Under the pieces are notes generated by a model, which was not told the DNA's origin, made no database searches, and saw only the letters and a list, made by a program, of their open reading frames with translations. From Thermoplasmatota archaeon (GTDB lineage: Archaea; Thermoplasmatota; Thermoplasmata; Thermoplasmatales; Thermoplasmataceae), in NCBI GenBank assembly GCA_023489435.1, contig JAMDCA010000037.1, forward strand, positions 23,587 through 87,586: a DNA stretch of 64,000 nt, in the 5' to 3' direction. Positions 1 to 64,000 of this stretch are shown here, in pieces. Every line of letters starts with the position of its first letter. The stretch's first letter is position 1. The position numbers were made by a program, and so were the translations under genes.

Positions 1-711
1 GGCCGCCACGTAGAATATCCAGTTATAATTGGGTGGTGTGCCGTAGTAAAAGGTTGTTGTGGATGAGCCTATGTTCCCATTTATGCTGATCAGCTGGTTT
101 CCGGTGGTAACCTTGAGAGTATGTTCTCCATTTCCAAGATACTTCGCAGGGTTAAGTGGGTATGTAAAATTTACACTTACCGCCTGGTTGGGCGCAATTG
201 ACTTTACTGTAACGTTTCCTATTGGGCTTCCAGAATTGTCCAGATAAAAGTTTACAGTGAGGTTCTTAACCGTGGATACTCCAGTATTCTTGACTACTGC
301 ATGGAAAACAATAGGATCAACAATAGTTACTTGGATTGTCTGCGATGTTTTCACTGCAGTTGAACCAGACTGTGCTGCGGAAATTATTGTTATGTAAAGT
401 GTCTGTGATGTGGACGGACTCGTAACGTTGAATTTGAAATCAGGTTTGCTTGCCTGGAAATTGTGTATGGAAGATGCTGGAGAAAGCCCAGTCAGATTGT
501 TTCCCGCGACATAGGCAGTGACGGAGTAGTTTGCAAAACCGCTTGTGTCATTGACATAAACAGTGAAATTCTGCCCAACAAAACTATATCCGCTTGCTGA
601 AATGGACTGGTTGAAAGGCGGTACATAGCTGTAAGCTGATGCAGTACCAACTGCCGCATATGAAGTAAGCAAAAGCAGAGCCAGCATTCCAATCAGAAAT
701 GGCTTACTCAA
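1..711 (-). CDS. Secreted surface glycoprotein with CARDB-like beta-sandwich domain. C-terminal part lies beyond the left window edge. Absent from the supplied ORF track.
   Basis: Minus-strand frame is open for all 237 codons from 711 to 1 (checked triplet by triplet; no tta/cta/tca in plus frame 1). The first possible start after the upstream in-frame stop (793-795) is TTG 709-711, which overlaps the AglB stop TGA 708-710. N-terminus (M)SKPFLIGMLALLLLTSYAAVGTASA is signal-peptide-like. VVKNTGVSTVKNLTVNFYLDNSGSPIGNVTVKSIAPNQAVSVNFTY is CARDB-like. Many N-x-S/T sequons. Confidence 0.6.
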   Translation of the reverse strand, partial: MSKPFLIGMLALLLLTSYAAVGTASAYSYVPPFNQSISASGYSFVGQNFTVYVNDTSGFANYSVTAYVAGNNLTGLSPASSIHNFQASKPDFKFNVTSPSTSQTLYITIISAAQSGSTAVKTSQTIQVTIVDPIVFHAVVKNTGVSTVKNLTVNFYLDNSGSPIGNVTVKSIAPNQAVSVNFTYPLNPAKYLGNGEHTLKVTTGNQLISINGNIGSSTTTFYYGTPPNYNWIFYVAA

Positions 712-3700
712 CTTTTTCTCCCCCTGTATGCTGAAATGCCAAGACCCGCAACAACAGCTACTACGATTACTACAATGCCGGCAATCAGGTTTTCAGTTGG
801 AGTGCCCGTATAGTTTGATGTAACAAGGGGTCCTGTGGGGTACGGAGTTACACTTGCTGATGGCGAAGACTCAAGTGTAAGGTAGGCAGCCTTTCCTGGC
901 AAACCGGTTGAAGTTGCATTGACGTTGAAGCTAACAGGATATGGGGGATTGGCCACTTTTGGACTCATTGACACGTACACTGTCTTGACAGTGTTGTATT
1001 GCAGAACCACAGTAAGGTTTGTCGAATCAGTTCCATTGAAGATTCCTGACCAGCCGTTCTGGTTAAGCACAGTTTCGTTGAATGATAAGTTAACGGTTAC
1101 CTCACCGTTTCCTGTGTTGTTCAGTATAATTGGCAGGAAAGCTTTGTTGCCTATATAGATCGGGCTAATGCCTGGTTTTAGACTGTAATTGAGGCTCTTT
1201 GCAATCACAACAGGCAGTGAAAGCTGTTTCGAGCCGCCTGAATATTTCACGTTAAACGGTATTGAACCGGCACCATATTCTTGCTTCCCAGATAGTGTTG
1301 CATTCATGGTGAATGTTGAGTTCCCGCCCACCGGTATAGTCGAATTGCCCACAAATGTTGTTTGCCAACTGCTGCTTCCGGAGGCCAGTGAAACCGTTTC
1401 ATTGCTGTTTCCGTTGTTATATAGTATGAACTGGTAGGTGAGATTGCCACCCTTGTTTATTGTTGCAACACTTGACAGTAATTTCATCTGGAAGGAGTGA
1501 ACCACTACTTTTGAAAGAGTGAGTGGCACAACCTGGTTGGATGAAAGCTGCATACTAACAGAACTGGAATATGATACTGACAGATAGCTACCGTCCACTG
1601 ACTGCTCGCTTGAGGATAAAGTGGAGGAGAAATCATATCCTCCCTCCGGCAGAAGAAGTGAACCAGAATTTGGAATGGCAACCAGCTGTGAGTTACCTGT
1701 TGTTATGTTTACCGGGTTGTTGATTGTTTTTGATTCCAGATTGACACTGAATGAGACTGAATAAGCTCTTGTCAAAGTCAAGTTCTGACCGTATGAGGTT
1801 GCATAAGCAGGAATGTTGATTGCTCCAAGGCTGGAGAGCTTGCTGGCATTGTTAACCGCATACACAGTGTACAATCCTGTTGGAGATTTAATGGTATAAC
1901 CTCCGCTGTTATTAGTAAGGCTTGAGGCAACAACATTGCCGTTTGCATTCACGTACTCAATGTAAGTGTTAGGGTATGGTGTATTTCCATAGTTGATGTT
2001 ACCTGTAACTGTGGCAAAGACCTCATTCTCCGTTGTTGAAACGTTTAAAGCCGCATTGCCTTTCAAAGAGAGACTACCTGACCCTGAATAAATGAATGAT
2101 CCGGTGCTGTTTGACTGTTTTTCAATATAGCTAACTGAATAGGTGCCCTGTGGAAGCATTATGCTTCCCTTGGATGCGTTTATGGTTCCAATGCCTGAGG
2201 TAATAGAATAGGTTCCTGAATTGAGCCCCAGGCTGTTGGACAAGTTCAGCCCATAAGCCGAAATATAGTTCGGGGAAATGGTTGTTGAGGAGGTGACGTA
2301 TGTCTTGCTTAAGTTAACCTGGTTTAAGGAGCTGTTGTAAGCATACAGGATATAATGGCCGGTCTTCACGTTTTTCAATCCATTAACTGCCGTTCCATTC
2401 AGATAGTAAAGCTTGGCCACATTGGCATTCTTAACACTTACATTGGCAAATTGAACCAGGTTCAGGGATATGTTAGAGGGTGTTCCTGTGTCTATTGAAG
2501 TATACCCGGGATCAAGCAATGACTGAATGCCGGATTGGTTTATGGTTGCCCCGTACACACCTATTGGTACCTTTACAAGACCTGTCCCGTGAAGCAGTGT
2601 GAAGTCGAAGGTTCCCTGCGATGAGGCGAGAGTAAGCGTCTGGAATGAAGTGGTCAAAAGTGTTGAATTCAGCGAAACCTGAAGGCTCTTCTCAATTGGT
2701 GAAACCGGTACCGGTACCTGTTGGGCCCCCACATTCACTGTATTCCCTGTGTAATATGAACCCGCAAATGTTACAGTAAGGCCGCTGTTTGTTCCGGATT
2801 GGTAATATAAGCTTGCAATTCCTGAAGACCCGACGGGATCATAATAGACTGGGAATCCCCCATCTTTGAGAATCACGATTCCTGAAGTAATTGCACTCTT
2901 TGCATTGTAGCTACCGGTACTGTTCTGGTTATAAAGCAGTGCTGACACGCTGTTGTTTGAAGTCAGGCTCAGATTAAGGCTCTGGTTTCCAAAAAGGTTC
3001 ACCCGGTCATATGCTGAAGAGGTCCCGCCGGTGTAAATGCCTATGCCCGCAATTGAATACACACCCTCAGGGATTTGGACCGTCAACTTGTGGGATGTTG
3101 TTGCGAAGTCATAGGATAACATTGCGGAATTATTCAGGATTTCATACGTGCCAGAATATCTTGTGGCACCAGGTACATTAGAAGCAAGGGTGATATTTGA
3201 CGATGGCTGTAGCGATATGTTAGAACTGTACGTTCCGTTCAGAACCACAGTTTTCATGTAAGACATTTGACCATCGGTTGCATAGATGGTGTAGACCCCA
3301 TAAGGCATGGATCCCGTGAAAATTCCATTGCTTGAGCTCAAAGAGATTGCATTTGACAGCAACCCATTGGTGAGAAGCTTCACACTGGTATCTGCACTAT
3401 TTCCGGATATTCCGATGGTTACATTCGCCGAAAGCTCCGGACTCAACTGCAAAGTAGTATTGCTGCCCCAGTTTAAGAAACTTGCAGATTGGCTGAAAGA
3501 TCCTACTCCGGCACCAGATGTAGAAACATTGTAAATTCCTGGTGTGACCCAGATTGTTGCAGTTCCTTCAGCGTTTGTCTTAGTCGAACCAGCAACATAA
3601 CCATTAGAACTAGTTGCAGAAACACCGATTCCGCTGATTGCTTTTCCTGCAAGTGTTACGTTTGCAAAAATTACATCATATGGAACCTTTACGTTATAAA

Positions 3701-6700
3701 CAACGTTGCCACCATTGCTGATATTGGCTGTCTGAACATTGGAAAATGTTCTGCCACCAGTTTTCAAAGACACCTTATAGGAAATAGGCGGTAGATTGGA
3801 TAATGAATACTCCCCCCCAATAATGGGTGCAGAGTAAGACAGGTTGTACTGGCTGCTGCTGTAAGTAATTGTTCCATTCTTTATCACAGATGTGACAGGT
3901 TTTGTCTGGGTGGAATTCTGTCCTGAAGATGATTGCTGATACTGGAATGCGACATTTCCCGATGCAGTGGTGTTCGAAAGCTGGAGATTCTGCTGAATAT
4001 AGTAGTCAGGAAGGCCAGTGGATTGGTTGTAGGATGTGGGTATCCTGTTAGCCTGATTTGTTGAAACATACACATTTTTTGTGCCAAGAGTGGTGTTTCC
4101 TATCAGGTACTGGTTATTTGTTGGTCCTGTTGAATAGAAAATGGTATCATTGCCAGGTAGACCGGTAACGTTGTAATATCCCTGGCTGTTTGTCTGCACA
4201 ACGCCATGTGGAATTCCATACTGGTCGAATAGAGTTACATGGACTCCGGGTACTGGGTTTCCATCCGGCATTGTGACTCTTCCATGTATGGTAGCACCAG
4301 AGTAGTAAGCAATTATGGGGTCTGATATGGAAAGAGAGGTGGAAACCGGTGGCGTAAGATCTACCGTACCCAGTTTATGCTGCTGGTAATAATAAGCCTG
4401 GGAAAGCGGCACTGTAGTCCAGGCAGACGGGTGAGCTGAGTAATCTTTGTAAGGATTGTATGGAACATTTTCGTAAACGACCATGAAGTTGCTCATATTC
4501 CAGGCAGGCTTCACGGAGTACTGGGTTGAGCCATAAGATATGCCGGGTATCCCATTAGACTGCCCGAGGACACTGGGTGGAAGCCCAACTGTGAACCGGT
4601 AAATTGAAGTGTTGTAGAATTGTGGTGTGAACTGTATATTGTAAGCATTTGGTATGTATCCCTGGGGGAGATTCTGAAGCGAGAATGTTCCATTGTTTGT
4701 GTTAGCATATATGTTGTAGTATTCCGTTGGGATAATGCCTCCACCTGGAGAGCTGTATGAGGGCGAATCTGTAAGAAAAGCAGGTGCGTAAAATATACCC
4801 GTGTTCTGAGCGGAGGTTGGCAGTAGAGAAGCAAGACTCGAATCTGTTGGAATCTGAAGATATTTTATGCTGTAACCTGTGTCTGCCATTATAGCTTGAT
4901 AAAGATTCACTAGGGTCGATACAGAATATTTGCTTGCCAGTTGGCCCTTGATATATGCAAAATACACATTAGTTCCGCTTACACCTTTAATGTACTGACC
5001 ATATATGGAGGGGCTAGCGAGTACTACACTGGTTAAGGACGTTGGATTTGAGGAGACTTTTGTTAGGTTGTTATATTCGCCATATCCCAGATACTGAATG
5101 AGTGTGTTCTTAACCGGACCATTGAAATCACCATTGGTGAAATTGGCCTGTATCAACCTGCTAACGAACAGACTGATGATTTGAGACTCATTCTGCGCGA
5201 GGAGTGTCTGTCCTGCCATTTCAACAGCCTGCTGGAAATCGTCTGCAACAGTCGGGTGCTGACCCTGATATCTTTCCTGGAAACCGTAGTCCCACCAGGA
5301 GAGGTATGAAGGTTTATCCTGTATTGGAAGGTTGGAATTCTGTGTGCTAAGCCACGCAAAGGATTTGCTCAATGGGGTAGAACCGTTCGAGATACCGCCG
5401 CTAAGCCCACCAACAAAGTTAGTGGTGTTATTTGTCTTAAGGAATCCGGGGAGCGAGTTTGCAATCTGGTTCTCTATCTGTATCTGGGCTGAACTGCCAG
5501 CTGGCACAGAGGCAGAAACCATTGAGGTTGCCGCTGGCAATACAATTAGTAATGTTACAAAGAGTACAAAAACTGCCTGAAGCCATTTGATATTACCCTT
5601 AACTGCTTTAAATGGAGAAGATGAAGCAGAGGGTTTCTTTTTCTTTACCTCATCAAGCCTGGAGATCCTTGAGAAGAGCAATAATACTCCTGCCGCAAGA
5701 ATGGCATATGCAGGTGCCGCCGTAATGTTGAAACGTGCAGCTTCAAAGCTCATGTATATGGATACTACTGAGAAAACCAATATGAGAAGTAACTGGTCAG
5801 TCTTCTCCTTGAGGAAAAGGTATGCTCCGTATCCGACTCCTACAATTCCAAGCAAAAATTGGGCAATTCCGAATCCTCCAATATAAGAGCCGAGTGCCGG
5901 TGCTGCTGCTTCAGCGATTGTAGTGTAAACTCTTGTCTTGATGAAATAACCGTCGCCGCTGATGAGTCTGTAGAAAAGGGCGGGACTAAGATGAGCCATG
6001 CCCTCAAGTCCAGCAACTACGGCAATTATGAGAACCGGTAAGACGAGTACCCATGGTCTTCTTCCAACCAGGCCTATAAGGGCACCAAAGATGAGCATAA
6101 CAAGCCCGATTTCAAGCTCAGCATTATACCATCCACTTAGCTCATTCACTCCGACGTAATAGTAAAGGCCCATTGCAAAGCCTAGGAAGATAAATAGAGT
6201 GGTGTAATAAGTAATGTATCCGGTGGGGCGCTTGAAAATAAGGTTCACAACGAGCTGAACTGCAACGTATATGAGTAGAATTGCCTCTATGTAAGCATAC
6301 CCCTGCCAGGAAAGCATAAGGCCACCTAGTGAGGCCCCAGCCAAAAGACCGTATATCGTTGCAATCCTATTTCTGTTAAAGAACTGGTAAATCTTAATAT
6401 GATACGTCTTGAAATCACTGAGGTTTTCAATGATCCTTGTCTTCTCTGAAAGCTTGATAGCCCTGAGGAAGAAGTAAATTGCAAAAAATGCGAATATAAG
6501 TTCAGGGGTGTGCATCCTTCCGCCTGACAGGATACCTGCAGAAAGATTGCTCGGCATGAGGGTGTAAAGCAGGGCGCCTACTCCAGCTGCATTCTTGCCA
6601 AAGATTTCCTTTGTGATAAGATAAACTGGAATTATGAGAAAAGCCCCAAAGACTGCGTCAAATTCCTCGAAAACATAGAAAGCGGCATTCTGGGTACCAT

Positions 6701-7037
6701 AGATTGGTGATAGGATCTCTGCTACTAAGGCTATAAGCCAGTGGAAGAAAGGATTCCTCGGATTTATGGTTCCCAACGGGTAATTTAAGGTTGGATCGTG
6801 CACCAACTGTGTATGCAGATTCAAAATGTGCAGTATTGCAACAAAGTTGTAGTAAGGATCGCTTCCTCCAGATGTAGGAAGAGCAGCTATTCCTCCACCG
6901 TAAGTGAAGGTTGCAGCCCAGTAGAAATAATTCGAGAGGAAAAGGTAGACTGCAACCAATATACCGACGATTATTACTTCTGAGTAGTTGTATATCCTAG
7001 ATAGTCCGTTAAATTTAGTCTCAAGCTGTAATTCCAT
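708..7037 (-). CDS. aglB: Archaeal oligosaccharyltransferase AglB (STT3 family) fused to a ~1200-aa sequon-rich beta-sandwich extension with a C-terminal TM anchor (2109 aa)
   Basis: Multi-TM N-terminal half. GSDPYY in the first loop. WWDYG at aa 581-585 (nt 5283-5297, verified on the plus strand as accgtagtcccacca). C-terminal extension has a CarboxypepD_reg-like segment (ATIHGRVTMPDGNPVPGVHVTLFDQYG) and CARDB/NEW3-like segments. Terminal TM LIAGIVVIVVAVVAGLGISAY plus basic tail RGRKS. Confidence 0.85.
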   Translation of the reverse strand: MELQLETKFNGLSRIYNYSEVIIVGILVAVYLFLSNYFYWAATFTYGGGIAALPTSGGSDPYYNFVAILHILNLHTQLVHDPTLNYPLGTINPRNPFFHWLIALVAEILSPIYGTQNAAFYVFEEFDAVFGAFLIIPVYLITKEIFGKNAAGVGALLYTLMPSNLSAGILSGGRMHTPELIFAFFAIYFFLRAIKLSEKTRIIENLSDFKTYHIKIYQFFNRNRIATIYGLLAGASLGGLMLSWQGYAYIEAILLIYVAVQLVVNLIFKRPTGYITYYTTLFIFLGFAMGLYYYVGVNELSGWYNAELEIGLVMLIFGALIGLVGRRPWVLVLPVLIIAVVAGLEGMAHLSPALFYRLISGDGYFIKTRVYTTIAEAAAPALGSYIGGFGIAQFLLGIVGVGYGAYLFLKEKTDQLLLILVFSVVSIYMSFEAARFNITAAPAYAILAAGVLLLFSRISRLDEVKKKKPSASSSPFKAVKGNIKWLQAVFVLFVTLLIVLPAATSMVSASVPAGSSAQIQIENQIANSLPGFLKTNNTTNFVGGLSGGISNGSTPLSKSFAWLSTQNSNLPIQDKPSYLSWWDYGFQERYQGQHPTVADDFQQAVEMAGQTLLAQNESQIISLFVSRLIQANFTNGDFNGPVKNTLIQYLGYGEYNNLTKVSSNPTSLTSVVLASPSIYGQYIKGVSGTNVYFAYIKGQLASKYSVSTLVNLYQAIMADTGYSIKYLQIPTDSSLASLLPTSAQNTGIFYAPAFLTDSPSYSSPGGGIIPTEYYNIYANTNNGTFSLQNLPQGYIPNAYNIQFTPQFYNTSIYRFTVGLPPSVLGQSNGIPGISYGSTQYSVKPAWNMSNFMVVYENVPYNPYKDYSAHPSAWTTVPLSQAYYYQQHKLGTVDLTPPVSTSLSISDPIIAYYSGATIHGRVTMPDGNPVPGVHVTLFDQYGIPHGVVQTNSQGYYNVTGLPGNDTIFYSTGPTNNQYLIGNTTLGTKNVYVSTNQANRIPTSYNQSTGLPDYYIQQNLQLSNTTASGNVAFQYQQSSSGQNSTQTKPVTSVIKNGTITYSSSQYNLSYSAPIIGGEYSLSNLPPISYKVSLKTGGRTFSNVQTANISNGGNVVYNVKVPYDVIFANVTLAGKAISGIGVSATSSNGYVAGSTKTNAEGTATIWVTPGIYNVSTSGAGVGSFSQSASFLNWGSNTTLQLSPELSANVTIGISGNSADTSVKLLTNGLLSNAISLSSSNGIFTGSMPYGVYTIYATDGQMSYMKTVVLNGTYSSNISLQPSSNITLASNVPGATRYSGTYEILNNSAMLSYDFATTSHKLTVQIPEGVYSIAGIGIYTGGTSSAYDRVNLFGNQSLNLSLTSNNSVSALLYNQNSTGSYNAKSAITSGIVILKDGGFPVYYDPVGSSGIASLYYQSGTNSGLTVTFAGSYYTGNTVNVGAQQVPVPVSPIEKSLQVSLNSTLLTTSFQTLTLASSQGTFDFTLLHGTGLVKVPIGVYGATINQSGIQSLLDPGYTSIDTGTPSNISLNLVQFANVSVKNANVAKLYYLNGTAVNGLKNVKTGHYILYAYNSSLNQVNLSKTYVTSSTTISPNYISAYGLNLSNSLGLNSGTYSITSGIGTINASKGSIMLPQGTYSVSYIEKQSNSTGSFIYSGSGSLSLKGNAALNVSTTENEVFATVTGNINYGNTPYPNTYIEYVNANGNVVASSLTNNSGGYTIKSPTGLYTVYAVNNASKLSSLGAINIPAYATSYGQNLTLTRAYSVSFSVNLESKTINNPVNITTGNSQLVAIPNSGSLLLPEGGYDFSSTLSSSEQSVDGSYLSVSYSSSVSMQLSSNQVVPLTLSKVVVHSFQMKLLSSVATINKGGNLTYQFILYNNGNSNETVSLASGSSSWQTTFVGNSTIPVGGNSTFTMNATLSGKQEYGAGSIPFNVKYSGGSKQLSLPVVIAKSLNYSLKPGISPIYIGNKAFLPIILNNTGNGEVTVNLSFNETVLNQNGWSGIFNGTDSTNLTVVLQYNTVKTVYVSMSPKVANPPYPVSFNVNATSTGLPGKAAYLTLESSPSASVTPYPTGPLVTSNYTGTPTENLIAGIVVIVVAVVAGLGISAYRGRKS

Positions 7038-7127
7038 TGGGGTCGTTCCTGAGGTGCTCTAATATAATCTAAATATAAAAAACTAATCTGAACGCACTGC
7101 ATCCTTATTCAGCTATTTTCTTAAAAA

Positions 7128-7616
7128 TCAGGCGATATAGGTTAGAGTCTCATCGTCCATGTCATAATCAAATAGCTTAGAATAGCGACCCCAGTTAAGT
7201 AGGACCCTGAATGTTACCTCTGGATCCTCAGAAGGGAATTTTCCCCCTAGGAACTCGTCCAGGTCCTCCTTCTCCATAGCACCTTCTCTACCTTTCTTGA
7301 GCAGCCCGATAATTGAAGAAAATGGTTCTATTCGGGACAGAATTTTCCTCAAGATTACTTTCCTCTGGGTAAGATCGGATTTCAGGAACAAACTGCCTTC
7401 TTTGGTAAGCGAAACATCGCCGTCTGCGACATTGACGAGCCCGAGAGCCTCAGCGTCATTAAGAAGATTGAGCAATGTAGTTCTTTCCTCATCCAGCGAA
7501 TCATCAAGTGTGGCAATGTCAACAGGTTTACCTAAATCTTCCAGTATTTCTAGTAAACCAACAATATCTCCTATGTTTTCAGTCTCTAAAAGGTGCATTT
7601 CAGATTTGTTCTCCAT
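7128..7616 (-). CDS. Stand-alone AAA-associated C-terminal domain protein (the PF09821-like domain normally found at the C-terminus of NitT/TauT-type ABC ATPases)
   Basis: 162 aa, acidic. C-terminal NWGRYSKLFDYD matches the WGRYAElFxYD signature I recall for this domain. No Walker motifs, so no ATPase module. Confidence 0.45.
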   Translation of the reverse strand: MENKSEMHLLETENIGDIVGLLEILEDLGKPVDIATLDDSLDEERTTLLNLLNDAEALGLVNVADGDVSLTKEGSLFLKSDLTQRKVILRKILSRIEPFSSIIGLLKKGREGAMEKEDLDEFLGGKFPSEDPEVTFRVLLNWGRYSKLFDYDMDDETLTYIA

Positions 7617-7758
7617 ATTTTTGTTAGCATATAGTTTTTATGCTTGAACACAAAGCTGACTCAAAGGGTCAGGCAGATCTTTGTCTCTTTGACGGGTAAG
7701 TGCGAGTCGATGCAATATCTTTGGCATACTCTTAATTCCATTTACTGTTTCACCTATT

Positions 7759-8796
7759 GTGGCATCTGGAAAACCCTCGAGAGTCAGGAGCCAGATCATC
7801 GATCTCTTAGTTAAAATTGGGAAAGATGGGATTTACCAGAAAGACCTCCAGGAAATACTGGGGATATCAAAATCATATTGTTCAGAACAGCTTGCACACC
7901 TTTCGGAGGTTGCCCGAGTCATTGCTAGACGCAAAGAAGGAGGGTTGGTCAAGGTCTACCACCTGGATTTCTACCCCGGGCTTATAAGCGGTGTCCTGAG
8001 AATTGGGATGCTAAGGTCCTCAGAGTACGCCCCTGCCATGGCGGTTTTTGATGAGGTTCTGGACAAGGCAGGTTTCAAGATTCTTTACAGATTTTATGAT
8101 GGAACTAGGGAACTCTTTCAGGATTTTAACATGAACACACTTGATTTAATGCTTGCACCTACCAAGGCGGTAATTATGTCAGGAATGGTGGAAGACAATC
8201 TTCTAGTCCTGTCGGGACTGGCTTCCGGGGGATCGGGAATAATTTCGCAAAGAGCGGGAAAATCAGCAATCCTAAGTACTGATCTGTCTTCAATGATATC
8301 TCTTGCATCAGCGACTATGCTGGAAAGACTGCCAGACCATATTGAGAGTTATGACAACCCGAATTCTGCCCTTCGTGATTTCAAGTCGGGAAAATGTAAT
8401 ATGATTGCCATATGGGAGCCTTATTTTTCCAAGTTGCTTGAGATTCCAGAAAACCACGTTGCGTTTCGCTACGAGGATACACTGGGAGATTTCCCATGCT
8501 GCATCGCGGCTGTTAACCGGAACTGCTATAGTGTTAATCGGAAGAATATCGAGGCATGGGCATCTGAATATACGAATTTGATGAATATTTCTGGAACCAA
8601 GAACCTGATGCTCAAAGAATCAGTTGAGAGAATTGCAGAAGTTACCGGAATTAGCCTCGAAATTGTGGAAAAGAGCCTCCTGAGTTATGACTTTTCAAAA
8701 AACAGCATTAGCCTTGAAAAATTGAAAAAAATGGGAATTAACCTTTCTGCAAGGCAAAGTGAACGCCTGTTCTTCCCCGGAGTTCTAACTAACTAA
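7759..8796 (+). CDS. Winged-helix DNA-binding domain fused to an NMT1/SsuA-like (type 2 periplasmic-binding-protein fold) domain; putative ligand-sensing regulator
   Basis: GTG start. N-terminal wHTH-like IIDLLVKIGKDGIYQKDLQEILGISKSYCSEQLAHL. No signal peptide or TM. The remaining ~270 aa (RIGMLRSSEYAPAMAVFDEVLDKAGFKI...) resemble nitrate/sulfonate-type substrate-binding proteins. Confidence 0.45.
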   Translation: MASGKPSRVRSQIIDLLVKIGKDGIYQKDLQEILGISKSYCSEQLAHLSEVARVIARRKEGGLVKVYHLDFYPGLISGVLRIGMLRSSEYAPAMAVFDEVLDKAGFKILYRFYDGTRELFQDFNMNTLDLMLAPTKAVIMSGMVEDNLLVLSGLASGGSGIISQRAGKSAILSTDLSSMISLASATMLERLPDHIESYDNPNSALRDFKSGKCNMIAIWEPYFSKLLEIPENHVAFRYEDTLGDFPCCIAAVNRNCYSVNRKNIEAWASEYTNLMNISGTKNLMLKESVERIAEVTGISLEIVEKSLLSYDFSKNSISLEKLKKMGINLSARQSERLFFPGVLTN

Positions 8797-10398
8797 CCCA
8801 GAAACAGCTGAAAGGTTCATTTCAAGCATTGCTAGCGGATTTTTCAGGTCGAACTGATCCAGTGTATCTGGGTGGACCTCACCAATATAACCAATGCATT
8901 CACCCTTTGCCATAATCTTCCCTGTTCTGCCACTGATGAAGTTCTCATGATCCTCGGCCCTAATTTCATACTCTGCCAGTGACATCCTTGTCATTATTGC
9001 ATCCAGAACTTGTTTCATATCGGAAAACGCTGATTTTGAACTTATTCTGGCTACACACAGGTTTGTCTGCTGTTCACTTCCTAAGATGACTTCACCCAGC
9101 TCAAATACCGCCTGAGGCAGATTTCTCCTTTTGTTCAACTTTAGAAAATCAAGCACCCCCAAATACAACCTGTCTCTGACCATGCTGAAATCCAGGCTTT
9201 TGGGGTTCCTTATGTGAACCGCCCCTTTGTAATCTGCAATCCTGTAGTTTTCCTGAGCAGTAACTACATAGCTCATGATTTCCTGATAACCCAGGCCAGT
9301 CATGATGTTTCTGATATTGCTTGCCAGCTGATTGCCCACTGCTTCTGCACCTATTATGTCCAGATCAGGCATTCGAGGCTTCAGGTTTCCATATCCAAAG
9401 GCTTTGGCAATATCCTCGATCACATCAACAGGGCCCATTACATCGATTCTATTCCCCGGAACCATGGATACTATGCCTCCTTTTTCAGCTTTGGAGCTAT
9501 AACCCATTTTCTGGAGCAGAGTGGCGCATTCTTCAACATCCATTTCCTGACCCAATATCCTCTCTATTTCATTCAAAGAAACTGATATTGCTCTGCCATC
9601 CACATTCATGAATTTCCTGATATCTTCCAGATTTGACTCAGTTATGGCATAATCCAGGCAGTTGAAGTAATATGATAAAAGGAAGAAAACCTCTTTCAAG
9701 GCCTTCAGGTCTGTACCAGTAATGTCTATAAAGAAAGCAGTTGTATCTTCTGAAACAACAGTTGCACTGCCATTAACAACCGGAGGCATGGAGAGTACCC
9801 TATGCTCAGAATCCTCTATTAGCGGCACCAGATCCTTGGAAGGAATTAAATGGGCATATTCAACACCCTTGGGATGTTTTTTCAAAATATCCGAGGCACT
9901 GGCAGTCAATGTATTGTCATAAGTTGTGAACTTCGTTTTCCCTGAATTTCCGGAAAAGTAATTCAATGGGAACTTCAGGTTTTTTGCATCGTGTAATCCG
10001 ATTGATACCTTGGAGCGATCCTTCCCGATTGAAAGATGGAGTTTTTCCTGGTAATCAATTAGTTCCCTGAAATGGTCCCCTATTCTTGGCCCTTTGCAGT
10101 GAAATCCGATGGCATAAGGCCTGAGGGCCCTCACTTTACTATTAATAATAAAATCCGCTGTCCCCTTCTCAATCCTTATGGGTTGCCATTTTCCTTTTCC
10201 GTGATATATATCGATTGTTCGTTTCAAAAGGCTGAATGAAAATAGATCAGGCCTGTCAGGGTTGAACTCAACCCGGAATTCATCATTTTCCTTTTCGATG
10301 CTGAATCCTATGACATCAGCCATATTTTCAACTTCGTTTATGAAGCTATTTCCGTAAATTTTCCTTAAGGTAGGCACGGTCTCCTTGATGACGACCAT
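8785..10398 (-). CDS. pheT: Phenylalanyl-tRNA synthetase beta subunit (archaeal type)
   Basis: 537 aa, typical archaeal PheT length. N-terminal B3/4-like region with EFNPDRPDLFS; B5 and C-terminal catalytic-like domains. Confidence 0.8.
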   Translation of the reverse strand: MVVIKETVPTLRKIYGNSFINEVENMADVIGFSIEKENDEFRVEFNPDRPDLFSFSLLKRTIDIYHGKGKWQPIRIEKGTADFIINSKVRALRPYAIGFHCKGPRIGDHFRELIDYQEKLHLSIGKDRSKVSIGLHDAKNLKFPLNYFSGNSGKTKFTTYDNTLTASASDILKKHPKGVEYAHLIPSKDLVPLIEDSEHRVLSMPPVVNGSATVVSEDTTAFFIDITGTDLKALKEVFFLLSYYFNCLDYAITESNLEDIRKFMNVDGRAISVSLNEIERILGQEMDVEECATLLQKMGYSSKAEKGGIVSMVPGNRIDVMGPVDVIEDIAKAFGYGNLKPRMPDLDIIGAEAVGNQLASNIRNIMTGLGYQEIMSYVVTAQENYRIADYKGAVHIRNPKSLDFSMVRDRLYLGVLDFLKLNKRRNLPQAVFELGEVILGSEQQTNLCVARISSKSAFSDMKQVLDAIMTRMSLAEYEIRAEDHENFISGRTGKIMAKGECIGYIGEVHPDTLDQFDLKNPLAMLEMNLSAVSGLVS

Positions 10399-10536
10399 TA
10401 TTTAGGGTATAAGTGTAAGTTTAAAAATTTGGGCAATACCTCTTTGAATAGGCTGATTATGAAAATTTATGCAAGAGAGAAGCTGAATTCTTGAATTTTT
10501 AATAGCGTGGCATTAGCAGCAAAATGAATCAAAGAG

Positions 10537-10875
10537 CTACTTCACGTTCTCTTCCTTTGAGATTTCCTTGATCTCCTTGTTAATCTTGTTCAGGGTATAA
10601 TCCCTGAGAATGACCCGTATAAGGTCATCCAGTGAGATGGCAGTGCCTTGGTCAATTTCTGTCTCAAGTTCAGCGATCATCTTCTTAGGCAGAACCAGGT
10701 CTACCTTTGATGTGGGCCCCTTTCTGTAGTTGCGCTCTATAAATTCGTCAATGGCCCTTCTTACAACATCCGATACTGTCTCGTACTGGAAGTTTTCCAC
10801 CAACTCCTCGAGTTGGCCCATAGTTTCCTTTGTCAGCCTGACAGTTATCCTAAATGGTACAGACAGTATTTTCAC
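10537..10875 (-). CDS. Ribbon-helix-helix (CopG-like) DNA-binding protein with two tandem RHH modules
   Basis: Module 1: FRITVRLTKETMGQLEELVENFQYETVSDVVRRAIDEFIE. Module 2: KVDLVLPKKMIAELETEIDQGTAISLDDLIRVILRDYT. Both follow the strand-helix-helix pattern. Confidence 0.6.
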   Translation of the reverse strand: MKILSVPFRITVRLTKETMGQLEELVENFQYETVSDVVRRAIDEFIERNYRKGPTSKVDLVLPKKMIAELETEIDQGTAISLDDLIRVILRDYTLNKINKEIKEISKEENVK

Positions 10876-10925
10876 CTCTCATGCAAAGAAACCAATGATC
10901 CATGTAAGGAGGATTGGCATCATAC

Positions 10926-11046
10926 ATTCGTCTGACAAATTAATGCCTTAATATAAACTTTGTTAATACAAAATAAACATACTAAATTTCGTCTGTGGTT
11001 TAAAGCAGTCATTAAATAGGTTTCCCTCAAAATTGGCAGACGAAAT
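10926..11046. promoter_or_regulatory. Three copies of a TTCGTCTG motif in the divergent promoter region (two direct, one inverted); putative operator set
   Basis: attcgtctg at 10926-10934. atttcgtctg at 10986-10995. Its exact reverse complement cagacgaaat at 11037-11046 (10-bp perfect inverted repeat, ~41-nt spacer). Lies between the RHH gene and the LbH gene. Confidence 0.45.
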
Positions 11047-11071
11047 ATCGCGCCCTATGTACAAACATTAA

Positions 11072-11632
11072 GTGAAAGAACCACTTACAGTTGTAATGCC
11101 CATACTTATTGGAAAGAACTGTTATATTGCCAATACAGCAGTTCTAATCGGGGAAGTTACAATAGGTGATGATGTGGCTATTTTTGACCATGTAGTCCTA
11201 AGAGGAGATCTCAATAAGATAATGGTTGGAAATGGATCCAATATACAGGACAACGTAACATTTCACACAGAGATCAACCATGGCACATCTATTGGTGAGG
11301 GCGTCTCAGTGGGGCATAATGCTGTTGTTCATGGATGCGAACTCAAGGATAACATAATAGTTGGAATGGGTGCCATAGTCATGAATGGGTCCAAAATACC
11401 CTCAGGATGCGTCATAGCAGCAGGGGCAGTTGTCACTGAAAATTTCACCTGCAGAGAGAACTCCCTTATTGCGGGGTTGCCAGCCAAGGTAAAAAGAGAA
11501 GCGGATCCACTTCTCCTTGAATATGCTAAGAAGAATGCCCAGTCTTATGGTGTACTCAGGGAAAAACATTTAGCCGGTGATTTTCCCAGGGAAACCGGCA
11601 AAACCCTGAAAGGCAGGAACGCACCTACATAA
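11072..11632 (+). CDS. Gamma-class carbonic anhydrase-like / hexapeptide-repeat (LbH) family protein
   Basis: Left-handed beta-helix hexapeptide repeats ([45 protein letters not shown]). GTG at 11072; ATG at 11096 is an alternative start. Confidence 0.75.
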
Positions 11633-11754
11633 GCCCCTGCATTCGGTTCTGCACTGCTCTTTACAGAGTCACAGATATGTTCCCGTACAAAAAACTGATA
11701 TTAGAAACTCTTGGGTTCCACCGTTTGAGGTGTCTAATGAATAGAACACTAAAA

Positions 11755-12453
11755 ATGGGAGTTAAAAAACTCCAGAGAGCCTTCAGCCTTAAGGCCAATA
11801 GGGCTGAAACCGGGATTGGAACCCTGATTATCTTTATAGCCATGGTTCTAGTCGCAGCAGTAGCAGCAACCGTGCTGATACACACAGCCGGAAGCCTGCA
11901 GCAGAAAGCAACAAGCACTGGTACGTCAACCACCCAGCAGGTAGCAACGGGACTTACCGTCTCATCAGTTTGGGGCCTTGACAACGCATCAGTTGTGGAG
12001 TCAGGAAGCATAAGCGAGATTGCCATCTACGTTACACCTAACGCAGGCAGCTCGGGAATCAACCTGAACCAGACAACCGTGCAGTTAACTTACAACGGCA
12101 TCACAGCCTCGTTGACCTACAGCACAACCAACAGTAACACCACCAAGAGCTTCCATGATGTAACATCCGGAACCAGCAACGTTTTCCAGAGTGAATTCTT
12201 CAAAGCCGCGAATGCAACAAATTTTGCAGTCCTTGATCTGAAGGATCCGCAGAAGTCCATGACAAAATACTACCCAGTTGTAACATCTGGTGGAGAAGCT
12301 GCAATACTCATTAACGTTACCGCCGTCTTTGGGATTGGAATCACACAGAACGCACCTGTGACAGGATCTGTCGTACCGCAAGTGGGCAACCCGGGAGTGA
12401 TACAGTTCAGCGCACCGTTTGCTTTCACACAGAAGGTTATGGAGCTCCAGTAA
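11755..12453 (+). CDS. arlB: Archaellin (archaeal flagellin) with class III signal peptide
   Basis: [42 protein letters not shown] is the hallmark archaellin N-terminus. Several N-x-S/T sequons. The track ORF starts at 11677, but ATG 11755 gives the usual short leader (11737 is also possible). Confidence 0.9.
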
Positions 12454-12490
12454 GCTCCAAATACCTTCTCCTATTTGAGCAGTGATTACA

Positions 12491-12982
12491 ATGGGTCTCT
12501 TCGATAATATAAAGGGCTTAGGCAAAAAGAAGAAAGAGACCACAGTCAACGTACCCCAGCAGAATTCACTCATACAACCACCTACAGAAGCACAGCAGAG
12601 CACACAGTCATTTGACAGTAAGTTCATTGATGGTGTTAATCAGCGAATCAGTGCGGTGGAAAACGAAGTCAGTAAACTGAATGTATCAATGGAAACCGCG
12701 AAGAGGAACATATCTGAAATCAAAGAGGAGTTGGAGAAAGTGAGGGAGAATGTCAAAATGGTAGTATCATTGTATGAAATGGTATCCAAGAAATTCAACC
12801 CCTTCATGGATGTAACTCCTGAGGAAATCAAGGAAGTCACTGATGTGCTTAGGGAGAACATACACGACCTGGAGAGAATGGTACAGTATGCTATCGATGA
12901 TCTCAAGGAACTATATGGGGCCCCTGATCTTGATGACATGATTTCAGATGTAGAACACCAGGAGGATACAAATGATCAATGA
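12491..12982 (+). CDS. arlC: Archaellum accessory protein, FlaC_arch-type coiled coil (ArlC-like)
   Basis: Coiled coil followed by VVSLYEMVSKKFNPFMD, matching the slYEvVs..NPF signature of the FlaC domain. Position directly after arlB. Confidence 0.65.
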   Translation: MGLFDNIKGLGKKKKETTVNVPQQNSLIQPPTEAQQSTQSFDSKFIDGVNQRISAVENEVSKLNVSMETAKRNISEIKEELEKVRENVKMVVSLYEMVSKKFNPFMDVTPEEIKEVTDVLRENIHDLERMVQYAIDDLKELYGAPDLDDMISDVEHQEDTNDQ

Positions 12983-13664
12983 TGCGTTGAAAAGTTTTCT
13001 GCAGACCAAAATGGACTCTGCAGACAAGACCATTCCTAAATTTGTACTGGAAGAGCTTCGGCAGAAAATACTGAACTCGCCTACGAAATTCTCAAAATCG
13101 GACATTGAAGCCCTCTTTAACAATCTGGAGCAAAGGTATAGCGAAAGCAAAGAGAACTCACTCTTAGGGAAGGTGGACAACCTTTTCAAGGAGATATCAA
13201 ACGTCGAGAAGATGCTATCTGGAGAAGGAAACAAGAAGAAGCCTAATGAACCGGATGCGGAAACTAGCCAGGTGCAGGCAAGATACCCATGGAAGGCCCA
13301 CAGAAAAGCCAAGCTGGAAACACTTGGTGATGATGTGGTCTCACTCATGGTTGCCTTGCGATGGCTGGAGTTCCTGTTGGACAACTATGGCCCGGAGAAC
13401 ACCATGGATGTGCTGGACTACTACGAGAGCATAGGATGGATTTCCCAGTCAGTAAAGGAACAGATGATAAAGTTCACGAAAATGACTGGCCTGATCAGCC
13501 CTGTGCAGGAGTACAAGGTCAAGCCTTCAATCCAGGACCACATAGTTACCATGCTCTTCATCGAAAAGCTCAACGGTGGCGAGATTACAAGAGATCTGAT
13601 CGAAGCACTGGAAAGAGACTTCAGAATGTTGAAGAAGGGAGTGGACGAATTATATGGGATTTAG
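12972..13664 (+). CDS. arlD: Archaellum accessory protein with FlaD/E domain (ArlD/E-like)
   Basis: VALRWLEFLLDNYGPENTMDVLDYYESIGWISQSVKEQM matches the FlaD/E signature. Start overlaps the arlC end. Confidence 0.7.
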   Translation: MINDALKSFLQTKMDSADKTIPKFVLEELRQKILNSPTKFSKSDIEALFNNLEQRYSESKENSLLGKVDNLFKEISNVEKMLSGEGNKKKPNEPDAETSQVQARYPWKAHRKAKLETLGDDVVSLMVALRWLEFLLDNYGPENTMDVLDYYESIGWISQSVKEQMIKFTKMTGLISPVQEYKVKPSIQDHIVTMLFIEKLNGGEITRDLIEALERDFRMLKKGVDELYGI

Positions 13665-14076
13665 TTACGTTGTAGCTGTGGCAATATTGCTAAGCTCTTC
13701 CCTTATTTTTTTCGGCATAATATATTCCGACTATGTGCACACGGAAACACAGATAAATGATGCACAGCATAAGGCATACTTGCAGAATTACGATTACATG
13801 AATTCCAAGGTCAGCATAGACAACTATAGCTATGCCGCCTCGGGTTCAAACTTCACAGTAACTTTGAACGTTACAAATACGGGGAGTGTGACCCTCAACA
13901 TGAATCACACAAACGTGCTGGTTAACGGTAGCCTCGTTAACTTCACATATGGCAGTCAATACCTGTTCCCCCTGGGAAACGATACAATAACGTTCATCAC
14001 AGGAGCGGGGACACACAATGTGGAAATGGTGTTTAACACGGGATATGAAAAATTTGAAAAAGTGGTGATACCCTAA
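13654..14076 (+). CDS. arlF: Archaellum stator/anchor protein ArlF (FlaF)
   Basis: 140 aa. N-terminal archaellin-like hydrophobic helix MGFSYVVAVAILLSSSLIFFGIIY, then a beta-rich domain. Operon position. Confidence 0.7.
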   Translation: MGFSYVVAVAILLSSSLIFFGIIYSDYVHTETQINDAQHKAYLQNYDYMNSKVSIDNYSYAASGSNFTVTLNVTNTGSVTLNMNHTNVLVNGSLVNFTYGSQYLFPLGNDTITFITGAGTHNVEMVFNTGYEKFEKVVIP

Positions 14077-14522
14077 TGGCGTCAATGGCAACTTCGGAAA
14101 TGATATTTTTCATTGCCACGCTCATATTGAGCGTCAGCGTAGTGGGTGTGCTAGGTGGCCAGACAGCCCATCTTTCCCTTGGAATGCAGAATTCCGCCAA
14201 GGGAACATCCAGCCAGATCCAGACGAACTTTGAGATAATAAACGACCCAAGCAGCATTCCTTACGAGAATGGGTACGTGTTCTACATAAAGAACACCGGT
14301 GAGACGGGAATTTATTTCACAAATGCGACAGTTAATGTGCTCATCAATGGCACGCTCATTTCGGGCAGCGAGGTAAGCATGGTTTCTCCTGGAAACACGG
14401 GGGAACTCATGCCCAGCCAGGTGGGCGAGATAGTGGTCAATGTGACCATCCCCAGTGGATATAATGAAATAACAGTGTCTGTGTCCAATGGGCTGAGCAA
14501 GAGCATGGAATTCCTAATTTGA
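14076..14522 (+). CDS. arlG: Archaellum protein ArlG (FlaG)
   Basis: 148 aa. N-terminal SEMIFFIATLILSVSVVGVLGG. Start shares one nt with the arlF stop (TAATG). Confidence 0.7.
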   Translation: MASMATSEMIFFIATLILSVSVVGVLGGQTAHLSLGMQNSAKGTSSQIQTNFEIINDPSSIPYENGYVFYIKNTGETGIYFTNATVNVLINGTLISGSEVSMVSPGNTGELMPSQVGEIVVNVTIPSGYNEITVSVSNGLSKSMEFLI

Positions 14523-14532
14523 TGGTGAAGCG

Positions 14533-15204
14533 ATGTATCTGAATTTTTCCCTTGAGGGGGATGAACTGGATAGGCGAATGGGCGGAGGTTTGTATCTCGG
14601 CCAGGTGATAACCATAGAAGGAGGCAGCGGGGCAGGAAAAACTCTCCTGTGTTTGAGATTAGCCTATGGTTTGATAAAACATAATACAACCGTCGCCTAC
14701 ATATCGTCCCAGTTCCCCATCAGGGAATTCATCAATGAGGCGGAATCACTGGGCTACCCCATGATGAATGAAATACTTGCTGACCAGGTTTCCTTCATAA
14801 CCTCGGTGTTTCTAATGAGGAAGAACAGGAAAGCAACCCTTGACGAGCTCCTGAACATGGAGCAGGTCAAAGACAAGCAGGTCCTCATCATAGATGCACT
14901 GAACCCTGAAATGTTCAGCGATTATGATGTTGGAGAATATTTCTCAAAACTGAGGAAGTTCTCGGAAAACAGGATAGTCATCGTCACAATAAATCCAGCA
15001 GATGTTGGGAAAAACAACCTTTCAACTATACATGAGCTTTCCACAACAATAATAGCACTCACCACAAAGGATCTTGCAGGAGAAAGAAGGCATGTGGTTG
15101 ACCTGGTGAAATTTCCCATGGCACTCAACTCATTCCAGCAGGCAATTCCATTCAGGATAGAACCCAAGCGTGGGTTGATAGTTGAAATCTCAAGCGTATC
15201 ATGA
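14533..15204 (+). CDS. arlH: Archaellum KaiC/RecA-like ATP-binding protein ArlH (FlaH)
   Basis: Walker A GGSGAGKT; ~220 aa; operon position. Confidence 0.85.
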   Translation: MYLNFSLEGDELDRRMGGGLYLGQVITIEGGSGAGKTLLCLRLAYGLIKHNTTVAYISSQFPIREFINEAESLGYPMMNEILADQVSFITSVFLMRKNRKATLDELLNMEQVKDKQVLIIDALNPEMFSDYDVGEYFSKLRKFSENRIVIVTINPADVGKNNLSTIHELSTTIIALTTKDLAGERRHVVDLVKFPMALNSFQQAIPFRIEPKRGLIVEISSVS

Positions 15205-15213
15205 GGAATTAAA

Positions 15214-16833
15214 ATGGCAGATTATGTAATATCAGACAGTCTTGAGGTAGCGGTTCAGAGGAACCCGCACCTTTACACTTACATCAATGAATACCGTGCA
15301 CTGGCACAGAGGACCCCGCAGTTCGTGCCTGTACCGGACAACTCACTTCGGGATATTGCTTCTCTGGATGTCATTTATCCCGTGGGAGACCCAATATTTA
15401 TTCACATTTACACTGAGAACGGGACCAAGATCTACAAGCCGGTTGAACCTGACCTCACCATGGAGGAACTGGGTTTCATGGAACAGATCCTGGGAGTCAT
15501 ACTGAATTATGCAGCAGACTACCCTCCCCCGGAATCTGAGGAAGTCCTGGACCACAACCTTGAAGATATCTACAACAAAGCAGTGACAGTTGGGTCAACA
15601 AACAAAGTCAAGTTGACTTCAGTTACCATCAAGGCTGACCTTCGGGACAAAATGCTCTATAACATCAAGAAAGATGTCATAGGTCTGGGGCCGATTGAGC
15701 CACTTATCCGAGATTCTAACATTGAAGATATCAGTGGCATAGGTGCAAATGACATATTTATCGTGCATAAGATATTTGGTTCCCTGAAGACGAGAGTGAG
15801 CTTTGGAGACAATGACCGCCTTTCAATATACAGCAAAAGGCTAAGTGAACGAGTCGGAAGGCCGGTATCAGACAAGACTCCGATCGTTGACGCCACCCTT
15901 CCGGATGGTTCCAGGCTCTCAATTGTTTACAGCAGTGATGTTTCAACACGTGGGCCGAGCTTTACAATCAGGAAATTCGCAGATATTCCAATAAGTATTG
16001 TTCAGCTGGTCAGGTTCAACACACTTTCAGCTGAGGAAGCTGCCTATCTCTGGCTAGCATTAGAATACGGCCAGAGTGTCTTCGTGTGCGGTGAAACAGC
16101 CAGTGGCAAGACTACAGTCGTTAACGCAATGGTGCCTTTCATAAGGCCAGAATCCAAGATATTCAGCGCAGAGGATACCCCTGAAGTGAGGGCCCCTCAG
16201 GAAGCCTGGCAGCAGCTTGTCACAAGAGAAAGAGGTGCCGAGGAGAGCAGAGTTACCCTGTTCGATCTGTTAAAGACGGCATTGAGGTCAAGGCCAAATT
16301 ACATCATTGTGGGAGAAATCCGAGGAGCTGAAGGATCCATGGCCTTCCAGGCAATGCAGACAGGGCACCCTGTCATTTCAACATTCCATGCGGCTTCCGT
16401 CAAGAAAATGATACAAAGGTTCACAGGAACACCGATTAACATACCTGTCACTTTCATGGATAACCTGAATATTGCCCTCATACAGCAGGCCGTGTACGTA
16501 AACGGGAAATTTCTGAGAAGAACAACCAGCATAAACGAGATTGAAGGTTACTTCGAGGAACTTGGTGGAGTTTCAACCAAGCAGGTATTCCAGTGGGATG
16601 CAACCAATGACAAACACGTGTTCAGGGGACTCAATAACAGTTACATATTAGAGAAGAGAATTGCACAGACTGCCGGAATGACAGACCCGAAGGCAATTTA
16701 CGACGAGTTGTTCAAGAGGGCCAGGATCATAGAATGGATGCTCAAGAACAACATAATGTCATACTACAAGGTGTTTGAGCTCATCAAGTCTTTCTACACC
16801 AAAGGTGCAGAATCAATACCGATATACGGGTGA
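15214..16833 (+). CDS. arlI: Archaellum motor/assembly ATPase ArlI (FlaI)
   Basis: Secretion-ATPase family. Walker A GETASGKTT, Walker B-like YIIVGEIRGAEG. 539 aa. Confidence 0.92.
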   Translation: MADYVISDSLEVAVQRNPHLYTYINEYRALAQRTPQFVPVPDNSLRDIASLDVIYPVGDPIFIHIYTENGTKIYKPVEPDLTMEELGFMEQILGVILNYAADYPPPESEEVLDHNLEDIYNKAVTVGSTNKVKLTSVTIKADLRDKMLYNIKKDVIGLGPIEPLIRDSNIEDISGIGANDIFIVHKIFGSLKTRVSFGDNDRLSIYSKRLSERVGRPVSDKTPIVDATLPDGSRLSIVYSSDVSTRGPSFTIRKFADIPISIVQLVRFNTLSAEEAAYLWLALEYGQSVFVCGETASGKTTVVNAMVPFIRPESKIFSAEDTPEVRAPQEAWQQLVTRERGAEESRVTLFDLLKTALRSRPNYIIVGEIRGAEGSMAFQAMQTGHPVISTFHAASVKKMIQRFTGTPINIPVTFMDNLNIALIQQAVYVNGKFLRRTTSINEIEGYFEELGGVSTKQVFQWDATNDKHVFRGLNNSYILEKRIAQTAGMTDPKAIYDELFKRARIIEWMLKNNIMSYYKVFELIKSFYTKGAESIPIYG

Positions 16834-16838
16834 AGTGA

Positions 16839-18494
16839 ATGCCAGAGTTCAGGTTTCTAGGGACAGTTTCCAAGATAGAATTTAAGAAAAGAGACCTGGC
16901 AATAATGGGCATTTCACTTGTCCTTGTTGTTGTGGGAATTATTCTTTACAACCTTACCGGAATCCTGTATCTCGCAGGAGCCGCTGCTGTTGGCGCCGTA
17001 TTAGTGCTCTTCATTATTCTGCGGCCTGTGCTTGAAAGGGATGTGGCCAAGACCGATATCAATTCAAACATACCATATTTCATAACTGCATTTGCAACCC
17101 TCTCAGTCAGTGCAGCAAACAGGATCGACATGCTGGAGCTCCTGTCTGAGAAAGAAAAACTGGGCAGGATCAAGGATGAGATAGCAAAACTGGTAAACCT
17201 TGTCAAGAACTGGAGAAGGGGGCTTTCAGAAGCTGCGATGTTCCTCTCATCCAGATCTCCAAGTGAAATTTTTGAGGATTTCCTAGCAAGGTTTGGTCAC
17301 GCTATCAACAGTGGACAGGATTTTGAAGAATTTGTGAACAACGAGGCAGAGACCGTGATGAGCAACTTTGAAACCACGTATATTTCTTCGCTCTACACAT
17401 TCGACCTTTACAAGGATCTTTACGTTTCAATGCTGCTGTCCTTTGCATTTCTTATAACATTTGTAATGATAATGCCTATACTCATAAACATCAATATTGT
17501 CCAGGTTCTGTCACTGAGCCTGCTAACAATTGTGCTTGGGGAGGCAATGCTTGTTTATGGAATCAAGGTAGTGCTGCCAAATGACCCCATATGGCACAAC
17601 ACTGGGATTAAGACTCCCCTGCAACTCAAGATTCAAAAATACCTTATTATTGGATGTGCCTCATCTGTTGTTCTTCTAGTCATCTCCTTAGTGATGCGCC
17701 TTTACACGATTCTGCCTTTTTACCTCATAATAGCCATAATCGTAACCCCGCTATTTGTGCCCGGTTATGTGGGTTCGAAAGCGGAAAAGATAGTCGCAAA
17801 GAAGGATGAGATGTTTGGAAGTTTCATCAGGTCCCTTGCAGGATCAGCTGCTGCGAGGGGCAATATGATAATAGAAGCTTTAAAAGCTATCGTACTCCAT
17901 GACTTTGGTACTCTCACCTCAGATATAAGGGCACTTTACAGAAGGCTCGCATACAGGATCAACAACCTCTCATCCTGGAAAAATTTCAGCGCAGATACTG
18001 GATCTCACCTTATAGAAGTGTTTTCGGAGAGCTTTGTTGAAAGTGTTGAACTTGGGGCAAATGCTGATAAGGCGGGAGCCGTGGTTGCAGACAATTTTGA
18101 CAGGGTTATCAGGCTCAGAAAGAGAAGGCATGCCTCGGTAACCAGTTACGTGGGCGTCCTTTATGGCATAACAGGTGGGCTGGCATTTTCACTCGCAATC
18201 GCATTTGGGGTGCTGCAGATCATAAACAAGGTATTCTCCACCTTCAATGTACAGTCCCTGAACTCCTTTGGAATATTTGTTTCCCAGCCGCAGTCTTCAA
18301 TACTCACCATAGAGGGTTTCATTATTGCAATACTGCTTGTACACTCATTCATTGCGGGGACTGCCCTTAAAATCGCAGACGGTGGAAAAGTTGTACACGG
18401 ACTGCATCATTTCGTTATCATGACATGGATAGTAACCACTGTCATGTATGGGACACTGCAGATTGTAAACCTGATATTGGGCGGTTCCCTGTAA
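16839..18494 (+). CDS. arlJ: Archaellum membrane platform protein ArlJ (FlaJ)
   Basis: 551-aa polytopic membrane protein directly after arlI (T2SS-F-like architecture). Confidence 0.85.
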   Translation: MPEFRFLGTVSKIEFKKRDLAIMGISLVLVVVGIILYNLTGILYLAGAAAVGAVLVLFIILRPVLERDVAKTDINSNIPYFITAFATLSVSAANRIDMLELLSEKEKLGRIKDEIAKLVNLVKNWRRGLSEAAMFLSSRSPSEIFEDFLARFGHAINSGQDFEEFVNNEAETVMSNFETTYISSLYTFDLYKDLYVSMLLSFAFLITFVMIMPILININIVQVLSLSLLTIVLGEAMLVYGIKVVLPNDPIWHNTGIKTPLQLKIQKYLIIGCASSVVLLVISLVMRLYTILPFYLIIAIIVTPLFVPGYVGSKAEKIVAKKDEMFGSFIRSLAGSAAARGNMIIEALKAIVLHDFGTLTSDIRALYRRLAYRINNLSSWKNFSADTGSHLIEVFSESFVESVELGANADKAGAVVADNFDRVIRLRKRRHASVTSYVGVLYGITGGLAFSLAIAFGVLQIINKVFSTFNVQSLNSFGIFVSQPQSSILTIEGFIIAILLVHSFIAGTALKIADGGKVVHGLHHFVIMTWIVTTVMYGTLQIVNLILGGSL

Positions 18495-18550
18495 TATTTC
18501 CCAATTAATACGAGATAACAATAATATATGAGTTGCACTCTAGAACACAG

Positions 18551-21500
18551 ATGGCGGAAGCCACTACAATCAAGAAAGCCGTCAGGAGACTGAGACAGGC
18601 TGCCGAAGGCATTATTGCCTCAGCCGGAGAATCCAGAGAGGCTGCTAAGAAGGAATTCTTAGATGGCCTTGAAGAGCTGGAGGAAACCTGGAGCTCTGGA
18701 CACATCTCCCCTGAAGAGGATGCTTTCCTTGAGGTGGAAAATATATTTGAAAACCTGCGTGCAGCCGACAACGAGGCGTTCCTTACAGGTCTGGACAAGG
18801 TACTTTCATTCATCACAACATCCCAGAAACTCTGGGACATGAAACTGGCTGAACTGAACTCCGTAGATGCATATTCTGAAATCTTGGGCCTACTTGGAAT
18901 GGACAGGCCAATTTCCCTGGGTGAAACCAATCTTGATATCTTGAACAGGGCGGCCCGGGAGCTTGACCGCTATCCTGAAACTGCAATATACCTCTCAGAA
19001 AAAGGTTCCTATGACCGCGAACTTTTCCAGGAGGCGGTTTCACAGGGACTTGATTTAACAGCAAAGGCAGCCATACTGAGCAATTTTCTGGCTGGAAAGA
19101 ATACCCAGTTAGCAGAAAATTTCCTTGGGCTTCTGCTGATGAAAGGCGAAGATACCTGGGCAGAGATAAAACTCATTGAAATTTTCGAGAAGGAAAACCA
19201 CGAGAAATTTATTGAGGAAATTCAGAAACTTGAACCTGAGAAGATAACTGATCTCCAGGACCTGAGGAACGTTGGGCGTCTCCTTTTGCAGAATGATATG
19301 CCATCCCTTACGGTAAGCTTTGCACAATATGGACTCAAGCTCTTCCCTGAAGATTATGAACTCCTGAAGTTGAAAGGGGAGGCCTTGCTCAGGCTCAACG
19401 AGACTGTTGAGTCTTATGAAATTTTCAAACATCTTGCAAACAGAAACAATTCCGACCTTGGCACTGTTAAAAACGCCATAAATCTCGCATTCTCACAAAA
19501 ACTCTACTCTGAGTGCCAGCAGCTGATTGAGGCTTATCCAGCCTCCATGGCGGATCCAGATGTTCTGGGCAAGAAAATAGAATGTGAAATATCCAGTTCC
19601 AAATTCAATGAGGCAATAAGGGATCTCGATCAGGCCCTGGCCAAACATCCTGGTGACAAAAGCCTCCTCAACCTCAAACTAACGGTTCTAATCAAGCTTA
19701 ACAAGGAAAGCGAGGCATTCAATCTTGCCAGGGATCTTATGGAGAAAGATCCTGAAAATCACGAAGCCACCTCTTATGCCATGAGCTGGCTATTCAAGCG
19801 TGGGGAATACGATTCCATAGTAACGATATGCGAGGACAATTCTAACCTTAAAACGAAATTCCATCCAATTTATGTGGCCTGTGAAATTTACGAGGATGAA
19901 AACAAGTCAGCTTTGAAGGAGCTTGCTGAACATCCGGAACTGATGGATTCCCATGAAGTCGTCGATTCGATATTTTTCAATGTGCGGGATGATGATTTTC
20001 TTGGCAGGCTTGATGATATTTACGAATCAAGAAAGAACAGGACTCCCTATTACAAGCTGGTATCCAATCGGTTGAGGGGATTGCGGCCAAGAATGGACTC
20101 ACTGGATAATGCAATTATTACTGGAAACACATCCCAAGCCCTTGCCTACATATTTTCATATGAATATTTTTCCACAAGGAATCCGATTGTTCCAGACAGG
20201 ATAAGGAGCATGCTCTATTTGCCCCAGTTCAAGGAAATAAGGGGCCTTATGGACTTTCTCACCCAGATTTATGAAGGGAAATTCTCAGATGATGTTATTG
20301 ATTCTTCAAGATTCCTCTTCCCCCTGACAGAAGCTTACATCAAGCTGGGCAAACTTGGAAAAGCAGAGACGCAGCTTAACCGTACTTCCCACTCGGAAGT
20401 TGATCCTTTCTATCGGTACAGTGTAGCTCTGATCGAGTTCAGGAAAGGTGAATTCAACTTAGCAAGAAAATATGCAGAGAGTGCACATGACAGGCTTAGG
20501 AATACAGACTTCCTGAAACTTCTCCTGAACATTGCGCTTGCTACCGACGAGCAGAAGAAATTCAGGGAGTACCTTGAAGAAATTGTGGGAATGAATATCC
20601 TGGATTTCTTTGATTTTTCAGAAATATACCTGACACTGACTAAAAATAAACTCTGGAATATGGCTTCAATTCTGCTGTCTTTCGATGCTGAAGGACATGT
20701 GCGTAACCCATGGATAGTGAGGCTCAGGCGCGACCTGGCACTAGTCAACAAGGAATATAAGAAAGCGGGTGAAGCCTCCATGATGCTATTCAGCACAAAC
20801 CAGTATGACCAGGATGACGTCTTCAGGCAGATTGGCATTTACCAGAGCCTTGGGAAGTCCTCGGAAATCCTGAATTTCCTTATTGACCTGGAGACAGAAA
20901 ACAGGACAATCTGGCTTGAACTGTTAATTGGGGATACCTACATGGGTTCTTCAAAATTCCAGGAAGCCCTTCAGCATTATTCAATTGCCATTTCTCTAGG
21001 GGCTGATCCGGAGAAAATAGAAAACTATGTGACTTCTCTCATGGAAGTTGGAAAATTTGAGGAGTCTGAAGAGCTCATTAAGAAAACCGATAATAAACTG
21101 CTTCAACTGAAATTTTTCCAGAAGACCTCCAATATTCAAGGAGTCATAGAACTTCTTGGAAAGTTGACCTTCAAGAAGGATGAGGACCAGGAGATAGTCA
21201 GATATACCGTTGATAACCTTTGGTACAACAGGGATGTAAGGGATTTCCTGGTTAACCTGTACAAGCAGGAAGGCTACACCTGGCTTGGGATAATTATTGC
21301 AACCAGGACTTTTGAGAGCAGTGACACGAAACTTGCCCTTGAAGTTGCAAAGAACCTCAACAAGAACAACCCAGAGGATCTTGAGATTGTCAACCTATAT
21401 GCAGAGCTTCTCATCAAGTCAGGCCAGAGAGAGGATGCAATTGAGGTACTTCTGCAGAGCCTGAAATATTGCGATGAGTTCTCCAAAGGCCTGAACGTGA

Positions 21501-22252
21501 CAAATACCCTGTTGAGGCTATATTATGATGACCGGGATTACGAAGCGGTAATCCATTTCTACGAAACCAATCCGAAGTTTGTTGATGAAAGGAGCCTGCA
21601 GTTCGTCATAAGGAGCTACATGGAAGGCGACAACTTCGACATGGCTGAAAAGCTCATGGGAAGGTACGAAGGCACCCTTCTTACAAAAGAGACCCATAAT
21701 GAACTCAGTGAGGACCTTAAGACCAAGAAAGAATTTATGGAAACAATCTTCTATGTCAGCAGGCTCCTCAAGCTCGAGTACAAAGTGGGAAAGAAATTTG
21801 ACAAGAAAGAGGCATTTTATAAGGCAGATATACCCATAGAACAGATTGAGCCCGTATTCCAGTTCCTCGCCAGCAGGGACTTTTACTTCGATGTGAATGA
21901 GGAAAAATATGAGATACTGACCAGAGACGTTATACAGAAGGCAGCAAAGGCTGTAGACCTGGAAAGCCTCAAAGATCTTTCCATCAGCACCATTTTCAAT
22001 AACCTGGACAGGAAAGACCCTGTTCTTGCAAGAAATATATACATTTACATAAAAGACCAGATGGAAATTGCCAGAAGGCCAAAACTGAAAGATGAAACCC
22101 TTCTGAAACTGCTAAGGGTCGCACTGAAGGAAAATATAAAGCAAGAAACACTTCACATTGCATTCTTTCTCAAATTAGGCATATCTGAGGCCCTCGATGT
22201 CATGACCCTTATGGAATATATGTCGAAGATGAATGAAGAGGGCGAAATCTGA
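18551..22252 (+). CDS. Very large all-alpha TPR-like repeat protein (about 1230 aa)
   Basis: Long ORF with helical-repeat character (e.g. EAIRDLDQALAKHPGDKSLLNLKLTVLIKLNKESEAFNLARDLMEKDPENHEA). No TM or signal peptide. ATG 18551 is preferred over the track's TTG 18533. AT-rich aataatatat lies ~25 nt upstream. Confidence 0.7.
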   Translation: MAEATTIKKAVRRLRQAAEGIIASAGESREAAKKEFLDGLEELEETWSSGHISPEEDAFLEVENIFENLRAADNEAFLTGLDKVLSFITTSQKLWDMKLAELNSVDAYSEILGLLGMDRPISLGETNLDILNRAARELDRYPETAIYLSEKGSYDRELFQEAVSQGLDLTAKAAILSNFLAGKNTQLAENFLGLLLMKGEDTWAEIKLIEIFEKENHEKFIEEIQKLEPEKITDLQDLRNVGRLLLQNDMPSLTVSFAQYGLKLFPEDYELLKLKGEALLRLNETVESYEIFKHLANRNNSDLGTVKNAINLAFSQKLYSECQQLIEAYPASMADPDVLGKKIECEISSSKFNEAIRDLDQALAKHPGDKSLLNLKLTVLIKLNKESEAFNLARDLMEKDPENHEATSYAMSWLFKRGEYDSIVTICEDNSNLKTKFHPIYVACEIYEDENKSALKELAEHPELMDSHEVVDSIFFNVRDDDFLGRLDDIYESRKNRTPYYKLVSNRLRGLRPRMDSLDNAIITGNTSQALAYIFSYEYFSTRNPIVPDRIRSMLYLPQFKEIRGLMDFLTQIYEGKFSDDVIDSSRFLFPLTEAYIKLGKLGKAETQLNRTSHSEVDPFYRYSVALIEFRKGEFNLARKYAESAHDRLRNTDFLKLLLNIALATDEQKKFREYLEEIVGMNILDFFDFSEIYLTLTKNKLWNMASILLSFDAEGHVRNPWIVRLRRDLALVNKEYKKAGEASMMLFSTNQYDQDDVFRQIGIYQSLGKSSEILNFLIDLETENRTIWLELLIGDTYMGSSKFQEALQHYSIAISLGADPEKIENYVTSLMEVGKFEESEELIKKTDNKLLQLKFFQKTSNIQGVIELLGKLTFKKDEDQEIVRYTVDNLWYNRDVRDFLVNLYKQEGYTWLGIIIATRTFESSDTKLALEVAKNLNKNNPEDLEIVNLYAELLIKSGQREDAIEVLLQSLKYCDEFSKGLNVTNTLLRLYYDDRDYEAVIHFYETNPKFVDERSLQFVIRSYMEGDNFDMAEKLMGRYEGTLLTKETHNELSEDLKTKKEFMETIFYVSRLLKLEYKVGKKFDKKEAFYKADIPIEQIEPVFQFLASRDFYFDVNEEKYEILTRDVIQKAAKAVDLESLKDLSISTIFNNLDRKDPVLARNIYIYIKDQMEIARRPKLKDETLLKLLRVALKENIKQETLHIAFFLKLGISEALDVMTLMEYMSKMNEEGEI

Positions 22253-22867
22253 TTGCATTCCTTTGGATATTCCCGTTTAGGGAGGGAAGTGCAGGATATT
22301 CTGATTGCAGTTATTGCCTTGACCATGGCTTTTTCCATCTCTATTTTCAGCCACTATTCTTTCAGACTTTCCACATCCCTGGTTCTTTACTATCTTGTCC
22401 TGAGTCTGACAGCTGTTTGCCTGGCATTCCTGGCTCACGAACTGGCCCACAGGCAAGTTGCAAGAAGATACGGGGGACATGCTGAATTCAGAATCTGGCC
22501 CATGGGCCTTCTTGGTGGTTTGATCTTTTCATTCCTTGGATTCGTTATAGCCGCCCCTGGAGCAGTTTACATTGAAGGAGTTTTCGGGCAGGGAAGAGTG
22601 GGTAAAACCGCCCTTGCCGGACCCATGACGAATCTTGTTTTAGGGACTATTTTCCTTGCAGCAGGAATTTCACTTGGGGGAACTGGTTGGGCTTTTCCCA
22701 TGGGTTACCTCTCACAAATTAACCTTTACCTTGGTGTTTTCAATATGATCCCAATCCCGCCCCTAGATGGCCAGAAGGTGATGAGCTGGAATTTAAGATC
22801 ATACGTTGTTATTGGGATTACCATGGTTTTCCTTGCGGTTGTATCATTTGTAATATTTGGGGCCTGA
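22253..22867 (+). CDS. M50 family site-2 protease-like intramembrane zinc metalloprotease
   Basis: HELAHRQVARRYG (HExxH) and NMIPIPPLDGQKV (NxxPxxxLDG) within a polytopic membrane protein. TTG start directly abuts the TPR gene stop. Confidence 0.8.
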   Translation: MHSFGYSRLGREVQDILIAVIALTMAFSISIFSHYSFRLSTSLVLYYLVLSLTAVCLAFLAHELAHRQVARRYGGHAEFRIWPMGLLGGLIFSFLGFVIAAPGAVYIEGVFGQGRVGKTALAGPMTNLVLGTIFLAAGISLGGTGWAFPMGYLSQINLYLGVFNMIPIPPLDGQKVMSWNLRSYVVIGITMVFLAVVSFVIFGA

Positions 22868-22880
22868 ATTCCCGGATTGA

Positions 22881-23147
22881 TCACTCTTTTGGCGTAAGAA
22901 AGAAAATTGAGCTTTCACCCACTTCTATTCTGTAAGTTATACTGTGGGTGATGGGCAAATTATCAGTAACGACCACCACAGTCTTTGATCTGGACAGAAG
23001 TTCCCAAAGCCCAGGTGAGGGTTTTACAATTACGCCAAGATATAGTGGGTTTTCTGAAGCTTCGAAATAATTTTCAACTTGATATTCCACTTTTTCGCCG
23101 TTAATGGTTGAAAGAATTTTCATTTTTGGCATTTGCACATAAGTCAT
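22881..23147 (-). CDS. Hypothetical small protein (88 aa)
   Basis: ORF only, in a gap between convergent genes. No recognisable motif. Confidence 0.35.
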   Translation of the reverse strand: MTYVQMPKMKILSTINGEKVEYQVENYFEASENPLYLGVIVKPSPGLWELLSRSKTVVVVTDNLPITHSITYRIEVGESSIFFLTPKE

Positions 23148-23247
23148 CTAGCTAAGGGTTATATATTTTCCAGAAATTTGGTGCAGTCTTAGTTTAGGTA
23201 TTCAGCGAACAGCATCCTGAATCCCGTTTAAGAAGGCAATGATTTAG

Positions 23248-23415
23248 ATGAGATACAAAGAGAATTGCACGTCCTGCGGAGTCGGACTTGTCCAGACTGG
23301 TTACTCCATATTTGAATGCCCACAGTGCGGCGAAGAGCTTATAGGGCGCTGCAAAGACTGCCGCGAACACTCCACAAAATATGACTGCCCCAAATGCGGT
23401 TTCCAGGGACCATGA
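23248..23415 (+). CDS. Small Zn-ribbon protein (55 aa) of the kind conserved upstream of EF-1beta in archaea. Absent from the ORF track.
   Basis: ATG 23248 to TGA 23413-23415. [55 protein letters not shown] has four CxxC pairs. Confidence 0.75.
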
Positions 23416-23425
23416 AGGGATTTCA

Positions 23426-23692
23426 ATGGGAGACGTAGCAGTATTGTTAAAAATTTTGCCCACAGATGTGGAGCTTGATATCAACGTCATCAAGGATGAG
23501 GTTGTAAAGAAGGTAAAGCCCCTTTGTGAAGTAAACAATGTGGAAATAAACGAAGTGGGTTTCGGCCTTAAGGCCATAAAGTTACAGGTAATTGTGCCCG
23601 ACCAGGAAGGAAAGATAGACCAGGTTGAACAGACTATCTCCAGTGTCGACGGAGTTGGCCAGGTAGATACTGAAGAAGTTACTCTTGTCTAA
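23426..23692 (+). CDS. Translation elongation factor 1-beta (aEF-1beta)
   Basis: 88 aa from MGDVAVLLKILPTDVELD..., ending VDGVGQVDTEEVTLV. Typical size and sequence. The track ORF start 23381 overlaps the Zn-ribbon gene and is not used. Confidence 0.85.
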   Translation: MGDVAVLLKILPTDVELDINVIKDEVVKKVKPLCEVNNVEINEVGFGLKAIKLQVIVPDQEGKIDQVEQTISSVDGVGQVDTEEVTLV

Positions 23693-24777
23693 TGTCGCTT
23701 CCGTGGTTATTTTATAACTTTTTTTTCGATTTATTCGTTGCATTCCTTTTTCTAGTTTTTTTAGGTTTGACATATATAGCAGCAATAAGGAACCGTAACG
23801 ATACTTATTCTGGGAAACCCCAGTCTAAAGCTCTGGTAATAGTTCCCTGCAGAGGGCTTGACTATTCCCTTGAGGCAAACCTCAGAAGCATAATGAAGCA
23901 GGACTACAGCCACCATGATATCATAGCTGTAGTTGATTCTGCAGACGATGCAAGTGTTCCAGTGCTCAATGAAGTGGGAATGAAATGGATGCTTGCAACT
24001 GACCGTTGCGTGAACTGCAGCGGCAAAGTCAGGGCAATTTCCTCTGCAATTAATGGCTCCGAACCATACGAAGTCTATGTCATTGCAGACTCAGACATTC
24101 TTGTAAAACCGGATTGGCTCTCAAAGCTACTTTCCCCCATGATCAATCCTCATACTGGAATATCGACCACTTTTCCTTATTTTGAACCTGTGGGCGGATT
24201 CTGGTCTAAGGTAAAACTTATCTGGGGCTTCGTTGGCCTTGGCATGATGGAATCCAGCATAACAAGATTCGGATGGGGCGGATCACTTGCATTCAGGGCT
24301 GAACTGATCCAGGGTGAAGGCATGGAATTCTTCCGCAACTTTGTTTCGGATGATATAGCACTGACTAAGCTCTGCAAAAAGATGGGGCTAAAGATCGCAT
24401 ATGTAAAGGAAGCGATGCCCACAATCAATTCGCCGGACGATTTTGCAACTTTCATGGAATGGGCAAACAGACAGACCGCACTCTCAGTATATTCCACGAG
24501 AAGGGTACTCAGGCTTGGCCTTATTTTTTACGGGGCGTCAATTCTACTGTTCATTTCATCCATAATCCTCACTTTTCTGGTATTCCCGCTCTTTGCGTTA
24601 TTCCTGATTCCAGCCCTCATAAATGCTGCCAGAGCGGTAAAAAGGTCTGGAAAACTGCCTGTTTACTCTTTTTTCATAAGTCTGCTCATACCGTTCATTT
24701 ATATCTACAATCTGACCAAGGCGGCGGGTATGAAATCCATAAGCTGGAGAGGGAGGGATTACTCACTGGAAGAGTAA
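23692..24777 (+). CDS. Membrane-bound family 2 glycosyltransferase (GT21/ceramide-glucosyltransferase-like)
   Basis: N-terminal TM. VIVPCRGLDYSLEANLRSIMKQDY, VVDSADD, ADSD (DxD). C-terminal TM helices. ATG shares one nt with the EF-1beta stop (TAATG). Confidence 0.7.
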   Translation: MSLPWLFYNFFFDLFVAFLFLVFLGLTYIAAIRNRNDTYSGKPQSKALVIVPCRGLDYSLEANLRSIMKQDYSHHDIIAVVDSADDASVPVLNEVGMKWMLATDRCVNCSGKVRAISSAINGSEPYEVYVIADSDILVKPDWLSKLLSPMINPHTGISTTFPYFEPVGGFWSKVKLIWGFVGLGMMESSITRFGWGGSLAFRAELIQGEGMEFFRNFVSDDIALTKLCKKMGLKIAYVKEAMPTINSPDDFATFMEWANRQTALSVYSTRRVLRLGLIFYGASILLFISSIILTFLVFPLFALFLIPALINAARAVKRSGKLPVYSFFISLLIPFIYIYNLTKAAGMKSISWRGRDYSLEE

Positions 24778-24813
24778 TCCGCGTAAATTATTATATTACA
24801 ATACAATGAAAAC

Positions 24814-26196
24814 GTGGTTAAGTTGACTGAAACTCCAGATTATAAACCCATTTTTGGCACCAATGGAATACGGGGAATACCAAACAAAGATCTCACAGTA
24901 GAATTCGCCCAGGAAATTGGCAAAGCCATTGGAACTTACTACGGGAAAGTGTCCGTGGCAATGGGCAGGGACACCAGAGATACGGGGAACATGATTTTCA
25001 ATGCCGTCGCGTCAGGACTCATGAGCAGCGGGAGCGGCATCATAGACTTGGGAATCCTGCCCACGCCGGCACTTCAGTATTATTGCAAATCAAAAGGCAT
25101 TTTTGGAGTGGTAATAACGGCATCCCACAATCCACCCCGATTCAATGGCATCAAGTGCATAGCGAATGACGGAACTGAGCTGAGGCGTGAAGATGAGGAG
25201 AAGATCGAAAGGATCTATTACGAGAAAGCCTTCGCGACAGTTCCCTGGGAAGATGTAGGAACGTTGAGGGGCGATCCGACTTCCCTTGAACTTTACTTAG
25301 ACGGTATTTTGTCACACGTTAATGTGGGCAAGATCAGAGAAAAGCAATTTCGTGTGCTTGTCGACAGTGGAAACGGGGCGTCATATTTCACTACGCCTGC
25401 CCTCCTTAGAAAACTTGGATGCAGCGTGGTCTCCCTTAATACTTATCCTGACGGTAAATTTACCTCCAGAACATCAGAGCCCAGACCAGAGAATCTGAAA
25501 GATCTCATTTCGCTCATGAAGGGCGGCAATTTCAACCTCGGTGTCGCACACGATGGCGATGCCGACAGGGCAGTGTTCATAGATGAAAAGGGGAACTTCA
25601 TTGACGGCGACAAGACCTTGTGCCTGGTGGTCAGGAGTGTCATTAAACCGGGCACCAAGGTAGTTACCCCAATAAGCAGTTCAGACGCCATAGATGAGAT
25701 TTGCCATGATGGAAAGGCCGATCTTATCCGTACAAGAGTAGGCGCACCTCTAGTCTCCAGGACAATGATAGACAACAGGGCCATGATTGGGGGAGAAGAA
25801 AATGGCGGAATAATCTACGGGGAACACCAGTATTGCAGGGACGGTGCGATGACTGTGGCCCTGATACTAAATTTAATGGCAGTGGGCGGCAAGAGGATCT
25901 CTGAAATGATTTCTAGCCTGCCACAATTTTTCATCCACAAACTCTCAGTTGAGAGAAAGAGAGACTGGAAAAGCCTTGAGCCCCATATTCTTTCATACGC
26001 TGAAACAAAGTCGAATGACAGGTCTGACGGCCTCAAGATTTATCTTAGTGACGGATGGGTGCTTATGCGCCCCTCGGGCACAGAACCCATAATAAGGGTT
26101 TACGGTCAGTCACGGGATGAAAAGAGAGCCAGGGAACTGGCACTTGAATATGAGGCCCTTATACTGGGCCTTCAAGAAGGGCCGAGTGCAGAGTAA
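24814..26196 (+). CDS. Phosphohexomutase (phosphoglucosamine mutase / phosphomannomutase family)
   Basis: Active-site TASHNP and metal loop GVAHDGDADR. 460 aa. GTG start. Confidence 0.85.
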   Translation: MVKLTETPDYKPIFGTNGIRGIPNKDLTVEFAQEIGKAIGTYYGKVSVAMGRDTRDTGNMIFNAVASGLMSSGSGIIDLGILPTPALQYYCKSKGIFGVVITASHNPPRFNGIKCIANDGTELRREDEEKIERIYYEKAFATVPWEDVGTLRGDPTSLELYLDGILSHVNVGKIREKQFRVLVDSGNGASYFTTPALLRKLGCSVVSLNTYPDGKFTSRTSEPRPENLKDLISLMKGGNFNLGVAHDGDADRAVFIDEKGNFIDGDKTLCLVVRSVIKPGTKVVTPISSSDAIDEICHDGKADLIRTRVGAPLVSRTMIDNRAMIGGEENGGIIYGEHQYCRDGAMTVALILNLMAVGGKRISEMISSLPQFFIHKLSVERKRDWKSLEPHILSYAETKSNDRSDGLKIYLSDGWVLMRPSGTEPIIRVYGQSRDEKRARELALEYEALILGLQEGPSAE

Positions 26197-26786
26197 GTGT
26201 CCCTGAACCGCATCACCGCTGTTATATTGCCAGCTATTGCGAACCAAATGAGCAATATATTGATGGGTGTTATCAGGATGCCATACAGTACTGCATGGTA
26301 AGCAATGAAAAACTGAAGCAGAATGAATATGAGCATAAGCACTAGCCTGTCAGCCCTGCCAAGGATGCCTGAGTAATTTCTCCTGAGTCCCAATGCCTGT
26401 GATTGCACACCCAAATAGCTTGTAAGAAGCACGCCGATGATGGCAAGAAGTCCTATCCACATCTGTGCATGGATGCTGAAAACGAACCCCAGCATGATCA
26501 GAATGTCTGAATACCTGTCCAGCACATGGTCCATGAGGTCACCTCTTTTTGAGGATAAATTCCTCATTCTCGCAACCTTGCCATCTATGGCGTCAAACAG
26601 CGCAGACAGAAGCAATGTAACAAAACTTGCAAGGATGAGCACTCCGCCAAGATAAAAGAGAAGGCCGGTCAGGCCGGCAAATATCAGTGAGAACAATGAT
26701 ATCGTATTTGGATTGATATTCATGAAAGGCTTTGATAAGGGGATGAGAAATTTATCTGCTGTGCCTCTGTAGGAATCCAGTACCAT
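26172..26786 (-). CDS. CDP-alcohol phosphatidyltransferase family protein (archaetidylinositol-phosphate synthase-like)
   Basis: DAIDGKVARMRNLSSKRGDLMDHVLDRYSD fits D-x2-DG-x2-AR-x8-G-x3-D-x3-D. Polytopic, 204 aa. Confidence 0.8.
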   Translation of the reverse strand: MVLDSYRGTADKFLIPLSKPFMNINPNTISLFSLIFAGLTGLLFYLGGVLILASFVTLLLSALFDAIDGKVARMRNLSSKRGDLMDHVLDRYSDILIMLGFVFSIHAQMWIGLLAIIGVLLTSYLGVQSQALGLRRNYSGILGRADRLVLMLIFILLQFFIAYHAVLYGILITPINILLIWFAIAGNITAVMRFRDTYSALGPS

Positions 26787-26811
26787 CAGTAAGGAAAATG
26801 TTCAGGACCAA

Positions 26812-27270
26812 TTAATCTTTTTTCGAAAGTCTGATATGATCAACTATCTTCAAAGCAGCAAGTTCCAGATTACCCTCCACGACCTTAATCCTTTGGATTC
26901 TAGACGAAGGAAGCAGCTCCAGAGCCTCCTGGTATATAATATCTGATCTCAGTGCATCCAGGTTCTCTTCAACCTTCTCCTTTGAATAGCCCCTCTGCAA
27001 TAGCGTTTTTCCAGTCTCCGACTCGTCCCTTTCAAGTATGAATACCATTTCACAGGGAAGCAGATGGGAGTAATGCCCTTCAATTATGATGCCGGACTTG
27101 CCTTCCCATTTAATCCTGTCCCGAAGGCAATCCATGTCCATTTCATTGTTTTCCACGCAATCCCTGGCTCCATCCATATCAAGGATGTTCCTGCAGTCAT
27201 AACCGGAGTTTCTCAGATAAGTGCATACTGAACTTTTGCCGGAACCGGGAATGCCGGTGATGCTGATCAA
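26812..27270 (-). CDS. Putative adenylate kinase AK6/Fap7-like NTPase
   Basis: P-loop ITGIPGSGKSS at the N-terminus. 152 aa. Start overlaps the tiaS stop by 4 nt. Confidence 0.6.
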   Translation of the reverse strand: MISITGIPGSGKSSVCTYLRNSGYDCRNILDMDGARDCVENNEMDMDCLRDRIKWEGKSGIIIEGHYSHLLPCEMVFILERDESETGKTLLQRGYSKEKVEENLDALRSDIIYQEALELLPSSRIQRIKVVEGNLELAALKIVDHIRLSKKD

Positions 27271-28586
27271 GCGTAAACCTCGGCAGGAGCACCCACAACA
27301 TCACACATGTCCAGTTCAAATGGCCGCGAGAGATGCCTTCTTGACAACACAGGCACGTCAAATTTTCCCGTAAGGATCTCGCGGGGTTTAAGTTCGTAGG
27401 AGGCGAGACTTTCTTTGCTGCCGCACCTGTAGCATCTATAGTCATTTCTCCCTCTGCTGTGCATTCTGTCACCACATTCTTTGCATGTAGGAGGGATTTT
27501 TATGTAAACGTCAGATAGAGCCTTCACTTCCATTTTCTCCACGTTGAGGCATTTATCCTTGTAGGTCCCGTAAACCCTGATATCATCGCCGGATGCCATT
27601 TTCGAAAATGCAGTCCTGAATTCTTTTGTAGGCTCAAATGCTGCTATGGCAAGTTCCATATGCCCCTTCTGCAGTGTGGCAAAATAGTGCCCGCCTGTTA
27701 TACTGTAAGGTTGCCCTTTTACCGTTCCCTCAATTGAATAGGAACATCCGTCCCGGAGCTTTTCCGGATCGGGAATAATGTGATCATCCGTAGCCTGGTT
27801 TGTCCTGAACAGAAGGTACCGTTCAACACCAAGGCCTGTTTCAGCTACGATCTCCGGAGCTTTATCGAGTAAACTCTCAGGCTGGGTTCCCCGGATCCCC
27901 AGTACCACAGGAGTTCTTTCCCGGGGAAAGATTGCGGCGTGATTATTCCTGTTATCTATGTTGTTAAAGCTACCCGGTATCTGGTCTGCCAGCCTGGCAA
28001 CTCCCAGCTTCAGGTCAGGGGCTACGGGTAGCCCATTCGGGAATCTGTACGCGAGGAATTCATATGTCACTTGTTTAGCAGGCCACGCGATGGCAGCGGC
28101 TGCTCCAATGATCCCCCTTCCATTTTTGAATTTCCTGTATTCACCACCCTGTTCTGTGACAAATGCCTCAGCCTCGTGGATTGAAACTTCCTCCCGGACA
28201 GCTTTCCAATAAAATGATGAATCAAATTCACTGGTGGAGAAAACTATCCCTGGATTGGTGTCATGTTCGTCGAGTACGGCCATCTCCTCAACAACTTCAC
28301 CGGCAAGGTTGATCAGATCAGTTGCCTGTGGTGCATCTTCCTCTTCAGGGTAGCTCATTATATCCATTCCGTTGAAGCTCCCAATCTTAAGCGGAACTCC
28401 TCTTCCGTGCCCTAATTTGGCACAGAGTGCCCCATTGCCCCTCGTTTTGTGCTTGATAGCCGGGTTCAGCCTTACAAGGTGCGGGTAGCCGATGATGTCC
28501 ATCCCGCTGCGGATAATGATTTCAGAAAGAAGGTAGGTTGTGCACATTCCCTCTCGGGAGTCTGTGTCATCTACTGCAATGTACAT
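27267..28586 (-). CDS. tiaS: tRNA(Ile2) 2-agmatinylcytidine synthetase TiaS
   Basis: N-terminus MYIAVDDTDSREGMCTTYL is characteristic. C-terminal Zn ribbon CKECGDRMHSRGRNDYRCYRCG. Confidence 0.85.
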   Translation of the reverse strand: MYIAVDDTDSREGMCTTYLLSEIIIRSGMDIIGYPHLVRLNPAIKHKTRGNGALCAKLGHGRGVPLKIGSFNGMDIMSYPEEEDAPQATDLINLAGEVVEEMAVLDEHDTNPGIVFSTSEFDSSFYWKAVREEVSIHEAEAFVTEQGGEYRKFKNGRGIIGAAAAIAWPAKQVTYEFLAYRFPNGLPVAPDLKLGVARLADQIPGSFNNIDNRNNHAAIFPRERTPVVLGIRGTQPESLLDKAPEIVAETGLGVERYLLFRTNQATDDHIIPDPEKLRDGCSYSIEGTVKGQPYSITGGHYFATLQKGHMELAIAAFEPTKEFRTAFSKMASGDDIRVYGTYKDKCLNVEKMEVKALSDVYIKIPPTCKECGDRMHSRGRNDYRCYRCGSKESLASYELKPREILTGKFDVPVLSRRHLSRPFELDMCDVVGAPAEVYA

Positions 28587-29363
28587 TTAAACCCCGTATC
28601 TTCTTTTCCTTCCCTGATAGGAAATAATTGCCTTCAGGAAGTCCGTTTTTTTCAATTCAGGCCAGTTCACATCGGAGAAGTATAACTCGGAATAGGCAGA
28701 CTGCCAGAGCAGGAAGTTCGAGATCCTTTCCTCACCGCTTGTCCTGAATATGAGATCGGGATCAGGTAGGCTCTTGTCGTAAAGGAATTCGCGGAATTTT
28801 TCTTCTGTTATGTCGTCCACGGTCATTTTCCCATCTTCGATCTCTTTGTACATTTTTTTCATTGCATTTATGATTTCCTGCCTGCCACCATAGCCAATGG
28901 CTATGTTGAAACGGAAATTCTTGAACCCTTTGGTTGTTTCCTCAACCTTCTTGATTGTATTCTGCAGGTAATCCGGAAGATGGTCAAATTCGCCGATCAC
29001 TTTCACTCTGATCATGTTTTCATATATTCTCGGATCTTCTAGAAGATCAATGAATGCATCATTGATGAGCCTGAACAGAAATTCCACTTCCTTTCTGTCC
29101 CTGTTGAAATTTTCAGTGGAAAACCCAAAAACCGTAACTATTCTTACACCTGCGTCCATGCACCACTGGAGGACTTCCTCAAGCTTGTCCTTGCCCTTTA
29201 CGTGCCCCTCATTCGCACTGAGCCCGTTTCCCATTGCATAACGCCTGTTGCCGTCTGTTATGATGCCGATGTGCATTGGGACCTGACCTTTCTTCACTTC
29301 ATCCAGGAGGATCTTTTCGTATACCTCCGTGGTAAGGTTCCCAATCTGATCGGCGATTCCCAT
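28587..29363 (-). CDS. uppS: cis-Prenyltransferase (undecaprenyl/dolichyl diphosphate synthase, UppS family)
   Basis: HIGIITDGNRRYA and FRTSGEERISNFLLWQSAYSELYF motifs. Confidence 0.9.
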   Translation of the reverse strand: MGIADQIGNLTTEVYEKILLDEVKKGQVPMHIGIITDGNRRYAMGNGLSANEGHVKGKDKLEEVLQWCMDAGVRIVTVFGFSTENFNRDRKEVEFLFRLINDAFIDLLEDPRIYENMIRVKVIGEFDHLPDYLQNTIKKVEETTKGFKNFRFNIAIGYGGRQEIINAMKKMYKEIEDGKMTVDDITEEKFREFLYDKSLPDPDLIFRTSGEERISNFLLWQSAYSELYFSDVNWPELKKTDFLKAIISYQGRKRRYGV

Positions 29364-29396
29364 TCAGTCAACACTATGCAATTTTGAGCTTAATAT

Positions 29397-30362
29397 TTAT
29401 TCTCCGGTCTTGAGAGCTGTCAAAGAGTACATGGTGAGTGAACTTGAATACCCATGTACTTCCCTTTTTTTAATAATGTTGAGGCCGAGCCCGCGAAACT
29501 CTTCCATCCTCTCCTCAATTCCCTTCATGTCAAGGATTTCATAGTAATGCAATATGCCATTTCTATGAAGTTTTTCAATTGCCTTGCCGAGGTACCGGTG
29601 AGATTCATGCGGGAGGTTCATAATTATCCTGTCCGCATCCGGCAATGTGTCGATGATCTCCAGTGAATCACCGTATACAGGTTCTATGTGTCCAATAAGC
29701 CTGTTCAGTGCGATGCTTTCCTTCATGTACTGTACGGCATCCGGGTTGCTGTCGATGGCAACGATTGATGCCTTCTGCATTTTCGCGATGTTTAGGGAAA
29801 AGGCGCCTATTCCTGCAAACATGTCTATAATTTTCTCCCCTTCCCTGACCTCTCTTGATACAAACATCCGCTCTGTTGCCAGCCTTGGTGAAAAGTAAAC
29901 TTTGGAGACGTCGAGCCTGAAAATTAGCCCATTTTCACGATATTGCGTAATTGTGGCCGGTTCACCCCTTAACAGCTCTAAGTCACGTAACCGAAATGGG
30001 CCGGTTATCCCTTTGTCCAGGAATACCCCCCTAATATTGGGATGTGTTTCTGCCAAAGCGTCTGCAAGAGAAATAGCCCTATCTCTTTCCCTGATTTTGG
30101 TGATTGCTATGTCCCCTATTAGATCAAAAGCCCCCCCTGCAAGTTTTGGAAGATGCTTAACCTTTGAAGGGATTGGATCCATGGAAACCAGAACCCAGGG
30201 GTGGTCCCCAATTGCCTCAGATACGTTGGTGTTTTTCAGTGGTATGTAAACATAATGAGGATCGCGCTGGATCTGATTCTCGATGTCTATCCAGTTGCCT
30301 TTTCTAAGCTGCAGGAGAATGGCTTGCGCATCTAACTTTGAAACCTTAAGGTAATCCTTCAA
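29397..30362 (-). CDS. trm5: tRNA (guanine37-N1)-methyltransferase Trm5/Taw22 family (Met-10+ like)
   Basis: SAM motif DMFAGIGAFS and NLP motif IIMNLPH. 321 aa. Overlaps the hel308 stop by 4 nt. Confidence 0.8.
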   Translation of the reverse strand: MKDYLKVSKLDAQAILLQLRKGNWIDIENQIQRDPHYVYIPLKNTNVSEAIGDHPWVLVSMDPIPSKVKHLPKLAGGAFDLIGDIAITKIRERDRAISLADALAETHPNIRGVFLDKGITGPFRLRDLELLRGEPATITQYRENGLIFRLDVSKVYFSPRLATERMFVSREVREGEKIIDMFAGIGAFSLNIAKMQKASIVAIDSNPDAVQYMKESIALNRLIGHIEPVYGDSLEIIDTLPDADRIIMNLPHESHRYLGKAIEKLHRNGILHYYEILDMKGIEERMEEFRGLGLNIIKKREVHGYSSSLTMYSLTALKTGE

Positions 30363-32437
30363 CTTCGTCTCCTCTGAAGTATTGTCCTTGCATGGCTGAT
30401 GGTTTCAGTTGCCAGTTTGTGGGAGAAACCGGCTATTCTGGTAACCTCCGGCTCAGTGGCAACGGCCACTGAATCCAGGCTGGTCAGGCCAGAAGCATAG
30501 AGCCTCCTTGCCCTCACCCTGCCTATATTCGGTATAGCGGTAAGTTCCCATATGTCCTCCTTGATTCCTTCCCTGATCCTGATTGCCAGCATTTCAAAGT
30601 AGGTCCGCCTCTCAGCCAGATACATGGATGCGAGCCTGGAAAGCGAATAGGCCATCCATTCAGCGCTGCTTACCTTTGCCTGGATGTCACCCGGCCCTAT
30701 GCCGTATCTATTGGTTATATAATCCGCCGATTTTTCGCTAATCCAGTCATAAAGCACCATGGCAGTCTTGGCGCTGTTGAAGTAATCACTGCTGTCCTGA
30801 TATTCAAGGCTGTTCTCTTCCATGAAAAATAGGATATCCTCCGTGTCATCCCTCTTGGCAATGAGGGAGGGCACTTCAGGGGTGAGGCAGATGTTGTACA
30901 GTGTCCTCTGGTCATTGATGTTGCCCCCATCAATGTATCTCTTCAGCACAAGGGCGGAAACGGGGTCAATATAAAGGTCACTGACGGTCTTGCCAAACTT
31001 GGTGATTTTGTATTCATCCTCTGTTCCCTGAATGAAACCATTTTCGTGCAGAAATGCCAATGCTCCCTCGAACCTGTTCCTGTGCAAAGATATATCTTTC
31101 TGGTAGCCCAGCAGGGTCTTCTCGTGAAACTTCATCAGGCCTTCTATGTTCCCTGCGAGTCCGGTACTTACAAGTGCAAGAGTATTGAATCTTATTAGCG
31201 ACTCTTTCCCTATGCCCGAGAAAACCGGTTCCGGTTCTCCGTCAAGATATTCCCAGGCCCGCTCCATTGAGGTTTCCGACGCGGCATAAATGATTCCAAA
31301 TCCTGTTCGGTCATATTTTGGCCTGCCTGCTCTTCCCAGCATCTGGTGTACCTCTGTGTTTGAAATATATCCCACATAGCCATCGGAAAATCTCGTGATG
31401 TCCCTTATGACGACCACTCTGGCAGGAAGATTTACACCGGCAGCCAGGGTTGGAGTGGCAACAAGAACTTTTATCTTCCCTTCCCGGAAAAGGGATTCCA
31501 CAACATTCCTTTGAGCTGAGGAAAGGCCAGCGTGGTGAAAACTGACTCCCTTGGGTATGAGTTCCGAAAGAATTCCCTGGTACCTGTCTGTTTCTCCGCC
31601 CCATGGTGGTTCCCACTTTATAGTCCCCACCACACCCTCCTCAAGTGAGAATGAAAGTTTCCTTGCCAGATCTTCCGCCCTCTTTCTAGAGTTGACGAAA
31701 ACCAGCAGTTGGCCTCCCTGCAGAATAAAATGCTCACAGAGCCGGGAGAGGTCATCTTTTCCCTTGAACAAAATAGGATCATCCCCTTCCTGAAATTCAA
31801 GTGTCCTGTTGAAGAGAACTCCCCTTTCGAGCTTAACAGGGCGAAAATCGCTGACAACCGCCTCTGCATCAAGCCAGCCTGATACATCCTCAATGTTGGA
31901 TATTGTGGCAGAGAGTCCCAGTATCCTTGTGTCAGGATTCATGTATCGCGCAGCTGAGAGAAATGTTTCAAGCCTTGCGCCCCTGCTCTCATCCCCTATT
32001 AGATGAAGCTCATCCGCAACTATGAGAGATATCCCGAACATAATGGATGGATCGTGATGAAAAAGTGAATCGGCCTTTTCAGATGTGCATACGATTACAT
32101 CAAACCTCTTTATGAACTCAGGTGAATCGTCATAATCACCAACAGATATAGCCACCTTGAGTCCCAGAGATGACATTCTTTTCAGATCGTCGTACTTTTC
32201 AGAGGCCAGGGCCCTGAGTGGCACTATATACATGGACTTGCGGCCTTTCAGGAATTCCCTGTAAATTGCAACATACGCTATGAGGGATTTGCCTGAGGCT
32301 GTTGGTACAGAAACCACCACGTTCCTGCCAGACTGAAGGTGATTGATTGCCTCCTCCTGGTGAGGATATAGTTCCAGGTCAGCACCATCGAACATATCAA
32401 GAAACTGCCCTGGCAAATCCAGTCCTGTTAATCTCAT
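30359..32437 (-). CDS. hel308: Ski2-like DNA helicase Hel308
   Basis: Walker A PTASGKS, DELH box (VADELHLIGD), HHAGL, QMLGRAGRP. 692 aa. Confidence 0.85.
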   Translation of the reverse strand: MRLTGLDLPGQFLDMFDGADLELYPHQEEAINHLQSGRNVVVSVPTASGKSLIAYVAIYREFLKGRKSMYIVPLRALASEKYDDLKRMSSLGLKVAISVGDYDDSPEFIKRFDVIVCTSEKADSLFHHDPSIMFGISLIVADELHLIGDESRGARLETFLSAARYMNPDTRILGLSATISNIEDVSGWLDAEAVVSDFRPVKLERGVLFNRTLEFQEGDDPILFKGKDDLSRLCEHFILQGGQLLVFVNSRKRAEDLARKLSFSLEEGVVGTIKWEPPWGGETDRYQGILSELIPKGVSFHHAGLSSAQRNVVESLFREGKIKVLVATPTLAAGVNLPARVVVIRDITRFSDGYVGYISNTEVHQMLGRAGRPKYDRTGFGIIYAASETSMERAWEYLDGEPEPVFSGIGKESLIRFNTLALVSTGLAGNIEGLMKFHEKTLLGYQKDISLHRNRFEGALAFLHENGFIQGTEDEYKITKFGKTVSDLYIDPVSALVLKRYIDGGNINDQRTLYNICLTPEVPSLIAKRDDTEDILFFMEENSLEYQDSSDYFNSAKTAMVLYDWISEKSADYITNRYGIGPGDIQAKVSSAEWMAYSLSRLASMYLAERRTYFEMLAIRIREGIKEDIWELTAIPNIGRVRARRLYASGLTSLDSVAVATEPEVTRIAGFSHKLATETISHARTILQRRRS

Positions 32438-32558
32438 TATCCATGGTTTATGTCAACTAAAAACTAAATATTTGCACTCCGAAGTACCACCGTCTCTGTT
32501 TTCTAGTTACAGGTTTCCTGATACAGAAAATTAATATGGACACCGTGTTTTTCAGCAG

Positions 32559-33215
32559 TTGAGCCAAAGACCTTATGTCATTGTGAACGTCGCACAGAGC
32601 CTGAATGGCTTTATTTCAGGCAAGGATGGCAGAAAAGTCATCATTTCCTCTCCAGAGGATATGGTTAGGGTACATGAATTAAGATCCGAAGTTGAAGCCA
32701 TACTCATTGGCTCCGGAACAGTAATTGCAGATGACCCCAGGCTCATAGTTGACCAGAACGTCGTCCAGAAGGAAAAATTTCCATTGAGAGTCGTTCTTGA
32801 CCGGAGTCTGAGGACCAGGATTGGATCAAGAGTCTATGACTCGTCAGCAAAAACTGTTATCTATACGGCGAAAGCCAGGGAAGATGACAGGAAATGTGAG
32901 ATAAGGACCAGAGATGAAAAGGGGCTTAAGCTTCAGAACATTCTTTCTGAGCTCCATGAAGAAGGTATCAGAAAAATTTTAGTGGAAGGTGGCAGGTCCA
33001 TTATAACCAATTTTATTGAGGAACGTTTCATTGATGAGTTTTACATCTATATCGGCGACATCATTATCGAAGATGGGGGGCTCGAGTTGTTTTCCCCTGG
33101 CTTTGAAATCCGCAACGTGATTAAATCTGTTGAATCCTTCGGCAAAGGTGTTCTTATAAGCCTTGATCCATATCACTTACAGAGACTATGGAAAACACAA
33201 GTAAAGGATTCCTGA
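32559..33215 (+). CDS. 2,5-diamino-6-ribosylamino-4(3H)-pyrimidinone 5'-phosphate reductase (RibD C-terminal domain family)
   Basis: PYVIVNVAQSLNGFISGKDG..., ILIGSGTVIADDPRL, ILVEGGRSI. TTG start. Confidence 0.75.
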   Translation: MSQRPYVIVNVAQSLNGFISGKDGRKVIISSPEDMVRVHELRSEVEAILIGSGTVIADDPRLIVDQNVVQKEKFPLRVVLDRSLRTRIGSRVYDSSAKTVIYTAKAREDDRKCEIRTRDEKGLKLQNILSELHEEGIRKILVEGGRSIITNFIEERFIDEFYIYIGDIIIEDGGLELFSPGFEIRNVIKSVESFGKGVLISLDPYHLQRLWKTQVKDS

Positions 33216-34423
33216 GACTTGGATGGGCCAGAGAAAGGATGGATGTTACATCTCAGATTCGGGAGAGATTCATCCAGGAAAAGCCACTCAAGGGAGTGAA
33301 AATTTCCATGGCTTTGCATGTGGAAGCCAAAACCGGTATTTTCGCCCTTCTACTGAGGGAAGGCGGTGCAGAGATAAGAATGGCCTCCTGCAATCCGCTA
33401 AGCTCAGATGACAGCGTCGTCCAGTCCCTTAAGGATGATTATAAAATGGACGTTTATGCAAAAAAAGGTGAGACAGATGATGAATACTATGAGTACCTCA
33501 ATAAAACCCTTGATCTCAAGCCCAACGTCATAATCGATGACGGAGGGGACCTTGTCAAGATTGTGTCAGAAGACCGTACCGATCTGCTGGACAATATCAT
33601 CGGGGGGAATGAGGAGACTACAACAGGCGTGGTGAGGCTTTTCGCCATGGAAAAGGCCGGTGCATTGAAATTTCCAATGTTTGATGTGAACGATGCTGAA
33701 ATGAAGCATTTCTTTGACAATAGGTACGGCACAGGCCAGAGCACACTTGATGGCATTATGTCCGCAACCAATGTCCTGTTGGCAGGAAAGAAGATTGTGG
33801 TTGCAGGTTATGGATGGTGTGGCAAGGGTATTGCCATGCGGATGAAGGGCCTCGGCGGCCTGGTAACTGTGACGGAGATTAACCCGGTCAAAGCTGTGGA
33901 AGCTGCAATGGATGGCTTCGACGTCAAACCCATGAATCTGGCCATAAGGGAAGCTGATCTTGTTGTAACTGCAACCGGAATGAAGAATGTGGTATCCTAC
34001 TCAGACCTGCTTGTGGCTAAGAAAAATCTCATACTTGCAAACTCAGGCCACTTCAACAATGAGATCCCTGTGAGAGAACTTGAGACGAAGTCGCTTGAGA
34101 AAAGGCCTGTAAGAGAATCCATAAACAGATACAAGCTTGAAAACGGAAATACCATTGACCTTATTGCTGACGGCAGGCTGGTGAACCTTGCAGCGGGACA
34201 GGGGCACCCGGTCGAAATTATGGACATGAGTTTCTCCATTCAGGCATTGACAGCAGAATATCTGGTTAAGAACCACCAGAAGCTTGAGAAGAAAGTGTAT
34301 CCTGTTCCAAGAGAATTAGATCTGGAGGTTGCAAACCTTAAACTTAAAGGGCTTGATCTTTCAATTGACAGACTTACCGATGAACAGACGAAATACGGTG
34401 AAGAGTGGAAGGAAGGAACCTGA
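33188..34423 (+). CDS. ahcY: Adenosylhomocysteinase
   Basis: SCNPLSSDD, NAD-binding VAGYGWCGKG, NSGHFNNEI. 411 aa. Confidence 0.9.
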   Translation: MENTSKGFLRLGWARERMDVTSQIRERFIQEKPLKGVKISMALHVEAKTGIFALLLREGGAEIRMASCNPLSSDDSVVQSLKDDYKMDVYAKKGETDDEYYEYLNKTLDLKPNVIIDDGGDLVKIVSEDRTDLLDNIIGGNEETTTGVVRLFAMEKAGALKFPMFDVNDAEMKHFFDNRYGTGQSTLDGIMSATNVLLAGKKIVVAGYGWCGKGIAMRMKGLGGLVTVTEINPVKAVEAAMDGFDVKPMNLAIREADLVVTATGMKNVVSYSDLLVAKKNLILANSGHFNNEIPVRELETKSLEKRPVRESINRYKLENGNTIDLIADGRLVNLAAGQGHPVEIMDMSFSIQALTAEYLVKNHQKLEKKVYPVPRELDLEVANLKLKGLDLSIDRLTDEQTKYGEEWKEGT

Positions 34424-34439
34424 ACAGGTGAGTTGAACC

Positions 34440-35654
34440 ATGAAGAAAATCTTCCTTATTGTTCTGGATGGGCTTGGGGACAGACCTAATATAGAACTTC
34501 AGGGCAGAACAGCCCTTCAAGCCGCTTACAAGCCGAATCTTAACAGGCTTGTAAAGGAAGGGCAGGCCGGGATAATGCATCCTGTATCTCCAGGAAGCAG
34601 AACTGGGTCTGATACATCACACCTCTCACTGTTAGGTTATGACCCTGCGAAATATTACACTGGAAGGGGGCCATTTGAGGCTATGGGCCTTGGAATGACT
34701 GTGCTGGGTGGAGATATTGCCTTTAGGGCAAACTTTGGAGCTGTCGATGCAAATGGCGTGGTTACCGACAGAAGGGCTGGCAGGATTACTTCCGGCACAG
34801 ACAAACTTGCAGATGTTCTCTCCTTCTCTGTTGATGGAATTGATTTCTTTGTCAAGGCGGGAGTGGAGCACAGAGCTGCCCTTGTCATGAGAGGAAAGGG
34901 CTTATCCGACCGCATAACTGATTCTGATCCGCATGAGCCCGGATTGAAAGTGCGTGAGGTGAAACCTCTGGATGAAAAAGGAAAATTCACAGCTGATGTC
35001 CTGAATAAATACCTTTCAATGGCAAGGAAGAAGTTAACTGATCATCCGGTGAACACAGAGAGAATAAGGGAAGGAAAAGAACCAGCCAATGAACTGCTTA
35101 TAAGAGGCGCAGGGCAGGCACCGACTCTAACGCCATTCAGCGAACTTTTTGGAATGAAAGCTGCGTGCATATCTGGCATACCAATGATAACAGGGATTTG
35201 CCGCCTGGTAGGAATGGACAGCATTGCTGTGAAAGGGGCCACAGGGAGGCTAGACAGCGATTTCAGGGCAAAATTCGAAGCCGCTTACAAAACATTGAAC
35301 GATTACGATTTTCTCATTATGAATGTAAAGGCAACAGATATTGCAGGGCATGACGGGAATCCTATTGCCAAGAGGGATGCCATACAGAGAATTGACACTG
35401 CAATGAAAGATATTGACAAGATACTGCAAGATACCGTGGTGTGTATTACTGGTGACCATTCTACGCCTTGCGCAATGAAGGACCATTCTGGTGATCCATT
35501 GCCCATATTATTCAGTACAGGCGGAATAAGGAAGGATCGGGCAAAATTGTTTGATGAAATATCATGCACTGAAGGTACCTACAACATCAATAGCGGAGAT
35601 GTCATGAAAATTCTGCTTCAGTTGTCTGACAGAGCAGAAAAATATGGAGCATGA
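34440..35654 (+). CDS. apgM: 2,3-bisphosphoglycerate-independent phosphoglycerate mutase, archaeal type
   Basis: MKKIFLIVLDGLGDRP, NVKATDIAGHDGN, ITGDHSTPC. Confidence 0.88.
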   Translation: MKKIFLIVLDGLGDRPNIELQGRTALQAAYKPNLNRLVKEGQAGIMHPVSPGSRTGSDTSHLSLLGYDPAKYYTGRGPFEAMGLGMTVLGGDIAFRANFGAVDANGVVTDRRAGRITSGTDKLADVLSFSVDGIDFFVKAGVEHRAALVMRGKGLSDRITDSDPHEPGLKVREVKPLDEKGKFTADVLNKYLSMARKKLTDHPVNTERIREGKEPANELLIRGAGQAPTLTPFSELFGMKAACISGIPMITGICRLVGMDSIAVKGATGRLDSDFRAKFEAAYKTLNDYDFLIMNVKATDIAGHDGNPIAKRDAIQRIDTAMKDIDKILQDTVVCITGDHSTPCAMKDHSGDPLPILFSTGGIRKDRAKLFDEISCTEGTYNINSGDVMKILLQLSDRAEKYGA

Positions 35655-35754
35655 TTATTGGTAGGGCAATAACCCGGAAAATGGCTTGTCAACAACCATA
35701 ATTTTTTCAAAAATTACTTGAGTCAAAAAGATTATATATATACCAGTCAATAGC

Positions 35755-36435
35755 ATGTCTGACAATTGGATGACACCTAAGGCTTTTGGTTTGGGAAACT
35801 TCAAGGAGAATTTTAAGATCCACAGCTTGAAAAAGGAATATGACAAAAGAAACAAGAAGGATATCCTGACTTACTCACAACCTAAAGGCATTTACTACTC
35901 CATAATTTTTTCACTGATGCTTTGGTGGATACCTATAGCCGGACCCGCAATTGCAGGATATCTCGGTGGAAGGAAATCCGGAACCACGTCCAAGGCACTC
36001 ACTTCATCTCTCATTGCCACCTCAATCATAATGATGATTACGTTCGCGATGGCGCCATTCACGTCAGGCGCATTGGCAGGAGTGAACTACTACTTCAGCA
36101 ATGGTGTTCTGACAGTGAGTCAGAGCCAATTATTTGCATATTCAGGCCTTCTGAACGACCTCTACACAGGTTACGGCATCTTCAAGACATTCACACTCAT
36201 CCTTCCCGGCTCGCTTGTGCTTCTTAACATATTCAGTTACACAGGTGGATTCATGAGTACCCTCAAGACCCAGGAAGACAACCTATCTTACAGCTATATG
36301 AGCAAAGATATAGATGAGAGGCTCAGGGCAGTTAGATCAGCCCCGAAGGTGCAGATGGGCAGAAGACTGATCAAAGAATTCACGGATGGAACCAACGACG
36401 ACGAAGAGGGAGTTGGCGGTTGGAGTTATCTATAA
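35755..36435 (+). CDS. Hypothetical integral membrane protein with acidic C-terminal tail
   Basis: Four predicted TM segments. C-terminus TNDDEEGVGGWSYL. No recognisable family. Confidence 0.5.
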   Translation: MSDNWMTPKAFGLGNFKENFKIHSLKKEYDKRNKKDILTYSQPKGIYYSIIFSLMLWWIPIAGPAIAGYLGGRKSGTTSKALTSSLIATSIIMMITFAMAPFTSGALAGVNYYFSNGVLTVSQSQLFAYSGLLNDLYTGYGIFKTFTLILPGSLVLLNIFSYTGGFMSTLKTQEDNLSYSYMSKDIDERLRAVRSAPKVQMGRRLIKEFTDGTNDDEEGVGGWSYL

Positions 36436-36481
36436 ATCAAGCGTAACAATTTTTTACCACATATATCTTAACCACTCATAA

Positions 36482-37807
36482 ATGATAGACATCAAGCTTC
36501 TCAGGGAGAATCCCAGTTTATTCTATGATTCGTGTAAAGCCAGGGGCTTTGATACTAAGGTCCTGGACCAGTTCTTTCAACTGGATGAAAAATGGAGGGA
36601 AAATCTCAAGGCCATTAACCAGGTAAAACACGAAAAAAACAACCTAAGCCTGGAAGTCTCAACAGCTGTCAAAGAAGGCAGGGATCCCTCTCAGATAAAG
36701 GAGAAAGTAAGGGATCTGAATACAAAGTTAGCCTCAATTGAGGGTGAACAGAAGGAAATTGAAGATTCCAGAACAAGAATTGCAAAACTAATTCCTAACC
36801 TGCTCGACAAAGGGGCCCCTCATTGCCTCACCGAAGAAGAAGCTGTACTCGTTCGTACCTGGGGTACTGCAAAGGTCTTCCAGGAAGACATTGAATCATT
36901 CAAAAAAGCAGCCAACGGAATGGAATACGAAGTGCTTGAGAGCAGGCCGACGAGCCATGTGGACCTGGTACAGGATATTGGTATTGTTGATCTCGAGAGG
37001 GCGGCTAAGACTTCAGGGGCAAGATTCTATTTCATGAAGAACAGGCTTGTGAAGCTCGAAATGGCCTTAGTAAACTACGCGCTGGATTTTCTATCAGAAA
37101 GGGGATTTGAACTTGTGGAACCACCCTTTATGCTTAACTACAAGGCAATGGAGGGGGCAACTGACGTTGAAACCTTCAAAGACACCTTGTACAAGATTGA
37201 GGGGGAGGATCTCTACCTCATATCAACAGCGGAACATCCACTTGCAGCTTATTTCCAGGATGAGATACTTGAAGAAAGTAACCTGCCTGTGAGGCTGGCC
37301 GGGATATCTCCGTGTTTCAGGAAAGAAGCGGGCTCTCACGGGAAAGACACAAAGGGCATATTCAGGGTGCACCAGTTCACAAAAATTGAACAGTTTATTT
37401 ACTGCAGGCCGGAAGATTCCTGGGATTTCTTTGATGAACTGGTAAAGAACTCTGAGGATATGTTCAGGAGCCTGGAACTACCTTACAGGGTGGTAAACAT
37501 CTGCTCAGGAGACTTGGGGAATCTTGCTTCCAGGAAATTTGACATAGAGGCATGGTTCCCATCGCAGGGAAAATTCAGGGAAGTAGTTTCAGCTTCCAAC
37601 GACACCGATTACCAGTCAAGATCCCTGAACATAAGGTACAGGGCGAAAGGAGGAAACAGGTTTGTTCACACACTCAACAGCACTGCAGTTGCCACCACGA
37701 GGGCACTTGTTGCCATTATGGAGAACAACCAGCTCAAAGATCAAACTGGTTTCCACGTCCCAAAGGCACTGATTCCTTACACAGGCTTTGAAACCATTAC
37801 AAAATAA
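36482..37807 (+). CDS. serS: Seryl-tRNA synthetase (type 1)
   Basis: N-terminal coiled-coil arm and class II motifs (GISPCFRKEAGSHGKDTKGIFRVHQF; TLNSTAVATTRALVAIMENNQ). Confidence 0.9.
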   Translation: MIDIKLLRENPSLFYDSCKARGFDTKVLDQFFQLDEKWRENLKAINQVKHEKNNLSLEVSTAVKEGRDPSQIKEKVRDLNTKLASIEGEQKEIEDSRTRIAKLIPNLLDKGAPHCLTEEEAVLVRTWGTAKVFQEDIESFKKAANGMEYEVLESRPTSHVDLVQDIGIVDLERAAKTSGARFYFMKNRLVKLEMALVNYALDFLSERGFELVEPPFMLNYKAMEGATDVETFKDTLYKIEGEDLYLISTAEHPLAAYFQDEILEESNLPVRLAGISPCFRKEAGSHGKDTKGIFRVHQFTKIEQFIYCRPEDSWDFFDELVKNSEDMFRSLELPYRVVNICSGDLGNLASRKFDIEAWFPSQGKFREVVSASNDTDYQSRSLNIRYRAKGGNRFVHTLNSTAVATTRALVAIMENNQLKDQTGFHVPKALIPYTGFETITK

Positions 37808-37809
37808 TT

Positions 37810-39264
37810 TTACCTGGTTCTCTCCGCATATGCCATTTTAGCAGAAGTGGGGGAAAATTTTTTCCACCGGTCCAGTATTGGAAGCCGGTCCTCGTTCACC
37901 TGATCCATGACGTTGAGATACCCTAAAATTCCATTAACAGCCTTGTCTGCATCCCTAACTGCACTTATGAGGTCCCTTGATGCGTTTGTTGAGTCTCCTC
38001 CAGAGAAGACCCCATTTAGGGACGTCATGCCAGTTTCATTTGTAATGGGTTGGCCCTGAGGTGTCAGGCGAAGATTCCTGAGATATTCATCGCCCATGAA
38101 TCCATAATCAGTTTCCTGTCCTGTTGCCTCGATTATGAAATCTACGTCTATTTCGTGCACCTTGTCCTTGTTTGGGACTGGCCTGGCACGGCCCCCTTTT
38201 TCAGTAACCATCTCGTTCTGCCAGTACCTGAGCTTTACAGCCCTGTTGCCTTCCTTGACATACTCGAATGGGGTTACTTCCCAGACATAATGGACGTATT
38301 CTTCAATGGATTCTTCCATTTCCTCATCTGCATTCATGCTGGGGTATCCAGGCCTGTCAATTTCCCGCCTTCTGTACATGATATAAACATTATTTGCCCC
38401 GAGCCTCATGGATGTCCTGGATGAATCGTTGGCAGTAAATCCCCCTCCGATGACCACAACATTCTTCCCAACATCGATGTGCTCACCAAAACTTACTCTC
38501 CTTAGAAATTCTGTTGCATGGATTACATTCACTGCATCACTGCCGGGGGTGCCGGTCATGTGTGGCTTCTGGTTCCCTACTGAAATGTAAACGGCGTCGT
38601 AGGACTTCAATATCTCATCAAATGTGATGTCTTTTCCGACTTCCGTGTTAAGTTTTACGTCAACGCCCTGTGAGATTATGAACCCGATCTCCTTGTCTAT
38701 GACTTCTTGCGGCAGCCTGTATCTGGGGATACCTGTCTTCATGAACCCCCCCAGCGCCGGAAGTTTTTCAAACAACGCAACCTTGATTCCTTGAATTGAA
38801 AGGTAATAAGAGGCTGTCAGGCCTGACGGGCCGCCCCCGATAACCGCGACTTTCTTTCCGATAAATTTCTTCCTCGGAAGCTGCAGAATTTCACCATAAT
38901 CATTGAACTTGTCAGCGGCATAGCGCTTAATGTGCCTTATTGCTATTGGGCCACCTGTGTCATACATTACGCAAATATCTTCGCAAAGATGTGTGCACAC
39001 CCTGCCTATTACTGCAGGAAAGGGAAGATTCTCGAAAACTATTCTAACCGTCTGGGCCGGATCGCCTACTGCTGTGCTGTTAATATAACCGCCAATATCC
39101 AAGCTGGCAGGACACGCCTGTGTGCAGATATTGCAGCCAATGCACCTGCTTGATTCGGCAATAGCTTCGCTATCTGAGTACTCCTTGACTGCTTCCAGCC
39201 GGAAACTCTTAACCCTCTTCTGGGGGTCTTCATGTGCTATTTTGACACGCTCAAAATTTAGCAT
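37810..39264 (-). CDS. GltD/SudA-family NAD(P)H-dependent FAD oxidoreductase with N-terminal Fe-S clusters
   Basis: [12 protein letters not shown] motif. Dinucleotide fold [17 protein letters not shown] and [13 protein letters not shown]. 484 aa. Confidence 0.75.
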
Positions 39265-39354
39265 TATACGACCCTGCCCTTAAATCGCCACATCAATTAT
39301 AAACATTTTTTCACAGATAGAGCAAATTTCCAGCTCTAATTGAGGTTCAATCCA

Positions 39355-39756
39355 TCAGGCAAATCTCGGTATCACCAGCATGGCAAAAAACAGGTTGAAA
39401 AGCACAATAATGCTCATTGCTACGTAAAGTCTGTTCTTTTCCTTCAGGAAGTCAATTATTGCGATAAATACCACTGAAATTGGAGTGAAGATCAATACCC
39501 ACAGACCTGTGGTTATATAGTAAATTCCATCCAATGCAGCAAGTCCAGCAGGTATTCCTCCAAGTGGGATGGAATGAGAATCAAAGCTGTTGCTGAAATT
39601 TGAAAGATAAGATAGAGTATGGTTCATGCCCCCATTCCTGACAAACAAAAGGACGGTGCCAAAGGCTATGAAAAAAAGGCTCAGTAAAACCCCTGTCCTC
39701 AGCACATAGCTTGTTATGAGATCAAGATCAATTTCCTTTTGCATTTTTCTCAACAC
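39355..39756 (-). CDS. DUF1634-like small membrane protein (usual partner of TauE/SafE permeases)
   Basis: 133 aa, 4 TM. Overlaps the upstream TauE/SafE-like gene end. Confidence 0.5.
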   Translation of the reverse strand: MLRKMQKEIDLDLITSYVLRTGVLLSLFFIAFGTVLLFVRNGGMNHTLSYLSNFSNSFDSHSIPLGGIPAGLAALDGIYYITTGLWVLIFTPISVVFIAIIDFLKEKNRLYVAMSIIVLFNLFFAMLVIPRFA

Positions 39757-40714
39757 CTCTTTTTGTATGTATGTAAAGTCCGCTAATCATTATAAATGCA
39801 AATATTGCGGAGGCAACAACTTCAATATTAAGCGATATGTTCAAGACACTGGATTTTTGCAACCCGCGCAGGAGCATTTCAATTCCGAGGAATGAGAGTA
39901 TGGCGAAGAAAATCCACCTTATGTTCTTGTTGGTTATTTTCATCAGTATTTTTGCCCCTATGAATGATCCGATGAGAACTCCAATGGCAGTGGCAGCAGC
40001 AATGAACACCTGTATGTAGCCGTTATACCAGTAAATGGAACTCCCTGTGGCAGCAGTTATTCCAATCATGAAGTTACTGGTAGTTGTTGTTACCTTCATG
40101 GGGAGATTCATTGCCCAGTCCATTCCAAGAACTTTCAATGCTCCGCTTCCTATGCCAAGAAGCCCTGAAATTACCCCGGCAAAGAACATTATAAATTCTG
40201 CAAGCCACCATCTTACACCCTCGTAATTTACCTGTTTTTTGAGCCTCTTGTCATAATAAGACCCTGCAAGCTGGAATAATTTGGTCGACCAGTCTGCTTT
40301 GCGGGGAACTGGCTCCTCGTACTTCCCTCTCTGAACTGTTGGAATCAGTGAGCCTAGCAGTACCGCCCCAAAGATAATGTAAATCATCCACGAATAATGG
40401 TTGTTGTTAATGTACACTGCAGTTAGGGAGCCAACTATGGCCCCAGCAGTAGTGGCTATTTCCAGACCGATCCCTACTTTGACATTGGTGATTTTTTCCC
40501 TTGTATATGCACTAGCGCTGCCGGCAGAAGTTGCAATAGTAGACACTAGGCTTGCCCCTGTTGCAAAGATAATAGGAATTCCGTAAAATAGTGACAAAAG
40601 TGGAACTAGCACAGTGGCTCCACCAAGGCCCGTAAGTGAACCTAATGTCCCTGCTGCAATCCCGCCCACTACGATTGAAAGGAACTTAAGTGCTATGTAT
40701 AAGATAGCAGTCAT
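39728..40714 (-). CDS. TauE/SafE (DUF81) family anion exporter-like permease
   Basis: Two-repeat polytopic protein with glycine-rich GSLTGLGGATVLVP and GLLGIGSGALKV segments. Confidence 0.65.
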   Translation of the reverse strand: MTAILYIALKFLSIVVGGIAAGTLGSLTGLGGATVLVPLLSLFYGIPIIFATGASLVSTIATSAGSASAYTREKITNVKVGIGLEIATTAGAIVGSLTAVYINNNHYSWMIYIIFGAVLLGSLIPTVQRGKYEEPVPRKADWSTKLFQLAGSYYDKRLKKQVNYEGVRWWLAEFIMFFAGVISGLLGIGSGALKVLGMDWAMNLPMKVTTTTSNFMIGITAATGSSIYWYNGYIQVFIAAATAIGVLIGSFIGAKILMKITNKNIRWIFFAILSFLGIEMLLRGLQKSSVLNISLNIEVVASAIFAFIMISGLYIHTKRGVEKNAKGN

Positions 40715-40859
40715 TCAACCCTGAATCCCTGCATACTATATATTTATCTTCAGAAACCCCGGCGAATTTGGGACCTGCGGGATTTTGCTTAAAATCCGAT
40801 TTTTGCGATAAGTAGCATTCTTTAACTAATCCGAAGATTCTACCGTAGATGCTGTAAAT

Positions 40860-42770
40860 TCAGGTTAAAGTACCATTAGTGATTGTGAAGGGCAGGATTG
40901 CTGAAATATCACCGTAATAAGCAATTATGCGGTATTTTCCACTTGCTGGTATCTGCTGCAGGGAATTTTCTGGCAATATCGTTATCGTTGCACTATTGTT
41001 CCCTGTAGTTATGTTGCCATGTTGCCAGAGGTATCCGTTAAGGTTAGGCATTGGAGACATAGGAACAATTCTGTAAAGTACCTGTCCATATGACAAATTG
41101 CCATTTTCCACCCACAGGCTTAAAGAGATTGCAGTTACATTGCCGTTCCCCGTGGATGCAATACTGATGTTCTCTATGCTGATATCACCAGTAACAGGAT
41201 GCAGAGCTTGAATTCCAAGAGGTACTCCCAGAAGCAGCACTGCAATGGTCAGGGCTATCACCTTTTCTTTTCCACGGAAACTTATTTTTTTGTGCTGCCT
41301 GTTGATTGCTTCGTCTCTTTCTGTTCTCATCAGCGCGGGAATTGCGAGCGCGATTATGGGCCAGAAAATCACGTAATCAAGAAGAAACCGGTAGTTGAAA
41401 AGGAATATGATTAAGGGAAAAGCAAGAAAAGCGAATCTTAACTTCTCATAATATGAGATGTATATGATCATGAATGAGATTCCCAGGCATGCGACCATTG
41501 CGGTAAAGAACTCTCTTGAGAGCGGCAATATCCCAAGAAAACCCAGTTGTGAAGGGCCAAATCCTATGCCAATAAGCGGGAGAAGTCCGGGTGATGCCAG
41601 TGCCTGGAAAAACGAAGATGGGTCGTTAAAAATAAATGGCAGATTTGGCAAAAAGAAGGCCGCAGCCGCAACAGTAGTCCATGCAATTCCGGCCTTTCGG
41701 CCTGTTTCCCTGAAAATAAAAATAAGAAAAAACGGAAAAGCTATCCATGGAATTTGCTTCACTGCGAGAGCTAACCCCATGGAAAGCCCTGAAATAACTG
41801 GTTTTTTATAAGTTGAAATGGAAATGAGCATCAGAATTGCCCACAAGATGTCCGGGTATCCAAGTCCGGTTTGTATGAGGTATGAAGGGTTTAGAAGAAG
41901 AATAAACACTGGAGAGAGTGATAGAAGCCTGAATTTTATGTCAGAGTAAAGAGAGAAAATTATCAGCGGAGGGACTGCATAAAGAGGAAGAAGAGTAGCT
42001 GAAGGGCTTATCCCCAGAACCTGGGCCGGAATATATGAATAAATTGAAAGTGCCGGATAGCTGAAGCTGGTAACAAGGCCTCCTGTAAGCAACGGCGTAC
42101 CAATGCTCAGAGGAAAACCAGGAATGGATGAATGTATGAAACCAAAAACTCCAGCGGTATTTGTCACAACGTAGGGATTTGTCCCTTGAAGTGCGAGGTG
42201 CGCAGAGTAGTAGTCCAGCAGCATTTCATCGGTTGGGTATTTAGGAGAGCCTGCCCAGAAGGCAAATGCCCAGGTAAGAGCCAGTACAGCTATGGGCACA
42301 TAAAACAGCCTCGTAAGATTTTTTGACATTTTAGTTTCAAGTTTATGGAGGAATACCAGTATTGCCAGAGATGCCAGTGTGAATATCGCCAGCAATGCCT
42401 CGTAATTTGAGGGTACAGAACTGTAGTGTTCCACGCCAGACAGAAAAACGGGAACTATTAGATACAAAGCATAAGTCAATAATCCAAAAGTGGCGAGTTT
42501 TACCGGAAGTTTTCCCGCTGAGGCCCAGGTCTCAACCCTTGCCCATATCTTCTGAGTGAAATTTAATACGGGCCCGGGAAAATGGGTTATCAATCCACAA
42601 AGAAGAAACAGGAAACCGATGAAAATGAAAGACGACTCAATAACAATAAGGAAAGGGCCCTGATAACCAAACTCACTCCAGAGTATTTGGGGTATGGCAA
42701 TTAGTGCAGAACTAATCGATATGCAGACAAGCCTGATTACGAGAATTGAATTTTCCTGGCTTTCATTCAC
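40860..42770 (-). CDS. Polytopic GT-C-like glycosyltransferase (PMT_2/ArnT/DUF2029-like) with C-terminal extracellular beta domain
   Basis: More than 12 TM segments. Acidic loop motif PKYPTDEMLLDYY. C-terminal ~120-aa sequon-rich soluble domain. Overlaps by 4 nt with the upstream Dol-P-hexose synthase-like gene. Confidence 0.55.
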   Translation of the reverse strand: MNESQENSILVIRLVCISISSALIAIPQILWSEFGYQGPFLIVIESSFIFIGFLFLLCGLITHFPGPVLNFTQKIWARVETWASAGKLPVKLATFGLLTYALYLIVPVFLSGVEHYSSVPSNYEALLAIFTLASLAILVFLHKLETKMSKNLTRLFYVPIAVLALTWAFAFWAGSPKYPTDEMLLDYYSAHLALQGTNPYVVTNTAGVFGFIHSSIPGFPLSIGTPLLTGGLVTSFSYPALSIYSYIPAQVLGISPSATLLPLYAVPPLIIFSLYSDIKFRLLSLSPVFILLLNPSYLIQTGLGYPDILWAILMLISISTYKKPVISGLSMGLALAVKQIPWIAFPFFLIFIFRETGRKAGIAWTTVAAAAFFLPNLPFIFNDPSSFFQALASPGLLPLIGIGFGPSQLGFLGILPLSREFFTAMVACLGISFMIIYISYYEKLRFAFLAFPLIIFLFNYRFLLDYVIFWPIIALAIPALMRTERDEAINRQHKKISFRGKEKVIALTIAVLLLGVPLGIQALHPVTGDISIENISIASTGNGNVTAISLSLWVENGNLSYGQVLYRIVPMSPMPNLNGYLWQHGNITTGNNSATITILPENSLQQIPASGKYRIIAYYGDISAILPFTITNGTLT

Positions 42771-43864
42771 TTCTCACTTTCCCTCCAAACATAGAATGTA
42801 GAGGAGAGATAAGTTACCAGGAATGCACAGACTATTCCAACAAAATCAGCAATACCAATGCCTACAATGCTGCCTTTGGTTGCAAATCCGCTCTTCAGCA
42901 TCTCTGAGTAAAGTCCATAAAAGACGACTGAGTTGACGCCTAAACCCAGAAGGCTGAATAAGTTAAATCTAGCCAGCCTGAAAAGGAATGTTGATGAAGT
43001 TTTTGTAGCCCTTTTCCTGAAAGTGAACCTGTCATTGAGGACAAAGTTAGAAACAACGCTGGCCTCAACTGCCAGAGGGCTTGCCGGAAATCCCATATAA
43101 CCATAGAGCAGCGTCAGGATAAGGAAGTTGACAAGTATACCGGATAACCCTACGATTACGTACCTTCCAATATTTCCCTTCCTGAAAATTAATGAGGCAA
43201 AACTCTGAATATCGTCAAATTTCAGTTTGCTCTTTCCCTGGGACCTCTTTACGAATTTTATTGGGTGTTCGTACACCCTGAAGCCACTTCCAATTAGCCG
43301 CCTCATAATGTCAATCTGCCCAGCATATGATGGGCTGATTGGCTCCTCAAGATTTGAGTCGAGCAGGAATTCCATTGCCTGTGCAGAATAAACTCTGAAA
43401 CCACTTGTGGCATCCTTTACCCTTGCGGAAAATGTTGATCTGAAAGCTATGTTTCCTCCGAGGCTGATTATCCTTCTTGTGACCGCATCTCCATTTTTTC
43501 CACCGGGGACATATCGGGAGCCTACCACAAGATCCGCCTGCTTATCCATTGCAGACCTCAGTAGATCTGGAATGTATGAGGGGTTGTGAGAAAAGTCAGA
43601 ATCCATAACGACGGCATACTTGCATGTTAAGGGAAGCCTCTTGAAACCTTCCAGAATGGCGGATACCAGACCCATTCTCCTGTGCCTTTCCACAAGATGG
43701 ACGTTGCCCCATAGTGTGCATATCTGCTGTGTTCCATCTGTGCTTCCATCGTCCACAACGTATACTGTGTAATCTTCCAGTTCGGGAAGTAGGTTTTCCA
43801 GATTTGCCCGTTCATTCACGACAGGTAGGATTATGGCAACACTGTCAACCTTAGGACCTGCCAT
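42767..43864 (-). CDS. Dolichyl-phosphate hexose synthase-like GT2 (Dpm1/AglD-like) fused to a GtrA-like 4-TM domain
   Basis: [39 protein letters not shown]-terminal GtrA-like region including [13 protein letters not shown]. Confidence 0.8.
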
Positions 43865-44008
43865 TATTATTCCAAAGTGTTATGTATCTTTAGGTTTAAA
43901 ACTTTGGGCTGTAAAGTCGGAAAAAGTTTACAAAAAGCGTATCCCTCACGATTTTTCGATTCCTCTATAAAGATATTTATAATCTTCCCCTATCCAATCT
44001 CGATTAAC

Positions 44009-45019
44009 ATGTCCACAGACATCTCACAATTGAGATTTGGCGAAGAACTCATCAAGAGAGGTTTTGCCAAAATGACAAAGGGCGGCGTCATTATGGACGT
44101 AACTAATGCAGAGCAGGCAAAAATCGCAGAAGATGCCGGTGCAGTATCAGTTATGGCCCTTGAAAGAGTCCCAGCAGATATCAGGGCTGCCGGAGGTGTT
44201 GCCCGAATGGCTGACCCTGAAAAAATCAAGGAGATTATCAACGCAGTTTCAATCCCAGTTATGGCAAAGGTAAGAATAGGCCATATTTCGGAAGGATACA
44301 CACTTGAAGCCCTGGGAGTGGATATGCTTGATGAGAGTGAAGTTCTTACTCCGGCAGATCCGTTCTTCCATGTTTACAAGAAACAGCTTAAGGTACCAGT
44401 GGTGTGTGGCGCAAGAACTCTGCCGGAAGCCGTGAGAAGGATTGTAGAAGGAGCTGCGATGATCCGGACGAAAGGGGAAGCGGGAACAGGAAATATTGTC
44501 GAAGCAGTAAGGCATATCAGAACGGTCAATGAAGAGATAGGGATAATAAAGGGCCTTAGCCAGGAAGAACTGAAAAAAGTGGCAGAAAGAATTGCTGAGA
44601 ATTACACCGTGCTAAGGAAGACCGCTTCTCAGGATCTCTTTGGAGACGAAAAATATCTCACTGGGTACAATCTCTTTTATGGACAGAATATTGAGAGGAT
44701 GGAGGCAGAGGTTCTCAAGGTCCTTAAGGAAGTAAGAAAGCTTGGCAGGCTTCCGGTTGTAAACTTTGCAGCAGGTGGGGTTGCAACCCCAGCTGACGGT
44801 GCCTTGATGATCAAACTTGGCATGGATGGAGTATTTGTGGGAAGCGGCATATTCAAGTCTAAGAATCCAGAGAGGATGGCAAAGGCAGTAGTGGAAGCCG
44901 TTGAGAATTACGAGGATTATAAAATTATAGGCGGAGTTTCCTCCGGACTGGCTGGAATGCAGGGGCTGGACATAGAACAGATGCCAAAGGAAATGAGGCT
45001 CCAGGAAAGAGGTTGGTAA
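44009..45019 (+). CDS. pdxS: Pyridoxal 5'-phosphate synthase lyase subunit PdxS
   Basis: [42 protein letters not shown] is near-invariant PdxS sequence. Start moved to ATG 44009, since the track's 44-aa N-terminal extension is not PdxS-like. Confidence 0.92.
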
Positions 45020-45031
45020 TCCATCTATAGT

Positions 45032-45763
45032 TTGCTTGATACTTTACTGATACTAGCCATACTGGCATTACTTTTCGTAGTTTCCAGGGTTTTGAACATA
45101 TTTGACTTGAAAGGAACTACAGCAGCCCTGGTAGTTGGGCTGATTGTTGCTTTCTTCGGGTCACTCCAATGGCTTATTGTTTTGCTTGTGTTTGCTATAA
45201 GCTCGCATTTTGCCACCAAAGCCTTCTTTGACATCAAGAAAAAACAGCATGTGCAGGAAGGGGTCGCTGGTGAGAGGCGGGTTTCCAATGTCTTTTACGC
45301 AGCACTCATCGGCATAGCCATTGCTTCTATTAACCTGGGCAGCGTGCTGTCGCATTCCATCTATTTCCATTATTTTGAACTGTTTTCCATTTCACTTGCA
45401 GTTGTTAATTCAGACACTTTTGCATCAGAAATTGGACAAATTGACAAGAAAGTATACATGATTACCAACTTTAAGAGAACAACGCCCGGAATAAATGGGG
45501 GAGTGTCTCTGACAGGAGAAGCAGCAGCCCTCCTCGGTGCGTTTATCGTTGCAATTTCTTATGGCTTGCTTAGCTTATCAACCGGAATAAGCGTTGTTAG
45601 AATCCTTATGGTCGGTGCACTTGGGTTCCTTGGATGCCAGATAGACAGCATTCTTGGTGCTGCCTTTGAGAACCGGAACAAGTTGAGTAAGGGAGAGGTC
45701 AACTTCCTTGCTTCCTTCCTTTCTGTCCTGATTGCAATACCAATTTTACTGGTCGCGTTTTAA
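45032..45763 (+). CDS. DUF92/TMEM19 (COG1836, VTE6 phytyl-phosphate-kinase family) integral membrane protein
   Basis: 243-aa polytopic protein. GERRVSNVFYAALIG, NSDTFASEIG and GGVSLTGEAAALLGA segments resemble DUF92. TTG start. Confidence 0.55.
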   Translation: MLDTLLILAILALLFVVSRVLNIFDLKGTTAALVVGLIVAFFGSLQWLIVLLVFAISSHFATKAFFDIKKKQHVQEGVAGERRVSNVFYAALIGIAIASINLGSVLSHSIYFHYFELFSISLAVVNSDTFASEIGQIDKKVYMITNFKRTTPGINGGVSLTGEAAALLGAFIVAISYGLLSLSTGISVVRILMVGALGFLGCQIDSILGAAFENRNKLSKGEVNFLASFLSVLIAIPILLVAF

Positions 45764-45863
45764 CTTCTAATATGTGATTAATGTAAAATACTACAGGAAA
45801 GGGCAATGCCACAGATTAATTCAATACAGTGAAGCAGGCTTTTGTGCAGGGTAAATTAAAGTT

Positions 45864-45871
45864 AAAAAAAA
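45864..45871 (-). terminator. Oligo-T tract (T8 on the minus strand) immediately after the last gene of the Rieske/cyt b operon
   Basis: Plus-strand A8 at 45864-45871 directly abuts the minus-strand TAA at 45872-45874. Archaeal terminators are oligo-T runs. Confidence 0.5.
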
Positions 45872-46507
45872 TTACTGCTTTGAAAGCAGTATGAATCCAT
45901 TGGAAGAATATGGTCCTGCAGCTGCGTTGATCACAACAAATAAACTCTGGCCAGTGGCCATGAGTTTTAGTGCAGTTGCATTAAGCTGCAAGGTAAAGCT
46001 AAACTTGTATGCTCCTCCAGAATAGGTAACATTCTTTGTAAATGAATGGAACAGAGGATATGTTATGTTCTGGTAAGTGTAGCTTTGGGACAGACTTGAC
46101 ACATTCGCCGCAATTGAGCTGTTTACAGAGGAATTCAAAGTGGTGCCCGACTTCTCGGTTTGGTTAAGTGTTTGGTTGTACAGTTTGCTGTAAATTGCAT
46201 TATAGGTCGAATTGTATGCACTGAGATTCACCACAGCGGGTGCTATGACAGTTAAATTCATTGCCCCTGATGCTGTTGTTGATGCAATAGTCATGTTAAA
46301 ACTGAGGTTGGTAGTTGTGTCACTGACATTGGCTGTATAAGTCTGGTTGGATGCATTATAAAATCCACTCCCACCACTGGAAGTAATTCCCTTAATTGAC
46401 GTTCCTGAAGCCTGGGAAGGAATAAGTTGGGATGTCCCCAATGCTCCTCCAATTATAACGACGGCTATGACCAAGAATCCAATCCATCCTTTGATATTAC
46501 TTGCCAT
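45872..46507 (-). CDS. N-terminally membrane-anchored, sequon-rich extracellular protein (211 aa)
   Basis: TM GWIGFLVIAVVIIGGALG followed by an S/T/N-rich domain with many N-x-S/T sequons. One His and no Cys in the translated ORF, so no obvious cofactor-binding motif. 7 nt downstream of the crotonase-like gene. Confidence 0.6.
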   Translation of the reverse strand: MASNIKGWIGFLVIAVVIIGGALGTSQLIPSQASGTSIKGITSSGGSGFYNASNQTYTANVSDTTTNLSFNMTIASTTASGAMNLTVIAPAVVNLSAYNSTYNAIYSKLYNQTLNQTEKSGTTLNSSVNSSIAANVSSLSQSYTYQNITYPLFHSFTKNVTYSGGAYKFSFTLQLNATALKLMATGQSLFVVINAAAGPYSSNGFILLSKQ

Positions 46508-46514
46508 TTTAATT

Positions 46515-47195
46515 TCAAACTCCTATTTTCTTTGATTTAATATCGTCCAGTTTAATTTCACTGATTCTTGCCAGAAGAGCAAGATGTTCTTCTCCTAGGG
46601 CTTCTCTTATGAACCTCATGTGGCTCTTTCTTTTGAGAACCATTTTGAAGTTGCTGGTTTCCCCGATCAGAATTTTTGATTCCCCCAGAAGATCAGATGC
46701 GGGGAAAACATAATCACAATTCATGCCTTCGAGTGCCTTTTTGACATCAGTTTTCAGAAACTTTGCCGATGTTAGTGAGCCACCCATTGCGAACATATAC
46801 TGCTTTGTGAGCCCCAACTTTGCTTCAGGCGCACTTATAATTGTATCGCAAAGTAGTGCAAGTTCATATCCGATGTCTATGGCATCGCCATTCACAATTG
46901 CATAAATTGGTTTTTCAATTGAGTATATGATAGATGCCAGGGCCCTCATTGAATCGAGCATCTCAATTGGGTTGTCCCATCCCAGAAGTTCCGTTGCAAA
47001 GAAATCATTCTGACCAGTTATGGCAATGCTCTCCACTGAGCCGTCTATGGAAGCTGTGCTCAAAGCCATTATCAGCTCATCAAGTGTATGTTTCTTTATC
47101 TTCCCGGATGAGGAACTTCTTAGGATTATTAGACCTATCTCGTCTTCTCTCCAGAAGGAGATGTCTTCAAATCCTTTTACCCTGATATCACTCAT
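46515..47195 (-). CDS. Crotonase/enoyl-CoA hydratase-fold protein, probably divergent or non-canonical
   Basis: GLIILRSSSSGKIKKHTLDELIMALSTASIDGSVESIAITGQNDFF and KPIYAIVNGDAIDIGYELALLCDTIISAPEAKLGL follow the crotonase pattern. The usual GGG/acidic catalytic positions are not obvious. Confidence 0.6.
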   Translation of the reverse strand: MSDIRVKGFEDISFWREDEIGLIILRSSSSGKIKKHTLDELIMALSTASIDGSVESIAITGQNDFFATELLGWDNPIEMLDSMRALASIIYSIEKPIYAIVNGDAIDIGYELALLCDTIISAPEAKLGLTKQYMFAMGGSLTSAKFLKTDVKKALEGMNCDYVFPASDLLGESKILIGETSNFKMVLKRKSHMRFIREALGEEHLALLARISEIKLDDIKSKKIGV

Positions 47196-48861
47196 CGTAG
47201 AACGCTGCCCTGTAAATTCTCATTATTGTGCCGGCGAATATTAGGATAAACCCTAGCCCAATGCCAAACTCTGCATTCGGAACTGCCCCTATCGGATTCA
47301 GCTGCATAATAAGGTATATTATTGCAATAGTGCCAACGGTGAGAAGTGCCGACAGGATCATTGCCACATTCTTGTTGAGGTGGAAAGTGTTCGCGCTCTC
47401 TACCTTTTTTTCGTGTTCAAGTGACATATTGGCAGATTTCATTGTCCCAACAGCACCAAATACCATTACGCCACCTGTGAACAGTGAGGTTACGATGTTA
47501 AGGCCACTTATGTGAACAAGTGTCGCTGTGAAATTCTGTCCAAAGTTGTAAGCTGCAAACATCATTATGAACAGGAACACAAGGAATGAAGTTGTTATCT
47601 TGCTAGTGCTTACCTTGAATTTTCCTTTCTTGAACATGCGGGAAAGCACGGTGACACCCGTAACAACTATGACAAATGGTGGAACGAATACTGCTGCCAC
47701 TTCCCAGTTTGGAATCTGGACACCGGGCGTAAGGGCTCCCCAGGCGGAAAGAATAGCCATGTAAAGGATCCCCAGTATCCCAAATGATGTGACCAGTGGC
47801 CTGGAAAGTGGATGCAGGTCATCCGTAGTATCTATGAATGGCAGCAGGAGGAAGTAAACAAGTGGAACTATTCCGAACACTGCTGTCGCAGCAAGTGCAG
47901 AAAGCGGTCCGGCTATACTGAACATATTAAAATCGACTGCCTTGTAAACAAACAGGAGGAACCACGGGGGGTACGCAGGAACATAAGCAGCAAGAGGGCT
48001 GCTGGGGGATACCTGCGGGAATGGCGAGAACAGTGCAGGTACATGAGGTAGTAAAGCAATCACCGATGGTATAATCATGAGCAACCCAAAACTGTACATT
48101 GCCAACTGTGTCATGAACCCGAAGTTGTAAGGATACCATTTCTTGTGTTTTTCTTCCTCTGTGTCGACCGCAGGTGCCTTGTGGTTAACATCTTTGTGGG
48201 ATGGCATTATGCCATTTGCTTCTGCCAGCCAGAAATGTGCGCCAAAGAGAATGCCAATGAGCAAAACGAGGATTACGTGCCATGCAAGCATGTGAATGAA
48301 CAAACTTATGGATGTCCCATTTCCAAAGAAAATGGCTTCCAGGGAATTTCCAAGGAAAGGTGTGGCCTGGGCAATACCTCTTCCCACATCTGTTGCATCT
48401 ACGGAAAGAACGTCACCGGTCATTGAATAACCAAAAAACCCTACACCAACGGTAGTTGCAAGCAAAAGGACCCCAATTATCCACTGGAGCTGCCTGGGCT
48501 TCTTGTACGAGCCAAAGAAGTAATTCCTGTACATGTGCACGTAAATCAGGAAAATCATAGCATACGCACCATATAGGTGAGTAGTGAGCATGAAAGACCC
48601 AAACGGAATTGATGTGATAATTGCCTCAGTGGATAAATATGCATTTGCAGGGTTGTAGTAAAGCAGGAGCAGCAATCCGGTGATAATCTGGTAAACAAAA
48701 GCCATGCTGATAATTGCACCAGTCCAGTACCAGATTCCTCCTCTTTTCCTCATGTAGTCTGGCACTTTCTTGAGCGGAAGTTCCTCAATATGCATGGGAT
48801 CGGGACCTAAGATGTCGTCCACTTTTGGGACCTTAACCAATTTAAATTTACTTTGAGCCAT
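47188..48861 (-). CDS. Cytochrome b (long form, bc-complex type)
   Basis: Heme-ligand pairs H95/H109 and H195/H209, each with 13-residue spacing. Qo-site motif present as PPWF (nt 47959-47970). 557 aa with additional C-terminal TM helices. Confidence 0.85.
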   Translation of the reverse strand: MAQSKFKLVKVPKVDDILGPDPMHIEELPLKKVPDYMRKRGGIWYWTGAIISMAFVYQIITGLLLLLYYNPANAYLSTEAIITSIPFGSFMLTTHLYGAYAMIFLIYVHMYRNYFFGSYKKPRQLQWIIGVLLLATTVGVGFFGYSMTGDVLSVDATDVGRGIAQATPFLGNSLEAIFFGNGTSISLFIHMLAWHVILVLLIGILFGAHFWLAEANGIMPSHKDVNHKAPAVDTEEEKHKKWYPYNFGFMTQLAMYSFGLLMIIPSVIALLPHVPALFSPFPQVSPSSPLAAYVPAYPPWFLLFVYKAVDFNMFSIAGPLSALAATAVFGIVPLVYFLLLPFIDTTDDLHPLSRPLVTSFGILGILYMAILSAWGALTPGVQIPNWEVAAVFVPPFVIVVTGVTVLSRMFKKGKFKVSTSKITTSFLVFLFIMMFAAYNFGQNFTATLVHISGLNIVTSLFTGGVMVFGAVGTMKSANMSLEHEKKVESANTFHLNKNVAMILSALLTVGTIAIIYLIMQLNPIGAVPNAEFGIGLGFILIFAGTIMRIYRAAFYDE

Positions 48862-48874
48862 TTAAAAAACCTCT

Positions 48875-49612
48875 TTAAGCCCCCGCAACGCTGACCTGTG
48901 AAACCTTGGTTGTTGTTGTACCGCTTGGAAATGGCGTTCCACCTTCAAGATCACTTGGTTTTCCGTATATTGTTGGACCGAGCATGCTCTTTACCTTGTA
49001 TGTGTCATTGGTCGGATCGAAATCCAGCACAACATTGGGTAGTGGCCTCACCGTTGGGCCAGTAACGACTGCTGCTCCCTGGGCTGGATCATAGGTGCTG
49101 CCATGGCAGTTGCAATGAATGAAACCAGTGGGGCTGCTTAATGATGAGTGCCCTGGAATTGCTGTTCCACCACTGTAATAGTGTATGATAGGAGGGACAC
49201 ACCCAAGATGCTGGCATATTGCGCTGAAAGATATTACTGAACCATATGGGCCCACTCCACCAGGAGACCTGAATGTCCCGCCAGTCGCGGGTATGGTAAC
49301 ATTCTGAGGTGTTACTCTAACATCGTTGTTGCTTGTATCCCCTAATCTTATCAGAAAATTTGGATCATTGTCCAGGGGATAATAAAAGATGTAAGCTTTT
49401 GTGCTGTTCACCTTGATATCTGAGGTGTGTATGGGGGTGCCAGTTACTTCGTCAACAAGTGTGAGTGTTGGAAATGAAGTAAGCCCGGCAGCAGGAGTTA
49501 TCAGATTTCTGATAACACCATTTGCGACCCCAACGACCGCGGCTCCCGCAGAAACTACGATCATTGCCTTCAGGAAATTCCGTTTTCCCTGATCTATTGG
49601 CTCATCGTCCAT
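48875..49612 (-). CDS. Rieske [2Fe-2S] protein
   Basis: CQHLGC and CNCHGS cluster boxes. N-terminal Tat-like GKRNFLKAMIVVSAGAAVVG. Confidence 0.85.
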   Translation of the reverse strand: MDDEPIDQGKRNFLKAMIVVSAGAAVVGVANGVIRNLITPAAGLTSFPTLTLVDEVTGTPIHTSDIKVNSTKAYIFYYPLDNDPNFLIRLGDTSNNDVRVTPQNVTIPATGGTFRSPGGVGPYGSVISFSAICQHLGCVPPIIHYYSGGTAIPGHSSLSSPTGFIHCNCHGSTYDPAQGAAVVTGPTVRPLPNVVLDFDPTNDTYKVKSMLGPTIYGKPSDLEGGTPFPSGTTTTKVSQVSVAGA

Positions 49613-49716
49613 GGAAGATGAATAGAACTACTGTATAAGTTTTTTTAGATTTTTCAACTGTTTACCTTATAAAACTGGCAATTAGGTAATACCATTACTA
49701 ATGAAAGAGGATTTGT

Positions 49717-49740
49717 AGATTCCCAGATATCTGGAAATCT
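49717..49740. promoter_or_regulatory. 24-bp near-perfect palindrome (core CCAGATATCTGG), putative operator
   Basis: agattcccagat|atctggaaatct, 11/12 arm matches. Located 28 nt upstream of ATG 49768, in the divergent region shared with the Rieske operon. Confidence 0.45.
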
Positions 49741-49767
49741 TCATATACTGGTATCAAATCTATTGTT

Positions 49768-50238
49768 ATGGAAAAAGATACAGAAAAAGAAGAAAACGAA
49801 AATGAGGAAAGCAAGCAGAACATTTCTGTTAAAGGGGTCAGAAAAGATATTTACGGGAGGATTATGAAACTGACCAGGGACACGGGACAGACGCTTGGGG
49901 AAATTACAAATGAGGCATACAGGACATTTCTTTCCGGAGTAGAGGGGGCTAAACATCTTTCCAAGAATTTCATTGATGGAGCAACCAAAGGTTCTGTGAA
50001 ATACATTGAGAACATCAAGACGCTTACCATTAATGGAGAGGATCTAGCCGAGATATCTACAAAAATCGTGTTCAGAAACATAGACACATTGATATTTGAA
50101 GACATAAGCACAGAAGATGTGACGAAGCACGTGGAGAGCCTCTCAAACGTAAAAGTTATAGTAATACCCAAGTCGGTAAGCAAAGCATCAATTCTACTTA
50201 GGTCCACACTCATAGATGAGATAAGGATTTCTAAGTAA
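49768..50238 (+). CDS. Hypothetical protein with acidic N-terminus and a possible RHH-like DNA-binding segment
   Basis: NISVKGVRKDIYGRIMKLTRDTGQTLGEITNEAYRTFL has a strand-helix-helix pattern. No other recognisable motif. Confidence 0.4.
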   Translation: MEKDTEKEENENEESKQNISVKGVRKDIYGRIMKLTRDTGQTLGEITNEAYRTFLSGVEGAKHLSKNFIDGATKGSVKYIENIKTLTINGEDLAEISTKIVFRNIDTLIFEDISTEDVTKHVESLSNVKVIVIPKSVSKASILLRSTLIDEIRISK

Positions 50239-50252
50239 TACTGGAATGCATG

Positions 50253-50265
50253 AAAATAATATATT
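50253..50265 (+). promoter_or_regulatory. Candidate TATA box for tRNA-Val
   Basis: aaaataatatatt lies ~35 nt upstream of the mature tRNA 5' end. A similar aataatatat precedes the TPR gene. Confidence 0.3.
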
Positions 50266-50295
50266 CCCAGTGAATACGTGAACCTGCTCACAACA

Positions 50296-50368
50296 GGGCT
50301 CGTAGTCTAGTGGTTATGATACCGCCCTTACAAGGCGGTGGTCACCGGTTCAAATCCGGTCGGGCCCA
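50296..50368 (+). tRNA. tRNA-Val (anticodon UAC), 73 nt, no encoded CCA
   Basis: Hand-folded cloverleaf. Acceptor GGGCTCG/CGGGCCC. Anticodon stem CCGCC/GGCGG with loop CTTACAA. T arm ACCGG-TTCAAAT-CCGGT. Discriminator A. Confidence 0.9.
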
Positions 50369-50390
50369 CTTATATCTATAAACAAGTCCT
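50356..50390 (+). repeat. att-like direct repeat copy 1 (tRNA-Val 3' end plus 22 nt downstream)
   Basis: ccggtcgggcccacttatatctataaacaagtcct. Compare copy 2 at 52057-52090. Confidence 0.65.
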
Positions 50391-50518
50391 GCTCTAAAAG
50401 ATAGGTAATTAAGTGGATAAATAAGGTAAGGTTTCTGAAAGGAATGTATGCAACACCCGCCTGCCAGACTATTGTTCCAAGTTAATTTTTATGTTTCTGA
50501 TTTGAAAGTCTTTCCCAG

Positions 50519-51175
50519 TTACTCACCCAGTGAAAAATAATGACGAAAAGAATAGATTAGGGGTTTCCATTTTGCTGGATCTATGTGCCTCTCATCCAAG
50601 ACGATATCCTTCCTCGCGTGTAACTTTACTACAGAAACCTCCACTATTGCGGCGTCCGCCCCACCTTCTGACAATACACATATGTTCTTCACGACCGCTT
50701 CCATTTGGAGAGGACATTCTTTGACCAATGGTGGACGAACTACCTCTGAGTCCACCGCAGTCAAATTAGCAGCCCTGAACTTGTCGCTTTCGTATCTGTA
50801 CCTGCCAGCCTTAAAAGGAGGCACAGGGTTCTTACCCGTTAATGGAGCAAGCCCTTCAACGCTTTCCCACATGTCTTTGTCGGGAAAGTTGAGCGTCAGC
50901 TCTCTGGTCGCCTCCAAATTCTCATAGGTCTTTCCACTCGTAGCGAGCCCTAGTACGACATGATAACCTAGGGCCCAGGCAGACGACATAGGTGATAGAT
51001 TCGCATTACCGTCTTTGTCAAGAGATGATATGAGAACAACTGGTGTGCCGAAATAAAGAATACTCGGCTTAACGTTCATATGGTCCTCATTCTCCAGTTT
51101 TGAGGTGTTTTCACTCAAGTTATGATACCCAGAATTTCCATATTCTTCTTTGTACTCGTTCGAATCAATACACAT
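50519..51175 (-). CDS. Flavin reductase-like (FMN-binding split-barrel) domain protein
   Basis: PSILYFGTPVVLISSLDKDGNANLSPMSSAWALGYHVVLGL resembles PF01613-type flavin reductases. The true start may be ATG 51079 (MNVKPS...). Confidence 0.6.
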   Translation of the reverse strand: MCIDSNEYKEEYGNSGYHNLSENTSKLENEDHMNVKPSILYFGTPVVLISSLDKDGNANLSPMSSAWALGYHVVLGLATSGKTYENLEATRELTLNFPDKDMWESVEGLAPLTGKNPVPPFKAGRYRYESDKFRAANLTAVDSEVVRPPLVKECPLQMEAVVKNICVLSEGGADAAIVEVSVVKLHARKDIVLDERHIDPAKWKPLIYSFRHYFSLGE

Positions 51176-51267
51176 AGTATCACAAGGATCAGTTTTGACT
51201 AAATCTTATCTATACATATGAGAAAAGACATATATCAAAAACTCTTTGAGCTAAAGGGTAATAAGCA

Positions 51268-51966
51268 TTGAGTTTGAGAAAAGGCAGTATAGTCGATGCG
51301 ATTACTCATCCGCTAAGGAAGACCATAGTTGAGATTTTAGCTGATGCGCCCAGAACAGTTAGCGAGATTGTAACACTTACCGGCAAGAACCAGCCCACTG
51401 TATCTTCGCATCTGGCGATTCTCACGAGTGCTAACGTTGTCGATTCACACCCCTTAGGACGGGAAAGGATATACCGGTTGATTCCGGAGGGATTTGAGGA
51501 ACTTGTCGACTGGTTAGATGGAGTCATTCATGCAAGAGATGAAAAACGCCTTTCTCCGTTCAACAAGAAAACCCACTTGATTACTGAATTGCATTATGCA
51601 AGAACGTGCTACGATCATTTAGCCGGCATTGTAGGAGTCAGCATGCTTGATGAGCTACTGAACAGGAAATGGATCCTACAGAAGGGGGACGGGAGCAAGA
51701 TATTAACACTAACACCAGAGGGAGAAGCGGGACTTTCTCACCTCGGGATAGAAATACCTATTCGAAGGAACAGCAAGAGAATCTTTGCTTACTCGTGTAT
51801 GGACTGGACTGTTAAGCGGTTCCATCTTGGAGGAGCCTTAGGTTTCTCTTTACTGAAAGGACTGGAGAATTTGGGTTACCTGGAAAGAGTAGCTGGTTCA
51901 AGAAAAGTGATCATAAATCGAGAAGTAAAGAACTTTTTCATTGGGGAACCTGTCCTATCCTATTGA
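51268..51966 (+). CDS. ArsR/SmtB-family wHTH regulator with a ~130-aa C-terminal extension
   Basis: LRKTIVEILADAPRTVSEIVTLTGKNQPTVSSHLAILTSANVV... The C-terminal ARTCYDHLAGIVGV motif recalls a bacterial ArsR subfamily. TTG start. Confidence 0.7.
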   Translation: MSLRKGSIVDAITHPLRKTIVEILADAPRTVSEIVTLTGKNQPTVSSHLAILTSANVVDSHPLGRERIYRLIPEGFEELVDWLDGVIHARDEKRLSPFNKKTHLITELHYARTCYDHLAGIVGVSMLDELLNRKWILQKGDGSKILTLTPEGEAGLSHLGIEIPIRRNSKRIFAYSCMDWTVKRFHLGGALGFSLLKGLENLGYLERVAGSRKVIINREVKNFFIGEPVLSY

Positions 51967-52056
51967 AATAACGCTTAAACGGAGACAGGAGATTGAGGAA
52001 TGATGAGAAAGGGCTTTTGCGACGAACCTTCAACGTTATTTATTATGGAAAAAGAA

Positions 52057-52090
52057 CCGGTCGGGACCACTTATACCTACATTAAGTCCT
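52057..52090 (+). repeat. att-like direct repeat copy 2
   Basis: ccggtcgggaccacttatacctacattaagtcct. About 30 identical positions with one indel versus the 35-nt copy 1, same orientation. Confidence 0.65.
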
Positions 52091-52402
52091 TCCCCCTGCC
52101 AAAAAGGGGATAGTATTAGACTTGGCTTTGGTCCCCCAAGGTGTTGACCACAAATCCAGGTATTCTCTTCATACTGCGCTGCCCCTTAAATAAGGAAACA
52201 ATATTATCTCTAATTAGGGGCCCTAAGCATGACCATTCTCTGACAGATTAGGGTATTGTTGCTGTACTCTCGGAATTTGCCTAAGTCCGTTTGTCTCTCG
52301 AATGTCAAACAGGTTCACGCGGGCAGAGAGCTGATACTTTAAAACTTGACAAAATACACTTAAGCAAACGTGAATGATCCATAGTTATCCAAGTGTGTCA
52401 GT

Positions 52403-52624
52403 TCACAGTAGCTTGATAAATTCCTCTACACTTAGTTCACATTGTCGAATTATTGCTCTCATTGTACCTTTTGGCAGCTGATCATGATTAGGGATTGAAA
52501 CTCTCTTTCCATCTGATTCACGCTTCAGTATCATGTGGCTTCCAACCTGGCTCTTGAATATGAATCCAACCTTGAAAAGAGCTTTCATAGTATCTTTCCC
52601 TGAGACAGAAGGAAGTTTAGGCAT
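52403..52624 (-). CDS. hicA: HicA-family mRNA interferase toxin
   Basis: MPKLPSVSGKDTMKALFKVGFIFKSQVGSHMILKRE...IPNHDQLPKGTMRAIIRQ matches the HicA pattern (PKLP..sgke..kaL.k.GF...q.GSH). Confidence 0.85.
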   Translation of the reverse strand: MPKLPSVSGKDTMKALFKVGFIFKSQVGSHMILKRESDGKRVSIPNHDQLPKGTMRAIIRQCELSVEEFIKLL

Positions 52625-52832
52625 TCAACTCTACGTTTCCAATGATGTCTATGTCCGGTGGTATGGGCTCTCCATCGGATTTCATGTCTTCTATGAAACC
52701 CCTGATGGCCTCCTTTATGTTTGACATGGCCTCCTCAACTGTACGACCATCGGATATGCATCCAGGCAAAGCTGGAACAGTAACGACATAAATTCCATCT
52801 TCATCCTTCTCCATAACCACTGTAAATCTCAT
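52617..52832 (-). CDS. hicB: HicB-family antitoxin (UPF0150)
   Basis: MRFTVVMEKDEDGIYVVTVPALPGCISDGRTVEEAMSNIKEAIRGFIE is typical HicB. ATG 52832 verified. 8-nt overlap with hicA. The track's longer ORF (to 53132) is rejected. Confidence 0.8.
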   Translation of the reverse strand: MRFTVVMEKDEDGIYVVTVPALPGCISDGRTVEEAMSNIKEAIRGFIEDMKSDGEPIPPDIDIIGNVELNA

Positions 52833-52906
52833 AATTTTATGATAGAGTATTGAGTATAAATCTTTGCGCTTCATTAAAATCCCGATTGAATTCGTATTCC
52901 CTAGAA

Positions 52907-52931
52907 GTTCAATGAATCCGGTCGGGCCCGC
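52907..52931 (+). repeat. att-like repeat copy 3 (tRNA-Val T-arm/acceptor 3' fragment)
   Basis: gttcaatgaatccggtcgggcccgc versus tRNA gttcaaatccggtcgggcccac. Same orientation, 3-nt insertion. Confidence 0.6.
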
Positions 52932-53536
52932 TTTCCCCAACTCGCTGTCTGCCTTGGTGGCAAGCGGGAATTTCACTTTATGACCTGAATAGAGGCCATC
53001 CACAACCAAGGTTTTCTCCAAGTCAATTACGGAGAAATCTGGCATTTTCATTTTCTGACACACCGAAGGGCTTTGAACCGAAAATATAAGCGAAAGAAAA
53101 AGGACCGATAGTATCATTCCATGTGAGACCACTGCAACTGATTTTAGTCCACTCTCCCTGGTTATCCCACTTATACACTGTGTGATCCTTTGCTTTGCCT
53201 TGGAATATCCTCAAAGTGGTTTGTTCTAATTCCTGAGAGGTAATCCAGTACATACTGCGTGAAGGTTTACTGTTCTATAAAATCAAAGTGGCGCTCTACC
53301 CCTTTCAGGCATTGGCGTACTATCAAGGATACACTGCATATTTCCCCTAGTATTGCGGCAGTGGCCTTTGCTTTACGCAATGGGCTGTGGAAAATGCAGT
53401 CAACGCCCCGGAGCCCGATCTCCTTGGACATTTTCAGCAGAGAATTTTGTGCTGCAGGCTTTAGCTTCCATTCTGTTGAAGAAATAGCAGGATTAATCTC
53501 AGTTTCTGCGTGCCTGATGATGTACAATTTTGCCAT
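52932..53536 (-). pseudogene. Histidine phosphatase (phosphoglycerate-mutase-like) family gene, disrupted by frameshift(s)
   Basis: N-terminal part MAKLYIIRHAETE...HSPLRKAKATAAI (ATG 53536) stops at TAA 53267-53269. The C-terminal signature KSVAVVSHGMILSVLFLSL is in a different frame, the one the track merged with hicB. Confidence 0.6.
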
Positions 53537-53663
53537 AGTTTGAGGAATCACAAGGCCATAACATATTATGATTATCTCTTCAGGTTGCCCACGGAACGCC
53601 CGGGGTTTCCTGAAAGATAAAACGTTCCCTAAATATAACAGAATTGCGTTTGACTTCCTGAAG

Positions 53664-54320
53664 ATGTACAAGGACAGAAAAGATGCAGGCCAAAAGCTTT
53701 CACTGCTTCTCCAAAGATACCAGGGTGAAAACGTAATTGTATATGGCTTGACCAGGGGAGGAGTTCCTGTTGCCTATGAGGTTGCAAAATACCTGAATGC
53801 ACCTCTGGAAGCATTCATTGTGAAAAAGCTGGGTGCACCTTACCAGGAGGAGCTTGCCCTTGGCGCTGTTACGGAAGGAAAAGAACCCGGGGTTTACTAT
53901 AACAAGGAAATACTCTCACACATGCATCTGCTTGAAAGTGATCTGAAATCATCTATTCAGAGGAAAATGGCCGACATTGAGGAATTACAGAAAAAGATCA
54001 GGCCTGATGCCAAATTGCATTTGTTTCCAAAGGCCATTGCCATTATCGTGGATGACGGGATTGCAACTGGCTCCACCATGAAGGCTGCACTCAAATTCTT
54101 CAAGAAACTGGGCCAGTTCAGGATAACTGTTGCAGTTCCTGTGGGACAGCGTTCCGTACTTGAAGAGTTGGGAGAACTTGCTGATGAAGTGGTTTGTGCG
54201 GAACCCGTATTGTATTTGGAGGCCGTTGGAGAATTCTATAAAGATTTCACACAGGTGGAAAGCGAGACTGTTCTCGCCCTCCTGGAACAATCCAGAAAAC
54301 CACTTGCAAAGAAGAATTGA
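53664..54320 (+). CDS. Predicted phosphoribosyltransferase (type I PRTase fold)
   Basis: MYKDRKDAGQKLSLLLQRY, VYGLTRGGVPVA and PRPP loop IIVDDGIATGSTM. Start set at ATG 53664. Confidence 0.7.
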   Translation: MYKDRKDAGQKLSLLLQRYQGENVIVYGLTRGGVPVAYEVAKYLNAPLEAFIVKKLGAPYQEELALGAVTEGKEPGVYYNKEILSHMHLLESDLKSSIQRKMADIEELQKKIRPDAKLHLFPKAIAIIVDDGIATGSTMKAALKFFKKLGQFRITVAVPVGQRSVLEELGELADEVVCAEPVLYLEAVGEFYKDFTQVESETVLALLEQSRKPLAKKN

Positions 54321-54323
54321 ATT

Positions 54324-56993
54324 TCATGGGCTTGTGCGGGAGCGATTGCTTGAATAGTATTGCCAGACCTTGATCCCCTCCATCCAGAAGGTCGCTGCCG
54401 CAGTGCAGGCAATGATGAGGAACCAGTCGGATGCAGTAAGTTCAGCGGTGTGCAAAATCAACTGGAGGGATGGGAATATTGTGATAATGAACAGAGTGAT
54501 GAACACCAGTATTCCCCAGATGAGCACAACCTTGTTAGAAAAGAATCCCTTAATTGATACTGGCTCTTTTTCAGTCCTCAGGTTTTGTGCAAGAAACAGT
54601 TGGGCAACAACCCAGGCCGCGAAGGCGGCTGTCCGTGACCTTTCAAGATTCCCGGAAGTGTGCACCAGAAAGAAGTATATTCCAAAAACTGCACCTGCGA
54701 TAGCCAGCGAAGTAATGATGACATAAGCCAGAGTGCTTGCATTGATGAAGGATGACTTGCCATTTTTTATCCTGGCTGACATAATGCCAGCTTCTTCCCT
54801 CTCATAGAGGAAACCTCCCAGAGCAGCCACATCCAGAAGAAGCTCCAGTATTATGATCTGGATAGGCGAAAAGGGGAATGGTATTGAAACTATAATGGGG
54901 GCAAGGAGAATCATTACAAGGGAGAGTTTTATGCTTATCTCATACTTGATGCTCTTTTTAAGAGTATACAGGATTTCACGGCCTTCATGAACCGCTTCCA
55001 CAATGGTGGAAAAATTATCATCGAGAAGAATCATGTCCGATGCCTCTCTTGCAACCTCAGTCCCCCTGATCCCCATGGAAATCCCAATTTCAGCACGTTT
55101 CAATGCGGGCGAATCATTTACTCCGTCTCCCGTTACAGCTACTGTTTCCCCTTTTTCCTGCAGGAGCTTCACCAGCCTGAATTTATCATCCGATGTGATC
55201 CTTGCAAACACCGATACGTGGTCCAGTTGATTTTTGAGTGTTGAATCATCCATTCCAGCAAGTTCATTCCCGGTCAGGACCACCCCTGCGGAATTGATTC
55301 CCACTCTGTCGGCTATGGCCCTGGCAGTCCTGGGGTGGTCCCCGGTCAACATTATCACCTTGATTCCGGCATTCTGGCATGCAAGTATTGATTCCTTGAC
55401 TTTGTCCCTTGGAGGATCAATAAAACTGATTAGACCTAGGTACTGTAGGCTGTCCTCAACTTCTCTCCTTTCTGTGCTGCTTTTCCCCAACTTTTTGTAA
55501 GCAACGCCGATGACCCGTTCTCCCCTGGAAGAGATGGCCTCAACTTCCTCCAGTACAAGGGCAGCCAGATCTTTCTTCATGCCATTACCGGGAATGTTGG
55601 AATTGCCGGTGGTTTCGATTCTGTCCAAGATTGCTTCAGGGGACCCGCTTGTGAAAATAAAGATCTCCCGTTCCAGATTCTCGTATATGTAAGATGACAG
55701 CTTCAGGTTATTGTCGAATCCAAATTCCTCCAGAAGCCTGTATTTTTTACTAAGGTTCATGTTTTCAGGGTTCTTGGATGTAAAATAATTGTAAACAGCA
55801 GTTTCCATTGGATCCCTGCGGGAATTTTCCGCATCCTGTGACAGGTTCAAGGTTCCAGTGGCAAGGATCGCCGCTTCGTCCATGAAACCTGCCTGAAGCC
55901 CTGGACCAAACGTGGAAGGATCAAAATAAACGTTTGACACAGACATCCTGTTTTCCGTGATCGTTCCTGTTTTGTCTGTTGCGATTACAGACACACTGCC
56001 TAATGTTTCAGCTGCTCTGAGGTTCTTTACCACTGCCTTATGCCTTGAAAGGGAAAATGCACCAATGGCAAGAGTTATTGAAATAATGACGGGCAACTCC
56101 TCAGGAACTGTTGCGAAAGCCATGGAGAGCCCTGTGAGGAGCATTTCACTTAAGGCCTGGCCTTCAAGGTATCCCATTAGAGGAACAATTACGCTGAAAA
56201 TTACAGCCATTGATGCCAGTACAGTGATAAGCCTTGAAAGTGAGTCCTGAAGCGGAGTCTTTTTCGATCCCTCCTGTTCTGTCAGGCTAGCTATCCTGCC
56301 AAGTTCTGTTTCGTTCCCGGTTACAGTTGCAATGAATTTTCCTGATCCTTGCACCACCATCGTTCCGGAGAACACGATATTGTCAAGTTCGGCAATAAGG
56401 GCTGATTTGGGTATGGAATCAGCATCTTTGAGAACATAAAATGACTCCCCTGTGAGAGAGGATTCATCAACTTTCAATGTGTGGGCCTCTACAAGCCTTC
56501 CATCTGCTGGCACCAAATCGCCTGAATAGAGAAAAACCACGTCCCCCGGTACAATGGATTCTGTTTTTATTTCCCTGGTGGAACCTTCCCTCAGTACCCT
56601 GGCAAGAGGCATGCGCAAATCCTTCAGTGCATTAATTGAAACCCTTGCCCTGTTGACGTTATAGGTTTCAATCCCAACAACCAGCAGGACAACAACCACG
56701 ATTGTTATGGAATCCCGGGGCTCCCCCAAGATAGAATACAATATGGCAATGATCACCAGAAGCAAAATCATGGGCTCCCTGAGTTCCTTGATAAATACCC
56801 ATAGGAACCCGATGTTTTTTTCAGGCTCAATTGTATTTTTACCATAAGATTTGAGCCTGGCCTCTGCCTCCGTGCTATCGAGGCCACGGGAAATATCAGT
56901 GTTCACGCTTAAGGCAACTTCTTCTAAGCTCCTCTGGGAAACCTCCACAGCTTTCAAAGGCGCCCTCATTTGACTGCCAATATAGTGGTGCAT
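54324..56993 (-). CDS. P-type cation-transporting ATPase (P2-like, Ca2+/cation pump family)
   Basis: DKTGTITEN phosphorylation site, TGDHPRTA, VTGDGVNDSPALKRAEIG. N-terminal cation-ATPase domain (GLDSTEAEARLKSYGKN). ATG 56969 is an alternative start. Confidence 0.88.
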   Translation of the reverse strand: MHHYIGSQMRAPLKAVEVSQRSLEEVALSVNTDISRGLDSTEAEARLKSYGKNTIEPEKNIGFLWVFIKELREPMILLLVIIAILYSILGEPRDSITIVVVVLLVVGIETYNVNRARVSINALKDLRMPLARVLREGSTREIKTESIVPGDVVFLYSGDLVPADGRLVEAHTLKVDESSLTGESFYVLKDADSIPKSALIAELDNIVFSGTMVVQGSGKFIATVTGNETELGRIASLTEQEGSKKTPLQDSLSRLITVLASMAVIFSVIVPLMGYLEGQALSEMLLTGLSMAFATVPEELPVIISITLAIGAFSLSRHKAVVKNLRAAETLGSVSVIATDKTGTITENRMSVSNVYFDPSTFGPGLQAGFMDEAAILATGTLNLSQDAENSRRDPMETAVYNYFTSKNPENMNLSKKYRLLEEFGFDNNLKLSSYIYENLEREIFIFTSGSPEAILDRIETTGNSNIPGNGMKKDLAALVLEEVEAISSRGERVIGVAYKKLGKSSTERREVEDSLQYLGLISFIDPPRDKVKESILACQNAGIKVIMLTGDHPRTARAIADRVGINSAGVVLTGNELAGMDDSTLKNQLDHVSVFARITSDDKFRLVKLLQEKGETVAVTGDGVNDSPALKRAEIGISMGIRGTEVAREASDMILLDDNFSTIVEAVHEGREILYTLKKSIKYEISIKLSLVMILLAPIIVSIPFPFSPIQIIILELLLDVAALGGFLYEREEAGIMSARIKNGKSSFINASTLAYVIITSLAIAGAVFGIYFFLVHTSGNLERSRTAAFAAWVVAQLFLAQNLRTEKEPVSIKGFFSNKVVLIWGILVFITLFIITIFPSLQLILHTAELTASDWFLIIACTAAATFWMEGIKVWQYYSSNRSRTSP

Positions 56994-57115
56994 AATGTAG
57001 TGAATCCCTAAAAAAAAATGGGGATTGGCATCATCTTGACGTGATCTATTCCATACCTATTCTGAAGTGCATTAGTTCACAAAATCTTATTAATCCAGCT
57101 AAAGTTTAGCATTAA

Positions 57116-57628
57116 ATGGGGGATAACAGGCCGACCTGGGATCAGTATTTCATGAGAATGGCTTTTCTTGCAGCCTCCCGTGCTAACTGCACAAGGAGGA
57201 AAGTCGGTGCAGTGATCGTGAAGGACAAAAATATCCTTGCGACCGGTTATAATGGTCCACCATCAGGCACAGTCCACTGCGACGTTGTCGGCTGCATCAG
57301 GGACGACCTCAATGTACCCTCCGGCGAGAGGCATGAGCTTTGCAGGGGATTACATGCCGAGCAGAATGCCATTATCCAGGCTGCCGTGCATGGAGTAAGC
57401 ATCAGCGGGGCAACTATTTACATCACCACACACCCTTGCATCGTTTGCTCCAAGATGATCATGAATTCCCAGATCAAGGAGATAATCTACGCTCAGGGTT
57501 ACCCTGATGAGCTCGCGGAACTAATGCTGCTGGAAAGCAACATCAAGAAGAGGAAATTTGAACTGCCGGAAGAGGAAACAAGGGCTATGCTTGGAGAATT
57601 CTATGCGAAAATGCCCGGTAACGACTGA
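57116..57628 (+). CDS. dCMP deaminase (ComEB/CDA zinc-dependent deaminase family)
   Basis: HAEQNAI and PCIVCSKMI zinc-binding motifs. 170 aa. Confidence 0.85.
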
Positions 57629-57663
57629 CGAACCTTATATATAAATGGACAAGATCGGTTCAC

Positions 57664-58326
57664 GTGTTAGATTTTGCATTAGCCACGATGGTGTCAAATG
57701 AAATCATCTCCATTATAACAACATTAGGCTACCCTGGAATTTTTTTCTTAATGCTTCTTGAAGGACTTTTGCTTCCCATACCATCTGAAGTAGTCATGGC
57801 ATTTGGAGGCTACCTGGCCTACAGCGGAACTCTGCCTTCGGAAATAGGGATACCAGCTTTCATCCTGCTGCTTCTTGCAGGCAGTGTTGGCAACATGGTA
57901 GGTGCATACCTTGCATACATGCTGGGAGACTACGGGGGCATACCCCTTATCCTCAGATACGGGAAATACGTGATGCTTGACAAAGGTTCCATAGACAGGA
58001 CCCAGCTCTGGTTTGAAAAATACGGAACTCCTTCAGTGTTCCTTACCAGGCTTGTCCCTATCTTCAGGACATTCATTTCGATACCTGCAGGCATTGCAAA
58101 AATGAACAGGGTTCATTTCCTGGCCCTGACATTTGTGGGTGCCATGATCTGGGACTCGATCCTGATTTACCTGGGTTACATTCTTGGGCCCCACTGGGAG
58201 CAGATCATCAGCACCTTCAACCAGTTCACTGACCTCGCGGTTGCAGCCCTTGTCATTATTGTGGTAGCATGGGTATACACAAAAATGAAGAGCAAAAAAG
58301 CTACAAAGAGTAAGAGTGTGGAATAA
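57664..58326 (+). CDS. DedA/SNARE-associated family membrane protein
   Basis: YPGIFFLMLLEGLLLPIPSEVVMAFGGYL and LVPIFRTFISIPAGIAKM are DedA signatures. GTG start. Confidence 0.8.
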   Translation: MLDFALATMVSNEIISIITTLGYPGIFFLMLLEGLLLPIPSEVVMAFGGYLAYSGTLPSEIGIPAFILLLLAGSVGNMVGAYLAYMLGDYGGIPLILRYGKYVMLDKGSIDRTQLWFEKYGTPSVFLTRLVPIFRTFISIPAGIAKMNRVHFLALTFVGAMIWDSILIYLGYILGPHWEQIISTFNQFTDLAVAALVIIVVAWVYTKMKSKKATKSKSVE

Positions 58327-58433
58327 TAGAGATAAGGGACATCCACAAGTCCCATTTGCAATTACAGTTGCATTTGCTTGACTCTTAATTGTTGAATAAC
58401 TTTGCAAATGAGTTTTGAAGACTTATGCCCGTA

Positions 58434-58622
58434 CTAGAGCCGAGTCATAGCGGTGTTGTAAAACTCATCCCGACCACATGATGGGCACTCTATTTTCTGA
58501 TTTCCATTATCGAAATATGCGTTTATGACAAGCCTGATGTAATCATAAACCCATTCATAACCGCACTTTTTGCAGATTGGGTGCGTTGTGCCTCTAATCA
58601 AAATAAAGACTTCGCGAGTCAA
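58434..58622 (-). CDS. Small Zn-ribbon protein (62 aa), hypothetical
   Basis: CKKCG...CPSCG pairs. The only start is TTG. Confidence 0.35.
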   Translation of the reverse strand: MTREVFILIRGTTHPICKKCGYEWVYDYIRLVINAYFDNGNQKIECPSCGRDEFYNTAMTRL

Positions 58623-58661
58623 GTGATGGTTTTGAATAAAAAATTTATTTTTTTAAAAAAA

Positions 58662-58856
58662 TTAGTGTTTGTTCGTGGACCATGGGAGAGCCAGTGATAG
58701 AAAGAACACAATGAATCCCACGGTTGCAAACACAACCACATCATTCTCTGATATGTTCAAGAAATGGTAGAGTAGCCCACCAATTTCTATTATGAACAGG
58801 CCAAGGAAGAATAGTGGATATCTTACGCTGCTTAGATTTCTTGCCATATTTTTCAC
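58662..58856 (-). CDS. Small two-TM membrane protein (64 aa) directly downstream of the SDH anchor gene
   Basis: Two hydrophobic helices. 1-nt gap to the upstream gene. Followed by an AT-rich tract with T runs at 58636-58661. Confidence 0.4.
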   Translation of the reverse strand: MKNMARNLSSVRYPLFFLGLFIIEIGGLLYHFLNISENDVVVFATVGFIVFFLSLALPWSTNKH

Positions 58857-58857
58857 C

Positions 58858-59589
58858 TCAGTGCAGAAGCACTATGTTCGGAAACACTCCAGCAACTGTA
58901 GCCCTTATGAATAGGTCAACCAGGAAGAACATTGTAAGGCTGAGCCAGGCAAATGTCTCATGGTGCGTATTTAGTATTGTCTGTCCATTGAATATCTTGT
59001 TTTTCGTGTTGTGCTTGCAGCTGAAACAGTCAGTGTTGCCTCCAACCAGATGCCTGATGGCATGGCAGGAGAACGTATAGAGGGTCACCAATGCCGTGTT
59101 GACAATGAGCAACAGTCCACCAAGGGTAAGCGTGAAACCTGGCTGATAAACCATTGAAAGATATAGGTCATAGTAGAAGAATGGCAGTATTGCAACTGCG
59201 AAGTACATGAAGTACCTGTGCGCATTCTCTATCCTGAACAGCCTTGTTTCTCCAGTGTATTCTCGCCCCTTGAATTCTGCCCTGAACCCGATTTCGCAGG
59301 TTCTCGGGTGATTGAACACATGCCTGTGGTAATCTTTCCTGTACGCATAGCAGGTAAACCTGAATAGCGCCACAAGGGGAACCACTGCAAGCGTTGGGGA
59401 GTAGAAAGGATCTGTTAGGCCTGTGGAACTGCTGTAATAAACAGGATATGTTGCCATGAGAAACACTCCAACGGCTATGAGGATGATAAATGACCAAAGC
59501 CTCCAGTTAGGTTCGAGGAACTCCTTTGGTATAAACCGGGTCATAGACCTGTTTGTTTTCTGCCTTGCCTGATTCTGATTGCTTATCAT
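58858..59589 (-). CDS. Succinate dehydrogenase membrane anchor, atypical single 5-TM subunit with a Cys/His-rich loop
   Basis: Abuts the sdhB stop. Five hydrophobic helices. CHAIRHLVGGNTDCFSCKH at aa 175-193 (nt 59011-59067, verified), plus CYAYRKDYHRHVFNH. Confidence 0.6.
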   Translation of the reverse strand: MISNQNQARQKTNRSMTRFIPKEFLEPNWRLWSFIILIAVGVFLMATYPVYYSSSTGLTDPFYSPTLAVVPLVALFRFTCYAYRKDYHRHVFNHPRTCEIGFRAEFKGREYTGETRLFRIENAHRYFMYFAVAILPFFYYDLYLSMVYQPGFTLTLGGLLLIVNTALVTLYTFSCHAIRHLVGGNTDCFSCKHNTKNKIFNGQTILNTHHETFAWLSLTMFFLVDLFIRATVAGVFPNIVLLH

Positions 59590-60342
59590 TTATATCACAC
59601 TCTTCTCCTTTGTTCTCTTTTTCTTGATTAGCCTTGCGATAGGGTCATACGCCATATCCACAGCCCTTTCCTTTTCCGGGATAATGGCATTGTCCGTGAT
59701 GTGGATATGTTCCGGGCATACATCCTGGCAGCACTTTGTGATGTTGCAGAAGCCAAGCCCTCCAACTTTGTTAAGGAAAGTAGACCTGTCCACTGAGTCA
59801 AGGGGATGCATGTCAAAAGACGCTGCCTTGACCATATGGGCCGGCCCAAAATACGGTGTAGAATGTTCCCTGACAACGTGGCAGACATCCTGGCACAGAA
59901 AGCACTGTATGCATTTCTTGAATTCCTGGGATCTTTCTACGTCCTCCTGTTGTATTTTCCAGGGGATTTCCAGATCCTCTTTAGGAGTGAACTTTGGGAT
60001 CTGCCTCAGTATATCCCAGTTCTCTGTTACATCTGTTACAAGGTCCCTGATCACCGGGTAAGCTCCCATAGGCGAGACTGTGATGTTATGGCCAACCTTG
60101 TCAACCCTCGTCTTGCACATCAGCCTAGGCATGCCGTTGATTTCTGCTGCGCAGGAACCACACTTGGCAGCCTTGCAATTCCACCTTATTGCAAGTGTTG
60201 TATCCATCTTTTCCTGAACATATCTTACTGCGTCAAGAACCACCATTCCATCCACGTAGGGAACTTCAAATTTCTGATAATGCCCCTTCTCATCCACGGA
60301 CGGGTCCTGTCTGTAAACATTCAAGGTAATTTTCTCTTCCAT
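59590..60342 (-). CDS. sdhB: Succinate dehydrogenase/fumarate reductase iron-sulfur subunit
   Basis: CKAAKCGSCAAEINGMPRLMC, CIQCFLCQDVC, CNITKCCQDVCP cluster motifs. Confidence 0.9.
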   Translation of the reverse strand: MEEKITLNVYRQDPSVDEKGHYQKFEVPYVDGMVVLDAVRYVQEKMDTTLAIRWNCKAAKCGSCAAEINGMPRLMCKTRVDKVGHNITVSPMGAYPVIRDLVTDVTENWDILRQIPKFTPKEDLEIPWKIQQEDVERSQEFKKCIQCFLCQDVCHVVREHSTPYFGPAHMVKAASFDMHPLDSVDRSTFLNKVGGLGFCNITKCCQDVCPEHIHITDNAIIPEKERAVDMAYDPIARLIKKKRTKEKSVI

Positions 60343-62069
60343 CAGTATTCCTCCGTTTTTACATATGGCTTGAACTCTTCCGGAAGTGCCGGCACTGGTA
60401 TGGTATCGAATTTCATTTCCCCATCCGAATCAGAGCAGGTAATGTTCTTCAGCCATTCCCTGTCTTTCTTCGGAAAATCGCGCCTGGTGTGTGCACCCCT
60501 GCTTTCTGGCCTCATGATTGCAGATCTCACTATTGCCTCTGTTGCAACGAGCATGTTACCCAGCTCAAGTGCAGCCAATAGGCCATGATTGTATTTTCTT
60601 CCACCAGGAGCAGAAACCGCAGAGTATTTCTCTTTTAGTTTTGCAATGGTATCAAGAGCCTTCTGCAGGTGTTCAGCATCCCTGACTATGCCCACGTTAT
60701 CTGACATTGTTGTAGTAAGCTCATCTATGAGATCATATGCATTTGTGCCGTCGGGTTTGAGGAAAGCAAGTACCTTTTCGATCTCACCTGTCACGTCAGA
60801 ATCCTCAACATCCACCAGTTCTACCTTCTTAACGTATTCAGATGCACCATCTCCCACTTTCTTTCCGAACACAAGGATATCACTCATTGAGTTACCGCCG
60901 AGCCTGTTTGCGCCGTGTAGTCCGCAAGCTATTTCTCCAGCGGCAAACAATCCCTCCACTGTCGAAGCCCCTGTATCAGGGTCAACTCTTACGCCGCCCA
61001 TCTGATAATGCGTAGTCGGGGCAACTTCCATCATTTCTTTTGTAATGTCAATACCTGCGAATTCCATGAATTGCATGTACATGCTTGGGAGTTTCTTCTT
61101 GACGAAATCAGCCCCCTTGTAAGAAATGTCCAGGTAAACTCCACCGTGTTCCGTGCCCCTGCCGGCCTGTATCTCTGCATAATTGGCCCTGGCAACCACA
61201 TCTCTTGCATCCAGCTCCTTCTTTTGTGGGGAATAGCGGAGCATAAACCTCTCTTTATCCTTGTTGTAAAGAATCCCACCTTCACCCCTGACACCTTCAG
61301 TGACAAGAAGCCCTTTGACTCCTGGCGGGTAAACCATTCCTGTCGGATGGAACTGGATCATTTCCATGTCCTGTAAAGCCGCTCCGACCCTGTAGGCAAT
61401 GCCTATTCCATCCCCGGTGGACTCCCACGAGTTTGAAGTAATCTTGAAAACCCTTCCGCAGCCTCCTGTTGCAAGTACAACCGCCTTGGCTCTGAAGAGA
61501 TGGAATTCCCCTTTGTCCATCTTCAATCCAACGGCGCCTATGACTCGCCCGTTCTTCTTCAGAAGATTTGTAATGTACATTTCATCGAAAATTGTTACGT
61601 TTTCCCGGTGAATGATCTGGTCCTGCAGCGTCCTTATAATTTCAAGGCCGGTCCTGTCTCCAACATGGCAAAGCCTTCTGTAGGAATGACCGCCAAAAGC
61701 CCTCTGCAGAATCCTGCCGTCAGGAGTCCGGTCAAAAAGGGCTCCAAACTTTTCCAGTTCATACACCCTCTGGGGCGCTTCCTTGGCCAGAATCTCTGCC
61801 ATCCTCCAGTTCCCGATATACACTCCTTCTTCAACAATATCGCCGAAGTGCACTTGCCAGTTATCCTTGGGGTCCACATTGCCCAGGGCAGCAGCCATGC
61901 CGCCTTCAGCCATTACAGTGTGGGCCTTGCCCAGTAATGACTTGGAAACAACTATTACCCTAAGGCCGGCATCTGAGGCAGCAAGAGCTGCCCTCATGCC
62001 AGCCCCGCCTGCACCTATTATCAGAACATCCGATTCAGTTTTTATGTATTGCTCAGCCATGAGAATCAC
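60342..62069 (-). CDS. sdhA: Succinate dehydrogenase/fumarate reductase flavoprotein subunit
   Basis: IIGAGGAGMRAAL FAD fold, AHTVMAEGG (FAD-linking His region), HPTG, RGAHTRRD. Confidence 0.92.
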   Translation of the reverse strand: MILMAEQYIKTESDVLIIGAGGAGMRAALAASDAGLRVIVVSKSLLGKAHTVMAEGGMAAALGNVDPKDNWQVHFGDIVEEGVYIGNWRMAEILAKEAPQRVYELEKFGALFDRTPDGRILQRAFGGHSYRRLCHVGDRTGLEIIRTLQDQIIHRENVTIFDEMYITNLLKKNGRVIGAVGLKMDKGEFHLFRAKAVVLATGGCGRVFKITSNSWESTGDGIGIAYRVGAALQDMEMIQFHPTGMVYPPGVKGLLVTEGVRGEGGILYNKDKERFMLRYSPQKKELDARDVVARANYAEIQAGRGTEHGGVYLDISYKGADFVKKKLPSMYMQFMEFAGIDITKEMMEVAPTTHYQMGGVRVDPDTGASTVEGLFAAGEIACGLHGANRLGGNSMSDILVFGKKVGDGASEYVKKVELVDVEDSDVTGEIEKVLAFLKPDGTNAYDLIDELTTTMSDNVGIVRDAEHLQKALDTIAKLKEKYSAVSAPGGRKYNHGLLAALELGNMLVATEAIVRSAIMRPESRGAHTRRDFPKKDREWLKNITCSDSDGEMKFDTIPVPALPEEFKPYVKTEEY

Positions 62070-62492
62070 TTAATTACAGCTAGCTTGGTTTGTTGATACC
62101 ACCGACTTTAATAAACGTTTTAATGAATATTTAGGCTAGGCTTTTTTTAATCCCCGAACTATCAACCATAAATCCAATGTAGAATTAGAAGGCATGTCAA
62201 ATCCCATCAGGCTGTTACTATTGAGTTAGCTTTTCTTTAGACAGAATTATCAAAAGATAACCCCTGATGCGTTTTACTCGCCCTTGCTGGCATGGCGGCC
62301 CTCAAGACAGCCGCCATAATATTATGTCAACTCCCCCCTTATCTCAAGAGAAACCAGTTTTTGAATGGAATTACAAATAGCCTCACTTTTCGACATACAT
62401 AAAGGGGGTTTACTTCTTTTTTCATGGATTATGCTGAAGAAGTCATATTTCGACACTATGGGCAATCCTTAAATACTTAAAATTAATAATCA

Positions 62493-62515
62493 GTTGTCAA
62501 CTAATGGTTGACAAC
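62493..62515. promoter_or_regulatory. Perfect inverted repeat GTTGTCAAC-N5-GTTGACAAC between a TATA-like box and the hsp20 start; putative operator
   Basis: gttgtcaac 62493-62501, taatg spacer, gttgacaac 62507-62515. TATA-like cttaaatac at ~62468-62476. aggagg follows directly at 62516-62521. ATG at 62530. Confidence 0.6.
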
Positions 62516-62529
62516 AGGAGGATGCAAAC

Positions 62530-63081
62530 ATGCCATACAAGAGAAGAAGAGACGATGACTGGAAAGACGAATTTGAGGAGTTTTTCCAAAACTTCGGTTT
62601 TGATTTCGACAGGTTCAACGAGCGAATGATGAAAATGTGGGACAGTATGCTTAAAGATTCAGGCGTGCAGACTTTCGGCCCATATGTTTACGGGTTTTCC
62701 TACAAGATAGGACCCGACGGGAAGCCGGTTTTTGAAGAGTTCGGCAACGTTCCGCAGGACAGGGCATTCGGAAAGGAGCCCAAGCTTCTGGACAAAGATG
62801 TCAGGGAGCCTATCACTGACCTCACCGAAGACAAAGACAAAGTATTCGTAACATACGAGTTGCCCGGCATATCCAAGGAGAATATCCAGTTGAATGTGTC
62901 GGAATACAACGTAACCATGGAGGTCAAGGAAGGGCCGAGGAAATACTTCAAAAGTGTTGACTTCAATTACGAGCTTAAACCTGACTCGGCAAGCGCGAGG
63001 TTCATCAATGGCATACTTGATGTGTCAGTAGAGAGAGCCAAGAAAGAGACCCCTGGTGGAAGAAAGATTTCCATAGACTGA
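62530..63081 (+). CDS. hsp20: Small heat-shock protein (Hsp20/alpha-crystallin family)
   Basis: Alpha-crystallin domain REPITDLTEDKDKVFVTYELPGISKENIQLNV...ARFINGILDVSVER. Confidence 0.85.
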   Translation: MPYKRRRDDDWKDEFEEFFQNFGFDFDRFNERMMKMWDSMLKDSGVQTFGPYVYGFSYKIGPDGKPVFEEFGNVPQDRAFGKEPKLLDKDVREPITDLTEDKDKVFVTYELPGISKENIQLNVSEYNVTMEVKEGPRKYFKSVDFNYELKPDSASARFINGILDVSVERAKKETPGGRKISID

Positions 63082-63090
63082 GGGCAAACT

Positions 63091-63690
63091 ATGATTGACG
63101 AGGAAATCCTTTCACTTATTTCGGCAATGGAAAACAATACGAGGAGAGAGATACTGAGGGGACTTATCCTCGACCAATCATACGCCTTCCAGATCAGCCG
63201 GTGGATTGGCGTTTCTCAGCAGGCTATTAACAAACAGCTTGACCTGCTTGAAAAGGCCAACCTTATCCTTTCAACAGGAATGATTCCCAGCAGTTCGGGT
63301 GCACCCAGGAAGATATACAAACCTACTGGATTCTCCACACTTATTGCAGACTATTCACGCAATTTTATTGAAATTAAACGATATGAAATTCCTGAAAAGG
63401 AACAGGAAAATGCCACTGATCTTACGAAACTTCCCCGGGAGCTTCTGGATAGCCTGAATAAAGCCGAAGAAGAACTTAATGAGTTGATGGAAAGGCGTAC
63501 AGAACTGGTTCAGGAAAAGGACAGCCTGCTTGGAAAGCTGCATATCTACATCAACAGAATTTCTCCAGACGAAATGACCAGGAACATTCTACTTGACTTC
63601 TGTGATTACCTGGATCCAAAGTACGTCTCCAGAAAGTACAACATACCAATAAGCTATGTTATGCAGGTAGTTGAAACCTACCTGAAATAA
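63091..63690 (+). CDS. ArsR-like wHTH transcription regulator with central coiled coil
   Basis: NTRREILRGLILDQSYAFQISRWIGVSQQAINKQLDLLEKANLI. Coiled coil LNKAEEELNELMERRTELVQEKDSLLGKL. 9 nt after hsp20. Confidence 0.65.
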   Translation: MIDEEILSLISAMENNTRREILRGLILDQSYAFQISRWIGVSQQAINKQLDLLEKANLILSTGMIPSSSGAPRKIYKPTGFSTLIADYSRNFIEIKRYEIPEKEQENATDLTKLPRELLDSLNKAEEELNELMERRTELVQEKDSLLGKLHIYINRISPDEMTRNILLDFCDYLDPKYVSRKYNIPISYVMQVVETYLK

Positions 63691-64000
63691 CTGCATTTTT
63701 TTGTGAATTTTTCCGCAAATTCCTCTTCGCTGTGGTTAAGTTTTGCCGGTATGACTATTGTTGATGGAAATTCTGCAAAACGCGCACTTATTATGTTTGA
63801 TACCGTGTCGAAAATCAGCCTTTCGCCGTCCTGGGAAACACGTGACAGGGAAAACACCATGTTTTCTCCGTTTATGACCCCAAGCTTATAGTGGTCTTCC
63901 ATCAGAAGGATTGTTTCAAGTGCTTCTTGGGGAAACATGGTCCTTCCCTCTCTCAGGTCCAGCAGGAGAATGGTATGCTGGTTCTGCGACATGTTTGCCC
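63678..64000 (-). CDS. dphB: Diphthine synthase, C-terminal part only (gene continues past the right window edge)
   Basis: QHTILLLDL...MFPQEALETIL...VFSLSRVSQDGERLIF...FPSTIVIPAKLNHSEEE resembles the C-terminal half of Dph5/DphB. The frame stays open upstream of the track's ATG up to nt 64000. Confidence 0.6.
   Translation of the reverse strand, partial: ANMSQNQHTILLLDLREGRTMFPQEALETILLMEDHYKLGVINGENMVFSLSRVSQDGERLIFDTVSNIISARFAEFPSTIVIPAKLNHSEEEFAEKFTKKCSYFR

Follow-up and report, generated by a model that had tools for sequence, protein, structure and literature searches.

To our knowledge, all mechanistic work on the archaeal oligosaccharyltransferase AglB rests on enzymes of 600-970 aa, and we know of no study of an oligosaccharyltransferase from the Thermoplasmatota. 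For these archaea, which face acid without a cell wall, N-glycosylation is considered an aid to survival. Among the AglB proteins that have been structurally characterised, AglB-L of Archaeoglobus fulgidus (PDB 3WAJ, 5GMY and 7E9S) is a chain of 868 aa that lacks both a multi-domain stalk and a second membrane anchor, and no coupled partner gene is known for it. For the Thermoplasmatota themselves, papers cited in the literature, including in PMC2952790, indicate that Thermoplasma N-glycosylates its proteins, and the same source cites a mannose-rich protein as a major glycoprotein of the T. acidophilum membrane (Yang & Haug 1979, cited in PMC2952790). In Cuniculiplasma divulgatum and Oxyplasma meridianum the cell exterior carries a ~20-nm unordered protein layer, and neither a lattice nor S-layer genes were found.

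The locus analysed here lies in a 64,000-nt stretch of a Thermoplasmatota genome (GCA_023489435.1, JAMDCA010000037.1:23587-87586; hereafter the window) and encodes an AglB of 2109 aa. Its residues 1-909 have the same fold as A. fulgidus AglB-L, and the chain then runs on into a long, sequon-rich, beta-sandwich stalk with an anchor of its own. We consider it probable that this protein is an active oligosaccharyltransferase with a built-in glycosylated surface stalk, which may play a role in the cell coat.

A single gene found across the Thermoplasmatota

As the initial annotation had read it, the gene at positions 708..7037 (-) is one ORF of 2109 codons that begins with ATG and contains no internal stop; it specifies a protein of 225 kDa without cysteine. 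The gap 5' of the ATG is 90 nt long and contains AT-rich, TATA-like elements (7059..7080, (-)) that may be an archaeal promoter. GC content is even along the ORF, and a repeat search of the gene revealed no tandem or recent DNA-level repeats able to mislead assembly. A hidden stop or frameshift at the junction between enzyme and extension is excluded by a database search that recovered a 100% identical 2109-aa protein from ~12 independent assemblies, and by the presence of the same continuous ORF in the closed isolate genomes of Thermoplasma volcanium GSS1 and O. meridianum M1.

Proteins of this layout are numerous. More than 110 protein clusters of 2045-2161 aa align over their full length, and most of the best 150 matches among representatives at 50% identity measure 2000-3190 aa, with giant forms of ~3170 aa in the Poseidoniales. 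At loci from 80 species, nearly all of the complete ORFs measure 2029-2350 aa and have a TM helix with a basic tail at the C-terminus. The ~2030-2350-aa layout is kept in about 65 species genomes, which include the closed T. volcanium and O. meridianum genomes and also Aciduliprofundum; Cuniculiplasma spp., like O. meridianum, encode a giant AglB. By this recurrence across species, the giant form is the normal AglB of the Thermoplasmatota, and the standard one of the phylum, rather than a one-off. In the Methanomassiliicoccales the form appears to measure 942 aa. The architecture is peculiar neither to the window nor to wall-less Thermoplasmatales. A specific link to wall-less cells is also weak, because Aciduliprofundum, which we take to have an S-layer, encodes the same architecture; for this reason the giant AglB cannot simply replace an S-layer.

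Giant AglB sequences have been in the databases since the T. volcanium genome of 2000. Their usual annotation is STT3/AglB, and the databases name the protein as the STT3 of Thermoplasma, but many copies are labelled 'glycosyltransferase family 39', 'carboxypeptidase regulatory-like' or 'hypothetical'. In a full-text literature search, with some subscription literature beyond its reach, no paper describing the architecture was found, in keeping with the initial impression that it had not been described before.

The oligosaccharyltransferase half

Structure prediction identifies residues 1-909 as a complete AglB/STT3 oligosaccharyltransferase, in agreement with what had been proposed for residues 1 to ~900. 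The closest fold to the AF2 model is that of A. fulgidus AglB-L, and the Foldseek alignment of the two takes in all 867 residues of the target (E 2.4e-16, TM 0.54/0.56). The membrane domain is modelled as a helical bundle, the best 19 Foldseek matches were all AglB, STT3 or PglB, and a family profile searched against the PDB matched AfAglB-L at E 1e-9. The GT-C membrane domain (5508..7037, (-); residues 1-510, with the last hydrophobic helix at 489-507) was delimited by Pfam, NCBIfam, hydropathy and AF2/Foldseek, and the extracellular soluble domain of canonical AglB (4311..5507, (-); residues 511-909) by weak Pfam matches and the Foldseek alignment. Pfam STT3 matched residues 59-458 with 31 bits against a cut-off of 24.5, and AglB_core/STT3-PglB_core gave weak matches at residues 573-639. 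The NCBIfam model TIGR04154 (archaeo_STT3) scored 173.7 bits over residues 37-619 only and did not reach its curated cut-off of 450; by this measure the giant AglB is related to, but not a member of, the archaeosortase-A-associated AglB subfamily. No second STT3 gene was present among the ORFs checked within the window.

The motifs that the initial annotation named lie where it had placed them, NFMVVYENV (residues 850-858) among them. In the first external loop, GSDPYY (6849..6866, (-); residues 58-63) holds the invariant Asp60, and S56-P61 of the surrounding SGGSDPYY are invariant among 55 aligned sequences. Asp60 aligns with the Asp of GGNDPWY in A. fulgidus AglB-L, which we take to be D47, so the first-loop acidic residue is present. 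The TIXE motif of external loop 5 reads TIAE (5910..5921, (-); T373-I-A-E376) and includes an invariant Glu376, and the invariant WWDYG motif lies at exactly 5283..5297 (-) (residues 581-585), followed by a highly conserved segment that contains a nearly invariant HPTVADDFQQ and then LLAQNxSQ. A. fulgidus AglB-L and the giant protein have in common the Asp of EL1, the Glu of TIXE, WWDYG and a His at the third position of the second metal motif.

The second metal-binding motif (DxD/DxH) is non-canonical. It reads GGRMHTPE (6501..6524, (-)), with R174, H176, T177 and P178 invariant, and the R174/H176 columns line up with the D-H-H of A. fulgidus AglB-L, presumably its D161/H163; the His is shared and Arg replaces the first-position Asp, whose role H176 or E179 might take over. 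Thermoplasma giant AglB carries the same R-x-H, other giant sub-lineages have N-Y-L or L-F-D at these columns, and wider Thermoplasmatota relatives read A-D-H-D at the R174-M-H176 columns. Position 172 is Gly in the sub-clade of the window protein and Asp in most Thermoplasmatales. That the canonical DxD reads R-x-H in this clade is, from the alignment, a new point. Across sequences that are 35-40% identical overall, conservation in the giant protein is highest in the oligosaccharyltransferase half, and this, together with the invariant D60, TIxE Glu and WWDYG, argues for selection on catalysis.

The stalk, its sequons and its membrane anchor

The long extension reported in the initial annotation is present, but it begins at about residue 910 (nt 4310) instead of nt 4337. 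Residues 910-2060 are predicted with confidence to form ~13 beta-sandwich domains, in two parts. The first (1497..4304, (-); residues 912-1847) comprises ~11 paralogous CarboxypepD_reg-like beta-sandwich domains of ~85 aa, as judged by Pfam, HMMs and AF2. CarboxypepD_reg (PF13620) matched three stretches from residue 916 onwards with 60.9 bits against a cut-off of 32.3, additional copies were detected when sub-fragments were searched, and domain HMMs made from the family detect one another, indicating internal repeats. The second part (858..1496, (-); residues 1848-2060) consists of two Ig-like beta-sandwich domains in the AF2 model that have no sequence relation to the repeats, their only Pfam match being a weak one to a HYDIN/VesB-like Ig domain (E 0.045). 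The AF2 model of the stalk is all-beta with a terminal helix (mean pLDDT 85.9), so both the beta-sandwich-like modules and the CarboxypepD_reg-like segment foreseen for the extension are borne out. The CARDB/NEW3-like segments that had been proposed in it, exemplified by LPIILNNTGNGEVTVNLSF (residues 1968-1986), are not: Pfam searches with the whole protein and with its last 330 residues gave no CARDB or NEW3 match at E<=1, and CARDB sits in the downstream partner instead. Apart from rods of Ig domains (NOMO2, B. anthracis TIE and alpha-2-macroglobulin MG arrays), the stalk had no Foldseek or profile matches, and a specific functional fold was rejected, as Foldseek yielded generic Ig-domain arrays only (TM <= 0.11).

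Enzyme and stalk meet without a linker or a low-confidence stretch in the AF2 model. Residues 801-1000 are conserved like the catalytic core (identity 0.52-0.53, nearly gap-free), and residues 901-1000 are among the best-conserved stretches of the protein; stalk identity is otherwise 20-33%. At the other end of the stalk, a disordered membrane-proximal linker (798..857, (-); residues 2061-2080; pLDDT <50 at fragment residues 1152-1171) carries a conserved NYTG.P sequon at N2075, and 71% of the family have a sequon at that column. It leads into a C-terminal TM helix (726..788, (-); residues 2084-2104; hydropathy 2.85; a helix in AF2) and the basic cytoplasmic tail RGRKS (711..725, (-); residues 2105-2109), an ending that the initial annotation had recognised and that is confirmed here. 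The TM helix is found in essentially all complete homologues and basic tails occur throughout the family. No NCBIfam model of a C-terminal sorting signal (PGF-CTERM, archaeosortase/exosortase) matched at E<=1. A second anchor after the rod means that the ectodomain would be tethered at both ends.

In the stalk polypeptide (~120 kDa) charged residues are scarce and S, T and N abundant. The whole protein contains 62 N-x-S/T sequons, of which 48-49 lie within residues 901-2075, and 41% of stalk Asn are within sequons. Composition shuffles of residues 901-2075 predict 28.9 +/- 4.5 sequons against the 48 observed (z = 4.3; reached in 0/2000 shuffles). With a count of 39, the reversed control [ST]-x-N is somewhat raised too, which points to locally clustered N, S and T residues as the source of part of the sequon excess. 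The stalk is enriched in sequons, as first described, but 'saturated' overstates an excess of just 1.7-fold. Sequon density is 4.2 per 100 aa in the stalk vs 0.4-0.65 in cytoplasmic neighbours, and stalks across the family keep 43-83 sequons with a single column conserved at >=90%. High density combined with drifting positions is, as a sequence pattern, that of a glycan-shielded surface protein.

A coupled partner gene and evidence of expression

The gene directly downstream is also a conserved part of this locus. Its first 237 codons lie at 1..711 (-), where it is cut by the window edge; it has a TTG start that overlaps the AglB stop as TTGA (4 nt), a signal peptide and a CARDB domain (25.3 bits vs a Pfam cut-off of 22.7). 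Full-length orthologues of ~260 aa have a TM helix followed by a 'PKWKK' tail at their C-terminus. The partner is 3' of giant AglB in 68 of 70 loci, usually with the 4-nt overlap with the stop codon, and membrane-proximal motifs are conserved in both proteins (NYTG.P in giant AglB, FYYG.PPNY.W in the partner). Judged from these loci, the coupled partner gene is a further new point. It shows no BLAST similarity to the final stalk domains, of which it might have been a paralogue, and a PDB profile search matched structural-genomics CARDB domains only, which does not support kinship with known oligosaccharyltransferase subunits. An NCBIfam search with the partner gave nothing useful.

In C. divulgatum, the likely orthologue of giant AglB is CSP5_1323, which has the same neighbours (PheT/CopG) as the gene in the window and is represented by 43 peptides in a published proteome (PMC7285479). 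Its abundance there is moderate, ~5% of a thermosome subunit, and thus not of the level expected from a dominant coat protein; however, glycopeptides and TM peptides would escape detection. The partner is absent from the protein list of the same proteome (PMC7285479). The supplement of the 2025 cryo-EM paper held no matching entry that would give RNA-seq support for giant AglB.

Possible functions of the stalk

In the explanation that we consider probable, the gene would provide the N-glycosylation oligosaccharyltransferase (AglB) of the organism. The chain of this enzyme runs, with no linker between, into an extracellular rod made up of 11 duplicated CarboxypepD_reg-like and 2 Ig-like units that is joined through a short flexible linker to the second membrane anchor and its basic cytoplasmic tail. 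Glycosylation sites on the stalk could be filled in cis or by adjacent enzyme molecules, and the coupled ~260-aa type-I CARDB/'PKWKK' protein would most likely be a stoichiometric partner. Stalk and partner might add to a glycoprotein coat or act as a cell-surface spacer, possibly within the ~20-nm exterior protein layer of S-layer-less species. The initial descriptions of the stalk as the enzyme's 'own substrate' and as an 'envelope-organising module' are best regarded as plausible. A bolder form of the same idea, in which giant AglB and its 'PKWKK' partner are the main blocks or scaffold of a ~20-nm layer that replaces the S-layer in Thermoplasmatales, the enzyme being self-glycosylating and doubly anchored and its R-x-H site working at an external pH <2, possibly free of metal, strikes us as distinctly unlikely.

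It is also conceivable, although unlikely, that stalk and partner serve catalysis and not the envelope, the single chain and its one added subunit corresponding to the accessory subunits in the eukaryotic oligosaccharyltransferase complex. Both extra TM helices would then pack onto the STT3-like membrane domain, and the beta-sandwich array would capture or retain unfolded acceptor proteins, or else the lipid-linked glycan, close to the Sec exit. The tight, gap-free and highly conserved junction between the enzyme and the first stalk domain, a total length that is strikingly constant over the family, the presence in 68/70 loci of a translationally coupled partner that is bitopic and has two domains, and the conservation of NYTG.P and FYYG.PPNY.W near the membrane would all fit such a role. 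However, ~13 domains (~50 nm contour) far exceed what is needed to reach the active site, the stalk is poorly conserved in sequence (20-33% identity), its sequon positions drift as they do in a shielded surface protein, and the partner resembles no oligosaccharyltransferase subunit in the PDB by sequence.

We regard it as very unlikely that the protein is a precursor that is cut near residue ~910-1000 to release a normal-sized AglB and an anchored ~120-kDa surface glycoprotein. The stalk by itself does have the size, the 48 sequons and the anchor of such a product, and its glycosylated form could correspond to the T. acidophilum membrane glycoprotein classically described at ~150 kDa, whose size we take to be ~152 kDa. 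A mannose-rich major membrane glycoprotein is recorded for this species, as cited in PMC2952790. Nevertheless, the junction offers no linker, low-confidence or low-conservation stretch, AF2 is confident at residues 901-1000, giant AglB showed neither a recognisable protease site nor a known sorting signal, and cleavage is required by none of the data.

Departures from the second metal motif (R174-M-H176 in place of D-x-D, N-Y-L or L-F-D at the same columns of other giant sub-lineages, and Asp172 to Gly in the sub-clade of the window protein) might suggest that the oligosaccharyltransferase domain is dead or repurposed, a pseudo-enzyme that only anchors a surface stalk, with N-glycosylation left to another enzyme. 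This is highly improbable given that D60, the TIxE Glu, WWDYG and the loop next to it are invariant at 35-40% overall identity, that the active A. fulgidus enzyme also has His at the third motif position, and that Thermoplasma, with the same R-x-H in a protein that databases call its STT3, N-glycosylates proteins according to the papers cited in the literature. Finally, the chance that a sequencing or assembly error fused two neighbouring genes is practically nil, as a frameshift or fusion artefact is ruled out by the identical products of ~12 assemblies, the two closed genomes and the full-length architecture conserved as a continuous ORF in ~65 other species.

The analysis shows that a whole phylum has an AglB more than twice the size of those studied, in which a rod of Ig domains and a second anchor are built in, the partner gene is fixed and the metal motif is altered. 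This makes giant AglB a candidate for the surface protein layer reported in 2025, and the giant protein and its partner a possible simple multi-subunit oligosaccharyltransferase outside eukaryotes. In addition, the R-x-H enzymes could serve as a natural test case for GT-C metal dependence at very low pH. Even if the stalk were mere passive decoration, the finding would be useful as an annotation correction.

Comparison with known systems

Relative to A. fulgidus AglB-L, giant AglB differs in chain length (2109 vs 868 aa) and in the first residue of the second metal motif (Arg vs Asp). The accessory subunits ribophorin I/Ost1 and OST48/Wbp1 of eukaryotic oligosaccharyltransferase are type-I proteins, each with beta-sandwich domains in the lumen and a single C-terminal TM helix, and the STT3-type subunit of that complex was also matched by the giant protein (Foldseek 8AGC, 6S7T). 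Giant AglB and its partner resemble this layout of a catalytic subunit combined with beta-sandwich modules on single TM helices. In contrast to the eukaryotic complex, the extra modules of giant AglB either share one chain with the catalytic part or come from one overlapping gene; they show no detectable sequence relationship to the eukaryotic accessory subunits, and the stalk is far longer.

NOMO (nodal modulator), a rod in the ER lumen that belongs to the BOS complex, is like the stalk a string of CarboxypepD_reg/Ig-like domains followed by one TM helix, and the family profile matches NOMO2 (9c7v_B) at E 1e-4. Both NOMO (PMC8327139) and the giant AglB stalk resemble B. anthracis TIE, and NOMO, a flexible rod of ~27 nm, determines the spacing between membranes (PMC8327139). 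This likeness is at the level of domains and does not amount to orthology, as NOMO is eukaryotic, has no enzyme fusion and is anchored at one end only.

Archaeal surface glycoproteins, such as the S-layer protein of Haloferax volcanii and SlaA/SlaB of S. acidocaldarius, are likewise large, sequon-rich, low in charge and rich in beta structure, and those with a C-terminal anchor have a TM helix and basic tail as in giant AglB. For the S. acidocaldarius S-layer protein, 31 sequons are predicted, by the figure quoted from PMC2948927. Giant AglB differs from S-layer glycoproteins in having no known lattice and no PGF-CTERM-type motif, and in that its stalk is covalently joined to the very enzyme that would glycosylate it.

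Architecture of the giant AglB

The open reading frame at 708..7037 (-) most likely encodes a predicted active AglB in which the extracellular end of the oligosaccharyltransferase (OST) would continue as a heavily glycosylated Ig-domain rod, tethered to the membrane at both ends and working together with a small CARDB partner. It has an ATG start, one continuous frame of 2109 codons and even GC content throughout, and no DNA tandem repeats were found within it. The motif, helix and tail landmarks of the initial annotation all lie where it had placed them: GSDPYY at residues 58-63, WWDYG at residues 581-585 (nt 5283-5297), NFMVVYENV at residues 850-858, and RGRKS directly after a hydrophobic helix at residues 2084-2104. 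Pfam detects STT3 at residues 59-458 and, in agreement with the CarboxypepD_reg-like segment claimed for the extension, CarboxypepD_reg from residue 916; an NCBIfam archaeal STT3 subfamily matches residues 37-619 with a score under its cut-off.

The extension (residues 910-2109, the stalk) had been described as beta-sandwich-like, and its AF2 model (mean pLDDT 85.9) is indeed an unbroken run of beta-strands, after which come a 20-residue linker of low confidence and the terminal helix. HMMs built from individual stalk domains also detect other stalk domains between residues 912 and ~1847, and the sequences thus indicate about eleven putative CarboxypepD_reg-like repeats of ~85 residues; two further Ig-like domains (1848-2060) are without sequence relation to these. 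The stalk polypeptide is 120 kDa, contains no cysteine and has acidic and basic residues at 3-4% each. Among homologs less than 50% identical overall, identity to the query is 44-64% in the enzyme half (residues 1-909), 53% in the first stalk domain and 20-33% in the remaining stalk. The latter is nevertheless almost without insertions or deletions, a combination which suggests that stalk domain number and length are constrained and that surface residues are not.

The giant AglB contains 62 N-x-S/T sequons. Residues 901-2075 hold 48 of these versus 28.9 +/- 4.5 expected from composition shuffles (z = 4.3), a density of ~4.2 per 100 residues; nearby-encoded controls (five cytoplasmic proteins and the membrane protein ArlJ) have 0.4-0.65. 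The enrichment is real, but the initial description of the stalk as 'sequon-saturated' is too strong because the reversed motif used as a control shows some enrichment in this region as well. Homologs carry 43-83 stalk sequons each, with density kept, positions drifting and a single stalk column having a sequon in at least 90% of sequences, the pattern expected of a glycan-covered, exposed stalk. Unlike these drifting sites, six sequons of the enzyme half (N164, N437, N551, N616, N809 and N847) are conserved in at least 90% of sequences, a sign that the OST itself may be glycosylated at fixed positions.

A conserved partner gene

The partner gene (window 1-711, -) lies immediately downstream of AglB, has a TTG start that overlaps the AglB stop codon (TTGA) and runs for 237 codons to the window edge. 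It is also found in homologous loci of other genomes (16228-17007 in L001, 16339-17148 in L003, and loci L005-L084), including the same arrangement in T. volcanium and O. meridianum, and it adjoins the giant AglB in 68 of the 70 loci whose giant gene is complete, most of which also show the 4-nt overlap. The ~260-aa product (range 246-304 aa) combines a signal peptide and a CARDB domain, which scores above the Pfam cut-off, with a C-terminal TM helix and a 'PKWKK' tail, and it contains the conserved motifs NLTG.SP and FYYG.PPNY.W. None of its 128 clusters bears a name other than a CARDB label, and the organism-named ones are Thermoplasmata; the gene carries the annotation 'hypothetical' throughout. 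This predicted translational coupling across the phylum argues for a stoichiometric partner of the giant AglB.

Stalk and partner might instead have an accessory-subunit role in catalysis, which is the best-placed rival explanation and an unlikely one.

The published C. divulgatum S5 proteome includes an 'Oligosaccharyltransferase AglB' (CSP5_1323) identified by 43 peptides (19 unique), at ~5% of the abundance of a thermosome subunit; the AglB partner is not listed in that data set. Because the neighboring CSP5_1324 (PheT beta) and CSP5_1325 (CopG) mirror the gene order of the window, CSP5_1323 is probably the orthologue of the giant AglB. Proteolytic separation of the chain into an enzyme and a surface glycoprotein, the second-ranked rival, is considered improbable.

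The enzyme half and its metal-binding motif

Modelled with AF2 (pLDDT 73, pTM 0.66), residues 1-909 align with A. fulgidus AglB-L along its entire solved chain (Foldseek E 2.4e-16, TM 0.54/0.56), and eukaryotic STT3 and bacterial PglB are the next matches, so the proposal that residues 1 to ~900 already form a complete AglB holds. D60, T373-I-x-E376, WWDYG and the loop after it are invariant in the family alignment. The second metal-binding motif (window 6501-6524, residues 172-179) is non-canonical, reading G-R174-M-H176 (GRMHTPE) with R, H, T and P invariant. The same columns read A-D-H-D in Poseidoniales and normal-sized relatives, and N-Y-L, L-F-D or G-Y-D in other giant-AglB lineages; two residues upstream of R174, position 172 is Asp in most Thermoplasmatales and Gly in the sub-clade of the window.

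These substitutions bear on the third-ranked rival, that the giant AglB is a pseudo-enzyme, which we regard as a shade less probable still than cleavage. Since the Thermoplasma giant AglB has the same R-x-H version and Thermoplasma is known to N-glycosylate membrane proteins, the variant is taken to be functional, on the assumption that there is no second OST. The ORFs checked in the 64-kb window yielded no second STT3. For a predicted active AglB, Arg in place of the metal-binding Asp may be a response to extreme acidity (pH <2) at an active site that faces outward; alternatively, the R-x-H motif may reflect altered metal dependence.

Distribution across the Thermoplasmatota

A word-indexed homology search listed 120 clusters. 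The 116 full-length ones (2045-2161 aa) can be aligned from end to end, with 35-85% identity, and among them are those of Thermoplasma volcanium GSS1, Oxyplasma meridianum, Cuniculiplasma and Caldiplasma. A survey of one genome per GTDB species gave 464 relatives; among the best 80 of these 464 loci, which include Aciduliprofundum and I-plasma, almost all complete ORFs are 2029-2350 aa long, with a TM helix and basic tail at the C-terminus. The departures among these 80 are a 942-aa Methanomassiliicoccaceae gene and forms of 1433 aa, which keeps the terminal helix and basic tail, and 1590 aa, which is without the tail. The loci without the giant layout (L038, from Acidiplasma aeolicum, L053 and L064) may represent genuine shortening or flaws in the local assembly.

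With the enzyme part as query, exhaustive HMMER searching found 231 representatives at E <= 1e-30. The best 150 of these are mostly 2000-2775 aa, and relatives of ordinary size gather among the weaker hits (E ~1e-56 to 1e-67). The representatives also contain a group of ~3150-3190 aa, one cluster of which bears Poseidoniales names. In these Poseidoniales (Marine Group II) versions (P0266, P0278-P0281), the STT3 domain starts near residue 390, the N-terminus is extended in addition to the long C-terminal extension, and the canonical ADHD is kept.

Based on the species survey, homology and HMMER results, the giant form is the normal AglB of Thermoplasmatota, and the layout is not rare. The single reading frame is likewise borne out by the identical 2109-aa product called in about a dozen independent assemblies, leaving an assembly artefact through a frameshift or hidden stop a negligible prospect.

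Gene neighborhood

A complete archaellum operon (window 11677-18494, +, with 10537-11632) lies 4.6 kb from AglB and contains archaellin, ArlC, ArlD/E and two small archaellin-like genes, plus ArlH, ArlI and ArlJ assigned by position, homology and size. Oxyplasma meridianum shares the order AglB, AAA_assoc_C, PheT-beta, CopG, hexapeptide transferase, archaellum, and Cuniculiplasma divulgatum keeps part of it. Genes for GT21/GT2, phosphoglucomutase/phosphomannomutase and a dolichol-type cis-prenyltransferase (23692-26196, +, and 28587-29363, -) form a loose glycan-pathway neighborhood. At 40860-43864 (-), a GT2 with a GtrA/DPMS membrane domain, resembling dolichyl-phosphate hexose synthase, overlaps by 4 nt a 636-aa ORF with no Pfam match, which could be another unannotated glycosylation-pathway membrane protein.

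Novelty and comparison with known systems

The gene itself is not new, because the family has been present in sequence databases since the Thermoplasma genomes of 2000, often under the annotation STT3/AglB. The initial remark that the architecture is not known to be described stands for the architecture, as our search of the accessible literature found no published account of it. What makes the giant AglB interesting is that it spans the phylum, that its partner gene had gone unrecognized, that an active-site motif is altered, and that it supplies a testable candidate answer to a standing question about the Thermoplasmatales cell surface.

In Foldseek and PDB profile searches, the stalk matches only Ig-domain rods of a generic kind (NOMO2, the B. 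anthracis TIE protein, MG arrays of alpha-2-macroglobulin, and hydin-like proteins), and these searches found no catalytic or lectin fold in it. The TIE protein, as quoted in PMC8327139, measures 19 nm with four domains; with this per-domain length, 13 domains of roughly 4-4.75 nm yield a stalk contour of about 50-60 nm, so an arch tethered at both ends could stand ~20-25 nm high. We can only infer a link between stalk and envelope, and the estimated height is of the same order as the ~20-nm unordered exterior protein layer reported for C. divulgatum and O. meridianum.

Follow-up and report, generated by a model that had tools for sequence, protein, structure and literature searches.

Downstream of the tRNA-Val(TAC) gene at 50296-50369 (forward strand) in the 64-kb stretch of DNA analysed here, termed the window, fragments of the 3' end of the same tRNA recur in the same orientation, which raises the question of how the DNA lying between them arrived and whether it is still mobile. 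The gene was called by ARAGORN and was the sole match in an Rfam search of 50200-53700 (tRNA, 70 bits), and in about 20 related loci the same tRNA-Val adjoins Rieske/cytochrome b genes. The comparisons described below make it probable that 50370-52931 comprises two small integrative islets in tandem, neither with an integrase, which are designated as islets A and B and are seated in the 3' end of this tRNA gene.

A repeat search disclosed one same-strand repeat family at 50356-50378, 52057-52079 (91%) and 52918-52940 (74%). The attachment core, which would be attL of islet A, is formed by the tRNA-Val 3' end at about 50350-50369 (TCAAATCCGGTCGGGCCCAC). Copy 1 reads CCGGTCGGGCCCAC TTATATCTATAAACAAGTCCT, while copy 2, located at the islet A/B junction (52057-52090, forward strand), reads CCGGTCGGGACCAC TTATACCTACATT-AAGTCCT; aligned by eye, the two are identical at 29-30 of 35 positions with one indel, in agreement with the roughly 30 identities and one indel that a sequence-only reading of this DNA had reported. 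The core of copy 2 is degenerate, having one substitution and missing the T-loop part, and is followed by left arm 2 (TTATACCTACATTAAGTCCT); this copy looks too degenerate for recombination. The third fragment at 52907-52931 (forward strand), likewise reported by that reading, is assigned as the attR that closes islet B and, with it, the array on the right. It reads GTTCAATGAATCCGGTCGGGCCCGC and harbors an exact 15-nt core at 52915-52929 plus GTTCAA beyond a 2-nt insertion, so that at least 15 nt of exact core are retained in copies 1 and 3. The core of copy 3 is also the point where the homology of the window with the loci L005 and L070 ends, and homology with the conspecific L117 starts exactly at 52915. 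A fourth, decayed copy was sought between the phosphatase pseudogene and the phosphoribosyltransferase (PRT) gene of the right flank, and nothing above chance was observed there. The inserted DNA is thus bounded by same-orientation direct repeats of the tRNA 3' end, and the tRNA gene itself is intact.

It might be argued that the repeats resemble each other by chance or stem from partial duplication of a tRNA gene, the gene order being ancestral, since copies 2 and 3 are short (best ungapped match, 15-19 nt) and the islets show no compositional anomaly: their GC content of 0.385-0.505 is not distinct from that of the flanks, and the comparison of the two, which the sequence-only reading had suggested, gave no useful contrast. 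Against this, the scan of the window by which the significance of the repeats was to be judged returned three matches to the 17-mer AATCCGGTCGGGCCCAC at up to 3 mismatches, all at the tRNA-Val 3'-end copies, where 0.10 were expected in 64 kb, and three matches were reached in 0 of 100 shuffles; copies 2 and 3 were each detected by blastn-short against the window with E = 0.002. Related genomes, moreover, have empty sites, and the same junction architecture exists in independent genomes and beside an integrase gene. On these sequence comparisons, an origin by chance or ancestry appears exceedingly improbable and effectively refuted.

The empty sites are found in the nearest relatives. In the closest related genome (L001; 87% nucleotide identity in the flanks), tRNA-Val is followed by 148 nt and then by the PRT gene, where the window has 3284 nt (3.28 kb); homology to the window stops at 50379 and resumes at 53664. 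The site in L004 is likewise empty, with tRNA-Val followed by the PRT gene. Other occupants are present at tRNA-Val in L005, L070, L010 and L024, the last of which carries a second integrase-less tandem array with three copies, and the conspecific or near-conspecific assemblies L108, L113 and L111 hold different occupants after the same tRNA. The tRNA-Val 3' end therefore behaves as an integration hotspot, as had been proposed, being vacant in some relatives and variously filled in others. The form predicted for the empty site, in which tRNA-Val(TAC) would be directly followed by the phosphatase gene, was not encountered, and the nearest relatives have the PRT gene there and no phosphatase at all.

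This discrepancy bears on the right flank. The histidine phosphatase sequence after copy 3 (52942-53536, reverse strand), identified by a Pfam profile and by alignment with its variant in L115, had been referred to simply as a gene and turned out to be the N-terminal fragment of a decaying, frameshifted pseudogene, intact only for profile positions 1-78 of 194, while full-length relatives comprise 193-217 aa. In the alignment with L115, the window sequence shows a TAA in frame, the deletion of 1 nt and the change of the TAG stop to TTG, and the L115 variant has a different frameshift; the native stop codon lies 8 nt from copy 3. A word-indexed search for homologs returned the query itself only, and an exhaustive search added 18 distant matches and L115. 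Because it is a frameshifted pseudogene and has no counterpart in the nearest relatives examined, the phosphatase is not a proven native flank. The first far-side gene common to relatives is the PRT gene (53661-54320, forward strand; Pfam PF00156), the true start of which is probably Met32 of the open reading frame (ORF) beginning at 53568, judging from tblastn matches in L001 and L006 that begin at residues 32-33.

Islet A (50370-52056, 1.69 kb) is constructed of a divergent gene pair, namely a flavin reductase-like gene of 218 aa (50519-51175, reverse strand; PF01613 Flavin_Reduct, 1.5e-17) and an ArsR/SmtB-type HTH regulator of 232 aa with a C-terminal extension (51268-51966, forward strand; PF01022 HTH_5, 2.8e-12). 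Homologs of the regulator with 65-78% identity are always accompanied by the flavin reductase partner. The islet is absent from L001-L080, and its cassette is 70-74% identical at the nucleotide level to the gene pair at four unrelated loci (L095, L096, L098 and L099) in assemblies that are probably from Thermoplasmata, the organism having been checked for L098 and L099 only. These are ordinary-looking chromosomal loci, and an att-bounded copy of islet A was found nowhere else among the loci examined. In L095, the pair is situated 700 nt from a tRNA-Val(CAC), where no distal repeat was found, and the homology of L098 to the islet A region reaches only the first 6 nt of copy 2.

Islet B (52071-52917, about 0.85 kb) consists of a conserved left end, an ORF-free stretch and a minus-strand hicB-hicA pair. 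The HicA toxin gene (52403-52624, 73 aa, reverse strand; PF07927, 2.4e-16) overlaps the HicB antitoxin gene (52617-52832, 71 aa, reverse strand; PF15919, 1.4e-14) by 8 nt (52617-52624), and the hicB start lies 85 nt from copy 3. HicB is taken to begin with MRFTVV..., the PF15919 match corresponding to residues 103-159 of a long ORF and HicB being called as 71 aa in L105. The cargo of the two islets, given by the sequence-only reading as a flavin reductase/ArsR pair and HicAB, is confirmed by these Pfam matches. The same reading had interpreted the roughly 310 nt devoid of ORFs as decay: the absence of ORFs is upheld (none of at least 40 aa in 52091-52402), but decay is not the whole explanation, for the first ~120 nt form the conserved end of an element and have a homolog immediately 3' of tRNA-Val in L111.

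Two further HicAB islets, one each in the Thermoplasmata genomes L005 and L070, are also att-bounded at tRNA-Val and about 79% identical to islet B at the nucleotide level; both display the succession tRNA-Val, left arm, hicA-hicB and distal tRNA 3' fragment; HicA shares 81-82% amino acid identity with L005 and L070, and HicB shares 86-92% with L070 and L005. The 25 nt past the distal copy in L005 (ATAGATAAGGCCGAAAAACGTGCCG) directly follow tRNA-Val in L003, which represents the empty site corresponding to the L005 islet. Across hosts, the HicBA DNA is 78-83% identical and the host Rieske and cytochrome b genes are 63-72% identical, and this excess of similarity over the host core genes points to horizontal movement. 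The sequence comparisons support the view that the HicAB islet is a recurrent, horizontally moving unit. The usual role of HicAB-type toxin-antitoxin pairs is the stabilisation of mobile DNA, and by analogy the pair probably stabilises its islet here.

The element family to which the islets probably belong can be recognised from the sequence that follows the core. Left arm 1 (TTATATCTATAAACAAGTCCT; 50370-50390, forward strand), identified as element-derived by comparison with related loci, directly follows the tRNA; the motif stands directly 3' of tRNA-Val in L005, L070, L024, L025, L081 and L108, also adjoins a tRNA-like core on the integrase contig L082, and is absent at the empty sites L001, L004 and L003. 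The arm consensus of the family is TTAYAnCYAYAA..AAGTCCT. The stretch of about 21 nt behind each of copies 1 and 2 corresponds to the arm in the attP-like site of L082, left arm 2 being a close match by eye with a register shift mid-way. The earlier claim that the similarity of copies 1 and 2 extends past the tRNA is thereby substantiated, and the sequence they have in common there is element-derived, the same arm adjoining a tRNA-Val 3' fragment on L082. That locus has no tRNA and encodes a 437-aa protein 56 nt from a site composed of the arm, TTTAAATCCGGTCGGGCCCA and TTTATACCTATAATTAAGTCCT, demonstrating that an attP-like core and arm beside an integrase gene exist on a related element. No terminal overlap is present in this linear 3.2-kb metagenome contig, and its site, instead of being a genuine attP, could be a junction inside some other tandem array; the right arms adjoining copies 2 and 3 have no demonstrable homology to that of L082. 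Scanning with the left-arm pattern gave 0 matches in IMG/VR and retrieved L081 and L082 only from the metagenomes.

The assignment of the L082 protein family to the tyrosine recombinases is based on a PHROGs match (phrog_1 integrase, 5e-8), on a profile search against PDB structures that matched XerA 5HXY (1.2e-4) with the box I Arg and box II YVLRAYF aligned, and on homolog names, several of the 2492 homologs being named 'site-specific integrase' and some having PF00589 matches; Pfam gave nothing significant for the integrases of L010, L082 and L036. In these three loci the conserved integrase protein starts downstream of the att site. The 5.6-kb element L010, which has a rolling-circle Rep, is located between tRNA-Val and a distal copy that abuts an L082-family integrase. 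The 10.3-kb element L100 occupies tRNA-Pro and has an exact 20-nt attR, beside which stands int-hicB-hicA in the same polarity as islet B; its HicAB is only 52-60% identical to that of the window. The integrase-carrying relatives that the sequence-only reading had recommended looking for were thus obtained in L082 and L010, with matching att architecture.

That neither islet retains an integrase, as had been stated, is borne out by the absence of an integrase domain from the nine ORFs of the region scanned with Pfam and by a tblastn search of the whole 64-kb window with the L010 and L082 integrases, which yielded no match (best E = 0.4). With the same two queries, a split SSV-type integrase was also considered and rejected, no integrase-like translation being present beside copies 1-3; a 'GPTGF' peptide across copy 3 is merely the translated tRNA core. 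The islets are accordingly regarded as derivatives or non-autonomous relatives of the lambda-type class rather than full members of it, as they have no integrase of their own.

The array is best accounted for by a family of Thermoplasmata elements with a lambda-type (unsplit) tyrosine integrase, whose attP would pair a duplicate of the tRNA-Val T-loop and acceptor 3' end with the arm behind it. Recombination of this attP with tRNA-Val would regenerate the tRNA, place the arm directly after it and leave a partial tRNA copy at the far end. A further round of integration at the site, or uptake of a composite that had accreted beforehand, would produce the order tRNA, islet A, att2, islet B and att3, after which the integrase genes would have been lost and the cargo left behind; the flavin reductase/ArsR cargo may have been picked up from a related archaeal chromosome. 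The repeats, the arms, the empty site, the recurring HicAB islet with att copies of its own and the integrase-bearing relatives are direct observations; the order of these events and the manner of integrase loss are inferred, as would be any remaining ability of the islets to be moved by an integrase supplied in trans. Of the two successive integrations originally proposed, the att-bounded islets stand, while their succession in this genome is only one possible history. Several observations sit less easily with this reading. Neither the window nor the same sample series yielded an integrase specific for tRNA-Val, the relatives P0124 and P0125 being tRNA-Pro-specific, and no circular form or excision junction was seen; the lack of another att-bounded islet A, the flank-like GC content and the difference between the DNA right of copy 3 and the flank of the empty-site relatives point the same way.

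It is possible, though on balance doubtful, that the islets, at least the HicAB islet, are live non-autonomous mini integrative elements that a full-size relative, acting in trans through its integrase, would still excise, transfer and re-integrate into tRNA-Val, the archaeal counterpart of cis-mobilizable elements (CIMEs). The three HicAB islets, all of them integrase-less, have the hicB-to-att junction and about 80% nucleotide identity in common although their hosts vary widely in relatedness, the attL/attR cores are kept in copies 1 and 3, occupants turn over rapidly among conspecific assemblies, and in Thermococcales an integrase-defective element has been shown to be excised in trans by the integrase of a relative (PMC5495485). 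However, no excision product or free form and no co-resident tRNA-Val integrase came to light, copy 2 is degenerate, the three HicAB islets diverge in their left parts, consistent with each having decayed separately once it had been transferred as part of a larger element, and an IS insertion together with the neighbouring pseudogene suggests a decaying region. Arrival of the array en bloc as an accreted composite, or its formation by att-att recombination between tRNA-Val loci with chromosomal rearrangement instead of circle insertion, is unlikely, even though composite transfer is known for CIME-ICE tandems (PMC5704250) and integrase-driven inversion between att sites is known in Thermococcales (PMC5495485). 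In its favour, L117 has the right flank of the window (98.2% identity from 52915 on) fused through the att core with an entire tRNA-Val(GAC), upstream of which lie unrelated genes, and in L081 the left-arm motif is carried by a tRNA-Val(GAC). L117 is, however, a single MAG contig, for which no homolog of the reciprocal junction was found among the loci compared; in L111 the tRNA is followed at once by a left end resembling that of islet B, consistent with stepwise insertion at the site nearest the tRNA, and L005 and L070 are simple single insertions. The L117 junction nevertheless hints at recombination between the tRNA-Val TAC and GAC loci. As a tentative proposal, rather unlikely as it stands, the HicAB islet of ~0.9-1.7 kb might be a minimal non-autonomous element made of an att site, an arm and an addiction module, which would spread among distantly related Thermoplasmata via a borrowed tRNA-Val integrase, and the same system may recombine the TAC and GAC loci, reshuffling chromosomes within species.

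The tandem array of integrase-less islets clearly exemplifies a type of genome hotspot that was known before: documented precedents exist for tandem integration, for the loss of integrases and for integrase-less islands flanked by att sites, and the basic phenomenon is well described in bacteria and has been reported in archaea. The case provides a clean, comparatively documented instance of tRNA-site accretion in uncultured acidophilic Thermoplasmata, and supplies an att core, an arm motif and a candidate integrase family with close tRNA-Val- and tRNA-Pro-specific members, which would help to mark out mobile DNA in such MAGs and to study integrase target switching, and might also serve as genetic tools. 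Testable leads toward trans-mobilisation and integrase-driven rearrangement are provided by the recurrent HicAB-only islet and the L117 junction.

Among known systems, streptococcal ICEs and IMEs are described as giving CIMEs and as accreting in tandem at att sites in tRNA genes or elsewhere (Pavlovic 2004; Bellanger 2011; reviewed in PMC5704250). The islets of the window resemble CIMEs in having no integration or transfer genes while keeping attL and attR, in standing in tandem with a common internal att site in a tRNA 3' end, and in a layout explained by integration, decay and further integration. They differ in their archaeal host, in an integrase family that is Thermoplasmata/archaeal and gives no Pfam match (L082, L010, L036), in the absence of conjugation genes and in their very small size (0.85 and 1.7 kb). 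For archaeal tRNA-integrated elements with lambda-type (class II, pNOB8-like) integrases, tandem integration and integrase loss are reported in the review PMC8371274 and the Thaumarchaeota survey PMC6563490, the consulted passages of which make no mention of a recurrent HicAB-only islet. With this class, the window shares the tRNA 3' end as attB, flanking direct repeats, tandem re-use, integrase-less elements and, in the related L010, L082 and L100, an integrase gene beside but outside the att site; in contrast, the present elements target only the tRNA-Val of Thermoplasmata, their close relatives being found on tRNA-Pro, and their arm motif was defined in this analysis. SSV-type (class I, 'suicidal') elements of Sulfolobales and Thermococcales have attP inside the int gene, which is split upon integration (PMC7253208, PMC5495485). 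They are similarly archaeal, tRNA-targeting, stably integrated and excisable in trans by a related integrase, and their att-att inversions by integrase offer a precedent for the L117 arrangement, whereas the window islets have no flanking int(N)/int(C) and the conserved integrase of their relatives begins after the att site. In common with known HicAB modules, the HicA (PF07927) and HicB (PF15919) genes of islet B overlap, and HicAB also stands beside the integrase in the full-size L100. The gene order is distinct, the antitoxin gene coming first in the window and the toxin gene coming first in E. coli hicAB.

The tRNA-Val(TAC) gene (50296-50369, plus strand; called by ARAGORN and Rfam) is followed downstream by two further occurrences of its 3' end on the same strand, and a repeat search of the window placed 50356-50378, 52057-52079 and 52918-52940 in a single family. 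When up to three mismatches were allowed, the 17-mer AATCCGGTCGGGCCCAC matched only these three sites in 64 kb against 0.10 expected, a number reached in none of 100 shuffles, and copies 2 and 3 each gave E = 0.002 in blastn-short, which bore out the recurring same-orientation tRNA-Val 3' ends claimed by the sequence-only reading. The similarity of copies 1 and 2 past the tRNA also held, as about 21 nt are common to copy 1 (TTATATCTATAAACAAGTCCT) and copy 2 (TTATACCTACATT-AAGTCCT). Copy 3 retains 15 exact nucleotides (52915-52929) together with a displaced GTTCAA; the core is kept in copies 1 and 3 and is degenerate in copy 2. The delimited islets carry genes for a flavin reductase and an ArsR-type regulator (islet A, 50370-52056) and for HicA and HicB (islet B, 52071-52917), the very cargo named beforehand. 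The ORF-free stretch of about 310 nt described in islet B was likewise recovered, with no ORF of at least 40 aa in 52091-52402, and no integrase was found in the window, in agreement with the islets having been called integrase-less.

The source is a Thermoplasmata archaeon whose nearest public genomes are acid-environment MAGs; contig JAMCUM010000031 of GCA_023381375.1 is 99.97% identical to the window across 10.5 kb. Scanning a genome collection with the adjacent Rieske protein as seed yielded 80 loci, about 20 of which keep the order cytochrome b, Rieske protein, 156-aa ORF and tRNA-Val(TAC). In the closest of them, L001, with flanks 87% identical to the window at the nucleotide level, homology breaks off at 50379 and restarts at 53664, the start of a phosphoribosyltransferase (PRT) gene, leaving an interval of 148 nt versus 3284 nt in the window. 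The site is also empty in L004. None of the 80 loci was found to hold a homolog of the flavin reductase, of the ArsR protein or of the phosphatase encoded to the right of copy 3. Site content varies inside the window's own species: in two loci with 98.9% identical upstream sequence (L108 and L113), the tRNA and the arm, the element-derived sequence directly after it (TTATACCTATAAGCAAGTCC), are followed by an ORF for a membrane protein and by a transposase of IS5-like type. In L111 (upstream 96.8% identical), the tRNA gives way at once to about 120 nt with homology to islet B's left end, and a small ArsR gene comes next.

Islet A looks like a captured chromosomal gene pair, because the divergent flavin reductase/ArsR pair is a conserved two-gene unit at unrelated loci of other assemblies (L095, L096, L098 and L099; 70-74% nucleotide identity; organism checked for L098 and L099 only). 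An att-bounded islet A was not found outside the window, and its putative integrated status rests on the empty site, the junction at copy 2 (52057-52090) and the arm following the tRNA.

Comparison of sequences shows that the HicAB islet recurs as a unit and carries att copies of its own. In L005, tRNA-Val is followed by CCGGTCGGGCCCATTTACAGCCA, about 1.1 kb with hicA and hicB, and CCGATCGGGCCCATTTACAGCCA; the next 25 nt (ATAGATAAGGCCGAAAAACGTGCCG) directly follow tRNA-Val in L003, which makes L003 the empty site for this islet. In L070, tRNA-Val and the same arm as in L005 are followed by about 1.65 kb with hicA and hicB and by AAATCCGGTTGGGCCCAT. A three-way alignment with the window revealed homology spanning hicA, hicB and the hicB-to-att spacer and stopping at the distal core. 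Since the three share 78.5-82.6% identity in HicBA DNA, more than the identity of the host Rieske and cytochrome b genes to the window (72% for L005; 63% for L070, 50-56% at the amino acid level), we infer that the islet spread horizontally, every time into tRNA-Val. By analogy with established knowledge of type II toxin-antitoxin systems, HicAB is probably an addiction module aiding islet persistence. At the left end of islet B (52090-52115), a short inverted repeat, CCCCCTGCCAAAAAGGGG, also kept in L111, may be a terminator or protein-binding site. In sample ERZ27237460, an IS with a DDE transposase lies directly after the hicA stop (L090:2-720, L093:3078-3676; about window 52400), an insertion polymorphism inside islet B.

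The arm motif TTAYAnCYAYAA..AAGTCCT occurs past window copies 1 and 2 and in L005, L070, L024, L025, L108 and L081, where it comes after tRNA-Val(GAC), and is missing from empty sites. A metagenome pattern scan recovered L082, a 3.2-kb contig without a tRNA in which the motif comes after a bare tRNA-Val 3' fragment (TTTAAATCCGGTCGGGCCCA) and a gene for a 437-aa protein starts 56 nt off on the opposite side. This protein, one from L036 and the one that adjoins the distal att in L010, a 5.6-kb element with a rolling-circle Rep, form one family, assigned to the tyrosine recombinases by a PHROGs integrase match (5e-8), a profile match to Thermoplasma XerA (5HXY; 1.2e-4) aligning the box I Arg and YVLRAYF box II, and 2492 homologs, several named 'site-specific integrase' (Thermoplasmataceae, Cuniculiplasma divulgatum and others) and some with PF00589 matches. 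The family is of lambda type and not of the split SSV type, because the conserved protein starts past the att site. A 10.3-kb element in tRNA-Pro(GGG), which has an exact 20-nt attR, carries a 74%-identical integrase, P0123, at its distal end; hicB-hicA directly follow this integrase, matching islet B in order and polarity apart from the integrase missing from the latter. A further tandem array at tRNA-Val that lacks an integrase occurs in L024; it has three copies and a cargo of permeases, IS fragments and MarR-MFS.

Past the attR of the tRNA-Pro element (L100:8531-9951) lie a VapBC (PIN) pair, a more divergent HicAB-like remnant and a GGTCCCATA fragment, and toxin-antitoxin-only islets may accumulate at this hotspot too. 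Integrases 69-74% identical have differing cores, in tRNA-Val or tRNA-Pro (L082:2690-2775; L100:9930-9990; L132:1-60), and their elements have in common a homologous int-proximal arm (…TATA.GGTTTAGGAACT.TAA…). A similar word, AGTYCCTAA, flanks the L082 core on both sides and takes the form AAGTCCT in window arms 1 and 2; these sequences are candidates for arm-type binding sites.

The best-supported reading is integration into the tRNA-Val 3' end, site re-use and integrase loss: an integrase of the L082/L010 type would have catalyzed site-specific integration, re-use of the site would have produced the tandem array, and the integrase genes would have been lost afterwards. Both tandem integration at a single site and integrase loss following integration are described for archaeal elements (PMC8371274, PMC6563490), and att-flanked, integrase-less islands accreted in tandem correspond to the bacterial CIME concept (PMC5704250). 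The finding is real and well supported, its type already known; what the array contributes is a well-delimited case from Thermoplasmata, complete with att motifs and a candidate integrase. The islets may be inert remnants or may still be movable in trans: the core retained in copies 1 and 3 and the excision of TKV4 by Int-pTN3 (PMC5495485), an archaeal precedent, favour mobility, whereas the degenerate copy 2 speaks against it. A HicAB mini-element mobilised in trans and att-mediated exchange between tRNA-Val loci are further readings that survive and may apply.

On the right flank, what had been taken for a phosphatase gene is a histidine phosphatase pseudogene with an interrupted frame (52942-53536, minus strand), copy 3 being 8 nt from its native stop position. 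The frame covers only profile positions 1-78 of 194; full-length relatives have 193-217 aa. Aligned with the population variant L115, the window shows a TAA within the gene, a deletion of 1 nt and the loss of its native TAG stop; L115 has another frameshift, an early 1-nt deletion, and these differing lesions indicate that decay continues within the population. The supposed empty site, tRNA-Val directly followed by the phosphatase gene, was not encountered: empty-site relatives lack that gene, and L001 homology resumes at PRT. The segment would therefore be a flank specific to this lineage or else a third, older islet that has lost its distal att. In L117 (GCA_027367255.1), a MAG of the same species whose PRT protein is identical, the att core connects a complete tRNA-Val(GAC) (4290-4364) with the phosphatase-pseudogene/PRT/ATPase block (window 52915-59322, 98.2% identical from 52915 on), with unrelated genes for an aldehyde dehydrogenase and an fn3 protein upstream. 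This junction could reflect recombination between two tRNA-Val loci, and for Thermococcales there is a published record of att-att inversions driven by integrases (PMC5495485); it could also be an assembly artefact in a chimeric contig.

Several minor observations concern the same neighbourhood. Extra DNA occurs upstream of the tRNA too, in a 93%-related genome, where the interval from the 156-aa ORF to tRNA-Val holds frameshifted pieces of transposase that look ISL3-like by eye (L002:8073-9313). Near tRNA-Val, the products of L003:4679-8940 are a 459-aa protein and one of 883 aa that resembles family B DNA polymerases (DTET and YCDTDS motifs by eye), and L015:5127-5492 holds a fragment homologous to the C-terminus of the L003 protein; another mobile element type may use this neighbourhood. 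The conserved motif GGGGATATAGATAAGGCCGAAAAACGTGCCG, found in several lineages 10-45 nt past tRNA-Val or the distal att copy (L003, L005, L017, L030 and L073), may be a promoter or small RNA. As listed, the PRT ORF begins with 31 extra N-terminal residues (53568-53660), whose coding stretch overlaps the phosphatase promoter region; as matches from L001 and L006 start at residues 32-33, translation probably begins with the ATG at 53661.
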